Shown one piece after another: positions 1 to 64,000 of a stretch of DNA of 64,000 nt (positions are counted from its first letter, which is position 1; each line of letters begins with the position of its first letter). Both the position numbers and the translations under genes were made by a program. Origin of the DNA: a virus; the IMG/VR virus record IMGVR_UViG_3300047476_000779, positions 6,263 through 70,262 of that record. One strand, written 5' to 3'. A model generated the notes under the pieces. That model was not told where the DNA came from. It searched no databases and saw only the letters and a program-made list of their open reading frames with translations.

Positions 1-1
1 A

Positions 2-271
2 TTAGTTGACAAGCACAATATCACATTGAATCTGACAGAACCTGTTATTGAATATCTAGCAGAACAAGGTTACGACAAAAAGATGGGTGCTAGACCATTA
101 GCACGTAAGATTGATGAACTTATTCGAGTTCCATTGTCTAAGAAAATTCTTTTTGAACGTATCAAAAACGCTACGATTACTGCGGTAGTTGGTTCAGATG
201 GTATTGAATTTAACGTACTACAAGCGCAGACTGCAAGGGTGAATGACGATGGGATTATTGAAATCAGTTGA
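2..271 (+). CDS. clpA: ClpA/ClpB-family AAA+ chaperone, C-terminal fragment (5' end outside window)
   Basis: The frame is open from position 2. The translation ...LVDKHNITLNLTEPVIEYLAEQGYDKKMGARPLARKIDELIRVPLSKKILFERIKN matches the ClpA/ClpB D2 small-domain signature (GYDxxMGARPL+R.I). Confidence 0.8.
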   Translation, partial: LVDKHNITLNLTEPVIEYLAEQGYDKKMGARPLARKIDELIRVPLSKKILFERIKNATITAVVGSDGIEFNVLQAQTARVNDDGIIEIS

Positions 272-974
272 TAACGTTCCCGGTATTGATTATTATGAAT
301 ATCGGGACAATAACTATTACAATAACTATGAGTACAGGATGCGGGTAGAAATACCCTGCATCAGATACACATGGTGGTGTAAGACAACTAGCGAACTAGA
401 TGACAAGATTAACGGTAAAGTTAAAAAGTATGGCTCTATTAAAAAAGAAGACATGCCGGAAGTGGTCAGTCATCAACATGCGTTGAAAACTGTCATTAGC
501 TTACAGTCTACCCGCAAGAAATCAAAAGACTTGGGCCTTAGGATTGAATCAAATACAGTAGCATTTTTTAGTAACGATCTGACTAAATTACAAGAAATTG
601 CCACTTTGTTGGGGTCAAAGTATAATCCAGATTATACACAAGTTCAGACTAGTCAATATGCTGGCATCAAGCATTTTGTAGATGAACCGAAACACAAATA
701 TAGAGTGTACTTGAAATCTAAAAGAGTTGCGGATGACTTTCACGTTGAGCTAAAAGATACATTCGCCCGTCAAAAAGAACTGTACCCAAGCGGAGCATTA
801 CAGTCCTGGATGAATCGAGATAATAAACGATGGGGAATCTGGAGTTTTAGGTGGACAAGTGCCGCACACTTTATCGATTATGATGACGAAAGCACACTAA
901 GCTATCTAGCACTAATTCATGGTGAAGTTCTCGGTAAGAAGTACAAATTAGAAAAGCGTCCAGATCCGATCTAA
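243..974 (+). CDS. hypothetical protein (start uncertain; first in-frame ATG after the clpA stop is at 339)
   Basis: 243-aa ORF on the coding strand of the operon. No recognisable motif. Confidence 0.4.
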   Translation: MTMGLLKSVDNVPGIDYYEYRDNNYYNNYEYRMRVEIPCIRYTWWCKTTSELDDKINGKVKKYGSIKKEDMPEVVSHQHALKTVISLQSTRKKSKDLGLRIESNTVAFFSNDLTKLQEIATLLGSKYNPDYTQVQTSQYAGIKHFVDEPKHKYRVYLKSKRVADDFHVELKDTFARQKELYPSGALQSWMNRDNKRWGIWSFRWTSAAHFIDYDDESTLSYLALIHGEVLGKKYKLEKRPDPI

Positions 975-1009
975 AATGATAAATACTCTAATAAAATGGA
1001 GTATTTACC

Positions 1010-1177
1010 ATGGCAAAGATTGTCGAGGATGTAGTAGTCATCAAATTCAGTAAAATCGTTAAGGACAGCGAATCAGAAGTTTCTGGTATCGCTGGTTCCG
1101 ACGTTCAGCAAGCATTAGAACAAGTCGCACAAGAACTAGTAGGTGACGGTGTTGTAGTTGAAGTGGTGAGAGCATAA
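1010..1177 (+). CDS. small acidic hypothetical protein (55 aa)
   Basis: ATG at 1010 preceded by GGAG. The stop TAATG overlaps the next start at 1177. Confidence 0.4.
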   Translation: MAKIVEDVVVIKFSKIVKDSESEVSGIAGSDVQQALEQVAQELVGDGVVVEVVRA

Positions 1178-1566
1178 TGAGCCAAACAACCACATTAATT
1201 ATGCTCCCACAGACAGCATGGAGTAGTAATGTTGCTAATGGTAATGCCTACACAGTCACTGGCAACAGTCAGCCTGCTGCCGCTTATTACTTAGGTAATC
1301 GAGACCTACAAACAGTCAATATTAATTTGACTAATTGTACTGGCAATATTACGCTAGAAGCTAGTTTAGCAACATCACCTGGATCAGGTGATTGGTTCAA
1401 AGTATACGAACTAGAAGCAAACGCTAATGCTCCATCGAACAGTGCCCCGCAAATAGCAAGCAACGCTAGTGTCTATACAAACATCGAAGGCAACTTTGTT
1501 TACTTACGAGCAAAGGTAGTAGATTTCGCAGGTGGCGGAGTGAATTTTGTAAAGTTGAGTTATTAA
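1177..1566 (+). CDS. hypothetical protein
   Basis: 129-aa ORF, translationally coupled to its neighbours. Confidence 0.5.
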   Translation: MSQTTTLIMLPQTAWSSNVANGNAYTVTGNSQPAAAYYLGNRDLQTVNINLTNCTGNITLEASLATSPGSGDWFKVYELEANANAPSNSAPQIASNASVYTNIEGNFVYLRAKVVDFAGGGVNFVKLSY

Positions 1567-1567
1567 A

Positions 1568-3046
1568 ATGTCTACGATTGTTATAATGCCAGGTGGCTTT
1601 CATCCTTTTCATGCTGGACATATGGCATTGTATAACAGTGCTCGTAAGGCATTTCCTGACGCTGACTTATATGTTGCCGCAACAAACAGTCAAGAAGAAC
1701 GTCCCTTCCCTTTCGCAGTAAAAGAGAAACTAGCTAAAGTTGCTGGTGTTGAGCCTGGACATTTTGTTCAAGTTAAGAGTCCTTTCCAAGCTAAAGAGAT
1801 TACACAAAATTATAATCCAGAACAAGATGTATTGATTTTTGTTCGTAGTGAAAAAGATAGAAACGAAAGCCCTAAGCCAGGCGGCACAAAGAAAGATGGT
1901 AGTCCAGCTTACTTCCAACCATGGACAGGTAAGGACGTACAACCATTTGGTAAACACGGATATTTTGCGTATCTGCCTACAGTTAAGTTTGGTCCTGGTA
2001 TTACAAGTGCTACAGAGATTCGTAAAGCATGGCCTACATTAGATGATAGACGCAAAACAGCAATGGTTATGAGTTTATATCCTGCGGCTCAGAAGAATCA
2101 AAAACTTGCCGCTAACATTGTTGCTATGCTAGATCAGGTTATGGGCGGTCAGTTAAATGAATTCGCACCTAGCGATGACGGTGATAACGGACAAGAAGAT
2201 ATGTTCTTTAAGTATGCTAAGTTGTGGTATAATGGCAACCTACAAATACAACAAAGAATCGAAGAAGTTTTAGCTCAAGCTGGTTGGGAAATCGGCGAAT
2301 TAGAGTCAGAAGAGGGTGGCGCATTCATCGTTAAAACAGGTGACGAAAATGGTGACACTTATATGGGCTGGCCAGCAGAGTATTTAGGTGATAATTTAAA
2401 CGAGTTCGCACCTGGCAACGGAGACGATGGTTTACCACAGGCTGAATATGTTGTATATCAATGTGATCCTAGCGACCAATTTGAATTCATCGGAGGACCA
2501 TTATACCAAACTGATAGTTTAGGTATGGCTCACAAGTATGCTTACGAGAAGTATGTAAAGCATCGTCCTTTAGCATTTATGATTTATCAACCTCATATTG
2601 AATCAAGTCGTGGTAACTATGGAGTCAAGGGTATCAGTGATGGTACAGAAGAAGTGGATGAAGGAAAGAGCAACGTAATTGCCAGAACAGCTAGTGACTT
2701 GTCTAACCCTCCGAAAGTTATGCAACATCGTGCGAAACGTGATATGGAGCGAGATGAACAGTTAAAGGGCAGAGATATTGCTAAACGTGATGACGATGAA
2801 ATGTTTGTTCCGGGTGATTCTGAAACAGAACGATTAATGCGTTATGTGCAACAACATTATCCTAACGCAACTACTAAACAACAAGCGTTCATTAAGTTCG
2901 CCCAACGTGCTTTGCAACATAGCAAAGACGAGGACGAAATGCAAGATAAAGAGATAACAGATTTAAAACAAGAAGTCAACAAAATTAAGCAAGTTGTTGA
3001 CAAGTTTAAGGTTACCGAAAGCTCTGATTATCTAGAGGAAAAATAA
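1568..3046 (+). CDS. HxGH-motif nucleotidyltransferase (cytidylyl/adenylyltransferase-like) with C-terminal extension
   Basis: N-terminus MPGGFHPFHAGH carries the (T/H)xGH nucleotidyltransferase signature. Internal tandem repeat LNEFAPSDDGDNG / LNEFAPGNGDDG. Confidence 0.5.
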   Translation: MSTIVIMPGGFHPFHAGHMALYNSARKAFPDADLYVAATNSQEERPFPFAVKEKLAKVAGVEPGHFVQVKSPFQAKEITQNYNPEQDVLIFVRSEKDRNESPKPGGTKKDGSPAYFQPWTGKDVQPFGKHGYFAYLPTVKFGPGITSATEIRKAWPTLDDRRKTAMVMSLYPAAQKNQKLAANIVAMLDQVMGGQLNEFAPSDDGDNGQEDMFFKYAKLWYNGNLQIQQRIEEVLAQAGWEIGELESEEGGAFIVKTGDENGDTYMGWPAEYLGDNLNEFAPGNGDDGLPQAEYVVYQCDPSDQFEFIGGPLYQTDSLGMAHKYAYEKYVKHRPLAFMIYQPHIESSRGNYGVKGISDGTEEVDEGKSNVIARTASDLSNPPKVMQHRAKRDMERDEQLKGRDIAKRDDDEMFVPGDSETERLMRYVQQHYPNATTKQQAFIKFAQRALQHSKDEDEMQDKEITDLKQEVNKIKQVVDKFKVTESSDYLEEK

Positions 3047-3096
3047 TTTGACCCCTTGTATGCCATGTAAATATTCTTATCTTTAAAGAGGATTAC

Positions 3097-3996
3097 ATGG
3101 CAACAAAGAAAACCAAAAAAGAAGCAACAGTTCCCGTAGAAAAGTTACAGGAAATTGTTGAGCAAACACAAGCTGACCAAACTCAGCACGATACTAGTTC
3201 ACAACAAACACAGCAAGGTCAAGTACAAGTTAACGTAGATTTCCTACGCACTACCCGAGTACACATAGCAATGCCATGTTATGGGGGTATGTTAACTGAA
3301 TCCACATTCATGTCATTCATCAAGTGGGCAAACACAGCCCGTCAACTTGGTATTGATTGGACGCTCGAAACAATGGTTAATGAATCACTCATTAGCCGAG
3401 CACGTAACACATTAACCGCAAAGTTCTTGGACATGCCTGATGCTACTCACTTGTTCTTTGTTGACGCAGATATTGGTTGGGAACCATGGCACTTGTTAGT
3501 ATTGTTGAACCGTGACGTTGATGTTATCGGTGGACTATACCCGATGAAGACTATGCCAATCAAGTGGGTAGTTAACGGCTTTGAAGGTGCAGAAGAAGGC
3601 ACTGACGGTCTACAAGAAGTATCTAAAGCAGGTACAGGTTTCTTGTTGATGAAGAAGCATGTATTTGAAAAAATGAAAGTTCACCCTGCTGTCAAGCAGT
3701 ATAAGAACGACATTGGTTTAGATCCTAAGTATGACCAACACTTGAAGACCTACTTTGACACAGCAGTTCGTCAGAACCGTTACTACAGTGAAGACTGGAC
3801 ATTCTGTGAAAACTGGCGTGACATGGGCGGACGTATCTGGGTTGATAAGCGAGTATTACTACGTCACTCAGGTTCTTATGTGTTCTGTATGGAAAATCAG
3901 CAACACTTGATGAACACAATCGGTCCTATGTACATGGATGAGCAACGAAATAAAGGTTTCAAGTTAGTCGATCAAAACGGCAACGAAATCAAATAA
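3097..3996 (+). CDS. GT-A fold (family 2-like) glycosyltransferase
   Basis: VHIAMPCYGG ... FFVDADI (DxD) pattern typical of the GT-A fold. RBS AGAGGA upstream. Confidence 0.45.
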   Translation: MATKKTKKEATVPVEKLQEIVEQTQADQTQHDTSSQQTQQGQVQVNVDFLRTTRVHIAMPCYGGMLTESTFMSFIKWANTARQLGIDWTLETMVNESLISRARNTLTAKFLDMPDATHLFFVDADIGWEPWHLLVLLNRDVDVIGGLYPMKTMPIKWVVNGFEGAEEGTDGLQEVSKAGTGFLLMKKHVFEKMKVHPAVKQYKNDIGLDPKYDQHLKTYFDTAVRQNRYYSEDWTFCENWRDMGGRIWVDKRVLLRHSGSYVFCMENQQHLMNTIGPMYMDEQRNKGFKLVDQNGNEIK

Positions 3997-3999
3997 AAT

Positions 4000-4020
4000 A
4001 GCCCCGAAAGGGGCTTTTTT
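4000..4020 (+). terminator. rho-independent terminator
   Basis: agcccc-gaaa-ggggct hairpin followed by a run of six T residues, directly after the stop at 3996. Confidence 0.7.
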
Positions 4021-4156
4021 AATGGACACAATAAATACAGAAAGGAGATAATTATGAGTTGGTATAGACACAGACCCCCAAAGAATCCTCCACATCACCC
4101 GGAACCTGTACAGGAAAACAAGACTCCTTCGAAGTGATACTGATAAATACAGTATC

Positions 4157-6067
4157 ATGAATTTGCGAGAACTCGATTCCTTTAAACTTTCCGACGCCGT
4201 TACTTTCCATAACAATCTGAACCCTAAGTTATGGAATGGCACACACCTCCGACCAGAGGTTAGAAAACAACTAATAACAATAGCACAAGATTTTTTATCT
4301 GAATTAGGTATCCACGACCTAGATGTAAAAGACATAACAGTTTCCGGCAGCAATGCAGCATACAGCTACACAAAGCACTCAGACTTAGACTTACACATTT
4401 TAGTAGACCTCAGCGAATTAGATAATGATGAAGTTTACAAAGAACTATTCAACGCTAAAAAGACAATTTATAACGACAGCCACGACATAACGATTCATGG
4501 GGTACCAGTAGAACTATACGTACAAGACGCCAGAGAACCAGTCATCAGTCTAGGTGAGTACAGTATATTGAATAACGAATGGCTTAGAATCCCCACTAAG
4601 CGCAGAGCAAACTTTGACCAAAATTCAAGTAGAGCAAAATACGAAAAACTATTAGATATCATCAATCAGGCACTAAGATCCACTAGCTTAGAAAAAGTCA
4701 CCAAGACACTAAAGAAGATTAGACAATATAGACAAGCAGGTCTAGACAAAGGTGGTGAGTTTGGTCCTGAAAATTTAGCATACAAAGCATTACGTAGTCG
4801 TGGATACATAACAAAGCTATATGATTTACGAGACAAGTTACATAGTCAAGAATTGACCGTAGAGACAATGTACAAACAAAAACTAGACAAACCTACATTC
4901 GGTGTACGTGAACTAGTTAAGATGCACAACGTATCATTGGATCACATATTAACACAGTTAATTCAAGGAATTAATGTAGAATCTGAACATACTAGCAACG
5001 AAGATTTAGCTAGAGAGATCGCATTAGATCATTTAAAAGAAGATCCTAATTATTACTCTAAATTAAAAAAAGCAGAATTAGAAGAAGAAAAAGAAAGTTT
5101 ACCAGCTAAAGTTTATCATGTAACTCCAGCTGTTAATGTCCCTACTATTATGTCTCGTGGATTAATACCACAAGTTGGTGATCGTTCTAACAAGATACAA
5201 GGTGAAACTCCTGCGGTATATTGCTTCCCTGACACTAATTCACTAGAAGATGCTATGATGAATTGGTTGGGTGACGAATTTGGTGAAGATGAAGATTTAG
5301 CTTTACTAGAGATAAGCACAAGTGGATTAGAAGGGGATGTAACACCTAATGCCGAATACGAAATACAGATTTTTGACCCTGTCCCTCCGCAAAACATCAA
5401 AGTGTTGTCTCAGAATTTAGCAACAATGGTACTAGAATCAGTCAACGAGAGTTTCGACCAACCCTACAAACTTAAATGGGAAAAGAGTGATTATGGTGAC
5501 ATTGACGCAATAGCAAAAATGGACGATGGTAACCATCTAAGTATCATGTTCAACAAAGGATACAACCAAGACAACGAAGAAGCATGGAGTGTTGAATTCT
5601 TTAGAAACAATAGCCAAGAAGTTACAGGTGAAGGTGACGCACAAAGAGTGTTTGCTACTGTGTTAGGGGCTATACAAACGTTCATTAAGAAATACAAACC
5701 AAATAGAATTATCTTTTCAGCAAGCAAGGATAACTGGGCAAAACAACAACAGAATAGCGAAAGCCGAGCATCATTGTATGATAGGTTAGTTCAGCGTTAT
5801 AGCAAAGCATGGGGATTCAGAGCGTTCCGTGCCGATGCAGGCGACAAGGTTATCTATGAATTAAGTAGAATAAAACCCATTGCTAAACCGGTAGCAGAAG
5901 CAAGTGGCTATATCCCATCTGAAAAAGAGAAAAACGATCCACGTTTCAAGACAGCATTAACAGTGGATGTTAAGCCTGACAGTATCAAAAAGAATGCAAA
6001 ATCCTTCTACTGGAAGACTAGTAGAGCAGGCATTCCTCCAACAGCGAACCCTAACGGCAAATTCTGA
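4157..6067 (+). CDS. large protein with pol-beta-like NTase motif and C-terminal ADP-ribosyltransferase-like R/STS/ExE motifs (Alt/Mod-like?)
   Basis: GSNAAYSYTKHSDLDLHILVD fits the GS...DxD nucleotidyltransferase pattern. The C-terminal half has SRGL (Arg), LLEISTSGLEG (STS) and AEYEIQ (ExE), as in R-S-E ADP-ribosyltransferases. Confidence 0.4.
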   Translation: MNLRELDSFKLSDAVTFHNNLNPKLWNGTHLRPEVRKQLITIAQDFLSELGIHDLDVKDITVSGSNAAYSYTKHSDLDLHILVDLSELDNDEVYKELFNAKKTIYNDSHDITIHGVPVELYVQDAREPVISLGEYSILNNEWLRIPTKRRANFDQNSSRAKYEKLLDIINQALRSTSLEKVTKTLKKIRQYRQAGLDKGGEFGPENLAYKALRSRGYITKLYDLRDKLHSQELTVETMYKQKLDKPTFGVRELVKMHNVSLDHILTQLIQGINVESEHTSNEDLAREIALDHLKEDPNYYSKLKKAELEEEKESLPAKVYHVTPAVNVPTIMSRGLIPQVGDRSNKIQGETPAVYCFPDTNSLEDAMMNWLGDEFGEDEDLALLEISTSGLEGDVTPNAEYEIQIFDPVPPQNIKVLSQNLATMVLESVNESFDQPYKLKWEKSDYGDIDAIAKMDDGNHLSIMFNKGYNQDNEEAWSVEFFRNNSQEVTGEGDAQRVFATVLGAIQTFIKKYKPNRIIFSASKDNWAKQQQNSESRASLYDRLVQRYSKAWGFRAFRADAGDKVIYELSRIKPIAKPVAEASGYIPSEKEKNDPRFKTALTVDVKPDSIKKNAKSFYWKTSRAGIPPTANPNGKF

Positions 6068-6111
6068 TTACATAGTATTTTGATAAATACTATATCAATT
6101 TGGAATTCCGT

Positions 6112-6828
6112 ATGAAAATCAATCAAATCATTGTAGAAACCTCAACAACAGCAGGTTCTATCTCTACTGTATCAATGCCATTGGGCGAAGTACAGAAACG
6201 CAATCCTATTAAAACAGTTAGCAAAAAGGGCCCTTATGCCAATAGTCTAAGTGAGGGCGCAGTAAAACAACTATCAATGGACCTTAAAGGTGGTAAAGAC
6301 GGTCTAAATGACGAAGAATTCAAAAAGAAGTACGGCAAGACTAAACAAGAAGTTCGTGCTGAAATGAAGAAACAACCCGAGAAGCAAGAACCAGTTAAAG
6401 AAGATAAACTAGACGAAGAAGATAAAATTATCGCTGTTGGCAAAGGTAGCAAACTAAAGACTGGTCTACACGGTAAAAATGAAGAACCAAAGTTCAAAAA
6501 TTTTGTACCCCCATTCAAAGCAGAAGGCTTGTATGTAAGTGATAAACGCGGTAAAAATGTCTGTGAATGTAGTGAACAAATGTTAGCACCATTAGTTGCT
6601 AAAGCATTAAATGCGTTTGTTGCTACAAATGAATCTATCGACATTGAAGGCGCTGGCGTTGTTGCTGGTGGAGCCCAGTATGAAGGTGCTAAAGTAGATC
6701 GTATGGTTAAACACATTGCTAAGAGTGAAAAGAAGTTAGGTCACTCTAAGAAAGAAGCAGAGAACATTGCGTGGGCAACAGCTAACAAGCGTGGCATGCT
6801 AGACAACAAGAACAAGAAAGCAAAATAA
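6112..6828 (+). CDS. Lys-rich basic protein with CTS-like N-terminus (internal-protein-like)
   Basis: Starts MKINQIIVE|T, resembling the T4 IP capsid-targeting sequence MKTYQEFIAE. Highly basic, Lys-rich composition. The ORF track starts it at TTG 6100. Confidence 0.5.
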   Translation: MKINQIIVETSTTAGSISTVSMPLGEVQKRNPIKTVSKKGPYANSLSEGAVKQLSMDLKGGKDGLNDEEFKKKYGKTKQEVRAEMKKQPEKQEPVKEDKLDEEDKIIAVGKGSKLKTGLHGKNEEPKFKNFVPPFKAEGLYVSDKRGKNVCECSEQMLAPLVAKALNAFVATNESIDIEGAGVVAGGAQYEGAKVDRMVKHIAKSEKKLGHSKKEAENIAWATANKRGMLDNKNKKAK

Positions 6829-6830
6829 TC

Positions 6831-9503
6831 ATGAGTAAAATTTTAAAAGGTTTAGACGAAGCGTACGGACGTTATGGCCGTAGAGATGCTTATCAACGTG
6901 ACTATGATGCTAGCGTTGCGGGTATGAATAAGCGTGACAGTTACGCATATCAAATGGATGGCGGCGCAAACGATGAAGGTTGGGATGAACCTCAACGTGA
7001 TTATACACCTAAACCAGTTGCGAGAAAAGGTATGTATTTCTACAATGTACCGGCCGGTCAGGATTCTAAAGCACAAGAAGTAGGATTGTTTAGAACAAAG
7101 TCAGGCAAGTGGTATAGCCCCTTTCAAAACACACGTGCTGACATGTTCTTTGGTAAAGGCAGATACTGGGAGCCAAAGACTAATGAATCTCAATTAGATG
7201 AACTGAGCAACGACACCCTTGCAAGCTACAAAAAGAAAGCCGGTGCTGACGCATCAGCCGCTGACAAAGCAGGTGACTATAAGCGTGGTGACAAGCGTTT
7301 CAGTGGCATTGTAAAAGCAACTAAGAAACAGTTTGATAACGATAGTAAAGGTGTGGTGGAAGCTAGCCCAGACGCAACGTTCAATGTTCTTAAAGGATTA
7401 AAGAGCTATCAAGTTGTTATTATGAACAACTACTACAGAGGCAAGTATAGTGACTATAGCGGTCGTTACTATTATGTGTTAGCAACAAGCCCAGAAGAAG
7501 CCAAGCAAGTTGTGTTAGATAACGCTGATGCTATCTTACAAGACTTGTTGGCAATGAAGGCACACAATGGTAGAAGAATATTGCCACGTAGTAGTGCCGT
7601 TCCTATTACTCCAGATCGTATCGGTAAGATTGAAGATGGTACAGTTGCTGGTCGCATGAGTACTACAAGCTATAAAAAGATGTACAGCCCAAATGGCCCT
7701 ATGATGGTTAAACTATCTAACGGTGCTATTGAAGATGTACAAGGTCAAGAGCAAAATGTATCTGAAGAAACGATTCACGTAGGTTATCGTGATTCAAGTG
7801 GCGATTGGATCAAAACCACTACGCATACTAACTATGCCGATGCTAAAGCCGCAATGGAAAGATTAGTAAAGAGAGGCAAGAAGGGTGTTCAGCATCGCTA
7901 CGACAATAAGGGCAATATTGACCCGGGTGCTATGATGACTGCGAGACCTGATTCAGGGGTAGCGGAAGACACGGTAAACGAATCTTCTACTATTGATTTT
8001 ATTAGAGGGTTGATTAGTGAGTTCAACACACAAATGAGTGGTAGCCCATACTATCCAATGGATTATAAAAATCCTGGTATGAGAATGTGGACTCGTGGTG
8101 ACGGCTCACGATACAAAGATCCTGGATACATTTTCATTGATCGTGACTTAAAACCAGAAGATCAGCCTAAATGGCACAAGGCTAAAGCAGTTGAAAAGTT
8201 TTGGAAGTTCCTAGAATCTAAAGGTGCTCGTAAGATTGGCGATGTTTCTGGTGAATTTGGGTCCGATCCGCATAGTCCGGCAGTAGTATTGAACAAGCAA
8301 GTATTTGTATTCAACGGTCGTAGCATTGCTTGGGGATCAACTAGTAGACTAAAGAACTCCAGTGTTTGGCGTCAAAAACAACAAGGTGTGGCGGAAGGTT
8401 GGGACCCTGACACGACTAGACTTGAGCAAGATGTTAGAGATGCGTTAGATAACGGTGACGATTACACAGCAAAACAATATGCTAAAATGGCACCGACACC
8501 AGAAGCCAAGAAATATTTGCTAAACATCATCAAGCAAGCAATGTATATTGATGATTTAGGTGGCGAAATTGATTGGAAAGGTGTGTCGGAAGCAGGCAAC
8601 AAACCTGTTGAAAAATACCGTTTAGGAATGGGCGATAATCGCACAGCAAGAGAACTAAAAACTCAAATGCAAGGTGCCAGTGATGAGTTTGTCAATTGGG
8701 CTGCAAAGGATGTTGGACCTTTCCACTCTAGAGTGGCCAAGATGCAGGGCAAACTTGCCAAGAGCGAACTACGCCGCCGTGCAGCCGACCATGATAGATT
8801 AGCAACAGGTACTAACGAAGGTGTGGCGGAAGGCGAAAAGAATCCGCATACTAGCGCATTAGGTAAAGCATTGTATCGTGACCTAAGCAAAGAGAAGAAA
8901 GCAAGTCCACAACAAGTTCAGCGCAACAAAGAGCGTTGGGCAAAGCGTCAGGCTGATATGGTAGGAGATCCTGCTCCACAACATTATCGTGACCAATTGG
9001 CTAAAGATGCCGCCGAGTATAAAAAAGGTGTATCAGAAGGCGAACTTGCTACATACTTGGTAAGTGTTATGGACTCTGCTACTGGCGAGCACTGGCGCAT
9101 TGAAGTCAAAGTCACAAGCCCCGAAATGGCCAAAGAACGAGCAGAAGCAATGGGCTATAAAGTATTAGGCGTTAAAGAAAAGCCTGGTGTGGCGGAAGGC
9201 TCATCTACAATGTGGGAAGTTAGTTTTGATTACGGCCCTCATCAGGCAGACTCAGTAAAGGTCAAGGCCGGTTCAGAAGAAGAAGCCATTGCCAAAGTAG
9301 AGAAGGCGGCAGAGAAAAGAGGCCGAGACATAATGATTAACTGGGCAAGACCAGCAGAGCAAGATGTGGCGGAAGAAAAGCAACGTCTAGATGCCAAGTG
9401 CTGGAAGGGCTATAAAAAGCAAGGCACTAAGATGAAGGGTGATACAAGAGTTAATAACTGTGTTCCTGTAAAAGAATCAGCTATTATGAAGGGTCTTAAA
9501 TAA
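6831..9503 (+). CDS. 890-aa polyprotein-like structural/internal protein with repeated GVAEG motifs
   Basis: Five or more occurrences of G-V-A/S-E-G/D. A repeated ~40-aa module (VLATSPEEAKQVV / VTSPEMAKERAEAMGYKV / GSEEEAIAKVEKAAEKRG). Confidence 0.5.
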   Translation: MSKILKGLDEAYGRYGRRDAYQRDYDASVAGMNKRDSYAYQMDGGANDEGWDEPQRDYTPKPVARKGMYFYNVPAGQDSKAQEVGLFRTKSGKWYSPFQNTRADMFFGKGRYWEPKTNESQLDELSNDTLASYKKKAGADASAADKAGDYKRGDKRFSGIVKATKKQFDNDSKGVVEASPDATFNVLKGLKSYQVVIMNNYYRGKYSDYSGRYYYVLATSPEEAKQVVLDNADAILQDLLAMKAHNGRRILPRSSAVPITPDRIGKIEDGTVAGRMSTTSYKKMYSPNGPMMVKLSNGAIEDVQGQEQNVSEETIHVGYRDSSGDWIKTTTHTNYADAKAAMERLVKRGKKGVQHRYDNKGNIDPGAMMTARPDSGVAEDTVNESSTIDFIRGLISEFNTQMSGSPYYPMDYKNPGMRMWTRGDGSRYKDPGYIFIDRDLKPEDQPKWHKAKAVEKFWKFLESKGARKIGDVSGEFGSDPHSPAVVLNKQVFVFNGRSIAWGSTSRLKNSSVWRQKQQGVAEGWDPDTTRLEQDVRDALDNGDDYTAKQYAKMAPTPEAKKYLLNIIKQAMYIDDLGGEIDWKGVSEAGNKPVEKYRLGMGDNRTARELKTQMQGASDEFVNWAAKDVGPFHSRVAKMQGKLAKSELRRRAADHDRLATGTNEGVAEGEKNPHTSALGKALYRDLSKEKKASPQQVQRNKERWAKRQADMVGDPAPQHYRDQLAKDAAEYKKGVSEGELATYLVSVMDSATGEHWRIEVKVTSPEMAKERAEAMGYKVLGVKEKPGVAEGSSTMWEVSFDYGPHQADSVKVKAGSEEEAIAKVEKAAEKRGRDIMINWARPAEQDVAEEKQRLDAKCWKGYKKQGTKMKGDTRVNNCVPVKESAIMKGLK

Positions 9504-9943
9504 TGTTATCAGATAATTTAAAAGTGTTATTAGCGAGTACTCAGTCATTCGCTATCAAGTCACAAAACTTTCACTGGAACGTTGAAGGTAGTAACTTCCC
9601 ACAGTATCACGAATTCTTTGATACATTGTACGGTGATGTAAGTGGTACAATTGACCGTATCGCTGAATACATCAGAATTTTAGGTCACTACACCCCTGGT
9701 AGTTTAACACGTTATGCTGAACTATCTATCATTCAAGATCAAACAAAGATTCCACGTGCTGAATTAATGTTTGCTGAATCATTACAAGACTGCGAAACAA
9801 TGAGTCAATTAGTAACAGCAATGTTTGATGAAGCCGCAAATGAAAATCAACATGGTATAGAAAACTACATGGCTGAACTACAAGACTTGTACGGCAAGAA
9901 AGCATGGTTCATTCGTTCTATACTAAAGAAAGAACGTGAATGA
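9503..9943 (+). CDS. dps: Dps-like ferritin-superfamily protein
   Basis: NFHWNVEGSNFPQYHEFFDTLYGDVSGTIDRIAEYIRILG matches the Dps di-iron/DNA-binding ferritin signature (HWNV.G..F..H..F). Confidence 0.7.
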   Translation: MLSDNLKVLLASTQSFAIKSQNFHWNVEGSNFPQYHEFFDTLYGDVSGTIDRIAEYIRILGHYTPGSLTRYAELSIIQDQTKIPRAELMFAESLQDCETMSQLVTAMFDEAANENQHGIENYMAELQDLYGKKAWFIRSILKKERE

Positions 9944-11487
9944 GAGCAAATGAGTTCCTACTTGAGTTTGAACTACCCAAGAATCGTTGGGAACTCATAG
10001 TGTCAAATGATGACAAACAAGAACTAGGCACTGACCTGGTTAGCCTCGTTCGTCAAGCATATTCTAGTACACCCCAAGGCAGTTTTGTTAACTCAATAAA
10101 AGATGTTATTCCTAGTGATTGGAATGTAATCGACTGGGATAAAGATCCTGATGTTGACAGTTGTGTGTTCTATCGTAAGAACAGGGGTAATGAAAATTGG
10201 CAAGGATACAAGATACAAGGTCTAGGTCATGACGGTACTAGAACAAGTAAAGACAAAGCACTAAATAAGATATCTAGTTTGTTACTTAGAGACGGTGTTT
10301 GGATTGAATCAAGCGATGCTATGCGTCATATTTTATTGAAACTTAATCTAGCACCTATAAAAGATGAACAATTCCTACAGCAATTATTCAATGACCCTAA
10401 TTTGAGAATGATTAGCAATGATACATATGTTCGTGTGTTAGCTGATGGAACTAAAGTAACTGAAACAGTATTTGGAAATCCTAAACTTATGAGAGCTAAT
10501 GAATTTGTAAAAGAAGAAGCTAAAGCAATCAAGACTAAAGGCTTAACCATGAAGTACGCATTCAACGACCGTGCGTTAATCATGAAAGCCTTCGAGCCTA
10601 GCACTAATAATCCATTAGCGTATGTTAAGTTCGTTAAAGAGAAGAAAGAATTGTATCCTCAGGATCTTTGGGTCAATGATGAGTATCGTAATAAAGGCAT
10701 CGCAAAGACAATGTACGATTCGTTAAAGAATGACGGATATGTTATCAATAGAAGTCATGACCAGACTAAAGCAGGCGCCGGCTTCTGGGATAAGCATCGT
10801 GGTGAAGATGCTTATGTTTGGGAACAGACAGAGATGATTGACGAGATGCCTCTTCCGGCTGATTGGGATCCTCAGCAAATGCGTCAAGGCGCAACTACAT
10901 TTAAATCAAGACTACAGTATGCGTTAGATAGAGCAAAGAAACTAGGCACTGGTTCTAGTCGTGTTGCTACTACAATTGAATATCAAGGTCGTCCTACTGT
11001 ATTGAAGATTGCTAAAAACCAAAAAGGTTTAGCACAAAATAGTGTAGAAGCTGATATTCTTAGCGATGGATACGCAAGTCAATTAGGTATTCTTATTCCA
11101 TTGATTGACTATGACGAACAGAATCGTGAACCAAGTTGGATTCACACCGAAATAGCACAGAAAGCAAATGAAAAACAATTATGTTCTTTGTTAAAATGTC
11201 CTAATCTAAGTTTCTTAGTTAACTTTGCTACTTCTATTACAGGTAAGAAAAGATTTTTAGGGTTACCCCAAGGTTACATTGATAAACTAAAAGAAAGTGG
11301 CATGAGTGACGAAGATGTTGAAACATGCACAGACTACGCCAACACATTAGCTGATTTGAATAGCAACTTTGATGTTGAGCTAGGTGATTTTTCTAGGGCC
11401 GCAAACTGGGGTTTGTACAATGGCAAGCCAGTAATAGTTGATGTTGGGTTCAACAGCAATGTTTTAAATCAGTATTATAAAAGATGA
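9940..11487 (+). CDS. CTS-bearing composite protein (duplicated CTS; GNAT-like and kinase-like segments)
   Basis: N-terminus MRANEFLLE. The motif recurs internally (KLMRANEFVKEE at ~aa 186). VNDEYRNKGIAKTMY is GNAT-like. The C-terminus has VLKIAK ... DFSRAANWG ... VDVGF, which is kinase-like. Confidence 0.5.
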   Translation: MRANEFLLEFELPKNRWELIVSNDDKQELGTDLVSLVRQAYSSTPQGSFVNSIKDVIPSDWNVIDWDKDPDVDSCVFYRKNRGNENWQGYKIQGLGHDGTRTSKDKALNKISSLLLRDGVWIESSDAMRHILLKLNLAPIKDEQFLQQLFNDPNLRMISNDTYVRVLADGTKVTETVFGNPKLMRANEFVKEEAKAIKTKGLTMKYAFNDRALIMKAFEPSTNNPLAYVKFVKEKKELYPQDLWVNDEYRNKGIAKTMYDSLKNDGYVINRSHDQTKAGAGFWDKHRGEDAYVWEQTEMIDEMPLPADWDPQQMRQGATTFKSRLQYALDRAKKLGTGSSRVATTIEYQGRPTVLKIAKNQKGLAQNSVEADILSDGYASQLGILIPLIDYDEQNREPSWIHTEIAQKANEKQLCSLLKCPNLSFLVNFATSITGKKRFLGLPQGYIDKLKESGMSDEDVETCTDYANTLADLNSNFDVELGDFSRAANWGLYNGKPVIVDVGFNSNVLNQYYKR

Positions 11488-12608
11488 GAGCCACAGAATT
11501 CATAACAGAACTCTTTAAGCCAGGTAAAGATTGGCAATGGGAGTTTCGCGGCAGTGAAGAAGCGTTCGCTAGTTTCAAAGTAGGTGATATTGAATATCTA
11601 TGGTCAGCTAGTGTACAAAATCAGAATGATCCTACTCAGTGGACATTAACATTTAGACAACGTGGTCAAGATGAGCAAGATAAAATGTTTGGTATGACAG
11701 GTACTGGTAATTCATCAGAAGTCATATCAACTGTAGTAGATATCACTAGAGAGTTTTTAAAACAATACGGTGATAAAGTATTAGAAATCAAGTTTTCATC
11801 AGCGGGTGATTCACGCACAAGTCTGTATGCTAAGATGGTAAAACGTTTATTGCCTGATTGGGACATGAGCAAAAGAGATGCAGGAGATGAATCTAGATTC
11901 CTGTTAATCAACCCAAGAGCGTATGAGTTAGGTGAAGATATGAGTCGCCGAGGCTTCTTGGGTGCGTTAGGTGGTATGGCAGCTGCCGCTGCCGGTGTTG
12001 ATGCCGAAGCAGGTACAAAGAAGCCCAAAATTAAATCACCTTCGCAACAAACTATTCAACAAGCTAAAAAACTTCAAGCTACTAAGGCAGCTAGTCCTAC
12101 TAAAGATCCTCAAGCAGAAGCAATGTTATATAGAACTGCCAAAGCTAGTGGAATGAAGGGTAGCGAGTTAGCACAGTTTCTAGCACAAACGAAACATGAA
12201 TCATGGGATCATAGTAGATTACAAGAGAAACCAGTGGGTGATCCTAACAAATATTTCACTAAGAAATATGATCCAACGTTAGCACCAAAGACTGCTAAGA
12301 TTCTTGGCAACAAACTTAGAGGCGACGGTGCCAAATATTATGGTAGAGGATTCATACAGTTGACGGGTAGAGATAACTATCAACGAGCTAGTGAAGCACT
12401 AGGATTAGACTTGATAAATCGTCCTGACTTAGCGAGTAAACCAGAGATAGCTGCCAAGATCGCAGTATGGTATTGGAACACTAGAGTTAAACCAAAAGTC
12501 CAAAATTTCGATGATACTGTGGCAGTGACAAAAACAATCAACAACGCAATGTTTGGTTTAGAAGACCGACTAGCAAATTTTATAGATTATAAAAAGAGAG
12601 TAGCATGA
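11484..12608 (+). CDS. CTS-bearing GH19 (chitinase-like) lysozyme-domain protein with internal Tat motif
   Basis: N-terminus MRATEFITE. The C-terminal domain has FLAQTKHES ... YYGRGFIQLTGRDNY ... AVWYWNT, the GH19 catalytic signature. Internal SRRGFLGALGGMAAAAAGVDA at aa 153 is preceded by an SD-like GGTGA. Confidence 0.75.
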   Translation: MRATEFITELFKPGKDWQWEFRGSEEAFASFKVGDIEYLWSASVQNQNDPTQWTLTFRQRGQDEQDKMFGMTGTGNSSEVISTVVDITREFLKQYGDKVLEIKFSSAGDSRTSLYAKMVKRLLPDWDMSKRDAGDESRFLLINPRAYELGEDMSRRGFLGALGGMAAAAAGVDAEAGTKKPKIKSPSQQTIQQAKKLQATKAASPTKDPQAEAMLYRTAKASGMKGSELAQFLAQTKHESWDHSRLQEKPVGDPNKYFTKKYDPTLAPKTAKILGNKLRGDGAKYYGRGFIQLTGRDNYQRASEALGLDLINRPDLASKPEIAAKIAVWYWNTRVKPKVQNFDDTVAVTKTINNAMFGLEDRLANFIDYKKRVA

Positions 12609-13042
12609 AAAAGATTATAACAACATTATTAGTAGCATTATCCGTTACAGCATACGCACAAAAGCAACCACAGGGTGTTACTTATGATGCGAACATATTG
12701 AAAGTAAATGACGGTGATACTGTAGTAATTGCGGCACCTTTCTTACCACAACCATTAAAACCACAACTAGCAGTTAGAATATTTGGTGTTGACACCCCTG
12801 AGAAAGGCTTTAGAGCTAAATGCCCTAGCGAGGACGCACGTGGACAGGCCGCGACAGAATTCACTAAGAAACTAGTAGGAGCAAGTCAAAAGCGTCAAGT
12901 CACACTATACGATTGGGACAAGTTCGGTGGCCGTGTTTTGGGTGACATTATCTTAGATGGTAAAAGTTTAAGACAGCAATTGATTGCTAACGGTTTCGCC
13001 CGTGAATACTTCGGTGAAGCAAAACAATCTTGGTGTAACTAA
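12605..13042 (+). CDS. secreted SNase/thermonuclease-like nuclease
   Basis: Sec signal peptide MKKIITTLLVALSVTAYAQ, followed by the SNase fold motifs VNDGDTVV ... RIFGVDTPE ... KFGGRVLGDI. Confidence 0.7.
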   Translation: MKKIITTLLVALSVTAYAQKQPQGVTYDANILKVNDGDTVVIAAPFLPQPLKPQLAVRIFGVDTPEKGFRAKCPSEDARGQAATEFTKKLVGASQKRQVTLYDWDKFGGRVLGDIILDGKSLRQQLIANGFAREYFGEAKQSWCN

Positions 13043-13078
13043 TTATACCTTACAACGGTCAGTTAATAAATAAACTTT

Positions 13079-13537
13079 ATGACAACCGACAAAGTAACTA
13101 AATTAGGTAATATCATTGGAGCAAACTCTAGTGATGTTACATTGAGCAAAATTAAAGATTTATTTGGTTTATCTCAATGTGAAGATAAACTTATTATACA
13201 GAAACCAAATGATGTTTCCACGCTAGCACAATCAGACCTTTCATCATATAACCCCGAAGCCAAGTATCTAGTAATGAGAATTCAAATTGATCTTACTAAT
13301 TGGGAGATTGGTCATTTCTCTAGCTATGACGATTATCAACACACTAATTGGAAAACAGGGGACGTTACAATATACGATTGGCAATCAACTAGTGTTTGTT
13401 CAGCCAATGCTAGTAACAACAACAGAGTCATGTATCAGTTAACTGGAGTAGTAACTGAAAAAACGAACGAATTTATCAACAGATTAAAAAGATTTGGTAG
13501 TCATCAGTTGGAGTTGACTGACAATTCTTGGTTCTGA
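13079..13537 (+). CDS. hypothetical protein
   Basis: 152-aa ORF with no recognisable motif. Confidence 0.5.
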   Translation: MTTDKVTKLGNIIGANSSDVTLSKIKDLFGLSQCEDKLIIQKPNDVSTLAQSDLSSYNPEAKYLVMRIQIDLTNWEIGHFSSYDDYQHTNWKTGDVTIYDWQSTSVCSANASNNNRVMYQLTGVVTEKTNEFINRLKRFGSHQLELTDNSWF

Positions 13538-13651
13538 ACCCACCTTAGGGCCCGTTGTCGTAACGGTTAGAGCGTAAGCTCAGGCGTCCGCGCAATTGAA
13601 CTGCACCGCGTAGTGTGCCCCGTATAAAGTAAGCGGGATGATAAATACATA

Positions 13652-14227
13652 ATGCGCTTCAAACAAATATTATCAGAATCAGCAACAAGTGAATTAGCAA
13701 ACAAATTGCCTTCGCTTGAAAAGCACGACTATAATACAATTGACCAGCTTATGCGTAAAATAGCAGGTAAGCATAAAATTACCGGAAAAGCATTACATGA
13801 CTTGTTTGTTAAAAAGTTTGGTGATACTCCTGATAGTTGGATTAAAAACAAACTAGACGAAGCGCCAGAAGATTCAGATTTACACAAAGAAGTAGAACAA
13901 TTTACGCAATGGGCTGCCAAAAAGTTAAATGTTAAAAAAATTCCTAAATTTGATTTAAGTACTGACACCCGTGATGCTCAAGACAATCATCATACCGGTA
14001 GTCATCAGATGGGCGGAGATACTGTTTGGGTGTATGTCAAGAACCGTAATTTAGTAGACATTCTACGAACCGTATTCCATGAATTAGTTCATGTACGTCA
14101 AGATGAATTGGGAATGATTGAACCGGGCGACAGTTATCCCGGTAGCCCAATCGAAGCAATGGCAGACATGTTAGCTGGAAAGTATATTAAAATATACGGT
14201 GAAGCTAACCATCACATCTTTCAATAA
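13652..14227 (+). CDS. CTS-bearing HExxH zinc-metalloprotease-like protein
   Basis: N-terminus MRFKQILSE. VFHELVHVRQDE contains the HExxH zincin motif. Confidence 0.5.
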   Translation: MRFKQILSESATSELANKLPSLEKHDYNTIDQLMRKIAGKHKITGKALHDLFVKKFGDTPDSWIKNKLDEAPEDSDLHKEVEQFTQWAAKKLNVKKIPKFDLSTDTRDAQDNHHTGSHQMGGDTVWVYVKNRNLVDILRTVFHELVHVRQDELGMIEPGDSYPGSPIEAMADMLAGKYIKIYGEANHHIFQ

Positions 14228-14253
14228 TAATTAATCTATGCTATACTGCGTAG

Positions 14254-14850
14254 ATGATTAAACTTCTAGTACCTTTACCCAAAAAACTTACTATCGCATG
14301 TAGCGGTGGTGTGGATAGTATGGCAGTTGTTGACTTTCTGAAAAGGAAGCATGATGTAACTCTTGCGTATTTTAATCACGGTACCAGTCATGGTGAACAC
14401 GCAATGGAGTTTGTTGCCGAGTATGCCAACGACAATGATATGACTGTTATGTTTGGGTACTGCCGCAGTGAAAAATCCAAAGAAGAATCACAAGAAGAAT
14501 ACTGGCGCAGAGAACGCTACGACTTCCTAAAAGGTTGTGGTCCCGTTATTACATGTCATCATTTGGATGATTGTGTGGAAACATTTATCTGGTCTAGTCT
14601 TCACGGCACACCCAAAGTCATCCCATTGACTCGCAACAACGTATTGCGTCCGTTCTTAACTACACGTAAGGACGAGTTTAAATCTTGGTGCTTGCGTCAC
14701 GAAGTACCCTGGATTGAAGACAGTTCCAATCAAGATACCAAATACATGCGTAACTATGTACGCAATGTGATGATGCCACAAGCATTACACGTTAACCCAG
14801 GTCTACACACTTTGGTAAAGAAAATCGTTGAAAGTAAGCAAAATAGTTGA
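14254..14850 (+). CDS. PP-loop ATP pyrophosphatase (TilS/MesJ-like catalytic domain; divergent QueC not excluded)
   Basis: CSGGVDSMAVV (SGGxDS PP-loop) and CHHLDDCVETF (TilS HLDDQAET motif). Only ~198 aa, so no TilS C-terminal domains. Confidence 0.6.
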   Translation: MIKLLVPLPKKLTIACSGGVDSMAVVDFLKRKHDVTLAYFNHGTSHGEHAMEFVAEYANDNDMTVMFGYCRSEKSKEESQEEYWRRERYDFLKGCGPVITCHHLDDCVETFIWSSLHGTPKVIPLTRNNVLRPFLTTRKDEFKSWCLRHEVPWIEDSSNQDTKYMRNYVRNVMMPQALHVNPGLHTLVKKIVESKQNS

Positions 14851-14875
14851 CTTTCTTACACAGACGATTTATACT
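14847..14875 (+). promoter_or_regulatory. sigma70-like promoter TTGACT-17-TATACT
   Basis: -35 at 14847-14852, 17-bp spacer, -10 at 14870-14875. Lies upstream of the ATG at 14903, which has an AAGGAG RBS. Confidence 0.55.
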
Positions 14876-14902
14876 AACTATATATCTATTTAAGGAGAAC
14901 CT

Positions 14903-15169
14903 ATGTCAGATTACAACCGCACATTCAATAACGAAGCTAAAATTAAATTAACTCAATTAGTCAATGAAGGTATGACAACATTACACGAGATTGACGCACT
15001 TAATGGTGGTCTAAACGATACCATTAAGGCTGTAGCAGAGGAATTAGAAATTAAGGCTTCTACACTAAAGAAAGCAATTAAGATTGCGCACAAAGCAAGT
15101 CTCGGTCAGACTAACAAAGACCATGATGAATTGAACACAATTCTAGAAACAGTAGGAAAAACCCTTTAA
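14903..15169 (+). CDS. hypothetical protein
   Basis: 88-aa ORF with RBS AAGGAGAA. Confidence 0.5.
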   Translation: MSDYNRTFNNEAKIKLTQLVNEGMTTLHEIDALNGGLNDTIKAVAEELEIKASTLKKAIKIAHKASLGQTNKDHDELNTILETVGKTL

Positions 15170-17877
15170 TGTCATATGTTGACGCAATACACAGTAGAGA
15201 TGAGGATCGCATTTTCGTTGTAGAACGTGATGCGAACGGTAAGCGCCAATATAAAGAATTCTCTACTAATTACGTATTCTACTATCCAGATGCGAAGGGT
15301 AAGCAACGTAGTATCTTTAACGAACCTGTAAGTCGTTTTAGTACACGTAAGCGTACAGAGTTCGAAAAAGAAAAGCGAATTCATAGTGGTAAAAAACTAT
15401 ATGAGAGTGACGTTAACGTAGTGTTCCGTTGCTTGAGTGAAAACTACTTAGGTGTTGAACCTCCTAAACTTCACACTTGCTTCTTTGACATTGAGGTAGA
15501 CTTTGATCCTGTTAAGGGCTTTAGTCCTACGTCAGATCCATTCAACCCTGTTACAGCTATCAGTTGTTATCTTGACTGGATGGATACTTGTTTCACATTA
15601 GTCATTGCTCCCAAGCACATGACCAAAGAAACAGCAAAAGAAATCATCGGTGAGTTTGAGAACACACTTCTTTTCGACAATGAAAAGGAAATGTTTGATG
15701 TATTCTTTCAACTAATCGAAGATGCTGACGTACTAACTGGTTGGAACTCAGAGGGCTATGACATACCCTACATGGTCAATCGTGTTACACGTGTAATGAG
15801 TAAGGATGATACTCGCAAGTTTTGCTTGATGGGTCAACTTCCTAAGCCAAGAGAGTACGAACGATTCGGTAAGACAGAAACAACATACGACTTGATTGGT
15901 CGTATTCACCTCGACTACTTGCAACTTTACAAAAAGTATAACTATGAATCTCGTCATAGTTACAAACTTGATGCTATCGGTGAGATGGAAGTCGGTGAGA
16001 ACAAAACTCAGTATGAAGGTACTCTTGACCAATTGTATAACAAAGACTTTAAAAAGTTTATTGAATACAACAGACAAGATACTATGTTGTTGGTCAAGAT
16101 CCACAACAAGTTGAAATTCCTTGATCTAGCGAATGCGCTAGCACACGAGAATACAGTGTTACTGCCCACTGTTATGGGTTCAGTTGCTATGATTGAAATG
16201 GCAATCATGAACGAAGCCCATGAAAGAGGCATGGTAGTTCCTGATAAAAAACGAAAGACTGATAATGATGATGAAATCCAACAAGCGGCAGGTGCCTATG
16301 TTGCTACTCCCAAAAGAGGCTTACACGAATGGGTCGGTGCGGTGGACATCAACTCACTCTACCCCTCAGCAATCAGAGCACTCAACATGGCACCGGAGAC
16401 CATTGTTGCTCAGGTCAGACAGACCCTCACAGACCAGTACATGAAAGAGAAGGGTGCTAAACTCGCCCGTGAAAAGAAGTACTATAAAGAAGGTGACGAT
16501 GATGTGACCGGCGCCATTCTATGGGAAGGTTTGTTTGGTGCGTTAGAGTACACAGCAATCATGAACCAAGAACGTGGCACTATCTTAACTGTTGACTATG
16601 AAGATGGTCGAAGTGTAGAAATGTCTGCGGCAGAAATCTGGAAATTAGTATTTGATAGTCACAAGCCATGGATGCTAAGTGCGAACGGTACAATCTTTAC
16701 GTATGAGAAAGAGGGTGTGATTCCCGGTCTACTCACACGTTGGTACAGTGAACGTAAGAGTATTCAGAAAGAAGCAAAAGCCGCGTATGGTACAGACATG
16801 TACGAATACTATGATAAGCGACAACTTGTTAGAAAGATTTTGCTTAACTCTGCGTATGGCGCACTATTGAATGAACACTGCCGTTTCTATGATAAGCGTA
16901 TTGGTCAATCGGTAACTCTATCAGGTCGTCAGATTGTCAAACATATGATGAGTGTTATTAACGAAACAGTTGAGGGTGTATATTCACACGAAGGAAACGC
17001 AATTGTTTATGGTGATACTGACTCATGCTATTTTACTGCCTACACAACACTTAAAAAGCAAATTGAAGATGGTGAGCTAGAATGGGATAAAGAAACTTGT
17101 ATTGGTTTATATGATGGAATCGCGGATCAAGCGAACCAATCATTCCCTGCATTCTTAGAACGTGCGTTCCATGCTCCTCGCAAGAATGGTGAGATTATCA
17201 AAGCTGGTCGTGAACTGATTGGTGATCGTAGTATCTTCATCACTAAAAAGCGTTATGCTATCAACATATTTGACAAAGAAGGTAAGCGTAAAGACAAAGA
17301 CGGGCAACTAGGTGATATCAAAGCTATGGGTCTTGACTTGAAACGTGCTGATACTCCTAAATACGTACAAGAGTTCTTAATGGACGTATTGGGTATGGTT
17401 CTTCAACATGGTAAACAGCGTGAAGATATCATTGAACGTGTGAAAGAGTTCAAGCGTGTCATGGTAGCACAAGACAGTTGGACTAAAGGGTCTCCTAAGT
17501 CAGTTAATAACTTGACTAAGCACACTATTGCGTTTGAAAAGACTGGTAAGTGTGGTGTTGGACATGCTAGAGCCGCAATCAATTGGAACTATCTACGTAG
17601 AATGAACAGTGACAACTATTCAATGCAGATCGTAGATGGTATGAAAATTGTAGTGTGTAAGTTGAAGCCTAACCCATTAGGATTCAATAGTATCGCATAC
17701 CCAGTAGATGAACTTAGGCTACCGCAGTGGTTCAAAGAATTACCATTCGATGATGCTGAAATGGAAAAGACATTAGTTGACGAAAAAATCGACAACTTAT
17801 TGGGTGTACTTGATTGGGATATCAAGAGCAACATTGATGTTAAATCTACATTTGACGATTTGTTCTCATTTGGTTAA
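15169..17877 (+). CDS. family B DNA polymerase (T4 gp43-like) with 3'-5' exonuclease domain
   Basis: Exo I FFDIEVDF. Pol motif A VDINSLYPSAI. Motif B KILLNSAYG. Motif C YGDTDSCYF. Confidence 0.95.
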   Translation: MSYVDAIHSRDEDRIFVVERDANGKRQYKEFSTNYVFYYPDAKGKQRSIFNEPVSRFSTRKRTEFEKEKRIHSGKKLYESDVNVVFRCLSENYLGVEPPKLHTCFFDIEVDFDPVKGFSPTSDPFNPVTAISCYLDWMDTCFTLVIAPKHMTKETAKEIIGEFENTLLFDNEKEMFDVFFQLIEDADVLTGWNSEGYDIPYMVNRVTRVMSKDDTRKFCLMGQLPKPREYERFGKTETTYDLIGRIHLDYLQLYKKYNYESRHSYKLDAIGEMEVGENKTQYEGTLDQLYNKDFKKFIEYNRQDTMLLVKIHNKLKFLDLANALAHENTVLLPTVMGSVAMIEMAIMNEAHERGMVVPDKKRKTDNDDEIQQAAGAYVATPKRGLHEWVGAVDINSLYPSAIRALNMAPETIVAQVRQTLTDQYMKEKGAKLAREKKYYKEGDDDVTGAILWEGLFGALEYTAIMNQERGTILTVDYEDGRSVEMSAAEIWKLVFDSHKPWMLSANGTIFTYEKEGVIPGLLTRWYSERKSIQKEAKAAYGTDMYEYYDKRQLVRKILLNSAYGALLNEHCRFYDKRIGQSVTLSGRQIVKHMMSVINETVEGVYSHEGNAIVYGDTDSCYFTAYTTLKKQIEDGELEWDKETCIGLYDGIADQANQSFPAFLERAFHAPRKNGEIIKAGRELIGDRSIFITKKRYAINIFDKEGKRKDKDGQLGDIKAMGLDLKRADTPKYVQEFLMDVLGMVLQHGKQREDIIERVKEFKRVMVAQDSWTKGSPKSVNNLTKHTIAFEKTGKCGVGHARAAINWNYLRRMNSDNYSMQIVDGMKIVVCKLKPNPLGFNSIAYPVDELRLPQWFKELPFDDAEMEKTLVDEKIDNLLGVLDWDIKSNIDVKSTFDDLFSFG

Positions 17878-17884
17878 ACTGGTG

Positions 17885-17913
17885 TTGACTTTCGCAATAA
17901 AACCCATCATAAT
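17885..17913 (+). promoter_or_regulatory. sigma70-like promoter TTGACT-17-CATAAT
   Basis: -35 at 17885-17890, -10 at 17908-17913. Upstream of the ATG at 17935. Confidence 0.5.
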
Positions 17914-17934
17914 ACACACTATAGATTCCTAAAT

Positions 17935-18501
17935 ATGATAAAGCAACAAACTTTTGTAAGAGAACACACAACTCCTATTAAATGGATTGTCAGGAAGAAT
18001 GCTATTCCTCTTGAATTGTGTAATCTTGCTATTGATTATGCCATAGGAAACGAGTCCGGCTTTCATCGTGTTAACAATAGAACACCCAAACATTGGGACA
18101 TTCGTTGTGACACATGTAGGGTATCATTGACTTCAGAGGTCAATACTGAATTATCCAAAGTAATTCTACCTATATGGGAGCAAGCTATCAGTTTCTATGG
18201 TATGGAAACAACACATATTGAAGAATACGAAATTAAACGATATAATATAGGAGACTATGTTACAGAGCACGTTGACCAGTTTTACGGCACAATGGGTAAC
18301 ACTGAACGTAAATTGACGATGCTCATTCAGTTGAACGACGGTTATGAAGGTGGTGACTTAATGGTTGCTAAAAATTCAATGCCCAAGCCAGCTGGAACAG
18401 TTATAGTGATACCTTCGTTTTATATACACGAAGTATTACCGATAACAAAAGGAGAACGCTGGTCACTAAACTGCTGGGCATGGGGCCCTCTATGGAAATA
18501 A
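17935..18501 (+). CDS. 2OG-Fe(II) oxygenase (P4H/PhyH-like)
   Basis: The HxD...H...R arrangement: EHVDQ ... FYIHEVLPITKGERWSL. Confidence 0.5.
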   Translation: MIKQQTFVREHTTPIKWIVRKNAIPLELCNLAIDYAIGNESGFHRVNNRTPKHWDIRCDTCRVSLTSEVNTELSKVILPIWEQAISFYGMETTHIEEYEIKRYNIGDYVTEHVDQFYGTMGNTERKLTMLIQLNDGYEGGDLMVAKNSMPKPAGTVIVIPSFYIHEVLPITKGERWSLNCWAWGPLWK

Positions 18502-18516
18502 CTACTAAGGAAAAAC

Positions 18517-19248
18517 ATGAAAGACAATCTTAAAGACTTAATCGAACACACATATGGTTTAGGTAACATCGACCTAATCAAAATTACAGGTACTGACAAA
18601 GAAACTCAAATCAATGCTATCGCAGATGACAAGAGCGTTATTGTAAGCGGCACATTCAAAGCACCTATTGCTGACTTCATTGGTACATTTGGTATGCCTA
18701 ACTTAGGTAAATTAAAAACTATTATTGGTTTTGAAGAATACGACAATGAAAGTAAAATCAACGTCACTACACAAACTAACGGCGGCGTAACTTCTCCCTC
18801 TGCTATTCACTTTGAAACAAAAGGTGGCGACTTCATCAACGACTATCGCTTAATGAGCAAAACAATTGTTGAAGAAAAAGTCAAGAGCGTTACATTCAAA
18901 GGAGCCGCTTGGGGTGTTGAGTTCGACCCTACTGTAGCAGGTATCTTGCGTTTGAAAAAGCAAAGCCAAGCTAACAGTGAAGAAAAGAACTTTACTATTA
19001 AAACTGAAAATGGCGACTTGAAGATTTATTTCGGTGACCCTTCAACTCACAGCGGTAACTTTGTGTTTCATACAGGTGTTACTGGCGCACTAAACAAGAC
19101 ATGGATGTGGCCCGTTAAAGAGTTTTTGAGTATCATGGACTTGGTTGGTGACAAGACTGTTCGCATTAGTGATGCTGGTGCCGCCGAAGTCACTGTCGAT
19201 AGTGGCACTGCTACATATCGTTATCTACTCCCTGCTCAGGCAAAATGA
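18517..19248 (+). CDS. hypothetical protein
   Basis: 243-aa ORF with RBS AAGGAAAAA. Confidence 0.5.
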   Translation: MKDNLKDLIEHTYGLGNIDLIKITGTDKETQINAIADDKSVIVSGTFKAPIADFIGTFGMPNLGKLKTIIGFEEYDNESKINVTTQTNGGVTSPSAIHFETKGGDFINDYRLMSKTIVEEKVKSVTFKGAAWGVEFDPTVAGILRLKKQSQANSEEKNFTIKTENGDLKIYFGDPSTHSGNFVFHTGVTGALNKTWMWPVKEFLSIMDLVGDKTVRISDAGAAEVTVDSGTATYRYLLPAQAK

Positions 19249-19637
19249 TTGATTACGTAATTGGTGGCGAGTACCTAAATGTTACTAGTAACAAAGGTGC
19301 TCAGCCTTATATCAACATGTCTAGTAGTCAGCCTATGATAGGAGCATTGTCATACGACCATAACAGTCAACAGATGAAAGTCTATGACGGTAATGGTTGG
19401 ATGACTATTGGTGGTGGTAGTGCTACTGTCAATTTGAATCCAAATGCTATCTCTGCGCTTCAATGGGTAGAACGAAAAATGCGAGAAGAACAAGAACGAA
19501 ATCGACTTGCTGAAACCAATCCGGCTATTAAAGATTTACTTGACCAAATTAAAGAAAAAGAAGAACAACTTAAAATGGTCATGACTCTAATAAATAGCCC
19601 CGGTGACAATGAAATCAAACCTTCAATGGTACCTTAA
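19245..19637 (+). CDS. hypothetical protein
   Basis: 130-aa ORF, Gly-rich with a C-terminal coiled-coil-like segment. Confidence 0.45.
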   Translation: MIDYVIGGEYLNVTSNKGAQPYINMSSSQPMIGALSYDHNSQQMKVYDGNGWMTIGGGSATVNLNPNAISALQWVERKMREEQERNRLAETNPAIKDLLDQIKEKEEQLKMVMTLINSPGDNEIKPSMVP

Positions 19638-21253
19638 TGACACAAGATAACTTATCACAAAAACAAAATCCAGAATGGGCGTTGTTCTTACCAGCAGTGT
19701 CAAGTTTTTACATTAGCGGCTTGGGTAAACAACGTAAGGGTGAACCTTACTTTGACCAAAATCGCATACCTGCAGGATTTAACAATGATGTTGAAAAACT
19801 AAACTTTCTAAATAGCAAAGAAGGTCTGTATTACTACAAGTGGGGTTTGTACTCTGCTGGGCACGCCAACTTAGATACAACAGTTGACGATCCTAGCGAA
19901 AGTATCATACGTGAACGTGAAGAGGGCACGTTCATGTTGGGTGACAGTGGTGGTTTCCAGATTCTAAAATGTCAGTGGCCTGCTGATTGGAAAGATCCTA
20001 ATTGTCCTCGTGCTATGAAAAAGCGTCAACAAGTGTTGACATGGATGGATACGTACATGGACTATGGTATGTGTTTAGATATACCATCACAATCCTTGAC
20101 TACCTTTCATATCAAAGATCCTAAGACAGTTGAAAAAGATAAAGACGGAAAAGTTATCCCTGGCTCAGGTATATCAGCACACGGTATCAGCACGATTGAA
20201 GAAGCTATTACAGCTACCCATATTAACAACGAGTACTTTGTTAAGAATCGTTCGGGTAAATGTAAGTTCTTAAATGTTCTTCAAGGTCGTAATCATACTC
20301 AATCTAATGATTGGTATGCCGAAATGAAGAAATACTGTGATCCAAATGTCTATCCAGACAATCACTTTAATGGTTGGGCATTCGGGGGTCAGAACAAGAT
20401 TGACATTCACTTGATGCTAACCCGTTTAGTTGATATCATCCATGATGGTTTACTACAAGAAGGCAAGCATGATTTGATTCACTGTTTGGGTACTAGTATC
20501 TTAGAATATGCCGTATTGTTTACTGACATTCAGAAAGCAATTCGCAAACATCACAATCCAAAACTAGTTATCACGTTTGACTGTGCTAGTCCATTCTACA
20601 GTGCGGCTAAGGGCCTTGCTTATTTCAATACAACTATTGAGCATAACAAGAAATGGTCTTATCAAATGGAAAAGACTGTTGACGGTAAACAATATGGTGT
20701 GCCTCAATTAGGTCAACCTGGTGGTGACCAACGTAAGTTTCGTGATGCTGTATTAGCAGATGGTTTCCATAAGACATTTACAGATAGTCCAGTTACTGAT
20801 AAACTACTACTTAGGGACGTGTGCTATCGAGGCCAGGGCTTCTTGGGTGCACATCAAAAAGAAACTAAAACCAGTTGGGATACGTTGAGTTACACATTGA
20901 TTCAGTCGCATAATGTTTGGATGCACATGAATGCTGTTCAAGAGGCTAATCGCCAGTATGAACAAGGTGTTGTGCCCAAGATGATTATGCACAAGTTCGA
21001 AGGTGGACAATTCTTTGCTAACTTGGTAGATGAAATCTTTAGTAAGAAAACTAAACAAGAAGCTATCGATTTAATTAACTATCACAGTAGCTATTGGCTA
21101 CAGTTTCAATCAGGCAGTCAAGGAATCAGCGGTAAGAAAACTATCAATGCTATGACAATGTTTGACCAATTATTTGAAGTAGCTGGTGAACCCGAAGTTG
21201 ATGAAGCCATCGAAGATAGTGATGACGCAATGGCAGAAATATTAGGAGAATAA
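19637..21253 (+). CDS. dpdA: TGT-fold guanine transglycosylase (DpdA-like, DNA 7-deazaguanine insertion)
   Basis: LGDSGGFQ matches the tRNA-guanine transglycosylase catalytic DSGGFQ motif. In phages this fold, clustered with folE/queD/queE, is DpdA. Confidence 0.65.
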   Translation: MTQDNLSQKQNPEWALFLPAVSSFYISGLGKQRKGEPYFDQNRIPAGFNNDVEKLNFLNSKEGLYYYKWGLYSAGHANLDTTVDDPSESIIREREEGTFMLGDSGGFQILKCQWPADWKDPNCPRAMKKRQQVLTWMDTYMDYGMCLDIPSQSLTTFHIKDPKTVEKDKDGKVIPGSGISAHGISTIEEAITATHINNEYFVKNRSGKCKFLNVLQGRNHTQSNDWYAEMKKYCDPNVYPDNHFNGWAFGGQNKIDIHLMLTRLVDIIHDGLLQEGKHDLIHCLGTSILEYAVLFTDIQKAIRKHHNPKLVITFDCASPFYSAAKGLAYFNTTIEHNKKWSYQMEKTVDGKQYGVPQLGQPGGDQRKFRDAVLADGFHKTFTDSPVTDKLLLRDVCYRGQGFLGAHQKETKTSWDTLSYTLIQSHNVWMHMNAVQEANRQYEQGVVPKMIMHKFEGGQFFANLVDEIFSKKTKQEAIDLINYHSSYWLQFQSGSQGISGKKTINAMTMFDQLFEVAGEPEVDEAIEDSDDAMAEILGE

Positions 21254-21254
21254 T

Positions 21255-21467
21255 ATGCCGTATACTAGTAGAATTAGAACTCTGGAAGAATCATATAGAT
21301 TAGTAGAGAATCAATTGTTCCAATTAGAGAAGTCAGGTAGCACAGATTCTGATAAAATGACACAATTGCGTGAAGCAAAAGAAAAGTACCTTAATGAACT
21401 ACGTCACATGCGTAGGGCACAATGGGATAATGACCACGAAACTGTTGACCTTGGAGATGATAGATGA
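21255..21467 (+). CDS. hypothetical protein
   Basis: 70-aa ORF. Confidence 0.4.
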   Translation: MPYTSRIRTLEESYRLVENQLFQLEKSGSTDSDKMTQLREAKEKYLNELRHMRRAQWDNDHETVDLGDDR

Positions 21468-21919
21468 ACGAGCAACATGAACAAGCACTTGCTGAACAAC
21501 GAGCAAGAATTAAAGACAAAGCCAAACGAATGATCTGGGTAACCTTCAACAAAGAAGGTATCCATCGCTACCCGGCTGCAAGTACCGACCCGAAACTCGC
21601 ATCGGGTGACGAGTATGATGTTAGCTTCTTGGGTATGCCACACAGACATATCTTCCACTTTACAGTGGGGATTCAAGTATTTCATAATGACCGTGATATT
21701 GAATTCATCCAGTTTAAACGCTGGCTTGAGAACCTTTACAAAGAAGGTACTCTGGAACTCAATTTCAAGTCATGTGAAATGATTAGCGATGACCTTTATG
21801 AACAAATCGCTAGTCGCTATACAGGGCGTGACGTTGAAATCACTGTTTCCGAAGACAATGAAAACGGCGCTACAATCTGTTATAATACAACTCAACCTTA
21901 TCAATCACTCGCTATTTAA
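21464..21919 (+). CDS. hypothetical protein in deazaguanine cluster
   Basis: 151-aa ORF directly downstream of the TGT-like gene. Confidence 0.45.
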   Translation: MNEQHEQALAEQRARIKDKAKRMIWVTFNKEGIHRYPAASTDPKLASGDEYDVSFLGMPHRHIFHFTVGIQVFHNDRDIEFIQFKRWLENLYKEGTLELNFKSCEMISDDLYEQIASRYTGRDVEITVSEDNENGATICYNTTQPYQSLAI

Positions 21920-21933
21920 AAGGAAATATTAAA

Positions 21934-22143
21934 ATGGCAAAACCAAAACTCTCCGGTACTTTCAGCACTGAGAATCGCATTTTTGATGACTTGGAAAAGT
22001 ATCTAGAATTCTGTCAAGACTTCGGATACAAATATGACGAATCAACACTATACGACATGCGTAGTTTCGTATTCCGTCAATATCAAAAACATGCCTCAGG
22101 CAAACAAGCTAAGTACTGCTGGGAAGAAGCAATTATTCGATGA
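21934..22143 (+). CDS. hypothetical protein
   Basis: 69-aa ORF with RBS AAGGAAATA. Confidence 0.4.
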   Translation: MAKPKLSGTFSTENRIFDDLEKYLEFCQDFGYKYDESTLYDMRSFVFRQYQKHASGKQAKYCWEEAIIR

Positions 22144-22898
22144 AAATAGTAATTGTCACTGGTGGGTTCGACCCACTACACAGCGGACACATTGAATATT
22201 TCAAGGCCGCACGACAACTCGGTGATATGTTAATCATCGGGTTGAACAGTGACGAATGGTTGACTCGTAAAAAAGGTCAACCTTTTATGCCTTTCACTGA
22301 ACGCTTGTCAATTGTCCGTAATTTAAATATGGTAGATTGGGTTATCGATTTTGATGACTCTGACAATAGCGCAATATGTGCGATTCAGAAAGTAAAAGAA
22401 CGATACCCTAACGACAATATTATTTTTGCCAACGGCGGAGACCGTACCAAAGACAATATACCTGAAATGATTTTTGAAGATGTAGATTTCATGTTTGGGG
22501 TAGGTGGAAATGACAAAATGAATTCAAGTAGCTGGATTCTACATGAATGGAAAAACCCGAAAACCGTGAGGTCATGGGGTTATTATCGTATACTACATGA
22601 TGTACAGGGCTGTAAGGTTAAAGAATTGACTGTAGATCCGGGGAAAAGTTTAAGCATGCAACGACACAAACAACGCAATGAATATTGGTTAGTTAGTGAG
22701 GGTAAATGTGATGTGTTATCAATGATGAACAACGGATACAAATTACCAACACAAACATTAACACAGCACAACTCATATAAAATTCCTGCAGGTGATTGGC
22801 ATCAGCTAAGTAATCCATATAGCGAACCGTGTAGAATTGTAGAAATTCAATATGGTGAGTTATGTGTAGAAGAAGATATAGAAAGAAAAGATGCGTAA
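22140..22898 (+). CDS. HldE-domain-II-like heptose-1-phosphate adenylyltransferase fused to a cupin domain
   Basis: IVTGGFDPLHSGHIEYFKAARQLGDMLIIGLNSDEW closely parallels RfaE/HldE domain II (GCFDILHAGH...VAVNSD). The C-terminus has the cupin pattern (RHKQRNEYWLVSEGK ... PAGDWHQLSNP). Confidence 0.65.
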   Translation: MKIVIVTGGFDPLHSGHIEYFKAARQLGDMLIIGLNSDEWLTRKKGQPFMPFTERLSIVRNLNMVDWVIDFDDSDNSAICAIQKVKERYPNDNIIFANGGDRTKDNIPEMIFEDVDFMFGVGGNDKMNSSSWILHEWKNPKTVRSWGYYRILHDVQGCKVKELTVDPGKSLSMQRHKQRNEYWLVSEGKCDVLSMMNNGYKLPTQTLTQHNSYKIPAGDWHQLSNPYSEPCRIVEIQYGELCVEEDIERKDA

Positions 22899-24078
22899 AT
22901 TATATTACATGGGCCTAGAACCCTACAAAGCACGTTACACCCTTCAACTAACAGAGTGGAATGAACGTGTATTTAAACTACGAGGCATCAATTATGAAAT
23001 CGTGCCCGGAGATACTCTTTCAACTGACCAGCAAATCGTAACAGGTCAAGTGCTTGATGCGCACGGCCGTAGTTATTTTGGTATGAGTCAGTTGATGAAC
23101 TTAGTTAAATTGATGAAGGAAGGTAAGGTAACCAGTGAAGATGTTATCTACTTTGAAGACATGTTCCAGCCGGGCTTTGAAGCGTTGCCTTATATTCTTA
23201 ATCAAGTGCCCGAGACACATCGTCCAAAACTCTTTGCTCGTTGCCTCGCGCAGTCTATCGATCCTGACGATTTTGTCCATGTCTGGGGAATGTCGCGGTG
23301 GATGGGCCTCTACGAGAAAATGGTTTGTGAGGCAGTACGTGACAGTGGCGGTGCAATCCTTGCGACTAATGAAGAAATGGTCATGAATATGAAGATCGCA
23401 GGCTGGGAAGCCCCGATCTACAATATCAGTGGTTTAGCATTCGGTAAAGATGAAGTACAGAGTCGTGTAGGTACTATCAAACCATTCAGTGAACGCAAAC
23501 ATCGTGTTGTTTTTTCAGCACGTTGGGATCAAGAGAAGCAACCAGACTTCTACATGGATATTATTGAAGCATATTTCAAACGTCATCCTGTCAGTGCTGT
23601 TGAATTTTGTGTCTGCGCTGGCAGTAAATTAAAGTCTAACAATGACAGCTATATGGAACGTACCCGTACCTTACAATCTATCGGATTGCTTAAAGTTTAT
23701 GAGGATCTAGAAAAGAATGCTTATTATAATATTGTCAACGATAGCCGTGTTGTATTTAATTGTGCGTTACAAGACTGGGTCTCGAATACTGTCTCGGAAG
23801 CTGATGCTCTTGGTTGTAACGTCCTATATCCTGCTTATCGTAGTTTCCCTGAAACTTTTGCCAACGATGCCACTAGAATGTACATACCTTGGTCTATCGA
23901 GGATGCCCTTGATAAGCTGGAACGGTTGCTAAAGAAACCCAGTGAATACATGGGAGCAATATCAGATTATAACAATGGTACGATTGATCGTATCGTTGAT
24001 ATACTAGAAGGCGGTGGACAGAGTATGTTGAGAATGTCTACCGATTACAGAAAACATACCCGCGAATCAAAATATTAA
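22891..24078 (+). CDS. GT-B fold glycosyltransferase (GT4-like)
   Basis: C-terminal RVVFSARWDQEK ... SEADALGCNVLYP matches the GT-B donor-binding region (E-x7-E like). Confidence 0.5.
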   Translation: MRKLYYMGLEPYKARYTLQLTEWNERVFKLRGINYEIVPGDTLSTDQQIVTGQVLDAHGRSYFGMSQLMNLVKLMKEGKVTSEDVIYFEDMFQPGFEALPYILNQVPETHRPKLFARCLAQSIDPDDFVHVWGMSRWMGLYEKMVCEAVRDSGGAILATNEEMVMNMKIAGWEAPIYNISGLAFGKDEVQSRVGTIKPFSERKHRVVFSARWDQEKQPDFYMDIIEAYFKRHPVSAVEFCVCAGSKLKSNNDSYMERTRTLQSIGLLKVYEDLEKNAYYNIVNDSRVVFNCALQDWVSNTVSEADALGCNVLYPAYRSFPETFANDATRMYIPWSIEDALDKLERLLKKPSEYMGAISDYNNGTIDRIVDILEGGGQSMLRMSTDYRKHTRESKY

Positions 24079-24088
24079 GGAGAAAATT

Positions 24089-24286
24089 ATGAGCGCACAT
24101 GACGATATCAAAACACAATTGGCAGCATACGAAGCCGAAAATGACAAGTTCGTTAAAGGTAATGCGGCAGCAGGCACACGTGCCCGCAAAGCATTAGCAG
24201 AACTAGCTAAAGCGGTTAAAGCACGCCGTAATGAAATTACAGCAGAAAAAGCTGCACGTGCTGAAGAAAAAGCAAAGGCTAAGTAA
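24089..24286 (+). CDS. small Ala/Lys-rich basic protein (nucleoid-associated/histone-like?)
   Basis: 65 aa: GNAAAGTRARKALAELAKAVKARR ... AEEKAKAK. Confidence 0.4.
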   Translation: MSAHDDIKTQLAAYEAENDKFVKGNAAAGTRARKALAELAKAVKARRNEITAEKAARAEEKAKAK

Positions 24287-24288
24287 TC

Positions 24289-24483
24289 ATGGCAACCCGC
24301 AAAACTAAAAAAGTTGCGGGTCCCTCTGTAGTTAAAGGGACCCATCTAACAGTCACAACTGACGAAAATGGTAAAACAACACTAGAGTGGGATGACGAAC
24401 AACTGTTGAAAGAAGTTCGTGAAGCCATTGCTAGCGTGACAGAGGCACCCGTAAAAAAGTCTCGAAAAAAGAAGTCAGCATAA
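24289..24483 (+). CDS. small basic protein
   Basis: 64 aa with Lys-rich termini. Confidence 0.4.
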   Translation: MATRKTKKVAGPSVVKGTHLTVTTDENGKTTLEWDDEQLLKEVREAIASVTEAPVKKSRKKKSA

Positions 24484-24547
24484 ATAAGTATGTCACACAA
24501 CGGTGACAACAATACAAAACTCATATCCGCGTAAGGAAGGATTCTAT

Positions 24548-25225
24548 ATGTCATATAACAAAACAAAAACCGACCCCGAATTAGGTCAACAAGTTCACGA
24601 ACATCTGGTTAAGATGGGTGTTGAAACTCCAATAAAAAAACGTAATCTAGATCGAAAAGAACAGATTGATATCATTGAAGGTAACTTTGCTGAAATCATG
24701 CGAGTTTTAGGGTTAGATTTAACTGATGACAGTCTTATTGATACGCCAAAACGTGTTGCTAAGATGTATGTCAATGAAATTTTCTGGGGTTTAGATTATG
24801 AAGCATTTCCAAAGTGTACCACCGTTGACAATAAAATGCACTACAACGAAATGGTCGTTGAGCGTAACGTGTCAGTACAAAGTAATTGCGAACATCATTT
24901 TGTTGTTATCGACGGCTTGGCTACTGTTGCTTATGTTCCTAAGCAAAAGGTACTTGGTCTGTCAAAAATCAACCGCATTGTTGAATATTTCAGTAAACGG
25001 CCTCAAATACAAGAGCGACTTACTGAACAAATCTTCCATACCCTACAATATATACTTGAGACTGAAGATGTAGCAGTTATGATTGACGCACAGCACTATT
25101 GTGTAAAATCACGTGGTGTAGAAGATACAGGTTCAAGTACAGTTACTTGTCGCTTAGGTGGCGGATTCAAGACTGACCCTGCGGCACGTGCCGAATTCTT
25201 ACAGATTGCTAACAAGGGTAAGTAA
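24548..25225 (+). CDS. folE: GTP cyclohydrolase I (FolE)
   Basis: SNCEHHFVVIDG ... YVPKQKVLGLSKINRIVEYFSKRPQIQERLT is the classic FolE signature. ATG at 24548 with an AAGGAAGG RBS. The ORF track starts it at GTG 24503. Confidence 0.9.
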   Translation: MSYNKTKTDPELGQQVHEHLVKMGVETPIKKRNLDRKEQIDIIEGNFAEIMRVLGLDLTDDSLIDTPKRVAKMYVNEIFWGLDYEAFPKCTTVDNKMHYNEMVVERNVSVQSNCEHHFVVIDGLATVAYVPKQKVLGLSKINRIVEYFSKRPQIQERLTEQIFHTLQYILETEDVAVMIDAQHYCVKSRGVEDTGSSTVTCRLGGGFKTDPAARAEFLQIANKGK

Positions 25226-25425
25226 TGATTACCGAACACTTTAAAAAACAAATAGAAGCAGGCACTGAAATCTTCTTCTATGGATTAGAAAGAACACCTG
25301 AACAAGAAGGCGGTATCGTTGCCAGCATTATGAGACACAAAGGATCATTGGATAGTTTCCCCACTAATCTAGAGTTTGTTAGGATGATGACTGAAAATAC
25401 TCCGTTGTTTAAGGAAGTAGCATGA
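25225..25425 (+). CDS. hypothetical protein
   Basis: 66-aa ORF overlapping the folE stop. Confidence 0.4.
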   Translation: MITEHFKKQIEAGTEIFFYGLERTPEQEGGIVASIMRHKGSLDSFPTNLEFVRMMTENTPLFKEVA

Positions 25426-25449
25426 TAAACCTACTAATAATTTTAGTCG

Positions 25450-25815
25450 TTGTCGCAATCGCTGTGTCAATCGTTCGTAGATTACCCGGTGGATGTCAGC
25501 GTGATTGCAATCAGGGGCGTAACTGTGACTGCCAAGACAAGCGTTGAACTTATTCAAGAAGCCGCAGAACGGATCAGAAATGATCCTGTAAAGCTCAAAG
25601 AGTTCATGCGTAAGGTCATGGGCCCTCCCAAACGAGTACTAGAAGGTGCCGAGCGTGAGCATATGCTTACTGTGTTCAAACTCATCGAACCAGTACGCAC
25701 AACAAACAATCAAAGGTCATTCACTGATGAATATGTACATGCCGGAAAGATGTATGATGTTCATTATTTTGAAGGTGAAACAGTAGTAGAGGAATATTTA
25801 GATGAGGAATCTTAA
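25450..25815 (+). CDS. hypothetical protein (start uncertain)
   Basis: 121-aa ORF. A 41-aa membrane ORF (25422..25547) overlaps its 5' end in another frame. Confidence 0.35.
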   Translation: MSQSLCQSFVDYPVDVSVIAIRGVTVTAKTSVELIQEAAERIRNDPVKLKEFMRKVMGPPKRVLEGAEREHMLTVFKLIEPVRTTNNQRSFTDEYVHAGKMYDVHYFEGETVVEEYLDEES

Positions 25816-25993
25816 ATTAGTTGACGCAGTAATCGCACTGCATGAGATTCGTAGAACAGTAGAAGAAGAATGCGGTAAGTGTAGACTAAGCATAGAGATT
25901 GAACGCATCGCAGATCAGTTACATCAAATGTCTATTCAAGATGCCAAGAACGTTGTAGTTGTTAAAGACATTATCAACAAGGCAAAAGAATGA
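25802..25993 (+). CDS. hypothetical protein
   Basis: 63-aa ORF. Confidence 0.35.
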   Translation: MRNLKLVDAVIALHEIRRTVEEECGKCRLSIEIERIADQLHQMSIQDAKNVVVVKDIINKAKE

Positions 25994-26463
25994 TATTCAA
26001 CCATGTTAAAAAACTTAAACAAGAAGGCAAGCGTATTGGAATCACGTTTAGCACATTTGACTTGCTACATGCGGGACATATTGCTATGCTTAGTGAGGCA
26101 AGAAACCACTGTGACTACCTCATATGCGGTCTTCAAACAGACCCCACTATCGATAGGCCAGAGACTAAGAATAAACCGATACAAAGTATTGTCGAACGTC
26201 AGATACAACTGGCGGCTTGCCGTTATGTTGATGAAGTTGTTGTGTACAGTACCGAACAAGACTTGGTTGACCTCTTACTTATTCTCCCGGTCGATGTTAG
26301 AATTCTCGGCGTCGAATATGCTGACAAAAATTTCACCGGCAAAAGTGAGTGCGACCTCAGAGGGATCGACATTGTATACAACGGTAGAGATCACTCCTTT
26401 AGTTCCAGTAGCTTACGTAAACGTGTCTATGATAGTGAGTCCAACAAAAGAGGACAACAATGA
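25990..26463 (+). CDS. cytidylyltransferase-like nucleotidyltransferase (HldC/TagD-like)
   Basis: GITFSTFDLLHAGHIAMLSEAR contains the GxFDxxHxGH motif. Confidence 0.7.
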   Translation: MIFNHVKKLKQEGKRIGITFSTFDLLHAGHIAMLSEARNHCDYLICGLQTDPTIDRPETKNKPIQSIVERQIQLAACRYVDEVVVYSTEQDLVDLLLILPVDVRILGVEYADKNFTGKSECDLRGIDIVYNGRDHSFSSSSLRKRVYDSESNKRGQQ

Positions 26464-26765
26464 GTAATTTTTACGATTCATTCATGAGTAAATTCGGTGT
26501 CAAACATGTCAGGACATTGCGAGACCGTGATTACCGAACGATCAATTACGGTACTTATAATCAAACTGCTAGTTACTATGCTGACCGTGACGAACTAATT
26601 GAAATGGAACTCACACGCACTGGTTTTGAAAATTTAGTAAATCTAGACCACGAGACTGAAAAGGTATGGCAAGACCAGCGTGATGAAGCATACTTGCGTA
26701 GAACATACCCTGCAGTAGCAGAAGCGTATAGTAAATATAAAATGCTTTTGGAACTATATAAGTAA
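26460..26765 (+). CDS. hypothetical protein
   Basis: 101-aa ORF. Confidence 0.45.
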   Translation: MSNFYDSFMSKFGVKHVRTLRDRDYRTINYGTYNQTASYYADRDELIEMELTRTGFENLVNLDHETEKVWQDQRDEAYLRRTYPAVAEAYSKYKMLLELYK

Positions 26766-26805
26766 AATTTGGTAAATAGATATAGCGGTCTCGGCGTCAT
26801 CCCGC

Positions 26806-26834
26806 TTGAAAAATTCTGCCGCCTATGCTACAAT
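26806..26834 (+). promoter_or_regulatory. sigma70-like promoter TTGAAA-17-TACAAT upstream of queD
   Basis: -35 at 26806-26811, -10 at 26829-26834. ATG at 26851 with an AGGAGAAAAT RBS. Confidence 0.5.
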
Positions 26835-26850
26835 TAACATAGGAGAAAAT

Positions 26851-27351
26851 ATGCATAATCCAATTACATACAAATATACAAGTACTAAAGAGTACCATGA
26901 CGCATTCCCATGCGCTTATCGTCAGTGGCGTGCTGACAGTCATTGTAATACTATTCACGGTTATAGTTTCAGTATGAAATTCTATTTCGGTACAAACGAT
27001 TTAGACGTTCGTAACTGGGCAGCCGATTACGGTGGGTTGAAAGAACTGAAAAAGATTCTTGAGGATCAGTTTGACCACACATTGTTAGTAGCACAAGATG
27101 ACCCTGAACTTGAAACATTCAAACTGTTACAAGAAAAGAAGATGGCTAAACTAACTATTTTGCCTCGCTTAGGTTGCGAAAGTCTTGCTGATATGCTTTA
27201 CAAATATGTCAATGGTGTTTACATCCCTGATATGTGGGGTGAAGGTGAAGCAAAGCGTCTATGGTGCTATCGTGTTGAAGTACGTGAGACACAGAGCAAC
27301 ATGGCTTTCCGTGAAGGTCACCGAGAATGGAATGAGGACTTGTTTACATGA
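26851..27351 (+). CDS. queD: 6-carboxy-5,6,7,8-tetrahydropterin synthase (QueD)
   Basis: CNTIHGYSF (Cx3HGH-type) and FDHTLL motifs of the QueD/PTPS family. Confidence 0.8.
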   Translation: MHNPITYKYTSTKEYHDAFPCAYRQWRADSHCNTIHGYSFSMKFYFGTNDLDVRNWAADYGGLKELKKILEDQFDHTLLVAQDDPELETFKLLQEKKMAKLTILPRLGCESLADMLYKYVNGVYIPDMWGEGEAKRLWCYRVEVRETQSNMAFREGHREWNEDLFT

Positions 27352-27545
27352 ACAAACTAACATATGATGAATGGCTTGAAAAATGCGGTGGGAAGTTGAA
27401 AGATAATCAATTTCAGACCGCGCAAGAAATGATATCCGATTTTCAGAAATTTCACAGACTATCTTTACAAGACGAAATTGATATGATAAATCAATCAGAA
27501 TATCAGTTATATCTACAGCGAGTTGATGCAGGAGTTGAAGAATGA
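27348..27545 (+). CDS. hypothetical protein
   Basis: 65-aa ORF. Confidence 0.4.
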   Translation: MNKLTYDEWLEKCGGKLKDNQFQTAQEMISDFQKFHRLSLQDEIDMINQSEYQLYLQRVDAGVEE

Positions 27546-28717
27546 CAAAAACTGTAGCAGTCATCGGTGCCGGTATTACCGGTATCACTACAGCATATTA
27601 CCTTGCTAAAAAAGGTTATAGTGTAACTGTCTACGAACAAGAACCACATGCGGCAATGCGTACTAGCTTTGCCAATGGTGGACAAATATCAGTTAGTAAC
27701 AGTGAAGTCTGGACTACATGGAGTAACGTCAAGAAGGGCATCAAGTGGCTCTTTAAGAAAGATGCTCCGTTGTTGATTCGTCCTCGTTTAGATTATCGTC
27801 AATGGAAGTGGATCGCAAAGTTTCTATACAATACTGCTACAAATCAGTATGAAAAGAACACTAGCGAAACAATTAAGATGGGTCTAGAATCTAGTAAGTT
27901 GTACAAAGAAATTATGTACACAGAAAAACTAAGTTTTGACCAATCACCTTCAGGTATTCTTCACTTCTACAAAGATAAACAATACTTTGAAGCCGCAAAA
28001 CAAGCACAATACATCTATCGTAAGAACGGTTGTGAGTGGGATATAGTTGACACACAACGAGTTAAGGAGTTAGATAGTACACTAGAAAATGTTGAGGGTA
28101 TCGTAGGTGGTGCGTGGACATTGGGTGATTGGACTGGTGACATTCATAAGTTTTGTATAGACCTTGAGCGTGTGTTGAAGAAGAAATACGGAGTAACTTT
28201 TATTTACAATTCAGTAACTACTAAAGATACAATGCTACAATTAGTCAATTTGTATGATGCTGTAGTTGTATGTGCAGGTGTAGGTAGTGTTGACATTGCT
28301 AACAGTGTAGGTGATACGTTAGACATTTACCCAGTCAAAGGTTACAGTATTACTATCAATAACGTAGATAAGAAACATTTGCCTGTCGTTAGTTTGTTAG
28401 ATGACCAAGCAAAGATTGTTACTGCAAGTTTAGGTAATCGTTTCCGTGTTGCAGGTACTGCTGAACTAGCAGGTGAGAACTATGATATCCGTCATGATAG
28501 AGTCAAGCCATTGCTAGATTGGGTAAGAACTAATTTCCCTAATATGGATACTAGTGATTACAGTAGTTGGGCATGTCTCAGGCCAATGACTCCGAACATG
28601 ATGCCTATTACCAAACGTAGTGACAAGAATGATAAAGTGTACTATAATACAGGACATGGTCACTTAGGTTGGACATTAGGTCCAGTAACAGCAAAACAAA
28701 TTGCGGAAATGATATGA
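27542..28717 (+). CDS. FAD-dependent oxidoreductase, D-amino-acid dehydrogenase (DadA)-like
   Basis: VAVIGAGITGITTAYYLAKKGYSVTVYEQE (GxGxxG). Along its length it matches DadA blocks (IKWLF...APLL, YPVKGYSITI, LRPMTP, NTGHGHLGWT). Confidence 0.7.
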   Translation: MTKTVAVIGAGITGITTAYYLAKKGYSVTVYEQEPHAAMRTSFANGGQISVSNSEVWTTWSNVKKGIKWLFKKDAPLLIRPRLDYRQWKWIAKFLYNTATNQYEKNTSETIKMGLESSKLYKEIMYTEKLSFDQSPSGILHFYKDKQYFEAAKQAQYIYRKNGCEWDIVDTQRVKELDSTLENVEGIVGGAWTLGDWTGDIHKFCIDLERVLKKKYGVTFIYNSVTTKDTMLQLVNLYDAVVVCAGVGSVDIANSVGDTLDIYPVKGYSITINNVDKKHLPVVSLLDDQAKIVTASLGNRFRVAGTAELAGENYDIRHDRVKPLLDWVRTNFPNMDTSDYSSWACLRPMTPNMMPITKRSDKNDKVYYNTGHGHLGWTLGPVTAKQIAEMI

Positions 28718-29562
28718 GTCAAATAAAAATTTCAGAATTATTCTATTCAATTCAAGGTGAAGGTAAATTCATGGGAGTCCCGAGTGTGTTTTTACGCACG
28801 TTCGGGTGTAACTTTGAATGTAATGGCTTTGGGTTGTCTAAAGGTGAAAAGAGTACAGAGAGAGATACAATTGCGATTAAAGCAGAAACTTATACAGATT
28901 ATAAATCCTTACCGCTTGTCAGCACGGGATGTGATAGTTATGCATCTTGGGACCCTCGTTTCAAACATCTTAGTCCTGTGCTCGATTCCGATACTATTGC
29001 TAACAGCATTGTTGATACACTTCCTCGAGGTCGTTGGATGGATGAGCACTTGGTTATCACGGGCGGCGAACCGCTTCTCGGATGGCAAAGAGCGTATCCT
29101 GACTTACTTTCGCACGATAAGATGAAATCATTGAAGGAGATGACGTTTGAGACAAACGGCACTCAACATATAAGTGAGGACTTCACTAAGTATCTACGTG
29201 AATGGCAACGTAATCGTGCTAAAGATGCGATTACATTCAGTGTAAGTCCTAAACTCAGTATCAGCGGTGAAAAGTGGGAAGATGCTATCTGTCCCGAAGT
29301 TATCGCACAATACAAGGTTCATGGTTTCGTATATCTCAAATTTGTTGTAGCAACTAAAGAAGATGTGAAAGAAGCTGAACAAGCAGTAGATGAGTATCGC
29401 AAGAAAGGTTTTACTGGTCCTGTATACTTGATGCCATGCGGTGGCGTTGAATCTATCTATAGTTTGAATGCACGTAACGTAGCAATTGAAGCGATGAACC
29501 GAGGTTGGCGCTATAGTGATAGACTACAAGTGCCGTTGTTTAAGAATGAATGGGGTACATGA
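28714..29562 (+). CDS. queE: 7-carboxy-7-deazaguanine synthase (QueE, radical SAM)
   Basis: FYSIQGEGKFMGVPSVFLRTFGCNFEC and HLVITGGEPLL parallel E. coli QueE (FQTLQGEGYFTGVPAIFIRLQGC ... VVITGGEP). ATG 28714 overlaps the upstream stop. Confidence 0.8.
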   Translation: MSQIKISELFYSIQGEGKFMGVPSVFLRTFGCNFECNGFGLSKGEKSTERDTIAIKAETYTDYKSLPLVSTGCDSYASWDPRFKHLSPVLDSDTIANSIVDTLPRGRWMDEHLVITGGEPLLGWQRAYPDLLSHDKMKSLKEMTFETNGTQHISEDFTKYLREWQRNRAKDAITFSVSPKLSISGEKWEDAICPEVIAQYKVHGFVYLKFVVATKEDVKEAEQAVDEYRKKGFTGPVYLMPCGGVESIYSLNARNVAIEAMNRGWRYSDRLQVPLFKNEWGT

Positions 29563-29747
29563 TGACACAAGTAGTAATTACACGAACACAATATGAACGA
29601 CTACGTGAAGTATTTGAAATGTACGACAGCGTAGATCGTATAGTTTGGAAGCAGGAATCAGTAAGTGGGATTGGTCCTAATGTTACTATTGAGTTTGATC
29701 CAAAAGAAACAGTCAAATTAGATATCACTGATGTGGAGAGTTGGTAA
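29550..29747 (+). CDS. hypothetical protein
   Basis: 65-aa ORF. Confidence 0.35.
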   Translation: MGYMMTQVVITRTQYERLREVFEMYDSVDRIVWKQESVSGIGPNVTIEFDPKETVKLDITDVESW

Positions 29748-29974
29748 TGGAAGACGGACCTCAAACATATGATCCATTCAAGCATAGATGTATTGGCACT
29801 GAATACAAGTTTACTTGGTTACCGCAGACGTGCCACATCACCGGAAAAAAGTTGTGGCTAAAACATGCGTATAGACAAACAGCAATGATTGTGGGCCCTG
29901 GAGACTCTATATTTGATTTTCGATGGTACCAAAAGGATGCGTTCTTGATAGCAAGATTAAAAGGTATAGTATGA
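29741..29974 (+). CDS. hypothetical protein
   Basis: 77-aa ORF. Confidence 0.35.
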   Translation: MVMEDGPQTYDPFKHRCIGTEYKFTWLPQTCHITGKKLWLKHAYRQTAMIVGPGDSIFDFRWYQKDAFLIARLKGIV

Positions 29975-31323
29975 AATTGTATAGTAAACGAATCGCATTT
30001 TTAATCAGTGACCAGCATTTTATTCCGCATGGTGGCATCGGTAGTTTCTGTAAGAGTTTTACAGAAATGTCTAGTAGACTAAACTGGAAAGTTGATATTA
30101 TACTTGACAAAGCTCCAAACAATGACAGGTTTAAAGATTTAATTGAAGAAGCTGGTGCCAATATCATATGGCCTTTAGAACCACTGCGATACAACAATCA
30201 CACCGCAACATTTGCGTTTAGTGACACTATCAACTTTGAAAAGATTATCAACTTCCGTACAGCATTGTTGGAAGCATTTGAAGAAAATGTATACGACATG
30301 ATTGTGTGTAACACACAAGAAGCAATGACAGCGGCATATGCTATGACAGTCAACAAGTATATTCCTGTTGTGTTCTATACACATTTACATTCAATGATTT
30401 TCCGCGACAGTCAAGGTAGCGATGTGTTTTTAGACAGTTATCATAACTTCTATAACAAGCACATGGAATTCACTGATATCATCATTGGTACACAGAGTCA
30501 AAAGAACATCGATGAATTAACAAAATACGGAGCAACTAATTGTCAGTTGCTTCCCATGCCCATGAGCGAACGCGGGTTGCTCACTGAGAGTGGATTGACT
30601 AGTAAAGGCGTATTATTCATCGGCCGCTGGGAAGAAGGCAAGAACCCAGAAGCATACATTCGTGCTATGAAAGAATGCCAGTTGCCCTGTAAAGTAATGA
30701 CTAATAGTAACGGTGCTAAGAAATTTGAGAAGGCATTTGCTGAGGCAGGTATCACTGACTACGAAATTCGTGCAGGCATTACCGGACAAGAGAAAGTAAA
30801 TTTCATTCATAGTGCTAGCGTGTTCTTTATGCCCAGCTTGCGTGAGAACTATCCTTTCGCATTCTTAGAATGCTTGGGTCATATGCCTTGCGTAGTTTTA
30901 GATTCACAAGATTGGTCAGACAACTTTGATAGCAAGTATTTTCACAAAGTCAATATCAAAGATGCCGGTAACAAAATCAAAGAACTGTATGGGTCAGCGC
31001 AAGTCAATGGTGCGTTAGACTATGTAAAACAACTTGACTATCAGGTAGCTTTCAAATGGAATAAGTTCTTAGATGATTTTGTAGGGAAACGTAGTAATAC
31101 TAATGCCGCTAAGATTAACACATTTGAAACAGTCAAGTATCGTGACTATATTAAAGATTTAGAGCGAAAACATCTAGCACGTGAAGATTTTGAATCTGTG
31201 CTATCAAACAAATATAAGTTTACTACTGTTTGGTACACTGATACAGATACCTATCTTAGCAAAGATCCAACTTATAAACCAGTAGAGGAAGAAACAGGAT
31301 TGAGCCTGTTCGAGGGACTATGA
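29971..31323 (+). CDS. GT-B fold glycosyltransferase (GT4-like)
   Basis: ATG 29971 overlaps the upstream stop. C-terminal FIGRWEEGKNPE ... PSLRENYPFAFLECLG resembles the GT-B donor-binding region. Confidence 0.5.
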   Translation: MKLYSKRIAFLISDQHFIPHGGIGSFCKSFTEMSSRLNWKVDIILDKAPNNDRFKDLIEEAGANIIWPLEPLRYNNHTATFAFSDTINFEKIINFRTALLEAFEENVYDMIVCNTQEAMTAAYAMTVNKYIPVVFYTHLHSMIFRDSQGSDVFLDSYHNFYNKHMEFTDIIIGTQSQKNIDELTKYGATNCQLLPMPMSERGLLTESGLTSKGVLFIGRWEEGKNPEAYIRAMKECQLPCKVMTNSNGAKKFEKAFAEAGITDYEIRAGITGQEKVNFIHSASVFFMPSLRENYPFAFLECLGHMPCVVLDSQDWSDNFDSKYFHKVNIKDAGNKIKELYGSAQVNGALDYVKQLDYQVAFKWNKFLDDFVGKRSNTNAAKINTFETVKYRDYIKDLERKHLAREDFESVLSNKYKFTTVWYTDTDTYLSKDPTYKPVEEETGLSLFEGL

Positions 31324-32144
31324 AAAAAATCTTAATTACAGGAAACAGCGGATACATCGGTAGTCATTTGACTAAGATGTTAAAAGATGAATATATTATT
31401 CATGGCATGGATATGAATCAACCACAGATTCAACCAGTTACTCATCATTATAATGACATTCGCAAGCCTATTGATATAGCAGAAGAATATGATTGTGTCA
31501 TTCATTTGGCTGCTTTAGTTAATGTAGGTGAAAGTGAACAGATCCCTATTCAATACTACATTACTAATTTAAATGGTACAATGAATGTATTGAACAAGAT
31601 CAAGACTAAGAATTTTGTCTTTGCGAGTACAGGTGCCGCAGTAGGTTGTGAAAGTGCTTATGGTATTAGTAAACGTGCCGCCGAAGATGTAGTATGTGAA
31701 TATTGTACCGCGCACAATCCAAAAGACTATACAATCTTTAGGTTCTACAATGTGATTGGTAGTGATGGATTCGCTCCAACTAATCCCGATGGATTAATGT
31801 ATAACTTATTGAAAGCTAAAGAATCAGGTGAGTTTACTATCTTTGGTAAAGACTATGATGTAAGTCCTGACGGAACATGTATTCGTGATTATGTTCACGT
31901 AAATGAGATTTGTGATGCTTTAAAGCAAGCGATTGAAAAGCCAAGTTACAAGGTAGAATCATTGGGACATGGTGTAGGTTATACTGTTCGTGAGATTGTT
32001 AGTATGTTTCAGAACGTAAATGATACAGACTTTGATGTAAAATACGGCCCAAGAAGAAAGGGCGACCTTGCTAGTAGTGTACTAGAAGATGTGTCGCCCT
32101 ATATGCGTAACTTGTATACGATGGAACAGTTGTTAAAAGTTTAA
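31320..32144 (+). CDS. NAD-dependent sugar epimerase/dehydratase (extended SDR)
   Basis: ILITGNSGYIGSHL is a Rossmann GxxGxxG. YGISK is the catalytic YxxxK. Confidence 0.7.
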   Translation: MKKILITGNSGYIGSHLTKMLKDEYIIHGMDMNQPQIQPVTHHYNDIRKPIDIAEEYDCVIHLAALVNVGESEQIPIQYYITNLNGTMNVLNKIKTKNFVFASTGAAVGCESAYGISKRAAEDVVCEYCTAHNPKDYTIFRFYNVIGSDGFAPTNPDGLMYNLLKAKESGEFTIFGKDYDVSPDGTCIRDYVHVNEICDALKQAIEKPSYKVESLGHGVGYTVREIVSMFQNVNDTDFDVKYGPRRKGDLASSVLEDVSPYMRNLYTMEQLLKV

Positions 32145-32800
32145 CTTCCCCAACCTGCGAAGAACGGATCACTGATAACAATCTCTCCGTCACTTCCTAA
32201 CATGAAGTTACCACTGTGTAGGTCTAGATTTCCTAGACCTATTTTTCTAGCTACTTTCTTCAAGTCAGTGATTGTATCCCATAGTTTATTGAAACCATCT
32301 TCACCAACTAGTGTCATAAGTTTATTGAAGTTGTCTGTGTTTTGCTGACCCCAACTCCTATTCTCATAGCCCTTCATGAAGTCTTGTTTTTGTTTTGGGC
32401 TATTACCGCGCTCTGCTTTATCAGCAAGATGTGATAACACATAATTCATGCCACTAGCACCTTTTGTGAAAGGGAACAATCTTTCCATCTTAATTTGTAG
32501 ATAAGGTTTTCCCTTATAGTGGAATAGATTCCAGTCACTAAACTGAGGCAAGAAAGGGTTGTCACTATTTGCCTTGCAATAGTCTGCGTATGCTTTGAAT
32601 GTCTTTTGTGATCTTGTTAATTGAATGCTACCTTGTTTGGCGCGACTACTAGTACCAAAGATTTTCAGTATCATACCATCAGGGGCTAAGTAAGCAGTTT
32701 GGTCAACGCCACTGCCTAATTTTTTATAGCCCTTTTGCCTAAGGATGCCATCGATACTTCTATCTGTGTATGCTTCTGATAAAAATTCTTCTGCTCTCAT
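32141..32800 (-). CDS. CTS-bearing protein kinase-like protein
   Basis: N-terminus MRAEEFLSE. GSGVDQTAYLAPDGMILKIF (Gly-loop + K), LDLHSGNFML (catalytic-loop-like D..N) and ISDPFFAG (DFG-like). Confidence 0.5.
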   Translation of the reverse strand: MRAEEFLSEAYTDRSIDGILRQKGYKKLGSGVDQTAYLAPDGMILKIFGTSSRAKQGSIQLTRSQKTFKAYADYCKANSDNPFLPQFSDWNLFHYKGKPYLQIKMERLFPFTKGASGMNYVLSHLADKAERGNSPKQKQDFMKGYENRSWGQQNTDNFNKLMTLVGEDGFNKLWDTITDLKKVARKIGLGNLDLHSGNFMLGSDGEIVISDPFFAGWGS

Positions 32801-32801
32801 T

Positions 32802-34253
32802 TTAGTGCTTCAATAATAATGTGCTTAATACGCCATGACTCTTAGCTGTAATGTCCGGCTCACCTGGGGTGATGATAACATTATATTTAACAGGGGTTTC
32901 TTTTTTGCCGCCGTCAGTTTTTTGATCCCACTCGTTATAAGACAATATAGAGTTGGCGCTGATACCGTACTCTTTTGCTATTCTTTGTTTTAGTTCAGGT
33001 AACTTGTCGGGTATCACTTGCCATTGACCTTCTGCTCCCTTAACTAAGTTCTTCTTCTCATCCTTCACTAATAAGTCATAGAATATATCAGTGGGAACAA
33101 TTCTACTATTCTTTGTCTGTTCTAAACTTGGATCAGCGGCCTTAACTTTTTTCTCTTGTGAAGTGTGAGCACCTTCACTCCAGTTAATAATAAAGTTGTT
33201 TGGCTTAGCACCAACAGCAACATCACCCATCTTTGTGTAAGCGTAGAACTGTACATTAGGATGTGCTTTTGCTAGTTTAAAAGCCATGTCAACATATTCA
33301 GGACTGAAGAAATCACCAGCATCGTGCCAGCGAATAGTTACTTTGTAACCACCCTTCTGACCGGCTTTTTCTTCTTTAGTAATTTCTGCGCTTAATTGAT
33401 TGAAGAAACCTGTTGGATCATTTAATAGATATGTTAGAATACGACCGTCACTTTGCCAAGCATTCTTAAACTGAACTTTACCGCCCTTCATAGCAAAGCA
33501 ATCGACTTTACATGAACCAGCACCTGGACATGTATTAACAATGATAAGTTTGTTCGTTTGTTCGTCAACAGCAATACCAGTCAATGCGGCGAAACCAATG
33601 TTGAAGAACTGTTCTAGTTCTCCATTACTGTGCTTCATCTTTTCGTTTTGCTTCAATAGTGCTTTTGGACGCTGTGATAGAGTTTTCTTAACTAATTCTT
33701 CATCGTATGTTTGACCATCAGGACCTAAATATTCAATGACACTTGAACGGTGAATGTATGGCATCTTGTACTTGTCTGTCTTTGTTTTGCCGGACACATA
33801 CTTTTCAATACCCTTCTTGTCGGTTTTAACATTACCTTGTTTATCTAAATCAGGTGTACCTACAATTCGTTTCATATAGTCTTGAAACTCATCGCCACCA
33901 AATTCACGTGACTGTGCCGGCAATGCTGTGGCTTCATCTAAACCAGATAGTTTACGAATTCTTTCTAGATGTTCCTTACTTTCATTAGCTGCATCTTTAA
34001 AGTTTTTAGCAGTAGGTGCTCCCTTGCTCCCCGGTTCACGCATCTTTTCACCGGATCCATGCTTAATTCGTTCACGTTTAGCATGTATATTTGCCCATAA
34101 ACCCTTGCCTTCTTCGGCAACTTGTTCATCTGATTCTTCACCGGGCATATCACCTGCTTTAGCAACGAATTGCTGAGGTGTCATAATTTGGATACCTTGC
34201 GGTGCTCCGGGCATTTTTGGCTCTGCGCCTTCGAATAATTCTTTAAAATTCAT
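32802..34253 (-). CDS. large hypothetical protein with CTS-like N-terminus
   Basis: 483 aa. N-terminus MNFKELFE|G. Confidence 0.5.
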   Translation of the reverse strand: MNFKELFEGAEPKMPGAPQGIQIMTPQQFVAKAGDMPGEESDEQVAEEGKGLWANIHAKRERIKHGSGEKMREPGSKGAPTAKNFKDAANESKEHLERIRKLSGLDEATALPAQSREFGGDEFQDYMKRIVGTPDLDKQGNVKTDKKGIEKYVSGKTKTDKYKMPYIHRSSVIEYLGPDGQTYDEELVKKTLSQRPKALLKQNEKMKHSNGELEQFFNIGFAALTGIAVDEQTNKLIIVNTCPGAGSCKVDCFAMKGGKVQFKNAWQSDGRILTYLLNDPTGFFNQLSAEITKEEKAGQKGGYKVTIRWHDAGDFFSPEYVDMAFKLAKAHPNVQFYAYTKMGDVAVGAKPNNFIINWSEGAHTSQEKKVKAADPSLEQTKNSRIVPTDIFYDLLVKDEKKNLVKGAEGQWQVIPDKLPELKQRIAKEYGISANSILSYNEWDQKTDGGKKETPVKYNVIITPGEPDITAKSHGVLSTLLLKH

Positions 34254-34271
34254 AGTTTAATCCGTAAATAG

Positions 34272-34300
34272 TTGACTTTATTGCGTAACTGTGCTACACT
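34272..34300 (+). promoter_or_regulatory. sigma70-like promoter TTGACT-17-TACACT (divergent region)
   Basis: -35 at 34272-34277, -10 at 34295-34300. Upstream of the ATG at 34331. Confidence 0.5.
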
Positions 34301-34330
34301 ATATCTATTATTTATCACTTTGGTCTATCT

Positions 34331-35365
34331 ATGCACTCTTTCAATCTTACTACTAAACGTATCGGTTTTGCTTGTAAATTCGCTGAAATTAACAAGAAAG
34401 GCGAGATTTCGTCAGTCGAAGGTCTTAACACCGGCGGCACAACTATGGCATGGGCAAAGCGCAACACCCGCGCCGCAGTAGAAGAAAAAATCATTGATGT
34501 TGCTAAGACCAACATCGTAAACACACACAATCTTATTAAGAAGGTGGCAACTCTTCCCGAGCCACAACGCATGTTGCGCATTACTAGTGACATGCTTAGT
34601 TTTTATACACACGAAGACTGGCAACCCTTCTGGCAATCTACTAATACTCAGGATTCACTCGCACGTTGGTTCGCTCCTCTAGGTGAGACTGCTAGACAAA
34701 ACAACGTTCGCTTGTCATTTCACCCTGACCAATTCGTGGTTCTTGCTAGTGACCGCGAAGATGTAGTAAATAAGAGTATCGAGGAATTCGAGTATCATTG
34801 TGACATGGCTCGCTGGTTAGGGTACGGTAAGACTTTTCAGGACATGAAGGTCAACGTTCATATCAGTGGTCGTCAAGGTCCCGAAGGTATTCGCAAGGCG
34901 TATCAGCGTCTAAGTCCCGAAGCACGTAACACTATCACTATCGAGAACGAAGAAAATGCCTGGGGACTTGACGATTGCCTTACTTTATCTGATTTGCTTC
35001 CAATTGTTTTGGACATTCATCATCATTGGTGCAGAGAGGGAGAATACTTGGCAATCACCGACGAGCGTGTTCAGCGGGTTGTTGATTCTTGGCGCCATGT
35101 TCGCCCTACTCTACATTATAGTGTGTCACGTGAAGATATCCTTGTTGGTCATTGCGTTAATACTTTACCATGCCGCGACAGCTTGATTGCCCAAAAAATC
35201 AACAAGCAAAAGCTACGTGCTCATAGTGACTACTTTTGGAACAACGCAGTTAATGACTGGGCATTGACATACGTAGATAAATTTGATATCATGTGCGAGT
35301 CTAAGGGCAAGAATCTTGCTAGCACACCATTATACGAGAAAGCGAAACAAAATGGGATTATTTGA
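34331..35365 (+). CDS. uvdE: UV damage endonuclease (UvdE)-like
   Basis: IGFACKF, VRLSFHPDQFVVL, ITIENEE and VLDIHHHW match conserved UVDE TIM-barrel blocks. Confidence 0.65.
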   Translation: MHSFNLTTKRIGFACKFAEINKKGEISSVEGLNTGGTTMAWAKRNTRAAVEEKIIDVAKTNIVNTHNLIKKVATLPEPQRMLRITSDMLSFYTHEDWQPFWQSTNTQDSLARWFAPLGETARQNNVRLSFHPDQFVVLASDREDVVNKSIEEFEYHCDMARWLGYGKTFQDMKVNVHISGRQGPEGIRKAYQRLSPEARNTITIENEENAWGLDDCLTLSDLLPIVLDIHHHWCREGEYLAITDERVQRVVDSWRHVRPTLHYSVSREDILVGHCVNTLPCRDSLIAQKINKQKLRAHSDYFWNNAVNDWALTYVDKFDIMCESKGKNLASTPLYEKAKQNGII

Positions 35366-35810
35366 TAAATTATTTGGTAAGAAGAAAGAAGCACCACCTG
35401 AGGATAGGGGTCTACCTAAAGTAGACACTGCCCCGCCGATTCCTAAGGTAAAGAAACCTCGCAAACCGAAAGAGAAAAAAGTCGAACATACTCTTTCAGC
35501 TAAAGAAAAAGCTACTCAAGCAGGTGAACCTTATGTGTCTGTTGTTAAGATTGATTTAGATCCTAATAACATAAACGATGGCTCATTCGAATTGGATTGG
35601 AATGACAAGTTTGTTTTAAATCTAATCAAAGCAGGATATAAGCAACGTGAAGATGACACCGATCAACTTATAGTAGAAAGGTGGTTTCAGTATACCTGTC
35701 GCAACGTTGCACTAGAACTATACGAACAGCAGGTTGCAGATCCCTCTAATAGAGATTTGCGAAACGTGGTTAGCAAGGATTTAGGTAACGGAAGGACAGA
35801 GGTAAGTTAA
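35352..35810 (+). CDS. hypothetical basic/proline-rich protein
   Basis: ATG 35352 (MGLFDKLFGKKKE). The ORF track starts it earlier, overlapping uvdE. Confidence 0.4.
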   Translation: MGLFDKLFGKKKEAPPEDRGLPKVDTAPPIPKVKKPRKPKEKKVEHTLSAKEKATQAGEPYVSVVKIDLDPNNINDGSFELDWNDKFVLNLIKAGYKQREDDTDQLIVERWFQYTCRNVALELYEQQVADPSNRDLRNVVSKDLGNGRTEVS

Positions 35811-36400
35811 TGTTTAATAATATTCAGTTGAATACACCAGATTTTTATTTTGATGTAGGCTCGATGACGCATCACACTGAGATATATCAAATCTTACGTG
35901 ATAATCAAATCAGCAAAATGTACGCATACGCAATTATGTATCGCAAGAGTTTTATTGAGTATGAGTTTTTGAAGATAGGTCAAAGTTGTCCCGAACCCGG
36001 TGAAGATACTGAAAAGGCAGTAGGGGAACGATTAGGTAGACAGCTAGCATGGTTTGATGGCTGGGACTATCAAAAGCCAAAAAGCGTACACGGTGCTGAC
36101 TTTTACTTTAACACTGTGTCTGAAATCAAGAACGGTAATTTACCCAGTTACTTGAATGATAAAAAATTCTTATGCGTGGGTGTTTGGAACGTTGACCGTA
36201 GAGCACCAAACGTAGCAAACTTTATTCGCAAGGATAGAGATATGACGGAATGGGTAGAGGGTGAATTGGCTAGTCAACATAAAAAACAAAAACAATGCCT
36301 ACCATTGCTCAACTACAAAGACCCTACTAAAAACTATTCTTACGTCAACTGTAACGTAAATGTTAACCATTTTTCACAGTTATTTGCGGTTCAGCCTTGA
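35810..36400 (+). CDS. hypothetical protein
   Basis: 196-aa ORF. Confidence 0.45.
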   Translation: MFNNIQLNTPDFYFDVGSMTHHTEIYQILRDNQISKMYAYAIMYRKSFIEYEFLKIGQSCPEPGEDTEKAVGERLGRQLAWFDGWDYQKPKSVHGADFYFNTVSEIKNGNLPSYLNDKKFLCVGVWNVDRRAPNVANFIRKDRDMTEWVEGELASQHKKQKQCLPLLNYKDPTKNYSYVNCNVNVNHFSQLFAVQP

Positions 36401-36425
36401 CAAAAAATCAAAATAGTCGTATAAT
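36397..36425 (+). promoter_or_regulatory. sigma70 consensus promoter TTGACA-17-TATAAT
   Basis: -35 at 36397-36402, -10 at 36420-36425. Upstream of the RNase H-like gene. Confidence 0.6.
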
Positions 36426-36458
36426 ATACGCATATTACTCAACTATATACAATCCCGC

Positions 36459-37463
36459 ATGAAATACGCACTAATCGACACTGCCAACACTTTCTTTCGA
36501 GCACGCCACGTGGCTTCACGTAACAGCGACCCAGAAGAAAAGGCCGCGTTTGCGCTACACTTGACCCTCGCAAGTATTAATCAAGCTGTACGTTTGTACC
36601 AAATTGACCACGTTGTCGTGTGCTTAGAAGGTCGTAGCTTCCGGAAGTCACTATACGCTCCTTATAAAAAGAATCGTGTAGTAGATGAAAAATTACAGAC
36701 TGAGGCTGAGATTGAAGAAAACAGGATGTTCTGGGAGCACTACGAAGCACTAACAACTTTTTTCAGAGAGAAGACCAACGTATCAGTACTACGGCATGAA
36801 GAAGCTGAGGCTGATGACATGATCGCCCGATTCATTCACTTACATCCTAATGACCAACACTACATTATTAGTACAGACACCGACTACTACCAACTTTTGT
36901 CTGACAACGTTTCACAGTTTAACGGGGTCGAGGGTCACTTAATTACGACCTCGGGTTATTGGAAAGACAACGGCAAGCCTGTTATCGATAAAAAAACTAA
37001 CGAACAGAAGGTTCTTGCTGGTACTCCCGACTATCTCAAATTCCTAAAATTAATCCGCGGTGATTCGGGTGACAACGTATTCCCTGCTTATCCTGGTGTG
37101 CGTGAGAAAGGTTCTAAGAATAAAGTCGGTATCATGGAAGCATACGAAGACCGTGATAAACAGGGCTTTGCGTGGAACACGTTCATGTTGCAGCGCTGGA
37201 CCGATCATGAGGGTGTGGAACACAGAGTTCGTGATGACTATGAGCGTAATAAGGTTCTAATTGATCTAACCGCACAGCCTCAGGAAATCAAGGATAAGGT
37301 CGATCAACGTATTCGTGAGTCAGTTAGGGTAACTACCACCCCTCAAGTTGGTATCCATTTTATGCGTTTCTGTTCAAAATATGCCTTGGAAAAAATATCT
37401 CAAAATGTGGATGCTTATTGTAAATGGATTAACGCACCGTATCAAGGGAACGTTAATGAATGA
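36459..37463 (+). CDS. rnh: 5'-3' exonuclease / RNase H (T4 rnh / FEN-like)
   Basis: N-terminal layout (ALIDTANTFFRA ... HVVVCLEGRSFRKSLYAPYKKNR) parallels T4 RNase H (LIDFSQIA ... IVLCIDNAKSGYWRRDFAYYYKKNR). Confidence 0.6.
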   Translation: MKYALIDTANTFFRARHVASRNSDPEEKAAFALHLTLASINQAVRLYQIDHVVVCLEGRSFRKSLYAPYKKNRVVDEKLQTEAEIEENRMFWEHYEALTTFFREKTNVSVLRHEEAEADDMIARFIHLHPNDQHYIISTDTDYYQLLSDNVSQFNGVEGHLITTSGYWKDNGKPVIDKKTNEQKVLAGTPDYLKFLKLIRGDSGDNVFPAYPGVREKGSKNKVGIMEAYEDRDKQGFAWNTFMLQRWTDHEGVEHRVRDDYERNKVLIDLTAQPQEIKDKVDQRIRESVRVTTTPQVGIHFMRFCSKYALEKISQNVDAYCKWINAPYQGNVNE

Positions 37464-37692
37464 TTTAATTGAGAAGCAATTGTACTTGGGTATCGTTGCG
37501 GTACTCAAGGATCAGAAGTTATATTACGAATCACAAGTCGGTGGTAAAGGTGCCTACAATCACTTTCAAGATGGTGGCAAAGAAGCATTGCTTTTGTACA
37601 TTGAAACCATGGCACCATTGATTCTGAAAAACGAGCGTGAGAAACTCGACAAACGTGCCAAACAATTGATGTGGGAAGAATTGAAGAAATGA
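37456..37692 (+). CDS. hypothetical protein
   Basis: ATG 37456 overlaps the rnh stop (ATGAATGA). Confidence 0.35.
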   Translation: MNDLIEKQLYLGIVAVLKDQKLYYESQVGGKGAYNHFQDGGKEALLLYIETMAPLILKNEREKLDKRAKQLMWEELKK

Positions 37693-37916
37693 CATTCACT
37701 GTACAAGAAAATCGTATCAAAGAGATTAAACGGGACGATCAACACTTTTACATGATTGATGGCATCAAGATGGTACCACGTGCTGGAATTGAAATTTCTA
37801 AAAGTTGTCCATATAACTATCAAAAAATTCTAGCCGATTGTATTGACAGAGGCTGGGTAAAACCAGTAGCATACGTAAAGACTAAGGAACTATTCTGGGA
37901 AGTACTAGAATCATGA
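37689..37916 (+). CDS. hypothetical protein
   Basis: ATGA overlap with the upstream ORF. Confidence 0.35.
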   Translation: MTFTVQENRIKEIKRDDQHFYMIDGIKMVPRAGIEISKSCPYNYQKILADCIDRGWVKPVAYVKTKELFWEVLES

Positions 37917-38395
37917 ATAAAGTATTTTATGAAAAAGTCGGTAAGCGTTACAAGCCCGTCAGAGAGTACGACAGTACACTGATGGATGCCATGCCTAAGG
38001 GTACTCATATCATCATGTGTTACCCGGGCGGTCAATCAACTCGTTATAGCATTGACCCGGCACTTGCGCCCTTGATTGCCGCAGGTCGTGTAGCAGAGGA
38101 TGCTATATCTAATGCTATACACAAAGCCTCTGAATTGCGTCCAGCAAGAAGCTATAACATTACGCCGGAACAACGTAAATTGTTTGATGCGTTTCTGGCT
38201 TCAATGCCAGCTGATGATTACCAGCGTAACATGATGACATACGGATCAATTCGTGACGCCGCAGAAGCAGGGGTCAAGGCTATGATAGATGAAGCAAACA
38301 AACTGTTGGAGAACCCAGCAGTGAAAAAAGCCTATGAGCATTTTTTGCTTGTAGCAGAATTAACAAAGGGAGAGACACATGACACTAATAGCTAA
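37913..38395 (+). CDS. hypothetical protein
   Basis: 160-aa ORF. Confidence 0.45.
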   Translation: MNKVFYEKVGKRYKPVREYDSTLMDAMPKGTHIIMCYPGGQSTRYSIDPALAPLIAAGRVAEDAISNAIHKASELRPARSYNITPEQRKLFDAFLASMPADDYQRNMMTYGSIRDAAEAGVKAMIDEANKLLENPAVKKAYEHFLLVAELTKGETHDTNS

Positions 38396-38831
38396 GCCGG
38401 TAGTAAAAGACCAGTTTTGGATAGTAACTGACGGTGAAAAGAAAGTCGGCAATGTTATTGCTGAGGGCAGTGGTTTTGATGTAAAGATACATGGTAGTAT
38501 AGCACATTTTAAAAACACTAGTGCTATAAAGCGTCAAGTTCAAATTGAATTTGAACCCGTAGTAAAAAAGACAAAACCAGAGCCAGTATTCACTGAATAC
38601 CCTACAACTAGCAAAGTATATAACTCAATGTTTGATATTAAACGCAAACTACATTTATATACAAAAACACCAAAGAGTAAATGCTATCATGCCGCAGGGT
38701 GGTACGTGATGCGTCAAGGTTCTGATCCTGTCGTAACTTTTTGCCCAAAATATATCTTTATTCAACGATATGAGTATTCAGGCCCGTATAAAACAGAAAA
38801 CGAAGCAAAAAGCCAGATAAATAAGCTATGA
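38379..38831 (+). CDS. hypothetical protein
   Basis: 150-aa ORF. Confidence 0.45.
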   Translation: MTLIAKPVVKDQFWIVTDGEKKVGNVIAEGSGFDVKIHGSIAHFKNTSAIKRQVQIEFEPVVKKTKPEPVFTEYPTTSKVYNSMFDIKRKLHLYTKTPKSKCYHAAGWYVMRQGSDPVVTFCPKYIFIQRYEYSGPYKTENEAKSQINKL

Positions 38832-39031
38832 TTCATATCAAACGGTTTATTGACAAAGTTACTTCAACTGAAGGCAAGCAAGGAAAAGACGTAGTTATTC
38901 CTATACACGAAGCCAGAGGTTTACGTGATGAATTAGCCAAGTTATTAATAGACCGTGTAGAAAAAAACAACATGAAAGAATCTACCCCTGAAGTTATAGA
39001 AATTCAAGTGGTAGGTGGGAAATTTAAATGA
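38828..39031 (+). CDS. hypothetical protein
   Basis: 67-aa ORF. Confidence 0.4.
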   Translation: MIHIKRFIDKVTSTEGKQGKDVVIPIHEARGLRDELAKLLIDRVEKNNMKESTPEVIEIQVVGGKFK

Positions 39032-39327
39032 GCAGAACACAACCAAAAGTATTACTAGAGCTAGTTGATAAGGTAACATACAAATGCGACCAGATCGTAG
39101 AAGCCTCTGGGATTTGGGCCGTGTTCTATGACGGTCAACCTATCAATTTAAAATCACAGCATTACTTGGATAATGAAGCTACACCCAAGTACAAAAAGAC
39201 TAGCTTCAGTAACCCAGGACACGCACGAAACCTGTGTCGCAAACTTAACAACCAATTTAAAACTGATAAGTTCACTGTTGTGTTTATGAATACAGGTAGA
39301 TGTGTCTACCCAGATGACCAATCCTAA
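39028..39327 (+). CDS. hypothetical protein
   Basis: 99-aa ORF. Confidence 0.4.
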   Translation: MSRTQPKVLLELVDKVTYKCDQIVEASGIWAVFYDGQPINLKSQHYLDNEATPKYKKTSFSNPGHARNLCRKLNNQFKTDKFTVVFMNTGRCVYPDDQS

Positions 39328-39718
39328 GTCACACAAGTACCTCATTACTGTTGCGGTAGCGAAAGAATTGCCCGACGAACTCAGAGAAGAACGTGAGACA
39401 GCCGTTGCCAGTTTAATGTTCAAGTGGTGGCAAACAGGTAGACAAGACGGACTCAGACTCACTGAGTATGGGGATTTAGCATTCAGAATGGCAGAAATTG
39501 AATTCTATCAATACGATCTTAAACCACAACCTGCTACTAGCTATCACGCATGGTTAATGGAACTCACTAAAAAAATCAAATGCCCCTATTACATCGGCGT
39601 AAATAAAGATGGGAAGAAAAGCAAACCGTTCATACGATTCTACGACAGCAAGATTGCTATGATGGTTAGTTTGTACGGAAACGTCAACGAATATTTAGAT
39701 TCTATAAAGGTAAAATGA
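39302..39718 (+). CDS. hypothetical protein
   Basis: 138-aa ORF. Confidence 0.4.
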   Translation: MSTQMTNPKSHKYLITVAVAKELPDELREERETAVASLMFKWWQTGRQDGLRLTEYGDLAFRMAEIEFYQYDLKPQPATSYHAWLMELTKKIKCPYYIGVNKDGKKSKPFIRFYDSKIAMMVSLYGNVNEYLDSIKVK

Positions 39719-39966
39719 TGACTGAGCAAAAGAAAACAAACTTTTTGGATGCGATTAAAGCCGCACAATCTGTTAAGAATAAAGTGCCAGCTGCAAAGGC
39801 TAAGCTAATACAGCAAGAAAAGGCACCCAAAGCCAGTAAAGGTTTCGGGTCAAGTGTTATGCGAAAAACTGGGCGCGGTGGATAACTTTTGTCAACGACT
39901 TCACTAGCTGAGGCGTTATTATATAGTAGACGCTAAAATCTACTTCATTTTTCAAGGAGAAACCAA

Positions 39967-40230
39967 ATGAAACAATTAGCAATCGCAACATTAGCCGCAT
40001 TATCTTTAACAGCATTCGCCGCAGAGCCCGCAAAGACTCCTGCTGCACCAGCTACAGCCGCATCTGCTCCAGCACCCGCTAAAGCAGAAGCTCCTAAGAC
40101 TGAAATGAAGTTGGCTAAGAAGAAGGAAGACAAGGCTGCTCCCAAGCAAGACGCCACTAAAAGCCCTGTCAAGGACGAAAAGGCTGCAGCACCAACTGCT
40201 CCAAAAGCCGAAGCAAAACCAGCTAAGTGA
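39967..40230 (+). CDS. secreted Ala/Pro/Lys-rich low-complexity protein
   Basis: Signal peptide MKQLAIATLAALSLTAFA followed by AP/K repeats. RBS AAGGAGAAA. Confidence 0.5.
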   Translation: MKQLAIATLAALSLTAFAAEPAKTPAAPATAASAPAPAKAEAPKTEMKLAKKKEDKAAPKQDATKSPVKDEKAAAPTAPKAEAKPAK

Positions 40231-40406
40231 AGTAGAGGACAGTGATAACTATGATGTAGTTGAATTAGACTTACATCGTAGTTATTCTAGACCTAAACTA
40301 GTTAAAGTTAAGAATCTTTGGGATGATGATGCTGAATTACCAGAACGTATCACAAAGAGATTAGCAGAAATTAGAGTCCAAGCTCTAGCAAAATACAGAG
40401 AAACAT

Positions 40407-40432
40407 GGGGCTAAATGCCCCTTTTCTCTTTT
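40407..40432 (+). terminator. rho-independent terminator
   Basis: ggggc-taaat-gcccc hairpin, then a T-rich tract (ttttctctttt). Confidence 0.6.
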
Positions 40433-40533
40433 ATGTACAAATATTTTGCGCTATAATATTAGTGTAAATACTAATAGACAGTTGTAGGATCTGTTAAAAA
40501 TCTACGTTAAACACACTTACACAGGAGAAAAAT

Positions 40534-40812
40534 ATGTTTAATTCATTCGCATTCCAAGCCGTCGACGGCATACAAAACGCTAAGAAACAATTCGTTTCTA
40601 CATTCGTCCAGCACGAACAATTCGCTAAAGTGCTAAACGGTTTCATTGACGCACAAGCATCATACACAAAAGAAGCAATCACAGCAGGTTCTGTAGCCGC
40701 AACTGGCGTACAAGAAATCTTGACTGACCGCACACCCTATGTCAATTTGACAAAGAAAATCGCTGAGTACTTCCCTACTGCGGCTTGCGCTACAGGAAAG
40801 AAGGCTAAGTAA
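40534..40812 (+). CDS. hypothetical protein
   Basis: 92-aa ORF with RBS AGGAGAAAAA. Confidence 0.45.
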   Translation: MFNSFAFQAVDGIQNAKKQFVSTFVQHEQFAKVLNGFIDAQASYTKEAITAGSVAATGVQEILTDRTPYVNLTKKIAEYFPTAACATGKKAK

Positions 40813-40814
40813 TC

Positions 40815-41009
40815 ATGTTGTCAATTCTATTGACAATAGGAGCACTAGCTATGGTAGGCATCGTTGGTCCATTATTTGCGATGGCAACCGAATCAACGTA
40901 TGGTTCTGAGTTAGAAAACTATATCATCAGTAACAATCCTAAGGATACCGGTGATGTAGAACGACTAACTAGAGAATACGATATAGCATCATCTAAGAGG
41001 TTCCTATGA
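40815..41009 (+). CDS. small membrane protein
   Basis: 64 aa with a hydrophobic N-terminal helix. Confidence 0.4.
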   Translation: MLSILLTIGALAMVGIVGPLFAMATESTYGSELENYIISNNPKDTGDVERLTREYDIASSKRFL

Positions 41010-41094
41010 AATCAATCAAAGACTTTTTACGTTCTATACTTGAAGCTATTCAGTTAGCAAAAGCACACAGAGCAAGTAAGTACAAAAACGTACT

Positions 41095-41679
41095 ATGATT
41101 CACTTACAGCGCACTAGCATTTATAAAATTACTGAGTACAGCAAGCATTTAAAAAACTTGCCGGATGAAGATAAGTATTCACGTTTTGGCTACAAAATAA
41201 GTGACCACAATATCGATCAGTTAATTTTATCTATGTGTTATCATTACAAAGACCATGAACTGTGGTATGCGAGAACTGATGACAGGCGCGTTGGATGGGG
41301 ACATATGGCCAAGAACGAAGATGGTTCTTGGGAACTTGCTGTTAGTGTTGAACATGACTATCAACGTCAAGGTATCGGTGACATGTTAATCAATGAAATG
41401 TTAGAGTGGGCTAAGTTCCATCACATTCCTGAAGTTTATATGCACTGTATCGAGGCTAACAAAGTCATTCAACATTTGGCAGTCAAGCATAATTTGAAAA
41501 CAAAGACTAGAGGAGACGGTGAGCGCACTGCGGCACTTGAAATTCCCGAAGCAAATGTTTTTGAATCCAATGCTCAGTTGTGGAAAGAACACAATGAAAT
41601 CATGACTGAGTTTGCGAGGTTGCGTAAGCGTTACAAAGAATTGTGGGCTAACGCAGTTATACCAAAACCCTTGAAGTAA
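41095..41679 (+). CDS. GNAT family N-acetyltransferase
   Basis: QRQGIGDMLINEMLEWAK is the Q/RxxGxG/A acetyl-CoA-binding motif. Confidence 0.55.
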   Translation: MIHLQRTSIYKITEYSKHLKNLPDEDKYSRFGYKISDHNIDQLILSMCYHYKDHELWYARTDDRRVGWGHMAKNEDGSWELAVSVEHDYQRQGIGDMLINEMLEWAKFHHIPEVYMHCIEANKVIQHLAVKHNLKTKTRGDGERTAALEIPEANVFESNAQLWKEHNEIMTEFARLRKRYKELWANAVIPKPLK

Positions 41680-41727
41680 CAATATAGGTTTGTTACACTT
41701 AACACACATTAACACAGGAGACACGAT

Positions 41728-42003
41728 ATGTCACAATTTGAAACACCAAAACTACCCGAAGTAAAATTCAACAAGAACGGATATGAAATCCGTGCTGATA
41801 TCTTAGCAATGGCTAAGGATATGGTCCAGAACGAATACAGCATGAAATTTCATGGCTGGGAAATGTCAGCCGAACGTGACCCAAAGACAAACCAAATCGT
41901 ATCTACAGTTAAGATGCCCGAGTTCCCGGGTCTAGACAAGATTCTAGAGACTGCTGAAAAGATGTACGGATTTGTTAATCAAGGTACGCCGTCCAAAAAG
42001 TAA
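41728..42003 (+). CDS. hypothetical protein
   Basis: 91-aa ORF with RBS AGGAGACACG. Confidence 0.45.
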   Translation: MSQFETPKLPEVKFNKNGYEIRADILAMAKDMVQNEYSMKFHGWEMSAERDPKTNQIVSTVKMPEFPGLDKILETAEKMYGFVNQGTPSKK

Positions 42004-42020
42004 TACTTAGTACTACTTTT

Positions 42021-42040
42021 AGCCCCGGAAACGGGGCTTT
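42021..42040 (+). terminator. terminator hairpin of conserved terminator-promoter cassette
   Basis: agccccg-gaaa-cggggct, then ttt. Preceded by the conserved TAATACTTAGTACTAC element. Confidence 0.6.
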
Positions 42041-42048
42041 CCTACGGC

Positions 42049-42077
42049 TTGACAATAAATCGTTTTGGGCATATAAT
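42049..42077 (+). promoter_or_regulatory. consensus early promoter TTGACA-17-TATAAT in conserved cassette
   Basis: TTGACAATAAATCGTTTTGGGCATATAATAC. -35 at 42049-42054, -10 at 42072-42077. Confidence 0.7.
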
Positions 42078-42106
42078 ACTTGTATTGATTGATTAAAGGA
42101 GCAGTT

Positions 42107-42337
42107 ATGTCACAGCGTTTCATCGACTACATGATGGATTTCTATGGTCCCGACAGTGAAATCTATCCTGAGTTGAATTTCAACGAAACCCAAATTGCGA
42201 TTGCTCTTGGTATCTACAAGATGCGCCTGTCTACTAAGGGTGAAGAATTTTGCGAAGATTCAGTAGACCGCGAAAATGTCCGTGATATCATCCTCGAAGC
42301 ACGAGAAAAAGTTTTGCCCGAGTTCGCAAAGGCTTGA
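42107..42337 (+). CDS. hypothetical protein
   Basis: ATG 42107 with an AAGGAG RBS. Confidence 0.45.
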   Translation: MSQRFIDYMMDFYGPDSEIYPELNFNETQIAIALGIYKMRLSTKGEEFCEDSVDRENVRDIILEAREKVLPEFAKA

Positions 42338-42362
42338 CAATAAATCAGTTTGGGCATATAAT
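42334..42362 (+). promoter_or_regulatory. consensus early promoter TTGACA-17-TATAAT in conserved cassette
   Basis: TTGACAATAAATCAGTTTGGGCATATAATAC. -35 at 42334-42339, -10 at 42357-42362. Confidence 0.7.
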
Positions 42363-42395
42363 ACATACATAGACAGTTAAGACAAGGAGTTGAAA

Positions 42396-42605
42396 ATGGG
42401 TTTTGAAACAGTTGTTCTCACTAAAGTTTCTGACGTTCTCGGTACCGACAACCAAGCTAGTTTTGCTTATGGTACATTGTTTGTTGAATGCTCCGAGGCA
42501 GAGGCTCGCAAAGTGTTTCATCGCCTGAGCAAGGACTACGGTCTCGGTAAAGTTCAAATCTCCAAGTCTGAACGTAGCCCCGAATTCGCATTTGATTTTG
42601 TTTGA
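42396..42605 (+). CDS. hypothetical protein
   Basis: ATG 42396 with an AAGGAG RBS. Confidence 0.45.
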   Translation: MGFETVVLTKVSDVLGTDNQASFAYGTLFVECSEAEARKVFHRLSKDYGLGKVQISKSERSPEFAFDFV

Positions 42606-42614
42606 GGATTGAAC

Positions 42615-43388
42615 ATGCCTGGTTTTGTTGACGTTTCGCACATGAGCAACGAAGAAGTCCGACGTATGGGTCATGCTGATGACTATGACGAGGATACTAA
42701 TCGCCGTAGCTATCGTAACCCTTACGCATATCGCAAACCTACTGCCCCTAAAGAAAATATCTCATTCACTGCGGATGACATGTGGGCGGCTGCTTGGCAA
42801 GCGTATGCTATCAACGGCAATCAATACGTCAAGGCGCTACTGCCCGGTGTTCCGGAAGATCAGCCCCAGCCTAACCGTGCAATTGCTGAACGACTATTAG
42901 CCAACCCTGAACAAATCACGGAAGAAAGTCGTCAAGTCGGTGGTGTTATGCGCCGATACTTTCAAGGCTTGACTTTCAAACTTATTGAAGGCAAGAAACT
43001 TACTCCTTTTCTTCAAAGCGCATTTGACGCCGCAAACAAAGACGAAATCACTAGCAAGTATGACCTTGCTGTGATTGTCAGTTTGCCCGCAACCTACGAA
43101 AAGTCTGTAAAGCGTGAAGATATTGACCGCAAGATCAATTGGGCTCAAGGTGGGTATATTGGTATTGTCGGTGTCAAGACTGAGCAACGTATTGAGATTA
43201 TCAGAAAAATCTGGTCTCAGAAATGGAACACATGGTTCTACAGTGGCATCAACGATCAGGATCAAGTGTTGTTTTTCGCACACATGAAAACTCAACTTGA
43301 TGTTGGTTCTCATGTTACAATTCAAGGTGTTGTGAAAGCACACCGTGACAACTCTACTCAACTCAACCGTGTAAAGGTAATCGAATGA
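42615..43388 (+). CDS. hypothetical protein
   Basis: ATG 42615, 6 nt after GAGGA. Confidence 0.5.
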   Translation: MPGFVDVSHMSNEEVRRMGHADDYDEDTNRRSYRNPYAYRKPTAPKENISFTADDMWAAAWQAYAINGNQYVKALLPGVPEDQPQPNRAIAERLLANPEQITEESRQVGGVMRRYFQGLTFKLIEGKKLTPFLQSAFDAANKDEITSKYDLAVIVSLPATYEKSVKREDIDRKINWAQGGYIGIVGVKTEQRIEIIRKIWSQKWNTWFYSGINDQDQVLFFAHMKTQLDVGSHVTIQGVVKAHRDNSTQLNRVKVIE

Positions 43389-43564
43389 ATACAGTATGGG
43401 TATTAGTAGCAATCGTGTTCAACGGTCACTGGACTAACTCTATTATTCCTACACTGGAATTCAAAACACAAGAGAAGTGTCTGGCAGCTATTGAATCTTT
43501 CAAGGAAGAAACTGACAACAAACAAGGTAAGGCTTTTATGCGTTGTGTGAGGATTGAAAAATGA
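43385..43564 (+). CDS. small hypothetical protein (59 aa)
   Basis: ATGA overlap with the upstream stop. Below the ORF-track length cutoff. Confidence 0.35.
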   Translation: MNTVWVLVAIVFNGHWTNSIIPTLEFKTQEKCLAAIESFKEETDNKQGKAFMRCVRIEK

Positions 43565-43718
43565 AAAACTTTATTGTTGGTACTATTTTTGGTATTGTTA
43601 TTTCTACTGTAGGCTTCTCGGGCATCGCCCGAATGCTTGATAACGGTATTCAAAAAACCAAAGATATCGCAGTTGAAACTGCCAAGTGAAATTTAAACGT
43701 AAACAATTGGAGGACAAG

Positions 43719-44144
43719 ATGGGACTTGATATGTACGCATATGTTGGACGTCCAGGTCAACGTGCTGAGTTTTATGAGCAAGATGGTCTTGAATATAATT
43801 CAAAGACAGGTGATTGGGATGTGCCGGTTGGTGGCGTCACACAACCACAAGAAATTGCGTATTGGCGCAAGCACCCTAATCTACATGGTTGGATGCGTGA
43901 GCTATGGGAAGCAAAGGGTAACTCTGGTGAATTCAACGGTGATGAACTTGAATTGACCTGGGATGATATTGATATGCTTGAACAAGATATCAAGAATGGT
44001 ACTTTGTCAAAACTGAACGTCAGAGGTTTCTTCTTCGGAGATCCTAGTGATGAATACTACAAAGAACATGACCTCAAGTTTTGTATCGATGCTAAGGCAG
44101 AATGCTTTCTTGGTCGTCAAGTTTTCTACAACTCTAGTTGGTGA
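43719..44144 (+). CDS. hypothetical protein
   Basis: ATG 43719 with a GGAGGA RBS. Confidence 0.45.
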   Translation: MGLDMYAYVGRPGQRAEFYEQDGLEYNSKTGDWDVPVGGVTQPQEIAYWRKHPNLHGWMRELWEAKGNSGEFNGDELELTWDDIDMLEQDIKNGTLSKLNVRGFFFGDPSDEYYKEHDLKFCIDAKAECFLGRQVFYNSSW

Positions 44145-44147
44145 CGT

Positions 44148-44465
44148 ATGAGATTGATGTTAGGTACACCCGACAAGCCCAGCCTTCTTGTTGATATTGA
44201 GCAGGAATACTCACCTGCTCATTTTGAATTCTGGGTAGTCAACGGCGCATGGAAAGGTACATACAACAACGGGCACGTCACAGTGTGGCATCCCTACGAG
44301 CCATGGTCTGATCTAACTAAAACGGAGATCCTATCAGACAATCCAGACAGGTTACGTGGTGATTATCAGGAAGTGTTCAACAACTTCCACGATGAAAACT
44401 ATGTTGCGCCTAAGCCAAAGCCAGTTGAGTATCCAGCTAGCTGGGACGATGATATCCCTTTTTAA
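44148..44465 (+). CDS. hypothetical protein
   Basis: 105-aa ORF. Confidence 0.45.
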   Translation: MRLMLGTPDKPSLLVDIEQEYSPAHFEFWVVNGAWKGTYNNGHVTVWHPYEPWSDLTKTEILSDNPDRLRGDYQEVFNNFHDENYVAPKPKPVEYPASWDDDIPF

Positions 44466-44606
44466 AATGTACATTACAAACAAATACGATTCAATCAGAC
44501 TTCCCTATAGTGAAGAACTATTAGAGTGGTTGGTTGAAACTTATCCTCTTTCAAAATATAGGGTGGTACAAAAACTACCTGAGCTAAACCCGTGAGTAAA
44601 TAGCGC

Positions 44607-44807
44607 ATGTTTAAAAATATAATTATTATTGTGCTAGGAACTCTCGTGGTGTTGTTTTGGTTAAGTGAGGAAGAAGACGACACCACAAATGATTTAGATA
44701 ACGTCATTATCGAATACCAATGTAGTGACTTACCTGAATACGAAAGTGTACCCGAAGAAGTTTTACAAGAATGTAAGGCGCGCGGGTTGGTTGGAAAAAC
44801 AATTTGA
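44607..44807 (+). CDS. small membrane protein with acidic C-terminus
   Basis: 66 aa. The N-terminal TM segment is IIIVLGTLVVLFWL. Confidence 0.4.
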   Translation: MFKNIIIIVLGTLVVLFWLSEEEDDTTNDLDNVIIEYQCSDLPEYESVPEEVLQECKARGLVGKTI

Positions 44808-44832
44808 CAATTAATAAAATCGGTGTTATAAT
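44804..44832 (+). promoter_or_regulatory. consensus early promoter TTGACA-17-TATAAT
   Basis: -35 at 44804-44809 (overlapping the upstream stop), -10 at 44827-44832. Upstream of the ligase gene. Confidence 0.65.
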
Positions 44833-44855
44833 ACTAGCATTGATTAGGAGAACTC

Positions 44856-46202
44856 ATGTCCGCAAGTTGGATTAAAAAGCTGAATGAATCTGACAGTCGC
44901 CTTCACAAAGAGGACGTACTGAAACAAGCGTTGGCGGCCGCAACCCTCGGCTCTATTAACTCACAAATTTTTCTGGGCTTGACTAAAGCCTGTTATAATC
45001 CATTCGTCACGTTTGGTGTACGCAAGGTACCTGATACTGTTGGTATCGTTGACTCGGAAAATCCCTGGGGTGAATTCAATGAATTGCTTACTAAACTCAG
45101 TAAGCGTGAACTCACCGGTAACGCCGCACTAACTGCTATTGATAACATGTCTGAGCGTTTTGACAGTATTGAGTGGAATACATTCTGTGCTCCAGTCATT
45201 CGCCGAGACCTTCGTGCGGGTATCAGTGACAAGACTATCAACAAAATCTGTAAAAAGACTGACTACGAAATTCCAATCTTTGGTTGTCAACTTGCTACAA
45301 GTTCAGAAGGGCGCCCTGAAATGAAGGGTATCAAGCGACTTGAGCCTAAGTTGGACGGTGTGCGTGTGATTTTGATGGTCATCCCCAATGACATGGGTGA
45401 AGTTGTTACTGCTTGCTATAGCCGCAACGGCAAAATCTTTGAGAACTTTACTCACATCGAGGAACAGGTTCAGTCTAACTTTACAAAACTTGTTCGCACT
45501 ATCAAAAACAAATACGGTGGCGCATTTGTTGACGGCTTTGTGCTTGACGGTGAAGTAATCGGCAATACATTCCAAGAACTTATGCGACAAGCGCGCCGCA
45601 AAACCGACGCACAAGCTGATGACAGTGTGTTTAACATCTTTGACATTCTGCCGCTAGCTGATTTCCGTCGTGGTCACTGGAATGCTCAACTTGAAAAGCG
45701 TGTAGAAATTCTCAATGGCATGCGAAGTGTCGTTGACGAAATGCCCAACGTTGAACTGCTCCCGCACATTATGGTTGATCTTGACACTGCCGCAGGCAAG
45801 GATCAACTTGAGCGTTACGCTAAGGATCAAGTGAACGCGGGATTTGAAGGTATCATGATTAAGGATATGAATAGTCCTTATGAATGTAAGCGCAATACTT
45901 CTTGGATGAAGTGGAAGCCTGTTATCACTGTTGACTTGGAGGTCGTAGGTGTTGAAGAAGGTACTGGACGTAATGTCGGACGCCTGGGAGCACTTGTTTG
46001 CGCAGGTATGGATGACGGAAAAGAAATTTCAGTCAACGTTGGTAGTGGTTTTAGTGACGATGACCGAGATAACTATTGGCGTGATAGTCAGTTTATCATT
46101 GGTCGCACTGCTGAAATCTTGTGTGACGTAATCACACAAAACCAAGATGGCACTTACAGTTTGCGTTTCCCTCGCTTTGTTCGCTTCCGTGATGACAAGT
46201 AA
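44856..46202 (+). CDS. ATP-dependent DNA ligase
   Basis: Adenylation motif I KLDGVR (IKRLEPKLDGVRVIL). RBS AGGAGAA. Confidence 0.75.
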   Translation: MSASWIKKLNESDSRLHKEDVLKQALAAATLGSINSQIFLGLTKACYNPFVTFGVRKVPDTVGIVDSENPWGEFNELLTKLSKRELTGNAALTAIDNMSERFDSIEWNTFCAPVIRRDLRAGISDKTINKICKKTDYEIPIFGCQLATSSEGRPEMKGIKRLEPKLDGVRVILMVIPNDMGEVVTACYSRNGKIFENFTHIEEQVQSNFTKLVRTIKNKYGGAFVDGFVLDGEVIGNTFQELMRQARRKTDAQADDSVFNIFDILPLADFRRGHWNAQLEKRVEILNGMRSVVDEMPNVELLPHIMVDLDTAAGKDQLERYAKDQVNAGFEGIMIKDMNSPYECKRNTSWMKWKPVITVDLEVVGVEEGTGRNVGRLGALVCAGMDDGKEISVNVGSGFSDDDRDNYWRDSQFIIGRTAEILCDVITQNQDGTYSLRFPRFVRFRDDK

Positions 46203-46330
46203 GGTCATTGTTCCTAGACTAGTTGACCATTTGTGGTATCCCATACTAGTTAAAGCAGGTGGTGGACACGTTATTCGTGAGTTACAGGGTAAGAGTGTCA
46301 ATGACTGGAACGACATGGTAAGGAAACAAA

Positions 46331-46531
46331 ATGAGTTGCACACATCAAACAACAAAAGAATATTGGGTAGATGAATTTGAAAATGACTGGGGGTATACAG
46401 AGCCCGGTCATTGGGAACGTGAAACTGTATCAACTACAGTGGACATTGACATTGGTCGCTACAAGTGTACACAATGCGGTGAAGTAATGTATTACACTGG
46501 CACTTGGCGTAAGCATTGGGAGGGAGCATGA
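46331..46531 (+). CDS. small zinc-ribbon protein
   Basis: CTQCGEVMYYTG (CxxC) together with an upstream Cys/His. Confidence 0.4.
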   Translation: MSCTHQTTKEYWVDEFENDWGYTEPGHWERETVSTTVDIDIGRYKCTQCGEVMYYTGTWRKHWEGA

Positions 46532-47037
46532 ACTGGACAGCAGGCATTTTAGCATTCATACTGTTTTGGGTTCCAATGGCAATTATCTTTGTCAGGTTCC
46601 ACAAAGAGAACAAAGAGATTGATCGTAAGTACGAAGAAAAGATTCGTAAGATTGAAGAACGCTATGGAGTGAAACGATGATTCCATACACTGACTATGAA
46701 AAGATTCTTCTGCTGGAAGAACTTGAGCGAGGTGATAAGGTTGTCATTCCCAGTAGTTTGGAACATGCTGAGTTTATGATTAAGGTAGCGCAAGGCTATA
46801 TTAATGAACACAAAGAAAAAATGTTGGAAATTTTAAAGGCTTAATTATGATTCGTGTATTCTTTTTATTTGTAGTACTTTTTATTGTATTTGGCGCACTG
46901 ATTCAGGGTTTCCGAGTTATGACCGGAAAGCAGGCTTTGGTGTTGACAAAAATTGCTGGTTATAGTATACTAGCATCTTCACTCGCATTAGCAGTGATGT
47001 TTGGTTTGGTAATTCTTTTTTAAATTAAGGACTCATA

Positions 47038-47835
47038 ATGAATCGTTTTCTGAAACTCTCTTTTGTCGTTGCCGCTGTCGCACTGACTAGCGCATGTACC
47101 CGTATCGAGACCGGTGAAGTTGGTCTTCGCCGAGATATTAATAAACAGGTCAGTACTCAAGAACTGTTGCCCGGTTCTTGGAATCAAACATTGATCGGTG
47201 AGGTTATGACTTTCCCTGTCAAGGACGTTAACGTCAAGTTGGATGACATGACTCCCCTTGCGAAAGACAATAGCACAATGAAAGATTTTGATGCTGTGGT
47301 TATCTATAACTTGAATCAGGCACAGGTCGCGGAGTTGTATAACAGTAAGAGCCGAGCGTTCCACGTTGAACACAAGGGCGACACTTATCTGATGTATAAC
47401 TATGTTATGCAAATCGCACGTAATAGCATTTACAAAGCCGCACGTGATTACGAAGCATTGGACATGGCAGACAATCGCCAACCAATTGAGACTAAGGTTA
47501 AGGAACTGATGCAAAAAGCATTGGCAGAAGAAAAATTAGACGGAGCATTGTCTATTACTCAAGTTCTTGTTCGTAACGTTGTTCCGGCTGACAGTGTTGT
47601 TCAAAGTGCCAACGACTTGGTTCGTAGTAAGAATGAATTGAAACAGAAAGAAGTTGAAGTTAAGACTGCCGAAGCAGAAGCCCGTCGAATGGCAGCATTG
47701 GCTAATAACAGTGCTAGTTCTATCGCATTCATGAATGCTCAGGCCGCACTGAATATCAGTGAAGGTATTAAGAACGGTAAGGTTCAGACTATCGTTGTTC
47801 CTAGCAACATGACATCGTTGATGTTGCCTAAGTGA
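47038..47835 (+). CDS. lipoprotein, possibly SPFH/band-7-like
   Basis: Lipobox LTSAC after the signal peptide MNRFLKLSFVVAAVA. Long coiled C-terminus. Confidence 0.45.
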   Translation: MNRFLKLSFVVAAVALTSACTRIETGEVGLRRDINKQVSTQELLPGSWNQTLIGEVMTFPVKDVNVKLDDMTPLAKDNSTMKDFDAVVIYNLNQAQVAELYNSKSRAFHVEHKGDTYLMYNYVMQIARNSIYKAARDYEALDMADNRQPIETKVKELMQKALAEEKLDGALSITQVLVRNVVPADSVVQSANDLVRSKNELKQKEVEVKTAEAEARRMAALANNSASSIAFMNAQAALNISEGIKNGKVQTIVVPSNMTSLMLPK

Positions 47836-47943
47836 TATCATGCTGAGTAAAGTAATAGGCTTCATATTGACTGCACTTGTTGTATTTGGTATGAGCCTAT
47901 TACTCATTCCAATCGCAGGTATCGTGTTTGGTCTGATTAAGAA

Positions 47944-48477
47944 ATGGATAGTGTGATGGAAAATTTTATTGGTTGGATGCTTATGCTACTGATTCCAGTA
48001 GTAACTGTATTTGTTGTAGTACGTGGCATTAAGTATTTTAAACTCAGGCGTGAGCGCAAGGCTCAAAAAATCCGAGAAGAACTAGAACAAGCAAAAGCCC
48101 GTGCTAAACAAGTAAAAGAAGAATGGCGTCAGAAATTGCGCGGTGCGACACATATAGGCAATACTAGATACGATTACCACACTGACACATCTACGACTGT
48201 CGTAAAAAATCAAGCAACTGGTTCTAGAGTGTCTTACGTACATACTCGTGATGACGGACCAGACATTCTTACTACATTGATTGTAGCCGATCTATTGAAC
48301 AATAACAAATCGTCATCCAGCGGTACTGTTAATTGGAATAATGATATTCCTAGCATTGAACCCGAAGAAAGAAAATCTTCTAGTAGTAGCTGGAGTAGCA
48401 GTAGCAGTGATGATATTGGTTCTAGTAGTTCCTGGGACAGTAGTTCTAGTTCTAGTTCAAGTTCTAGTTGGGATTAA
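47944..48477 (+). CDS. membrane protein with Ser/Trp-rich repetitive C-terminus
   Basis: N-terminal TM helix. C-terminal SSSSSWSSSSSDD..SSSSWDSSSSSSSSSSWD. Confidence 0.45.
   Translation: MDSVMENFIGWMLMLLIPVVTVFVVVRGIKYFKLRRERKAQKIREELEQAKARAKQVKEEWRQKLRGATHIGNTRYDYHTDTSTTVVKNQATGSRVSYVHTRDDGPDILTTLIVADLLNNNKSSSSGTVNWNNDIPSIEPEERKSSSSSWSSSSSDDIGSSSSWDSSSSSSSSSSWD
48378..48474 (+). repeat. simple-sequence (AGT/AGC/TCT)n tract encoding the poly-Ser tail
   Basis: Runs of agtagtagc, agtagcagtagcagt and agttctagttctagttcaagttctagt. Confidence 0.6.
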
Positions 48478-48759
48478 TTATGATGACACTACAAGAATTT
48501 AGTATGTTTGTCACTGGAGTATTCTGGGGCATCTTTATCATCAAACCTCTATATGACATAGTGGTTAAAATTTACAAAAACGCAAAGGAAAGACAATGAA
48601 TAAATTTCGTCAATGGTATTTGACCTACAGTAATGAAATCACCTGGTTTCTTATTGGTCTGCTAGTGTCCGGTGGTATTGACTCATTGGCGCGTGGGCAT
48701 TATGGCAACGCCGCACTGAGTTTCGGTATCGCATATCTCAACTACTTTTTCAACAAGCG

Positions 48760-49080
48760 ATGAAAACAATTCCCAACAAGTTCCGTCCAAGTTCAAGCAT
48801 GGACACTAAGAGCGTCATGAAGGATCGACTTAAAATGGGTCGCACTGACAATTACAACTGGCAAAGCCGTATTGAGTGGTATCCTGTTGGGTTTAAGTTG
48901 AATCATAAAACGATCTTCAAGCAATTTGGTAAACTTCACTATCTTGCTTGTCACAGTCCTGAGCCTGTCACAAAGAAATGGCAGAAGGCTTACGACAATT
49001 TTTACAAGAAACACTTTGGCGCATTCAAAGGCGCAAGTGTCCGATATCTCAACAAATACTCTTGTCACAGTTGGCTATGA
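48760..49080 (+). CDS. hypothetical protein
   Basis: 106-aa ORF. Confidence 0.4.
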   Translation: MKTIPNKFRPSSSMDTKSVMKDRLKMGRTDNYNWQSRIEWYPVGFKLNHKTIFKQFGKLHYLACHSPEPVTKKWQKAYDNFYKKHFGAFKGASVRYLNKYSCHSWL

Positions 49081-49294
49081 ATATCGACCATGAAAATACA
49101 GCTAGAGCATTAAAAGATCAACCCTTGTTTGCTACTAAGCAATGGTTATGTGCTTTCGGCATTCACACTTGGTTACAATGGGGTAAGGTTGCTATGAACA
49201 GGCGCGGGTCATATTCTATGGTTGAACAATATCGTTCTTGTGGTTGCTGTGGGAAAACACAGCGCAGAATGTTATCAAAGGAGATATCTGGATA

Positions 49295-49534
49295 ATGGCT
49301 AGTCTAGCAGAATATTTCAAACAAAACCGATATCAAGCAAAGTATGATATCGGTGATCGTGTTTTTGGTAAATGGAATAAGATTCCGTTCGTGGGCACAG
49401 TGGGCAATGATACCGTAATTAATGAGAATGAAGGTCCTCGTATTACGGTACATTTAGATTTACCAATTAAGTATCAGGACAAAGTTTATACTGTTATAAT
49501 TGTTAAACACAAAGATATAAAACCCTACAAATAA
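49295..49534 (+). CDS. hypothetical protein
   Basis: ATG 49295 with an AAAGGAGAT RBS. TAATG overlap with the upstream ORF (49077..49295). Confidence 0.4.
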   Translation: MASLAEYFKQNRYQAKYDIGDRVFGKWNKIPFVGTVGNDTVINENEGPRITVHLDLPIKYQDKVYTVIIVKHKDIKPYK

Positions 49535-49543
49535 GGAAAGATT

Positions 49544-50098
49544 ATGGTAACACTAGTAAAACATGAATGGCATCAAGTTGACGCCCAATTTGCATTTGAG
49601 TTAGATGCCGACAAGCTGAGTGAGATTTATCCTGACAAGGATGAAAATGAAATTGAGGAAATGCTACAGCAAATTGCTAACGGTGAAGTTGATCTTGAAG
49701 TACTTCTACAAGAAGCCTATGACAATGATGTAGAGATTGAATGGGATCGCCAATATGATGACTGGTGGACTGACCGTAAGGGTGGTTACGAAGTTACATT
49801 TGAAGTGGGTGACGAAGATAGTTGGCATTCATCCCCAGAAGAACCACCAGCAACACACAAGTGTACCAAGTGCCGTTGGGAAGGCAAGAGTTGGGAAAGT
49901 CGTACTGTTTATGTAAACGAACAAGGTGAAGTATTACCTGATGATTGTGACGAATGGCATGACACTAAAGATGCTTGCCCAATGTGTGATTCAAAGTTAG
50001 AATTAACTGAACACGGCGTTAGTGAAGAAAACGCAAAGAGAAAACGCATGGCAGAAATAGAGGCTATGTTTGATGAAGATGACGAGAATGACCAATGA
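49544..50098 (+). CDS. acidic protein with CxxC...CxxC zinc ribbon
   Basis: CTKCRWEG ... CPMCDS. Confidence 0.45.
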   Translation: MVTLVKHEWHQVDAQFAFELDADKLSEIYPDKDENEIEEMLQQIANGEVDLEVLLQEAYDNDVEIEWDRQYDDWWTDRKGGYEVTFEVGDEDSWHSSPEEPPATHKCTKCRWEGKSWESRTVYVNEQGEVLPDDCDEWHDTKDACPMCDSKLELTEHGVSEENAKRKRMAEIEAMFDEDDENDQ

Positions 50099-50301
50099 CA
50101 GTAGATCAATTAGTGGGTAAATTCTACACATTTGATGATGAAAGTAAAATTGAAGTCATTCAAGTAAAGAAAACAGACGAAGATCGAGGTGGCAAACTCG
50201 TTACATATCATGTCACACAGGGTAAATATAGTTTACCTAGAAAATTAATAATGGGTGAAATTGAATTTATGAACACATTTGGGCATCTATTCAAAGACTA
50301 A
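50095..50301 (+). CDS. hypothetical protein
   Basis: 68-aa ORF. Confidence 0.4.
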   Translation: MTVDQLVGKFYTFDDESKIEVIQVKKTDEDRGGKLVTYHVTQGKYSLPRKLIMGEIEFMNTFGHLFKD

Positions 50302-50309
50302 ATATTTTA

Positions 50310-52007
50310 ATGTTCAAAAAAATTGTAAATCTACCTAATTTAACACTGTTAGTGGCGCTGTCATTGAGCACAGTAGCCGCATATTACAGTATCATTGGAT
50401 TAACCGCTATCTTTGCAGGTGCGGTTATTCCTGTCATCATCATGGGGTCTATGCTAGAAGTAGCAAAGATCACTACAACAGTGTGGCTACGTAAGTACTG
50501 GAATAAATGTAGCTGGGTACTCAAGTTATATCTAGTTCCTGCTGTAGTAGCACTAGCATTACTAACCTCTATGGGTATCTTTGGATTCTTATCTAAAGCT
50601 CACATGGATCAAGGAATCACCTCAGGTGATGTACAAGCAAAGCTATCGCTATATGATGAAAAAATCAAGACTCAACGTGATAACATTGAATTGGCGCGTA
50701 AGGCACTTCAACAGATGGATGCTCAGGTCGATCAGCGACTTTCACGTTCTGATAGTGAGCAGGCTGCTGAACGTGCTGTTCAAATTCGTAGACAACAAGC
50801 AGGTGAACGTACTAAGTTACAAAAAGAAATAGGTGAGGCACAGAAAGAGATACAAAAACTCAACGAAGAACGTGCTCCTATCGCTGCAGAGAATCGTAAA
50901 GTAGAAGCCGAGGTTGGTCCTGTCAAATACATTGCCGCATTGATTTACGGAGATAACGCAGATACAAACATGCTTGAGGCTGCTGTACGCTGGGTTATTA
51001 TTTTACTTGTTGTTGTTTTTGACCCATTAGCTATCGCATTAGTATTAGCGGGTAATCAAAGTAAAGAATGGCTGTTAGAAAATACCGAAGATGATAAAGA
51101 ATCCGAGAATTCTGTTACTGATAAACTGATTGCCCGTGGTATTGATGCCGATGAAGAAGAAAGACTAGTAAGAGAAGCAAACGAAAAGATTGCCGAAATC
51201 GAACCTGAAGTTAACGAGCCTATAATCAATGTACCTATGAAATTCGTAGACTTAGGGGAACACCCTAAGGATCACGATGAAAAATCTCTAGAGGAACCTA
51301 TTATCGAAGAACAACTACCCGAACCAGATGTAGTTGTCAAAGAACAGGAGAAGTCGATATTAGAACAACATCCCTATCTCACTACAGGTTTCTCACATTT
51401 TCAAAATCTAGAGCCAATGGTTTATAAACCAGAAACTGAACCAGAATCCCTAGAAGAAGATGTAGCTGTTGTTAATGAAGAAACAGTTCCGGAAGAAATA
51501 GTAGACGAAGAACCTAAAGTAGAAATTCTAGCAGTGGGAATCGATCCAGTCGAACGCCCAGGTGATTACCTAACAGCAGACTCCACTGAGATAATGACAG
51601 AAGGTGTCACGCAAGAAAATCCGATCACATTACTAGAAAGTGGATATGTAATGTATGACGGTAAGCAAATGACCAGAGAAGTCATGAAGGATATGCATCC
51701 AGAACTCTTTAGGTTAAGACCTGATTTGGGTAGAAAAGTAGATACTAACTTTGGTTCTAAATTTCCTGAGTATGCCCAAAAAGGAGATGTCTTTGTGCGA
51801 GTTGACGCATTGCCCAATCGTGTATACAAATTTGATGGCAAACGATGGATCGAGGTGAACAAGGACCGTTCAGACTCATACCTTCATGACCAAAAGTACA
51901 TAGAATATCTAGTGGAAATGATAGACAAAGGTGAGTACGATGTTGAACTATTGTCCGATCATGAACGAGACCAGATTTCGGAATTCCTAAACAAGAAAAA
52001 ACATTGA
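50310..52007 (+). CDS. multi-pass membrane protein with long coiled-coil/acidic periplasmic or cytoplasmic region
   Basis: Three to four N-terminal TM helices, then a coiled coil (QAKLSLYDEKIKTQRDNIELARKALQQMDAQ...) and an acidic segment. Confidence 0.5.
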   Translation: MFKKIVNLPNLTLLVALSLSTVAAYYSIIGLTAIFAGAVIPVIIMGSMLEVAKITTTVWLRKYWNKCSWVLKLYLVPAVVALALLTSMGIFGFLSKAHMDQGITSGDVQAKLSLYDEKIKTQRDNIELARKALQQMDAQVDQRLSRSDSEQAAERAVQIRRQQAGERTKLQKEIGEAQKEIQKLNEERAPIAAENRKVEAEVGPVKYIAALIYGDNADTNMLEAAVRWVIILLVVVFDPLAIALVLAGNQSKEWLLENTEDDKESENSVTDKLIARGIDADEEERLVREANEKIAEIEPEVNEPIINVPMKFVDLGEHPKDHDEKSLEEPIIEEQLPEPDVVVKEQEKSILEQHPYLTTGFSHFQNLEPMVYKPETEPESLEEDVAVVNEETVPEEIVDEEPKVEILAVGIDPVERPGDYLTADSTEIMTEGVTQENPITLLESGYVMYDGKQMTREVMKDMHPELFRLRPDLGRKVDTNFGSKFPEYAQKGDVFVRVDALPNRVYKFDGKRWIEVNKDRSDSYLHDQKYIEYLVEMIDKGEYDVELLSDHERDQISEFLNKKKH

Positions 52008-52032
52008 CAATAATACCCCAATATGTTATACT
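52004..52032 (+). promoter_or_regulatory. sigma70-like promoter TTGACA-17-TATACT
   Basis: -35 at 52004-52009, -10 at 52027-52032. Upstream of the lipoprotein gene. Confidence 0.6.
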
Positions 52033-52061
52033 ATATTCATTGTAACTTATTGGGGATTTTT

Positions 52062-52697
52062 ATGAAACTCGCTGTTATTGTTGTAGCTTTGTCATTGTCG
52101 GTAGTTGGATGTTCAACTACTAAACGAGGTGAGGGTGAACTTGATAGTATTCGCACACAGAAACTATCGACCTCTTTCCGTGAAGACACAATCCGTATCG
52201 AAACTGACTGTCGCTGGTACACTCTTGACAAAAGCAATTGTGAAATTATCTCAATTGAATCTGTCGCTACTGCTAGCGCAAACGGCAACACAGAAAGCAA
52301 CCGTCGCACTGCGTTAATTCGAGCAGGCGATAAGGCACGTGCTCAGGTTCGTCACTTCATTCAGGAAGATGTGTCTAGCTCTCGGGTGTCAACTACACTG
52401 GCTAAAAACGTTGAGAAGGCAAACGACCGTCTCAAATCACGTACAAATGTAGGTGAGATTGTCGCTATGTCAGATACTGACGCAAGCAAAGACACTAACT
52501 TTTCTATCCGCGAAAACTCAAACGATACTGCCTACAACTTACAAGAAACTATTCGTGTGAATGCTAGTGGTATTCTGCGTGGCTTCAAAGTTGTAAAACA
52601 AGAAGTCGTAGGCGCACAAGAAGTATCAGTAACTATCCGTTGGGACAAAGAATCTGAACGATTCTCTAATCAATTGCGTAAAAAATTCGGTAGCTAA
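52062..52697 (+). CDS. lipoprotein
   Basis: MKLAVIVVALSLSVVGCS lipobox. ATG 52062. Confidence 0.5.
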   Translation: MKLAVIVVALSLSVVGCSTTKRGEGELDSIRTQKLSTSFREDTIRIETDCRWYTLDKSNCEIISIESVATASANGNTESNRRTALIRAGDKARAQVRHFIQEDVSSSRVSTTLAKNVEKANDRLKSRTNVGEIVAMSDTDASKDTNFSIRENSNDTAYNLQETIRVNASGILRGFKVVKQEVVGAQEVSVTIRWDKESERFSNQLRKKFGS

Positions 52698-52699
52698 TC

Positions 52700-53692
52700 A
52701 TGCGCTGGATCGTTTTGGTCTGTGCTATTCTAGCCGGCTGTGCTAGTACCTCAAAACCTAACTACATTAGAGCTACGGGTACTGGCACCACACTAGAAGA
52801 AGCCAAACAAATCGCATTTCGTGATGCCATTGAATATCAGATAGGTACAATGGTATTGAGTGAACGAGAATCATCAAAACATGATTTAATCAAGAATCAA
52901 ATTCTTGTTCATAGCGCAGGCTACGTGGACGACTTTAAAATAATTAATACCATCAAAAGCAACGGACAAACCACAGTAACTATGGATGTACTGGTTGCTA
53001 GTAGCAAGATTGATAATCAGATATTGTCATCTGGTAAATCTAGTAATAACTTTGACGGTAACAGACACGATGCCCAATACTCAACACTAGTCAAAGAGAG
53101 AATTCAAGGTGACTTGATATTGGATAATTTCCTGAGAGGATATCCTACTAAAGCGTACAAGATCAAACAACAAAAGTATACCGTTTCAGTAGATAATTAC
53201 AGAAATTTAGTATTAAACGTACCGTATGAACTATCTTGGAACTTTGAATACATCAAATCATTAAGATCGTTATTGGATACTATTGAAGATGGTAGTAATG
53301 GTATATTAAAGCATTCTCCCGGCAACGTGACGATCATGGCAAAGGATCCCAAAGATTTTGTTTTAGGTGAGAGAACTATTCATAGATTCAATGACATTTC
53401 ACGTGTAAACAAAATACAACAAGGAATGACCAATAGTAGTGAACTGCGGTTAAAGCTGACGATTACTGACTATGGTAACAATAGATTGTTTTCACGATGC
53501 TGGGCACCGGCAAGTATATCTGGGTACGGGTCTTTCTATGCTATTGGGTCAGTGACTGATATTAGAATCTACGGCAATCATAAAGAAAAGCAGGTAATAA
53601 ACTTTACAGTGCCGAGTAACCTAACTAGTATGATTAATAGGTTTTCTAGTGTAGAATTGAACGTAGTTGCTGAACGTGACTGTCAAAAATAA
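52700..53692 (+). CDS. lipoprotein (LPP20-like N-terminal region?)
   Basis: MRWIVLVCAILAGCAS lipobox. Confidence 0.5.
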   Translation: MRWIVLVCAILAGCASTSKPNYIRATGTGTTLEEAKQIAFRDAIEYQIGTMVLSERESSKHDLIKNQILVHSAGYVDDFKIINTIKSNGQTTVTMDVLVASSKIDNQILSSGKSSNNFDGNRHDAQYSTLVKERIQGDLILDNFLRGYPTKAYKIKQQKYTVSVDNYRNLVLNVPYELSWNFEYIKSLRSLLDTIEDGSNGILKHSPGNVTIMAKDPKDFVLGERTIHRFNDISRVNKIQQGMTNSSELRLKLTITDYGNNRLFSRCWAPASISGYGSFYAIGSVTDIRIYGNHKEKQVINFTVPSNLTSMINRFSSVELNVVAERDCQK

Positions 53693-53722
53693 ACAGATAA
53701 CACAATAAAGATAAGTATAATT

Positions 53723-54925
53723 ATGTCAACTGATGGAAAACTAACTCACTGTTCCTTTTGTGGAAATCACAAAGATATCGTTAAAAAATTGATCGTAGGC
53801 GACGATGTGGCTATTTGTAGCGACTGTATTGAACTATGTACTCAATTGATTGTAGACGATTCTTCCGTAGAATCAGAAGTAAAAAAAGATATAGGTCATT
53901 ATGACCCGTCATCTATCAAAGAATTCTTAGACTTACATGTGATTGGTCAAGACTCGGCCAAATCAGTATTAAGTGTAGCTATTGCTAATCACTATAAACG
54001 TATAACATACCCACCGAAAGACTTAGAAATAAGTAAGGGCAATGTATTAATCATTGGGCCAACTGGATCGGGAAAGACTCTGTTGGCAAAAACTGTAGCG
54101 AAGTACTTGGGTGTACCCTTTGTTGTTACTGATGCTACTAGCTTAACCGAAGCGGGCTATGTAGGTGATGATGTCGAATCCATGATTAGCATGTTAGTAA
54201 ATGCGGCAGGTGGAGACAAAGACCTAGCAGAACGCGGTATTGTATTCATTGACGAAATCGATAAGATTGCTAGAAAAGGTGAATCATCAAGTATCACCCG
54301 TGATGTGTCCGGTGAAGGTGTACAGCAAGCACTACTCAAGTTAGTCGAGGGTACAACTTGTCGCATTCCCGCCGGTGGTGGTAGAAAGCATCCCGGTGGC
54401 GATATGCTAGAAATCAACACAAAGAATATATTGTTTATTGCCGGTGGCGCATTCGTGGGTGTGAAGGATATCATTAACAGTCGAACTAATGGTACAAGTA
54501 TTGGTTTTTCAGCTACGATTAAAGACAAAACACACCAGTTTAGTTTAAGTAATGTTAGCCCTGATGATTTGACTAAATTCGGTATGATTCCTGAATTTAT
54601 CGGTAGATTCACTACTACAGTTAGTATCGAGGATTTGACAAAAGAGCAATTAGTTAAGGTTCTTACTGGAGTTAAGAATAACTATATTGACCAATATAAG
54701 TATTTGTTTAGCATCGATGGTATTGACCTTGAATTTGATAACGTTGCTCTGGAGCAAATAGCTGAGAACTGTTTGAAACTCAAAACCGGAGCACGTGGAC
54801 TGCATACCGAAATTGAGCGTGTATTAATGCCACACATGTTCAACACTAAAAAATATCGTGAAAATAATATAACAAAGATAAATATTAATCAGGAGCAGAT
54901 TTTAAATCCAAAAGCTATTATATGA
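53723..54925 (+). CDS. clpX: ClpX-like AAA+ unfoldase
   Basis: N-terminal C4 zinc-binding domain CSFCGN...CSDCIELC. Walker A GPTGSGKTLLAKTVAKYLGVPF. Walker B VFIDEIDKI. Confidence 0.9.
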   Translation: MSTDGKLTHCSFCGNHKDIVKKLIVGDDVAICSDCIELCTQLIVDDSSVESEVKKDIGHYDPSSIKEFLDLHVIGQDSAKSVLSVAIANHYKRITYPPKDLEISKGNVLIIGPTGSGKTLLAKTVAKYLGVPFVVTDATSLTEAGYVGDDVESMISMLVNAAGGDKDLAERGIVFIDEIDKIARKGESSSITRDVSGEGVQQALLKLVEGTTCRIPAGGGRKHPGGDMLEINTKNILFIAGGAFVGVKDIINSRTNGTSIGFSATIKDKTHQFSLSNVSPDDLTKFGMIPEFIGRFTTTVSIEDLTKEQLVKVLTGVKNNYIDQYKYLFSIDGIDLEFDNVALEQIAENCLKLKTGARGLHTEIERVLMPHMFNTKKYRENNITKININQEQILNPKAII

Positions 54926-55140
54926 AAAAGGGAAGACGAGTTATTGTACAAGACGGCAACGTAGAGAAAGCGTTGCGTAAATTTAAAAAGAAGATTGCGG
55001 ATACGGATCTTCTTCAAGAGGTTCGTGACCGTCAACAATTTATCAAACCTACAATTAAACGTAAAATAGCAAAAAGTCAAGCGAAACGTAGGTGGCAAAA
55101 ATATCTACGTGACCAAAGTTTGCCTAAGAAACTGTTCTAA
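54922..55140 (+). CDS. rpsU: ribosomal protein bS21 homologue
   Basis: VQDGNVEKALRKFKKKIADTDLLQEVRDRQQFIKPTIKRKIAKSQAKRRWQKY matches the S21 family. ATGA overlap with the clpX stop. Confidence 0.85.
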   Translation: MKKGRRVIVQDGNVEKALRKFKKKIADTDLLQEVRDRQQFIKPTIKRKIAKSQAKRRWQKYLRDQSLPKKLF

Positions 55141-55244
55141 CCAAAATATTAGATTTTTTTGCGTATTTTTTATAAAATAAATACGTATTCAGATGCCGAT
55201 GGTCGGGTCTGAAAATGTCATCTTGCTTAATAAAGGAGAAAAAT

Positions 55245-55682
55245 ATGACAAAAACTTTATCCCTTCGTTCCCTCGACATTCCGTCAATTCACAAATTTGG
55301 TATCGGTTTCGATAACATGTTTGACGAACTAATGCGAATGAATAGTCAACAATCCCTAAACTATCCCCCATATAACATCGTCAAGAATACCGAAGATTCC
55401 TTCGATATTCAAGTAGCTGTTTCTGGATTTGGTGAAGGTGAAATCGAAGTCAATCTTGACAATCGAGTATTGACTATCAAAGGTCAAAAGAAGGAAGACC
55501 TAGTTGCTGAGTATCTACACAAGGGTATCAGTACACGTGATTTTGTGCGTGAGTTTACTCTTGCCGAACACGTTGAGGTTATCAATGCTTCACAGAAGGA
55601 CGGTATTCTAACTATTAATTTAGAGCGTATTGTTCCGGAAGAAAAGAAGCCAAAAGCTATTGCTATTAGTTACACTAAATAA
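55245..55682 (+). CDS. small heat-shock protein (Hsp20/IbpA family)
   Basis: Alpha-crystallin domain blocks: DIQVAVSGFGEGEIEVNLDNRVLTIKGQKK ... REFTLAEHVEVINASQKDGILTINLER. RBS AAAGGAGAAAAAT. Confidence 0.85.
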   Translation: MTKTLSLRSLDIPSIHKFGIGFDNMFDELMRMNSQQSLNYPPYNIVKNTEDSFDIQVAVSGFGEGEIEVNLDNRVLTIKGQKKEDLVAEYLHKGISTRDFVREFTLAEHVEVINASQKDGILTINLERIVPEEKKPKAIAISYTK

Positions 55683-55691
55683 TATAATAGC

Positions 55692-55722
55692 AGTGAGTAG
55701 TCGAAAGGCTACTCACTTTCTT
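55692..55722 (+). terminator. rho-independent terminator
   Basis: agtgagtag-tcgaaagg-ctactcact stem with a GAAA loop, then ttctt. Confidence 0.6.
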
Positions 55723-55741
55723 AATTCACTTGGATAATAAC

Positions 55742-56047
55742 ATGCCCAAAACAGAAACAAAAATTAAAATTAAACCTAATCTTGCTTTACAAGAACCACC
55801 GTTGTACAAGATTATCTACATGAATGACAATGTAACCAGCATGGAATTTGTTATCCATAGTCTAATTGATTATTTTGATTACACGGCTGATACTGCCACT
55901 ACTATTACACAGAACATCCACAATGATGGGAGCGCAATTGTAGCAGTGCTACCTTATGAAATTGCCGAACAAAAGGGAATTGAAGTCACACTAGATGCTA
56001 GAACTCAGGGCTACCCGCTTCAAGTAAAAATTGAAGCTGAGAGTTAA
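55742..56047 (+). CDS. clpS: ClpS-like N-end-rule adaptor
   Basis: YKIIYMNDNVTSMEFVIHSLIDYF ... AIVAVLPYEIAEQKG matches the ClpS core (VIL.NDD.T.MEFV..VL...F). Confidence 0.7.
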   Translation: MPKTETKIKIKPNLALQEPPLYKIIYMNDNVTSMEFVIHSLIDYFDYTADTATTITQNIHNDGSAIVAVLPYEIAEQKGIEVTLDARTQGYPLQVKIEAES

Positions 56048-56742
56048 CCTCTGACTTCTATTCTTTTTGCCCAGTAAGGTTCTCTTTTATAATGGGCATT
56101 ATTAATGTAGTTGATATCATTTATATTGGTATCAACTACTTTTCCATATGATCCATAAATCCAATGCGACACTTTCTTTTCAGTGTCTACTATAAGTGCG
56201 AGATTTAACGGAAGTTGTGCGTGTAGTGATTGAGGTTCCTCGTGAAAAAACAAGTCTACACAAGGAACGCTATTTGTTATGATTACTACCTTCTTAACAT
56301 CTAAGTGTCGCTGAAGTTTTTCTAAGGTAGATTTTAAATATACTATATCTTCATGTCGATGTTGTTCCATCATTTCATCTGTTATTGAATCTGTTGGCTC
56401 CATGTTACCATACCAACCGTTACTCCCTAACAATGCGATTCCGTCAATGATGACAACGTTGTGATGTAAGAACGCTACATTCTTTATAGTACGAGTGAGT
56501 TTTATTAATTCATCAGTCTTGCGGTCTATGTTGTGGGAATCTCTGTACTCTAGAGACCCCGCAACATAAAACACTCCTTGATAATATCTAGCCAAATGAG
56601 TTAACACTTGTCTAATAGTCTTTGTGTCGTGACTGATGTTTCCAGCAACAAGACAATATAGACTAGTGGCCTTCCCCTCCCAATTGAACGCTTCACCCGG
56701 TTCTAGGTTAAGGTCACTGATTATATCAAAACCGATGTTCAT
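56044..56742 (-). CDS. calcineurin-like metallophosphoesterase
   Basis: DIISDLNLEPGE (DxH-like), CLVAGNISHD (GN(H)D/E) and further His-rich blocks. Confidence 0.5.
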   Translation of the reverse strand: MNIGFDIISDLNLEPGEAFNWEGKATSLYCLVAGNISHDTKTIRQVLTHLARYYQGVFYVAGSLEYRDSHNIDRKTDELIKLTRTIKNVAFLHHNVVIIDGIALLGSNGWYGNMEPTDSITDEMMEQHRHEDIVYLKSTLEKLQRHLDVKKVVIITNSVPCVDLFFHEEPQSLHAQLPLNLALIVDTEKKVSHWIYGSYGKVVDTNINDINYINNAHYKREPYWAKRIEVRG

Positions 56743-56746
56743 CAGA

Positions 56747-57064
56747 TTATTTTGCTACTCTGATGTTGGCTTTTTTCGGGGCTTTGGTAGTTTTTGCCGC
56801 TGCCTTTGGTTTAGCCTTCATTGCTGCCTTTGGCTTAGCCTTAGGTTTAGCTTTTGGTTTTTCGGCTTCAACTGCCACCGCCGGAGCTTCTGCTACAGTT
56901 TCCTGTACAGGAGCAACTGGAGCTTCTGCGACTGGGACAATCGCTGGGGTATCTACCTTATAAGGTGCGGATTCTTCTACTACTGTTTCTTCCTTTTTGC
57001 GGAAGAAGATGTAATATACAGCTCCTGCTGCAACTAATAAGGCAATTGCTAATTCTAGCGTCAT
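56747..57064 (-). CDS. membrane-anchored Ala/Pro-rich protein with KPKAKPKA basic repeat tail
   Basis: N-terminal TM helix LELAIALLVAAGAVYYIFF, then an AP-rich linker and EKPKAKPKAKPKAAMKAKPKAAAK. The DNA has an 18-bp direct repeat at 56801-56818 and 56824-56841. Confidence 0.5.
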   Translation of the reverse strand: MTLELAIALLVAAGAVYYIFFRKKEETVVEESAPYKVDTPAIVPVAEAPVAPVQETVAEAPAVAVEAEKPKAKPKAKPKAAMKAKPKAAAKTTKAPKKANIRVAK

Positions 57065-57156
57065 TTTTTTCTCCTAAAATTATATTTAGACAAGAAAAAA
57101 CCGTTTCGTTTTTTATATAGTCATAGTTTGCGCAATTCACAGTCAGTAAATACGTC

Positions 57157-57648
57157 ATGTTCAGAAAAACATCACTAGCAGAGATTATGCGTGAGGACTT
57201 ACCTCCCATAGCCTACCAAAAGCGTCTTTGCTATAGGACCGACCGTGATGAAGTCGTAAGGTTGTATAGGATGCTGAACAAACAGATTTTCAACAATAAA
57301 TTGATTATGCCTGAGATTGAAGTCATGGGCCGTTGTCGAAAATACTGGGGCATGTGCTACGGATCAACGACAATGCCCACTAAGACTAAAAGCTATTGTA
57401 AAATACGCATGATGGACAAATGGTATTGTCGTCAGTGGTTAGTGATAGTTTTAGCGCATGAAATGTGCCATCAATATCAATGGGACGTTCAGGGGTTAAA
57501 GAGACTCAATGAGGGAAAAGAGCCTATTATGAGTCATGGACCTAGCTTCTTTGTGTTTAGGGATAAACTAAAGAAACTAGGTATTCCATTAAAGAGCGCA
57601 CATAGTAGAAAACGCTGGTTCTTACATCAAAACGTTTTCAAGTGCTAA
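57157..57648 (+). CDS. SprT-like zinc metalloprotease
   Basis: LAHEMCHQYQW is an HExxH motif in a SprT-like context (...KYWGMCY...). Confidence 0.55.
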   Translation: MFRKTSLAEIMREDLPPIAYQKRLCYRTDRDEVVRLYRMLNKQIFNNKLIMPEIEVMGRCRKYWGMCYGSTTMPTKTKSYCKIRMMDKWYCRQWLVIVLAHEMCHQYQWDVQGLKRLNEGKEPIMSHGPSFFVFRDKLKKLGIPLKSAHSRKRWFLHQNVFKC

Positions 57649-58752
57649 TTATTTGATATTTGGATTCTTGACTACGTTACCGAACTGGTCAACAAGAATA
57701 ACATCCTTAGTACCCTTTTTACCGATACCACGAGATAATGTGACACCCAATGGACGAATACCTGCGATGCCCAATGAACCACCGTTACGTGTACTATCAT
57801 TGCGTAGTAACCAGACCATCATGTGACTTTCTGGGATCTCAGCGGCATTAGTAATAACTGCGTGACAATTAACAGTTATATTGTTTTCTTTCTGTGTGAA
57901 ATGTTCAGGTTTGAATGTCTGAACAACTACACCGCCTTTAGGATTCAAGTCAGCACCGAAGACTGCCCCTAATGCTTCCTGTTCTGTGGGCTCCATAACA
58001 ATTTCTTTGCTTAGTTCATACACAGGAACAGTTCCGGTCTTCATCTTACGTTCACCGATTTGGTTTAGTTGAACGACACCTTTAGCTACTAGTTTATCAA
58101 GAATCGCACGGGCACGTTCACCGAACATGTTATCAGCACTTTCCCACATGTCAGCATCAAGTTTCTTAATACTGATAGGCAAGCTACCACGTTCGCTGGT
58201 CAGTACTACGTCTGCTTTCTTACGATCTGCGGTATCACGGCCAGCTACTTCAACGTTAGTTGCGTTTCTGATTGTCATTTTCTTGCCGCGAGGATCAATA
58301 AAAGTAACATTAGCAGAACCGTACTTTTGAATCACGGATTGTAAAATACTTGCCAATTCTAGTTCGTTAGCAACACCTGCGGATTGGTCACCTTGTTTTC
58401 CAGTATCTTTTACAACTACACTAACTGGACTAGCACTGAACACAATGCCACCTAAACTGCTTAATCCTGGGTCAGAACTATATTCCGGATCGGCTTCGGG
58501 TAGTTGTGCTTTAAGAACTGCTAATAATTCGTTAAGAATAGCTACACGGAACTCATTCTTTTTCTGTCCTGCTGGAATCTGTACCAAAACGTTAATCTTG
58601 TTTCCGGCAAATTTGAAATCCTCGTAACCGTTTTTACGTAAGATTTGTTCTACTTGTTGTTTGGTGACGGGTGTGGGTTGAACATCTACATTCCCCGCTT
58701 TAGGACGGGCGGCAGCTTCAACCAAAGTTCTTGTAAATTCGTAGTGTCTCAT
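57649..58752 (-). CDS. CTS-bearing hypothetical protein
   Basis: Starts [12 protein letters not shown]|A at 58752. The ORF track extends it upstream to 58842. Confidence 0.5.
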
Positions 58753-58804
58753 GTATAATCTCTCATGTATAGTATTTATCGCAATAATTTTAAAAAGGAA
58801 ACTT

Positions 58805-59395
58805 ATGAGTTTAGTACCAATTGTCATTGAACAAACAAGCAAAGGTGAGCGTAGCTACGACATTTACAGTCGATTAATGCGTGATCGGGTGATCTTACTT
58901 GAAGGCCCTGTAGGAGATCAAATGGCAAATTTGATTGTAGCACAACTTTTATTCCTTGAATCAGAAGATCCTAGCAAGGATATCAGTATGTACATCAATA
59001 GTCCGGGCGGCTCAGTATCAGCAGGATTGGCAATCTATGATACTATGCAGTTCATCAAGCCCGACGTACAGACAATTGTTATGGGTCAAGCATGTAGCAT
59101 GGGATCGTTGCTAGCACAAGCAGGTGCTCCCGGCAAACGAGTTATGTTGCCCAACGCACGACACATGATTCATCAACCTTCAGGTGGTGCTCGTGGTATG
59201 CAAAGTGACATTGAAATTTCCTATAAAGAAATCACTTACTTGAAAAAGCGACTGACCGAAATTTATGTCGAACACAATTCAAAGGGTAAGACCTATGCTG
59301 AGTTTGAGAAGGATATGGATCGTGATACATTCATGTCAGCACAGCAAGCATTGGATTACGGACTTATCGATCAGATTCTAGCTAAACGCCCATAA
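58805..59395 (+). CDS. clpP: ClpP serine protease
   Basis: [18 protein letters not shown] (Ser nucleophile GGSV), MHQPSGG and the overall ClpP layout. RBS AAAGGAAACTT. Confidence 0.9.
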
Positions 59396-59396
59396 T

Positions 59397-59425
59397 TTGA
59401 CAATAAATAACCTTTCTGTTACAAT
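59397..59425 (+). promoter_or_regulatory. consensus early promoter TTGACA-17-TACAAT with embedded inverted repeat
   Basis: -35 at 59397-59402, -10 at 59420-59425. A 10-bp IR aacctttctg/cagaaaggtt at 59409-59418 and 59431-59440 spans the -10 and the SD. Confidence 0.6.
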
Positions 59426-59446
59426 AGTTTCAGAAAGGTTATCCAT

Positions 59447-60187
59447 ATGTCCAATAAATTTCTAGCAATTTTAATTTTCTGCTGTGGGTCTGTATTTGCT
59501 CAGGAAACTGACCCGTTCGGTTATCAAAAACTAAACAGTGAAGTATCGTTTAAAGTAAAGAAATTAGATGAACCTGGACCTACTGTAATTCTTATTCACG
59601 GCGGTGGTGGGGTACGAAGTATGCACAACCTCGATGTGTGGTCATACATACTGACCGGTTGGGGATACAACGCCGTCATTATTGATATGTTCTCGGGTAG
59701 GGGTTTGGGTGATCTTACGAAAAACGGTCAACGTCTTTCATTCAGAACCAGAGCTAAAGATGTAACTGAGTTGGCAAAACACATCAGTGTCCAACCGTGG
59801 CACAAAGGCGGAATCGGTACGATTGGGTTCAGTCAAGGTGGGTCTACTGTATTTGCTTTGGGCAAAGATGACGACCAAACACTTATTAAAGCTGGTATAG
59901 CGTACTACCCCGCATGTGCTTATGAGGGCCCTGCGTACACCCCTTCTATTCCCACACAAATGCATTTGGCTATGAAGGATGACTTGTCTAATCCGGCATT
60001 GTGTGGTATAAATTTTTTCTTGAAAAAGCACGATGTACACCGTTATGAAAATGCTAGTCACGTGTTTGACGTTGCCGCCGAAAAAAGAGTCACTCCCAGT
60101 GGGAACGTAATCTGGTATGATCGTGATGCCCACATGTTGTCAAACGACAGGACTAAGGCTTTTTTAGACAAATACCTAATCCAATAA
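59447..60187 (+). CDS. secreted alpha/beta hydrolase (dienelactone hydrolase-like)
   Basis: Signal peptide MSNKFLAILIFCCGSVFAQE. GFSQGGS nucleophile elbow. VILIHGGGG. Confidence 0.6.
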   Translation: MSNKFLAILIFCCGSVFAQETDPFGYQKLNSEVSFKVKKLDEPGPTVILIHGGGGVRSMHNLDVWSYILTGWGYNAVIIDMFSGRGLGDLTKNGQRLSFRTRAKDVTELAKHISVQPWHKGGIGTIGFSQGGSTVFALGKDDDQTLIKAGIAYYPACAYEGPAYTPSIPTQMHLAMKDDLSNPALCGINFFLKKHDVHRYENASHVFDVAAEKRVTPSGNVIWYDRDAHMLSNDRTKAFLDKYLIQ

Positions 60188-60188
60188 T

Positions 60189-60217
60189 TTGACAATAAAT
60201 GGATTTGGGCATATAAT
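60189..60217 (+). promoter_or_regulatory. consensus early promoter TTGACA-17-TATAAT in conserved cassette
   Basis: TTGACAATAAATGGATTTGGGCATATAATAC. -35 at 60189-60194, -10 at 60212-60217. Confidence 0.7.
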
Positions 60218-60247
60218 ACATGTATTGATTGATTAAAGGAGATCGAA

Positions 60248-60463
60248 ATGGCAAATTACTCAATGTACACAGGTTTCGGAAACGATGCTGTTGACGCAAT
60301 TGTACGTAGTGCTAAAGTACTCAAAATGGAATGGCCCCAAGTGCTCCAAGAACTGCGTGACCTTGCTGACCGTTTCCCTGAGGACTTTGGTGAGGCAACT
60401 GATACCGCAGTCCGTGAGGCAGTTTACATCAAACTGGGTTTCACTAGCGATTTTTATGTTTGA
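60248..60463 (+). CDS. hypothetical protein
   Basis: 71-aa ORF with RBS AAAGGAGATCG. Confidence 0.45.
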   Translation: MANYSMYTGFGNDAVDAIVRSAKVLKMEWPQVLQELRDLADRFPEDFGEATDTAVREAVYIKLGFTSDFYV

Positions 60464-60488
60464 CAATAAATCCAAACTCTGATACAAT
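60460..60488 (+). promoter_or_regulatory. early promoter TTGACA-17-TACAAT upstream of rIIA
   Basis: TTGACAATAAATCCAAACTCTGATACAAT. -35 at 60460-60465, -10 at 60483-60488. Confidence 0.65.
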
Positions 60489-60520
60489 ACTTGTATTGAC
60501 ACTGAAACACAGGAACACAC

Positions 60521-62680
60521 ATGAAACTTCACAGCGCAGTCCAAAACGAAGCAATCTTGTCCAACGTGGGTGAGATTGGCGAATTCCGTATTCGCAATTC
60601 AGCTAAGGCTTTTAACATTCTGTCCAGCGGTCTGTATGCTAACAAGATCCGCGCTATCATCCGTGAACTGTCTTGTAATGCCGTTGACAGTCACACTGCC
60701 GCAGGCAAGCAAGACACCCCCTTCGATGTTCACTTGCCCAACAGTTTCGAACCCTACTTTTCTATCCGTGATTACGGTACAGGACTGACACATGACCAAG
60801 TTACAAGCATTTACACTACATACTTTGAATCTACTAAGACTGATTCTAACGCCTTCATTGGAGCTCTCGGTCTCGGTAGCAAGTCTCCTTTTAGTTATAC
60901 TGATAACTTCACTGTAACTGCCATCAAAGACGGTCGCAAAGGTATCTACACCGCTTTCATTAACGAACAAGGTGTGCCTTCTATCGCATTGATGATGGAA
61001 GAAGAAACTACTGACCCCGCTGGTGTCGAGGTTCGTTTCGCTGTCGAGGAACGTTATGACTTTGACAAGTTCCGTAGCGAAGCCCGCTATGTGTACGAAT
61101 ACTTCAAACTGCGTCCTGTAATTTCAGGTAATGCTGACTTTTCTTTCAAGGACCCTACTTACAAGGAACAAAATATCGTTCCGGGTGTTCACTATGGTAG
61201 TGATGGTCATCGCACCTCATACGCTATCATGGGTAACATCAAGTATCCGATTGAAGTACCCAACGCTGAAAAATCTCTCGGTGGTCTGCATGGTCTGCTG
61301 AGTTGCGGTCTGGTCATGGAATTCAACATAGGTGAACTTGACTTCCAAGCGTCACGTGAAGGTCTGAGTTACATTCCTGAAACGATCAACGCAATCAAGG
61401 CTAAGCTGGTTGCTCTGAATGCTCAATTGGCAATTCACATTGCTAACGAAGCCGACAAGATTGAAAACTTGTGGGAGCGGGCACTGTATCTGAACAAGCG
61501 TCACGAGGACTATCTGTTTACTCAGGCTGTGGTTAAGTATGTTCAGGACACTAAGTTTGAACTGTTTGACCCTACACGAAATCGCTGGGATGCGATGAAA
61601 GAATTCAAGCTGAGTGTTGCTGATCTGGCCAGCAAGTACAACATTGCTATCAAGGGCTTTACCAAGACACAAAGTTATCAAACTTGTTCTAACATCAAGC
61701 CGCATCAGGCATACATTCAAGTTGCTGGTCAACAAGCGATTTCACCTGAATGGCAATTCAAGGTCAGTAATGATACTTACTTTGTTATCAACGATACCAA
61801 AGTTGGTGCTACTGAGCGAGCCAAGCATCACTGGCGTAACATGAAGATGCCCACTCACTACAGTAACGTGTATGTGATTGAGGCTCATGTCAAAGACAAG
61901 CCAGTTAAGACTGAGGCTTTCTTCAAGGCACTGTCTACTCCGCCCGGTGGTAAAATCCTCAAGGCAAGTGATCTGCTTGAAAAGGAACGTGCAGGTGGTA
62001 TCGGTAAGAACGTTACTATCATGCATCTGGTTGAAGGTGCGACCCGCGGTCGTTGGTCTAACAATCGTCCTATGGTCTGGCACGATGCTGGTAAGGCAGG
62101 TGACTTTGACAAGAAGACCACTCACTACTATCTGCCATTGAGCGGCTATCAGTGTCTGGGTGTTGTTGCTGACGTTAAGGATCTGCATTACAACCTGAAC
62201 AAGAGTGGTATTTTTACTGACACTATCTATGGCGTTCGCAAGACTGACATGGAATGGGTAAAGAAACAAAAGAACTGGGTCAACCTTGACGAACATATCA
62301 AGGACAAACTCAGTAAAATGGGTCAGGCTGATGTGCTTGGTTTGGTCAAACAAGCTATTGACTGGAAAGAAATTTACCAGTACAATGCTACTAAGCATGT
62401 TACTAACGCTAACAGCCCGTATATGGTTCTGTTCAATACTTTCAAGGATGTGAAAGTTGAAGATAGTAACCGTAAGACACATCTTCAAACCTTGTGTCGT
62501 CAGTACAGTGTACAAACTCAAACAAATGCTGACCCCAGCAAGTTGATTGATAAGTACACTAAGGAAGTGGAAAATGTTTATAAGCGTTATCCACTGTTGA
62601 AACGACTGAGCAAGTACAGCACAGAAGGTGCGGAAGTTGCTGAGTACATTAATTTGATTGATTCTTCTAAAGGTGTTTAA
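60521..62680 (+). CDS. rIIA: rIIA-like protein (GHKL/Bergerat ATPase N-terminus)
   Basis: IRELSCNAVDSH is an N-box ExxxNAxD. Size (719 aa) and position immediately upstream of an rIIB homologue fit T4 rIIA. Confidence 0.6.
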   Translation: MKLHSAVQNEAILSNVGEIGEFRIRNSAKAFNILSSGLYANKIRAIIRELSCNAVDSHTAAGKQDTPFDVHLPNSFEPYFSIRDYGTGLTHDQVTSIYTTYFESTKTDSNAFIGALGLGSKSPFSYTDNFTVTAIKDGRKGIYTAFINEQGVPSIALMMEEETTDPAGVEVRFAVEERYDFDKFRSEARYVYEYFKLRPVISGNADFSFKDPTYKEQNIVPGVHYGSDGHRTSYAIMGNIKYPIEVPNAEKSLGGLHGLLSCGLVMEFNIGELDFQASREGLSYIPETINAIKAKLVALNAQLAIHIANEADKIENLWERALYLNKRHEDYLFTQAVVKYVQDTKFELFDPTRNRWDAMKEFKLSVADLASKYNIAIKGFTKTQSYQTCSNIKPHQAYIQVAGQQAISPEWQFKVSNDTYFVINDTKVGATERAKHHWRNMKMPTHYSNVYVIEAHVKDKPVKTEAFFKALSTPPGGKILKASDLLEKERAGGIGKNVTIMHLVEGATRGRWSNNRPMVWHDAGKAGDFDKKTTHYYLPLSGYQCLGVVADVKDLHYNLNKSGIFTDTIYGVRKTDMEWVKKQKNWVNLDEHIKDKLSKMGQADVLGLVKQAIDWKEIYQYNATKHVTNANSPYMVLFNTFKDVKVEDSNRKTHLQTLCRQYSVQTQTNADPSKLIDKYTKEVENVYKRYPLLKRLSKYSTEGAEVAEYINLIDSSKGV

Positions 62681-62681
62681 A

Positions 62682-63692
62682 ATGAGTTTTCCGTTTATCG
62701 TTCAAGGTAACAATGTTACTGTCGTGATTGGCAACAAGCCTCACACTATTGCCAAGTCTCACATCACTTATAACAAAGTGATTGACGCTATCAAAGCTCA
62801 AGACTGGGACAAGGTCAAGGATATTATTGAGCCTAAAAAGGTCGTACTGAGTTACGGCAAAGGCAACGTGAGTGTCCAGGGTGACCAACTCTACTGGAAG
62901 GGCAAGCCCATGAACAATGGTCTGGCTACTCGCATGATTGCGATGTTGCAGGATGAGTTCCCGATTGAGCCTCTGGTTAACTTCATGGAAAATCTCATGA
63001 CTAACCCTAGTAAGCGTGCCGTTGATGAACTGTATGGCTTCTTAGAAAAGAATAGTCTGCCGATCACTCCCGATGGTTGCTTCTTGGCTTACAAGAAAGT
63101 CCGTAACGACTACTTGGACATTCACAGTGGCACTATGGACAACAGTGTTGGTAAGGTTGTTTCTATGGAACGCAACGAAGTTGACGATGACAAAGATCGC
63201 ACTTGCTCCGCAGGTCTGCACTTCTGTAGTCAAGACTATTTGCCGCACTTTGGTAATGGTTACGACAACCGTGTTGTGATTCTGAAAATCAACCCACGTG
63301 ACGTAGTGTCCATTCCTAGCGATTACAACAACGCTAAAGGTCGGGCATGTAGCTACGAAGTTATCGGTGAAATCGGTAACGATGGAGATCAGATTGACAA
63401 TGCTTTCAACAAGCCTGTACAAAGTAACGCAAGTAACAACATCGCTAAGCCGGTAGCTACTGTGAAGCGTGAAGCAAAGACTGGCTCTACTGACTTCTAT
63501 CGTGGTTACACTGATGGTTACGAAGGTCGTGACTACACTGATCCTGTTGGTGTCAAAGCCCGTAAGGATTATGATGAAGGTTATGACAAGGGTGCGACTG
63601 ATGCGGATTGGGGTGATAGTCCTCGCTATCAATATGTAGCACCTAGTGCTACGAAAGCTCCGACTGGTGTCTGGCCCTTCCCAACTAAGTAA
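62682..63692 (+). CDS. rIIB: rIIB-like protein
   Basis: ITPDGCFLAYKKVRNDYLDIHSGTMDNSVGKVVS ... RTCSAGLHFCSQDYLPHFGNGYDNRVVILKINPRDVVSIPSDYNNAKGRACSYEV parallels the T4 rIIB C-terminal region. Confidence 0.7.
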   Translation: MSFPFIVQGNNVTVVIGNKPHTIAKSHITYNKVIDAIKAQDWDKVKDIIEPKKVVLSYGKGNVSVQGDQLYWKGKPMNNGLATRMIAMLQDEFPIEPLVNFMENLMTNPSKRAVDELYGFLEKNSLPITPDGCFLAYKKVRNDYLDIHSGTMDNSVGKVVSMERNEVDDDKDRTCSAGLHFCSQDYLPHFGNGYDNRVVILKINPRDVVSIPSDYNNAKGRACSYEVIGEIGNDGDQIDNAFNKPVQSNASNNIAKPVATVKREAKTGSTDFYRGYTDGYEGRDYTDPVGVKARKDYDEGYDKGATDADWGDSPRYQYVAPSATKAPTGVWPFPTK

Positions 63693-63710
63693 TACTTAGT
63701 ACTACAAATT

Positions 63711-63734
63711 AGCCCCTTAAATGGGGCTTTTTTT
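63711..63734 (+). terminator. rho-independent terminator of conserved cassette
   Basis: agcccc-ttaaat-ggggct followed by a run of seven T residues. Preceded by TAATACTTAGTACTAC. Confidence 0.65.
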
Positions 63735-63739
63735 GTGGC

Positions 63740-63768
63740 TTGACAATAAATCATTTTGGGCATATAAT
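63740..63768 (+). promoter_or_regulatory. consensus early promoter TTGACA-17-TATAAT in conserved cassette
   Basis: TTGACAATAAATCATTTTGGGCATATAATAC. -35 at 63740-63745, -10 at 63763-63768. Confidence 0.7.
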
Positions 63769-63799
63769 ACATGTATTGAATCAGAAAACGGAGTACGAA

Positions 63800-64000
63800 A
63801 TGGCACGTGAAACAGTAGCACAACGAAACGCACGATACGCACAAGAGCGTGAGGTATATCTGGCAAATCAAGTTGCCGAGTATCCTACTCGTTTGATGGC
63901 TGCTCTTACCCGTGCCACCAACGCATACTTTGATTTGTCTGTCAATGACAACAAGTTTTTGGTTCGTGACCGCAACAAATATGAGCCTCAGGTTCACACA
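63800..64000 (+). CDS. hypothetical protein, 3' end outside window
   Basis: ATG 63800 after a GGAG. The frame is open to the window end (MAREHVAQRNARYAQERE...). Confidence 0.4.
   Translation, partial: MARETVAQRNARYAQEREVYLANQVAEYPTRLMAALTRATNAYFDLSVNDNKFLVRDRNKYEPQVHT

Follow-up and report, generated by a model that had tools for sequence, protein, structure and literature searches.

An Intact Set of Clp and Chaperone Genes with a Conserved Layout in an Uncultivated Jumbo Phage: a Possible Protein Quality-Control System

The window, i.e. the entire stretch of 64,000 nucleotides analysed here, carries intact open reading frames for ClpX, the ribosomal protein bS21, Hsp20, ClpS and ClpP at positions 53723-59395 (Table 1), as had been stated in a preceding sequence-only reading. 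The most likely role of these genes, together with a distant clpA, is protein quality control by ClpXP and ClpAPS proteases that the phage supplies, a reading to which we assign a probability of roughly 0.6. The authors of the Atu_ph07 paper (PMC6102473) and a jumbo-phage review expressed the same general view.

The clp genes are phage-encoded, in agreement with the earlier reading: the window also contains genes for a T4-type DNA polymerase, a DNA ligase and RIIA, and viral contigs related to it are as long as 525 kb. The source phage is uncultivated and belongs to the Atu_ph07/Phosso (Rak2-like) group of jumbo phages; its DNA polymerase is 46-49% identical to those of the Agrobacterium and Sinorhizobium phages compared below.

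Table 1. Features of the clp block, its surroundings and the window start.
Feature	Position	Strand	Description
ClpA 3' end	2..271	+	last 89 codons and stop; ClpA-type double-ring AAA+ unfoldase
Two putative lipoprotein genes	52023..53692	+	lipoboxes VVGC and LAGC; just upstream of clpX
clpX	53723..54925	+	C4 zinc-finger N-domain and one AAA+ module
bS21 gene	54922..55140	+	ribosomal protein; Pfam 57.6 bits; TIGR00030 55 bits (cut-off 28.95)
ROSE-like 5' leader of Hsp20 gene	55184..55253	+	candidate RNA thermometer or IbpA-autoregulation site
Hsp20 gene	55245..55682	+	IbpA-like sHsp; alpha-crystallin domain, C-terminal IAI motif
clpS	55742..56047	+	N-degron adaptor for ClpA; Pfam ClpS 82.9 bits
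232-aa conserved protein gene	56044..56742	-	metallophosphoesterase fold (predicted), degenerate metal-binding motifs
SprT-like zinc metalloprotease gene	57157..57648	+	HEMCH motif; Pfam SprT-like 32.6 bits (cut-off 25.6)
clpP	58805..59395	+	proteolytic subunit; 196 aa from likely start

Clp proteins and neighbouring genes

ClpX comprises the Pfam domains zf-C4_ClpX, AAA_2 and ClpB_D2-small and scores 508.6 bits against the NCBIfam equivalog NF003745 (cut-off 359). According to the domain search and the alignment to solved ClpX the zinc finger, Walker A and B and sensor-II are retained, and the motifs GPTGSGKT, GYVG, DEIDK, RKH, IGF and GARGL are all kept. The 87 distinct homologues in IMG/VR share 68-82% identity with it.

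The bS21 gene follows immediately 3' of clpX in 41 of the 52 relatives, and phage bS21 has Hsp20 and Clp protease genes among its most frequent neighbours (Chen et al. 2022). Since the ATG of the bS21 gene shares bases with the stop codon of clpX (ATGA), both genes are probably translationally coupled. The two putative lipoprotein genes, whose products show a weak LPP20 match, are kept upstream of clpX in 34-37 of the 52 relatives and probably share a transcript with it; a promoter scan detected a near-consensus sigma-70-type promoter ahead of them at 52004-52032.

The clpP open reading frame begins at 58751, but the likely start is preceded by the ribosome-binding site AAGGAA; a promoter-like TTGTAA-17-TATAAT was detected at 58731-58759 in the promoter scan. 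ClpP scores 267.6 bits against Pfam CLP_protease, and its homologues in 77 relatives are 71-92% identical to the window copy. Alignment to solved ClpP revealed that the catalytic triad is kept (Ser in QACSMG, His in MIHQP, Asp in DRDTF), correcting the earlier assignment of the catalytic serine to GGSV, and that the N-terminal axial loop is retained. The PHROG families matched by ClpP carry the label head maturation protease, the protein of Atu_ph07 is named 'head maturation protease' in its RefSeq record, and Iyer et al. suggested a possible contribution of ClpA and ClpX to virion assembly. A function as prohead maturation protease, with ClpX and ClpA assisting the structural proteins in assembly or unfolding, as chaperones, is nevertheless highly improbable, taking into account that the window ClpP reaches only 104 in the NCBIfam head-maturation model (cut-off 120) but 311.5 bits in NF001368 for the true ClpP subfamily (cut-off 249), that it retains the axial loop and 61-66% identity to cellular ClpP, and that clpP is not located among structural genes.

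The clpS open reading frame opens with TTG at 55730, and the ATG at 55742 is the probable start. Aligned to the E. coli and Caulobacter proteins, ClpS keeps N34, D35, T38, M40, H66, E79 and K84, so that both the N-degron pocket and the residues contacting the N-domain of ClpA (E79/K84) are retained; D36 is replaced by N in the window and in about half of the relatives with a readable motif (57 of 88). The ClpS proteins of the 88 relatives are 67-86% identical to the window copy.

The sequence-only reading had added a ClpA C-terminus at the window start to the cluster. The fragment is a genuine ClpA end, with NCBIfam ClpA as its top match, but as a member of the cluster it does not stand, since about 53 kb separate it from clpX and likewise 53 kb from clpS. 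The whole gene was recovered from the metagenome contigs L003/L004, which match the window without mismatch in its first 242 bases and with 1 or 2 mismatches in the following 7.8-8.8 kb. It is located just outside the window, directly 3' of a DnaJ-like gene, an adjacency found in 74 of 74 loci, and encodes 754 aa colinear with E. coli ClpA (605 bits). Both AAA+ modules and GYVG are retained, the N-domain keeps E28, T81 and R86 with E23 changed to Q, and the docking loop reads IGF at the position of IGL in E. coli ClpA. All catalytic and docking motifs tested are present, including the IGF loop of ClpX, whose conservation had been put forward for checking, and that of ClpA.

ClpS scores under the cut-off of every NCBIfam ClpS equivalog, ClpA reaches 786 bits in one stretch against TIGR02639 (cut-off 993) and ClpP 295.9 against TIGR00493, slightly under the cut-off of 308.6; the three proteins are therefore considered divergent. 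The phage Clp proteins share with the E. coli-type ClpXP/ClpAPS system the domain architectures, the triad, the pore loops, the RKH loop, the IGF/IGL docking loops, the N-degron pocket and the ClpA-N contact residues. The phage system differs from it in being virus-encoded, in its identity to bacterial orthologues (about 50% for ClpX and the above value for ClpP), in the IGF loop of ClpA and N36 of ClpS, and in its gene arrangement: the bacterial operons clpP-clpX and clpS-clpA are not retained, and the phage clpX lies upstream of clpP and separated from it.

Between clpS and clpP there are four unrelated genes, of which three are encoded on the other strand; given these intervening genes and the distance to clpA the clp genes do not form one operon. 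The gene of the 232-aa protein is convergent with clpS, with overlapping stop codons, and is a constant neighbour of the block (52 of 52 relatives). No sequence match of its product was found in Pfam, PHROG or PDB, but the AF2 model (pLDDT 86) has a metallophosphoesterase fold, as Foldseek retrieved PptH, MPPED2, Dbr1 and Mre11 at E = 5e-9 to 1e-6. The SprT-like gene, present in 39 of the 52 relatives, is the second protease gene of the block.

Conservation, origin and known relatives of the block

The order ClpX, Hsp20, ClpS, ClpP on one strand was found in all 52 informative loci, i.e. distinct loci of uncultivated relatives with enough flanking DNA, where it spans 4.9-9.3 kb; the clustering is therefore not due to chance. 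No stop codon was detected in any of the 77-88 distinct ClpX, ClpS and ClpP homologues (67-92% identity), and the Ser and His motifs of ClpP, RKH and IGF of ClpX and the IGF loop of ClpA are retained clade-wide.

The top ClpP matches in GTDB are 61-66% identical, and no bacterial ClpP above 66% was found there. In neighbour-joining trees the window proteins group with those from IMG/VR, Atu_ph07 and Phosso apart from 26 sampled proteobacteria, with bootstrap values for the phage clade of 98/100 (ClpP) and 100/100 (ClpX); these trees were computed from distances with a limited set of bacteria, and mutual attraction of fast-evolving phage sequences is possible. As both trees separate the phage copies, the clp genes are regarded as old phage genes and not as recent host copies or pseudogenes, the case that would have spoken against the sequence-only reading. 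The Clp/chaperone set thus appears, judging from the sequences, to consist of anciently acquired and vertically inherited bacterial-type quality-control genes. The scores of ClpS, ClpA, Hsp20 and DnaJ, which fall under some NCBIfam equivalog cut-offs, might point to inert cargo, i.e. recently captured host genes drifting to loss. This explanation is effectively refuted by the intact open reading frames and motifs, the invariant synteny, the stop-free divergent homologues, the ceiling of 66% for bacterial ClpP and the separate phage clade.

The combination had been called unusual. ClpX, ClpA, ClpS, ClpP and the sHsp are indeed all phage-encoded, but such a combination had already appeared in print, in 2018 for Atu_ph07 and in 2024 for AP-J-162. 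ClpX, ClpA, ClpB, ClpP, ClpS and DnaJ were listed for Atu_ph07 (Attai et al. 2018, PMC6102473), whose Hsp20 is annotated in its record and was noted by Iyer et al. 2021, and the same kind of Clp/chaperone set was reported for Sinorhizobium phage AP-J-162 (PMC11242549). The Agrobacterium phage Atu_ph07 and the Sinorhizobium phages Phosso/AP-J-162 share with the window ClpX, ClpA adjoining DnaJ, ClpP, ClpS, Hsp20 and S21 as well as the order ClpX, translation factor, Hsp20, ClpS, ClpP, and in the trees the ClpP and ClpX of Atu_ph07 and Phosso cluster with the window copies. However, the block spans 5.7 kb in the window and about 29 kb in Atu_ph07 or 119 kb in Phosso, and clpX is followed by bS21 in the window and by IF-3 in Atu_ph07 and Phosso. 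The window ClpS is only 32% identical to that of Atu_ph07, its S21 has no detectable similarity to that of Phosso, and unlike in the Atu_ph07 set ClpB was not detected within the 74 kb examined. Since the gene set has already been described in cultured relatives, the novelty is confined to the tight conserved layout of the block and the heat-shock-type RNA switch predicted ahead of a chaperone gene.

Among Rak2-like and PA5oct-like jumbo phages, ClpA occurs in 173 and ClpP in 148 phage records; the near-identical genus counts among cultured jumbo phages indicate co-occurrence. ClpS is annotated in PA5oct-like phages, while the ClpX-Hsp20-ClpS block was not found in these searches and identities to the window proteins are 34-41%. 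The presence of ClpS alone, or of ClpA and ClpP alone, in other jumbo phages would fit a hybrid use, in which phage ClpS, ClpX and others plug into host ClpAP and ClpP instead of forming an autonomous system, so that the gain would be dosage or redirection of the host machine. Since the bacterial consensus is retained in the IGF loops and in the contact residues of ClpS, binding between phage and host proteins is plausible, and the identity of phage ClpP to proteobacterial ClpP points in the same direction. Such a use seems decidedly unlikely, however, as ClpX, ClpA, ClpS and ClpP are all encoded on the same large contigs, which would be needless if host partners sufficed, and as the phage copies co-diverged as a clade.

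The Hsp20 gene and its leader

The Hsp20 open reading frame opens at 55215, with 55245 as the probable start. Its product scores 67 bits against Pfam HSP20 and 113.8 bits against the IbpA equivalog (cut-off 212), and is 39% identical both to the Hsp20 of Atu_ph07 and to E. coli IbpA, of which it retains Y34, R93 and R97 (PMC10474464), in line with the regulation proposed below.

The preceding leader resembles Rfam ROSE_3 (RF02523), the family of proteobacterial ibpA/hsp thermometers, in its position in the 5'UTR of an sHsp gene, in the U(U/C)GCU element with a bulged G that pairs with the Shine-Dalgarno sequence, and in a match to the full model (1-69 of 69) with an identical consensus core at GAUGCCGA...GUCGGGUC. 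It differs in its location in a phage genome and in its score of 27.7 bits (E = 0.015), phage leaders scoring 27.7-34.2 bits and hence under the gathering score of 43. In the minimum free energy fold hairpin 1 is followed by CUUGCU:AGGAG pairing at the Shine-Dalgarno sequence and GUCAU:AUG pairing. Covariation is strong, with 94.8% of cells paired and compensatory changes at 8 of the 10 pairs of hairpin 1, and when the loci of 88 relatives were searched with a model built here, each gave one match ahead of Hsp20. A ROSE_3-like leader likewise precedes the Hsp20 gene of Atu_ph07 and, in some relatives of the window phage, also a phage DnaK gene. Hsp20 synthesis is thus probably gated post-transcriptionally, and the leader may sense temperature; against this, its predicted melting with temperature is modest.

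Proposed role of the phage Clp proteins

As to complex formation, substrates and timing, we infer that the phage subunits would form working ClpXP and ClpAP/ClpS proteases, alone or mixed with host subunits, in which the unfoldases ClpX and ClpA dock on the peptidase ClpP and ClpS passes N-degron substrates to ClpA. Literature searches returned no experiments on any phage Clp system. The IbpA-like sHsp would act as a holdase for aggregating proteins, and the DnaJ-type co-chaperone and bS21 would complete the set. Misfolded, stalled (ssrA-tagged) and N-degron proteins could be cleared and their amino acids recycled, and together the proteases and chaperones may sustain folding and turnover during the long, protein-heavy infection by a very large phage. 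The ROSE-type leader would mask the ribosome-binding site and start codon of Hsp20 and open with heat or, as in IbpA autoregulation, when aggregates titrate the sHsp away.

Alternatively, the Clp machines might mainly destroy specific proteins, be they of the host (defence proteins, regulators) or of the phage (timing factors). The sequence-only reading had likewise suggested that host defence or repressor proteins may be degraded, or CTS-tagged proteins processed. Host-directed roles have been proposed for phage ClpP, ClpS and SprT (Iyer et al. 2021), the precedent of lambda O shows that ClpXP can control phage replication, and early expression by the host RNA polymerase is suggested by the sigma-70-type promoters found around the block. 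The block moreover unites the ClpS adaptor, the substrate-binding N-domain of ClpX and the SprT-like protease; it is conceivable, though doubtful, that specificity derives from ClpS and the ClpX zinc-finger domain and that the SprT-like protease generates N-degrons. This targeted take-over appears unlikely, since the analysis yielded no candidate for a substrate, degron or anti-defence partner, SprT is absent in 13 of the 52 relatives, and the pockets and loops resemble housekeeping orthologues and do not look re-specialised. The co-resident sHsp and DnaJ, and in relatives DnaK, are better suited to general proteostasis.

Components of the Clp system

Open reading frames were listed for window positions 52000-61000 and identified by profile searches against Pfam and NCBIfam, and the start codons of clpP, hsp20 and clpS were corrected by comparison with relatives and inspection of the ribosome-binding sites (see table). 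The five genes assigned to this block by the sequence-only reading (clpX, bS21, hsp20, clpS and clpP) are all intact, are located on the plus strand and were all identified by profile; the phage-borne Clp system it proposed is real. The stop codon of clpX and the start codon of the bS21 gene overlap in ATGA, and clpS and clpP are separated by four other genes, three of them on the minus strand. According to the best-supported reading, the phage would supply its own ClpXP and ClpAPS quality-control system together with a small heat-shock protein (sHsp) and a J-protein.

Features of the window referred to in the text (positions are those of the window)
Feature	Position	Strand	Evidence or remarks
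ClpA-type 3' end	2-271		last 89 residues of a Clp/Hsp100 ATPase; translation
Metabolic gene cluster	14254-14850, 22140-32144, 24503-25225
UvdE UV-damage endonuclease	34331-35365	+
SPFH/Band 7 protein	47038-47835	+
Two putative lipoproteins	52023-53692	+	lipoboxes VVGC and LAGC; weak LPP20 match; directly upstream of clpX
clpX	53723-54925	+	zf-C4_ClpX, AAA_2, D2-small lid
bS21	54922-55140	+	Pfam 57.6 bits (cut-off 27); TIGR00030 55 bits (cut-off 28.95)
ROSE_3-like RNA leader	55184-55253	+	5' of hsp20; candidate thermometer or IbpA-autoregulation site
hsp20 (alpha-crystallin sHsp)	55215-55682, start corrected to 55245	+	Pfam HSP20 67.2 bits (cut-off 20.8)
clpS	55730-56047, start corrected to 55742	+	Pfam ClpS 82.9 bits (cut-off 23)
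232-aa protein	56044-56742	-	convergent with clpS, stop codons overlap (TTAA)
105-aa membrane-anchored protein	56747-57064	-	one N-terminal hydrophobic helix; Lys/Ala/Pro-rich (KPKA repeat) tail
SprT-like zinc metalloprotease	57157-57648	+	HExxH, here HEMCH; inside the Clp block
367-aa protein, PHROG 12709	57649-58752	-	in only 12/52 relatives
clpP	58751-59395, start corrected to 58805	+	Pfam 267.6 bits
Dienelactone-hydrolase-like protein	59447-60187	+	N-terminal signal peptide; weak match to a quorum-quenching lactonase model

The N-terminal C4 zinc finger of ClpX (zf-C4_ClpX 49.6 bits, cut-off 27) reads CSFC...CSDC and keeps all four cysteines. In the alignment to the solved ClpX 9ndj_F the single AAA+ module retains GPTGSGKT, GYVG, DEIDK, GGRKHP and GARGL, and the Walker A and B motifs, the pore loop, the RKH loop and the sensor-II arginine are kept. 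The IGF loop required for docking to ClpP, the conservation of which had been named as a check, is present as SIGFS opposite GIGFN of the solved ClpX, and an [IM]GF motif was found in 78 of 87 relatives. The protein exceeds the equivalog cut-offs of NF003745 (508.6 against 359) and TIGR00382 (477.5 against 370.75).

The alignment of ClpP with solved ClpPs extends over the entire protein, including the N-terminal axial loop, and shows QACSMG, MIHQP and DRDTF at the positions of the Ser-His-Asp triad. The catalytic serine, previously assigned to GGSV, is thereby relocated to QACSMG; of 77 relatives, 75 retain its motif and 71 that of the histidine. The score of 311.5 against the subfamily model NF001368 lies above the cut-off of 249, and that of 295.9 against the equivalog model TIGR00493 below the cut-off of 308.6. 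The hydrophobic pocket that docks IGF/IGL loops, at what we take to be positions 60, 62, 82, 90, 92, 112 and 114 of E. coli ClpP, retains Y62, F82, I90, M92 and L114 and has S at 60 and V at 112. Y60S and F112V were considered as signs of orthogonality and rejected, and the pocket differences were given no weight, since solved bacterial ClpPs differ from one another at these two positions as well; F112 also varies freely within the phage clade.

The fold of ClpS is indicated by PDB ClpS matches at E = 2.6e-14. Among the residues forming the N-degron pocket in E. coli (N34, D35, D36, T38, M40 and H66) only D36 is exchanged, here for N, and the two variants NDN (27) and NDD (30) are about equally frequent among the 57 of 88 relatives with a readable motif. 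The ClpA N-domain contacts E79 and K84 are kept (YEIAEQK opposite AEVAETK), and a flexible N-terminal extension of approximately 20 residues precedes the core. With a best equivalog score of 75 bits against a cut-off of 149, the ClpS of the window has to be regarded as divergent.

The DNA upstream of the window was accessible via a look-up of the neighbouring 243-aa protein, which led to two JGI metagenome contigs that match the window start over 7.8-8.8 kb apart from 1 or 2 bases. They carry a gene for a DnaJ-like protein (J-domain with HPD, DnaJ_C, without zinc finger), immediately followed by that of a 754-aa ClpA. The latter (in contig L003) is colinear with residues 5-734 of E. coli ClpA (605 bits) and contains the Pfam domains Clp_N, AAA, AAA_lid_9, AAA_2 and ClpB_D2-small, an architecture of N-domain, two AAA+ modules and D2-small lacking the ClpB middle domain. 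Judged from this colinearity, and because ClpB models match the protein in two separate pieces as expected without the ClpB middle domain, the fragment at the window start belongs to a true ClpA. It had been recognised as a ClpA C-terminus, which holds, and counted to the Clp module, which does not, since it lies approximately 53 kb from clpX; clpA pairs with dnaJ and not with clpS. ClpA keeps both nucleotide sites and GYVG. Its docking loop reads LNIGFGSQ opposite KSIGLIHQ, so that IGF takes the place of IGL in E. coli, and NIGFG is found in 65 of 80 relatives. The N-domain retains E28, T81 and R86, with Q in place of E23. TIGR02639 is still the best-matching family at a score below its equivalog cut-off (786.3 against 993.15), and the ClpA of this phage is divergent.

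Phage affiliation, conservation and descent

The window stems from a jumbo phage encoding a T4-type family-B DNA polymerase, an ATP-dependent DNA ligase and RIIA. The polymerase is closest to those of Sinorhizobium phage Phosso (469 kb) and Agrobacterium phage Atu_ph07 (490 kb) with 46-49% identity, followed by Vibrio phage 2.275.O and Rak2-like phages. When the DNA of the block was compared with that of cultured phages, only short matches of 66-69% to clpX and clpP and no close relative were found.

Relatives in IMG/VR are numerous, comprising at least 578 ClpS, 449 ClpX and 204 ClpA homologues of 73-86% identity on contigs of up to 525 kb. When the relatives' loci were searched with the proteins of the window, 52 of 91 distinct loci included the start of clpX together with 9 kb or more of the DNA following it. 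ClpX, Hsp20, ClpS and ClpP are encoded in this order and on one strand in all 52, spanning 4.9-9.3 kb (median 6.1 kb); 41 of them have S21 behind ClpX, 39 contain SprT and all contain the 232-aa minus-strand gene. Wherever the DNA upstream of ClpA is long enough, it carries DnaJ (74 of 74 loci), and large contigs encode ClpA together with the ClpX block at a distance of 54-70 kb, an arrangement also seen in the window. Pseudogenes, which would have undermined the proposed system, were not encountered: the reading frames of the window are intact, the catalytic motifs align, and none of the homologues of ClpX, S21, ClpS or ClpP in the relatives' loci is interrupted by a stop codon. The largest record, IMGVR_UViG_3300027749_002876 (524,565 bp; retrieved loci L113, L123, L175 and L179), contains two diverged copies of the ClpX block and of ClpA; instead of a single 525-kb genome it may represent two related phages that were concatenated, or joined to a chimera, during assembly.

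A combination of these genes had been considered unusual, which does not apply to this kind of phage, as the same set is known from Atu_ph07 and AP-J-162. Seven Clp-family genes have been described in Atu_ph07, among them those for ClpX (gp2), ClpA (gp292, beside DnaJ gp293), ClpB, ClpP and ClpS, and were proposed to help the host survive the stress of infection (Attai et al. 2018, PMC6102473). Their order in Atu_ph07 is the same as in the window (ClpX, IF-3, Hsp20, thymidine kinase, ClpS, ..., ClpP), extending across the record origin over approximately 29 kb, and in Phosso it is stretched further. AP-J-162 contains six Clp ORFs, ClpX being located beside IF-3, as well as Hsp20, DnaJ and S21 (PMC11242549). 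ClpP, ClpS, ClpA, ClpX, Hsp20, DnaJ and SprT in jumbo phages have been reviewed by Iyer et al. (2021), who report 1-3 SprT copies in group 2.2, and in 900 bS21-encoding phages the commonest neighbours of bS21 include two families of Clp proteases (n=50 and 47) and Hsp20 (n=127) (Chen et al. 2022). ClpA and ClpP co-occur widely in cultured Rak2-like and PA5oct-like phages, ClpS in PA5oct-like ones. The freshwater 'moraphage' lineage shares ClpA, PhoH, DnaJ, DnaK and Hsp20 with this clade; the paper describing it (PMC12619734) mentions Clp twice, once as ClpA, and does not discuss ClpX, ClpP, ClpS or S21, and no link between this lineage and the clade of the window was found. The literature searched yielded nothing usable on experiments with phage-encoded ClpP or ClpX or on the expression of jumbo-phage Clp genes.

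ClpP proteins of GTDB genomes share 61-66% identity with that of the window among the matches listed, across Beta- and Gammaproteobacteria. In 75 of 80 bacterial loci from these listed matches clpX directly follows clpP, as is usual for the operon in bacteria, whereas the order in the phage is reversed and split. Records labelled as phage with adjacent clpP and clpX (Acinetobacter phage MD-2021a, faecal 'Bacteriophage sp.' contigs and the Staphylococcus and Listeria 'Kay' records) show the bacterial operon order and were set aside as loci of bacterial type that are not relatives.

The comparison of Clp phylogeny with bacteria proposed earlier was carried out for ClpP and ClpX with neighbour-joining trees (Kimura distance, 100 bootstraps) including 26 sampled proteobacteria, one of them a member of the Rhizobiaceae. 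The window, the IMG/VR relatives, Atu_ph07 and Phosso were split from the proteobacteria in 98 of 100 replicates for ClpP and in 100 of 100 for ClpX, values to be read with caution, as the trees are based on distances and few bacteria and long branches may attract each other. This split points to a single old capture with subsequent vertical descent. Inheritance of the Clp set from the common ancestor of the Atu_ph07-like phages is part of the best-supported reading. Divergence is much greater in two small genes: ClpS of the window is 32% identical to that of Atu_ph07, and no similarity could be detected between bS21 and the S21 annotated in Phosso (locus L001, 20693-20959). Both may have been exchanged, or gained independently, within the group.

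The Clp set itself does not constitute a new kind of system; a feature already known from Atu_ph07-like jumbo phages is now seen in a very large clade of uncultivated phages as well. The set is old, has been inherited vertically and is tightly arranged in these genomes, and is therefore a good target for the question why giant phages should require protein turnover of their own.

The ROSE-like leader upstream of hsp20

The C-terminal I-x-I motif of Hsp20 reads IAI opposite IEI of IbpA. Scoring 113.8 bits against an IbpA equivalog cut-off of 212, the protein is an sHsp related to IbpA and not an orthologue by NCBI's criterion. In an alignment to what we take to be the E. coli IbpA sequence it retains Y34, R93 and R97. 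These residues are needed for the repression by IbpA of its own translation via the 5'UTR (Cheng et al. 2023, PMC10474464).

In a permissive Rfam scan of the block the only match was ROSE_3, a family of heat-shock RNA thermometers, at 55187-55250 over the full model length, and its score of 27.7 bits, like those of the relatives (27.7-34.2) and of Atu_ph07 (28), lies below the gathering score of 43. The leader ends 8 nt inside the hsp20 reading frame as counted from the corrected start. The minimum free energy fold consists of a first hairpin, followed by a helix in which CUUGCU pairs with the AGGAG Shine-Dalgarno sequence, with a bulged G, and GUCAU with the AUG. Conservation of this fold was examined in 79 distinct upstream sequences, 35 of which were aligned with MAFFT. 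In this alignment 94.8% of the cells are paired, the Shine-Dalgarno helix being 93-95% paired across relatives, and hairpin 1 is paired in 99% of cells with compensatory changes at 8 of its 10 pairs. None of 500 shuffles reached the observed values, slid controls were 43-49% paired in this alignment and 41-49% paired overall, and RNAalifold recovered hairpin 1 unaided. Covariation of the leader is strong over approximately 80 relatives.

Of 12 small loci from relatives, 9 contained ROSE_3 as their sole Rfam match, in each case 5' of hsp20, and a ROSE_3 match also precedes hsp20 of Atu_ph07 (locus L005, 32671-32735, minus strand). A covariance model built from the leader alignment detected one match before hsp20 in the loci of each of the 88 relatives searched and, in some of them, a second one before a full-length phage dnaK gene. 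DnaK (628-632 aa), which is absent from the window, is encoded in 26 of the relatives' loci (e.g. L088, 12292-14190; L030, 1794-3680), located between S21 and Hsp20 in some of them and 6-8 kb upstream of ClpX in others, and each time a copy of the ROSE-like leader precedes the gene. In one group of relatives an HNH endonuclease ORF (270 aa; L088, 11390-12202) lies between S21 and the inserted dnaK, which suggests that a homing endonuclease helped in the insertion.

The probability of the Shine-Dalgarno sequence being unpaired rises in silico from 0.24 at 20 °C to only 0.36 at 50 °C. Due to this modest predicted melting, thermosensing by the leader is put forward as a hypothesis. Among the elements described here only the leader, before hsp20 and in relatives also before dnaK, may be new, and no report of ROSE-type elements in phages was found in the literature searched. 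If it works, phages would carry translational switches responding to heat or aggregates.

Taken together, the conserved block could be a phage-owned, self-regulating and stress-sensing proteostasis regulon, a joint reading which we consider unlikely, at roughly one chance in seven. A ROSE-type leader would have been captured with an ibpA-like gene and later copied before the phage dnaK; sensing heat or the load of aggregates in the infected cell, it would switch on the phage chaperones. ClpXP and ClpAPS consisting of phage proteins only, translationally coupled to the phage bS21, would then clear defective products arising from phage-biased translation. If true, a feedback circuit of the RNA thermometer/IbpA type would have been shown in a bacteriophage for the first time, as would an AAA+ protease system demonstrably autonomous from the host.

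Promoters and neighbouring genes

Near-consensus sigma-70-type promoters were predicted at 52004, 59397 (59397-59425), 60189 and 60460, and a weaker one at 58731 before clpP. Since the site at 52004 precedes the two lipoprotein-like genes running into clpX, consensus matching suggests that clpX and bS21 may be transcribed early by the host RNA polymerase. The lipoprotein pair is kept in about two thirds of the relatives. The exact T4 late promoter TATAAATA does not occur in the window, and the related AATAAATA is not enriched (5 found against approximately 10 expected). No tRNA, tmRNA or above-threshold Rfam family was detected in the 64 kb, in contrast to Phosso, where several tRNAs adjoin the clpX and S21 genes.

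The conserved 232-aa neighbour of clpS, for which at least 1134 metagenome homologues were found, gave no match in a profile search against PDB sequences and Pfam and was identified by its predicted fold only. Its AF2 model (pLDDT 86) resembles calcineurin-like metallophosphoesterases (PptH, MPPED2, Dbr1, Mre11), with metal-binding motifs that look degenerate (DLN for DxH, AGN for GD, LE for NH). The 105-aa protein was not detected in the relatives by tblastn. In the 367-aa protein a conserved RKKAD...LPxSxKK...WESAD was likened by eye to a PD-(D/E)xK nuclease motif. The dienelactone-hydrolase-like gene, located behind the promoter-like site at 59397-59425, has a single match in the relatives, at another position, and is probably a recently gained moron.

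The SPFH/Band 7 protein encoded upstream of the block belongs to a family often partnered with membrane proteases. The metabolic cluster of the window comprises genes for a PP-loop ATPase, GTP cyclohydrolase I, a cytidylyltransferase/mannose-6-P isomerase fusion, glycosyltransferases, an NAD-dependent epimerase and a DAO-family FAD oxidoreductase; the PP-loop ATPase and GTP cyclohydrolase I possibly serve a 7-deazaguanine-type base modification.
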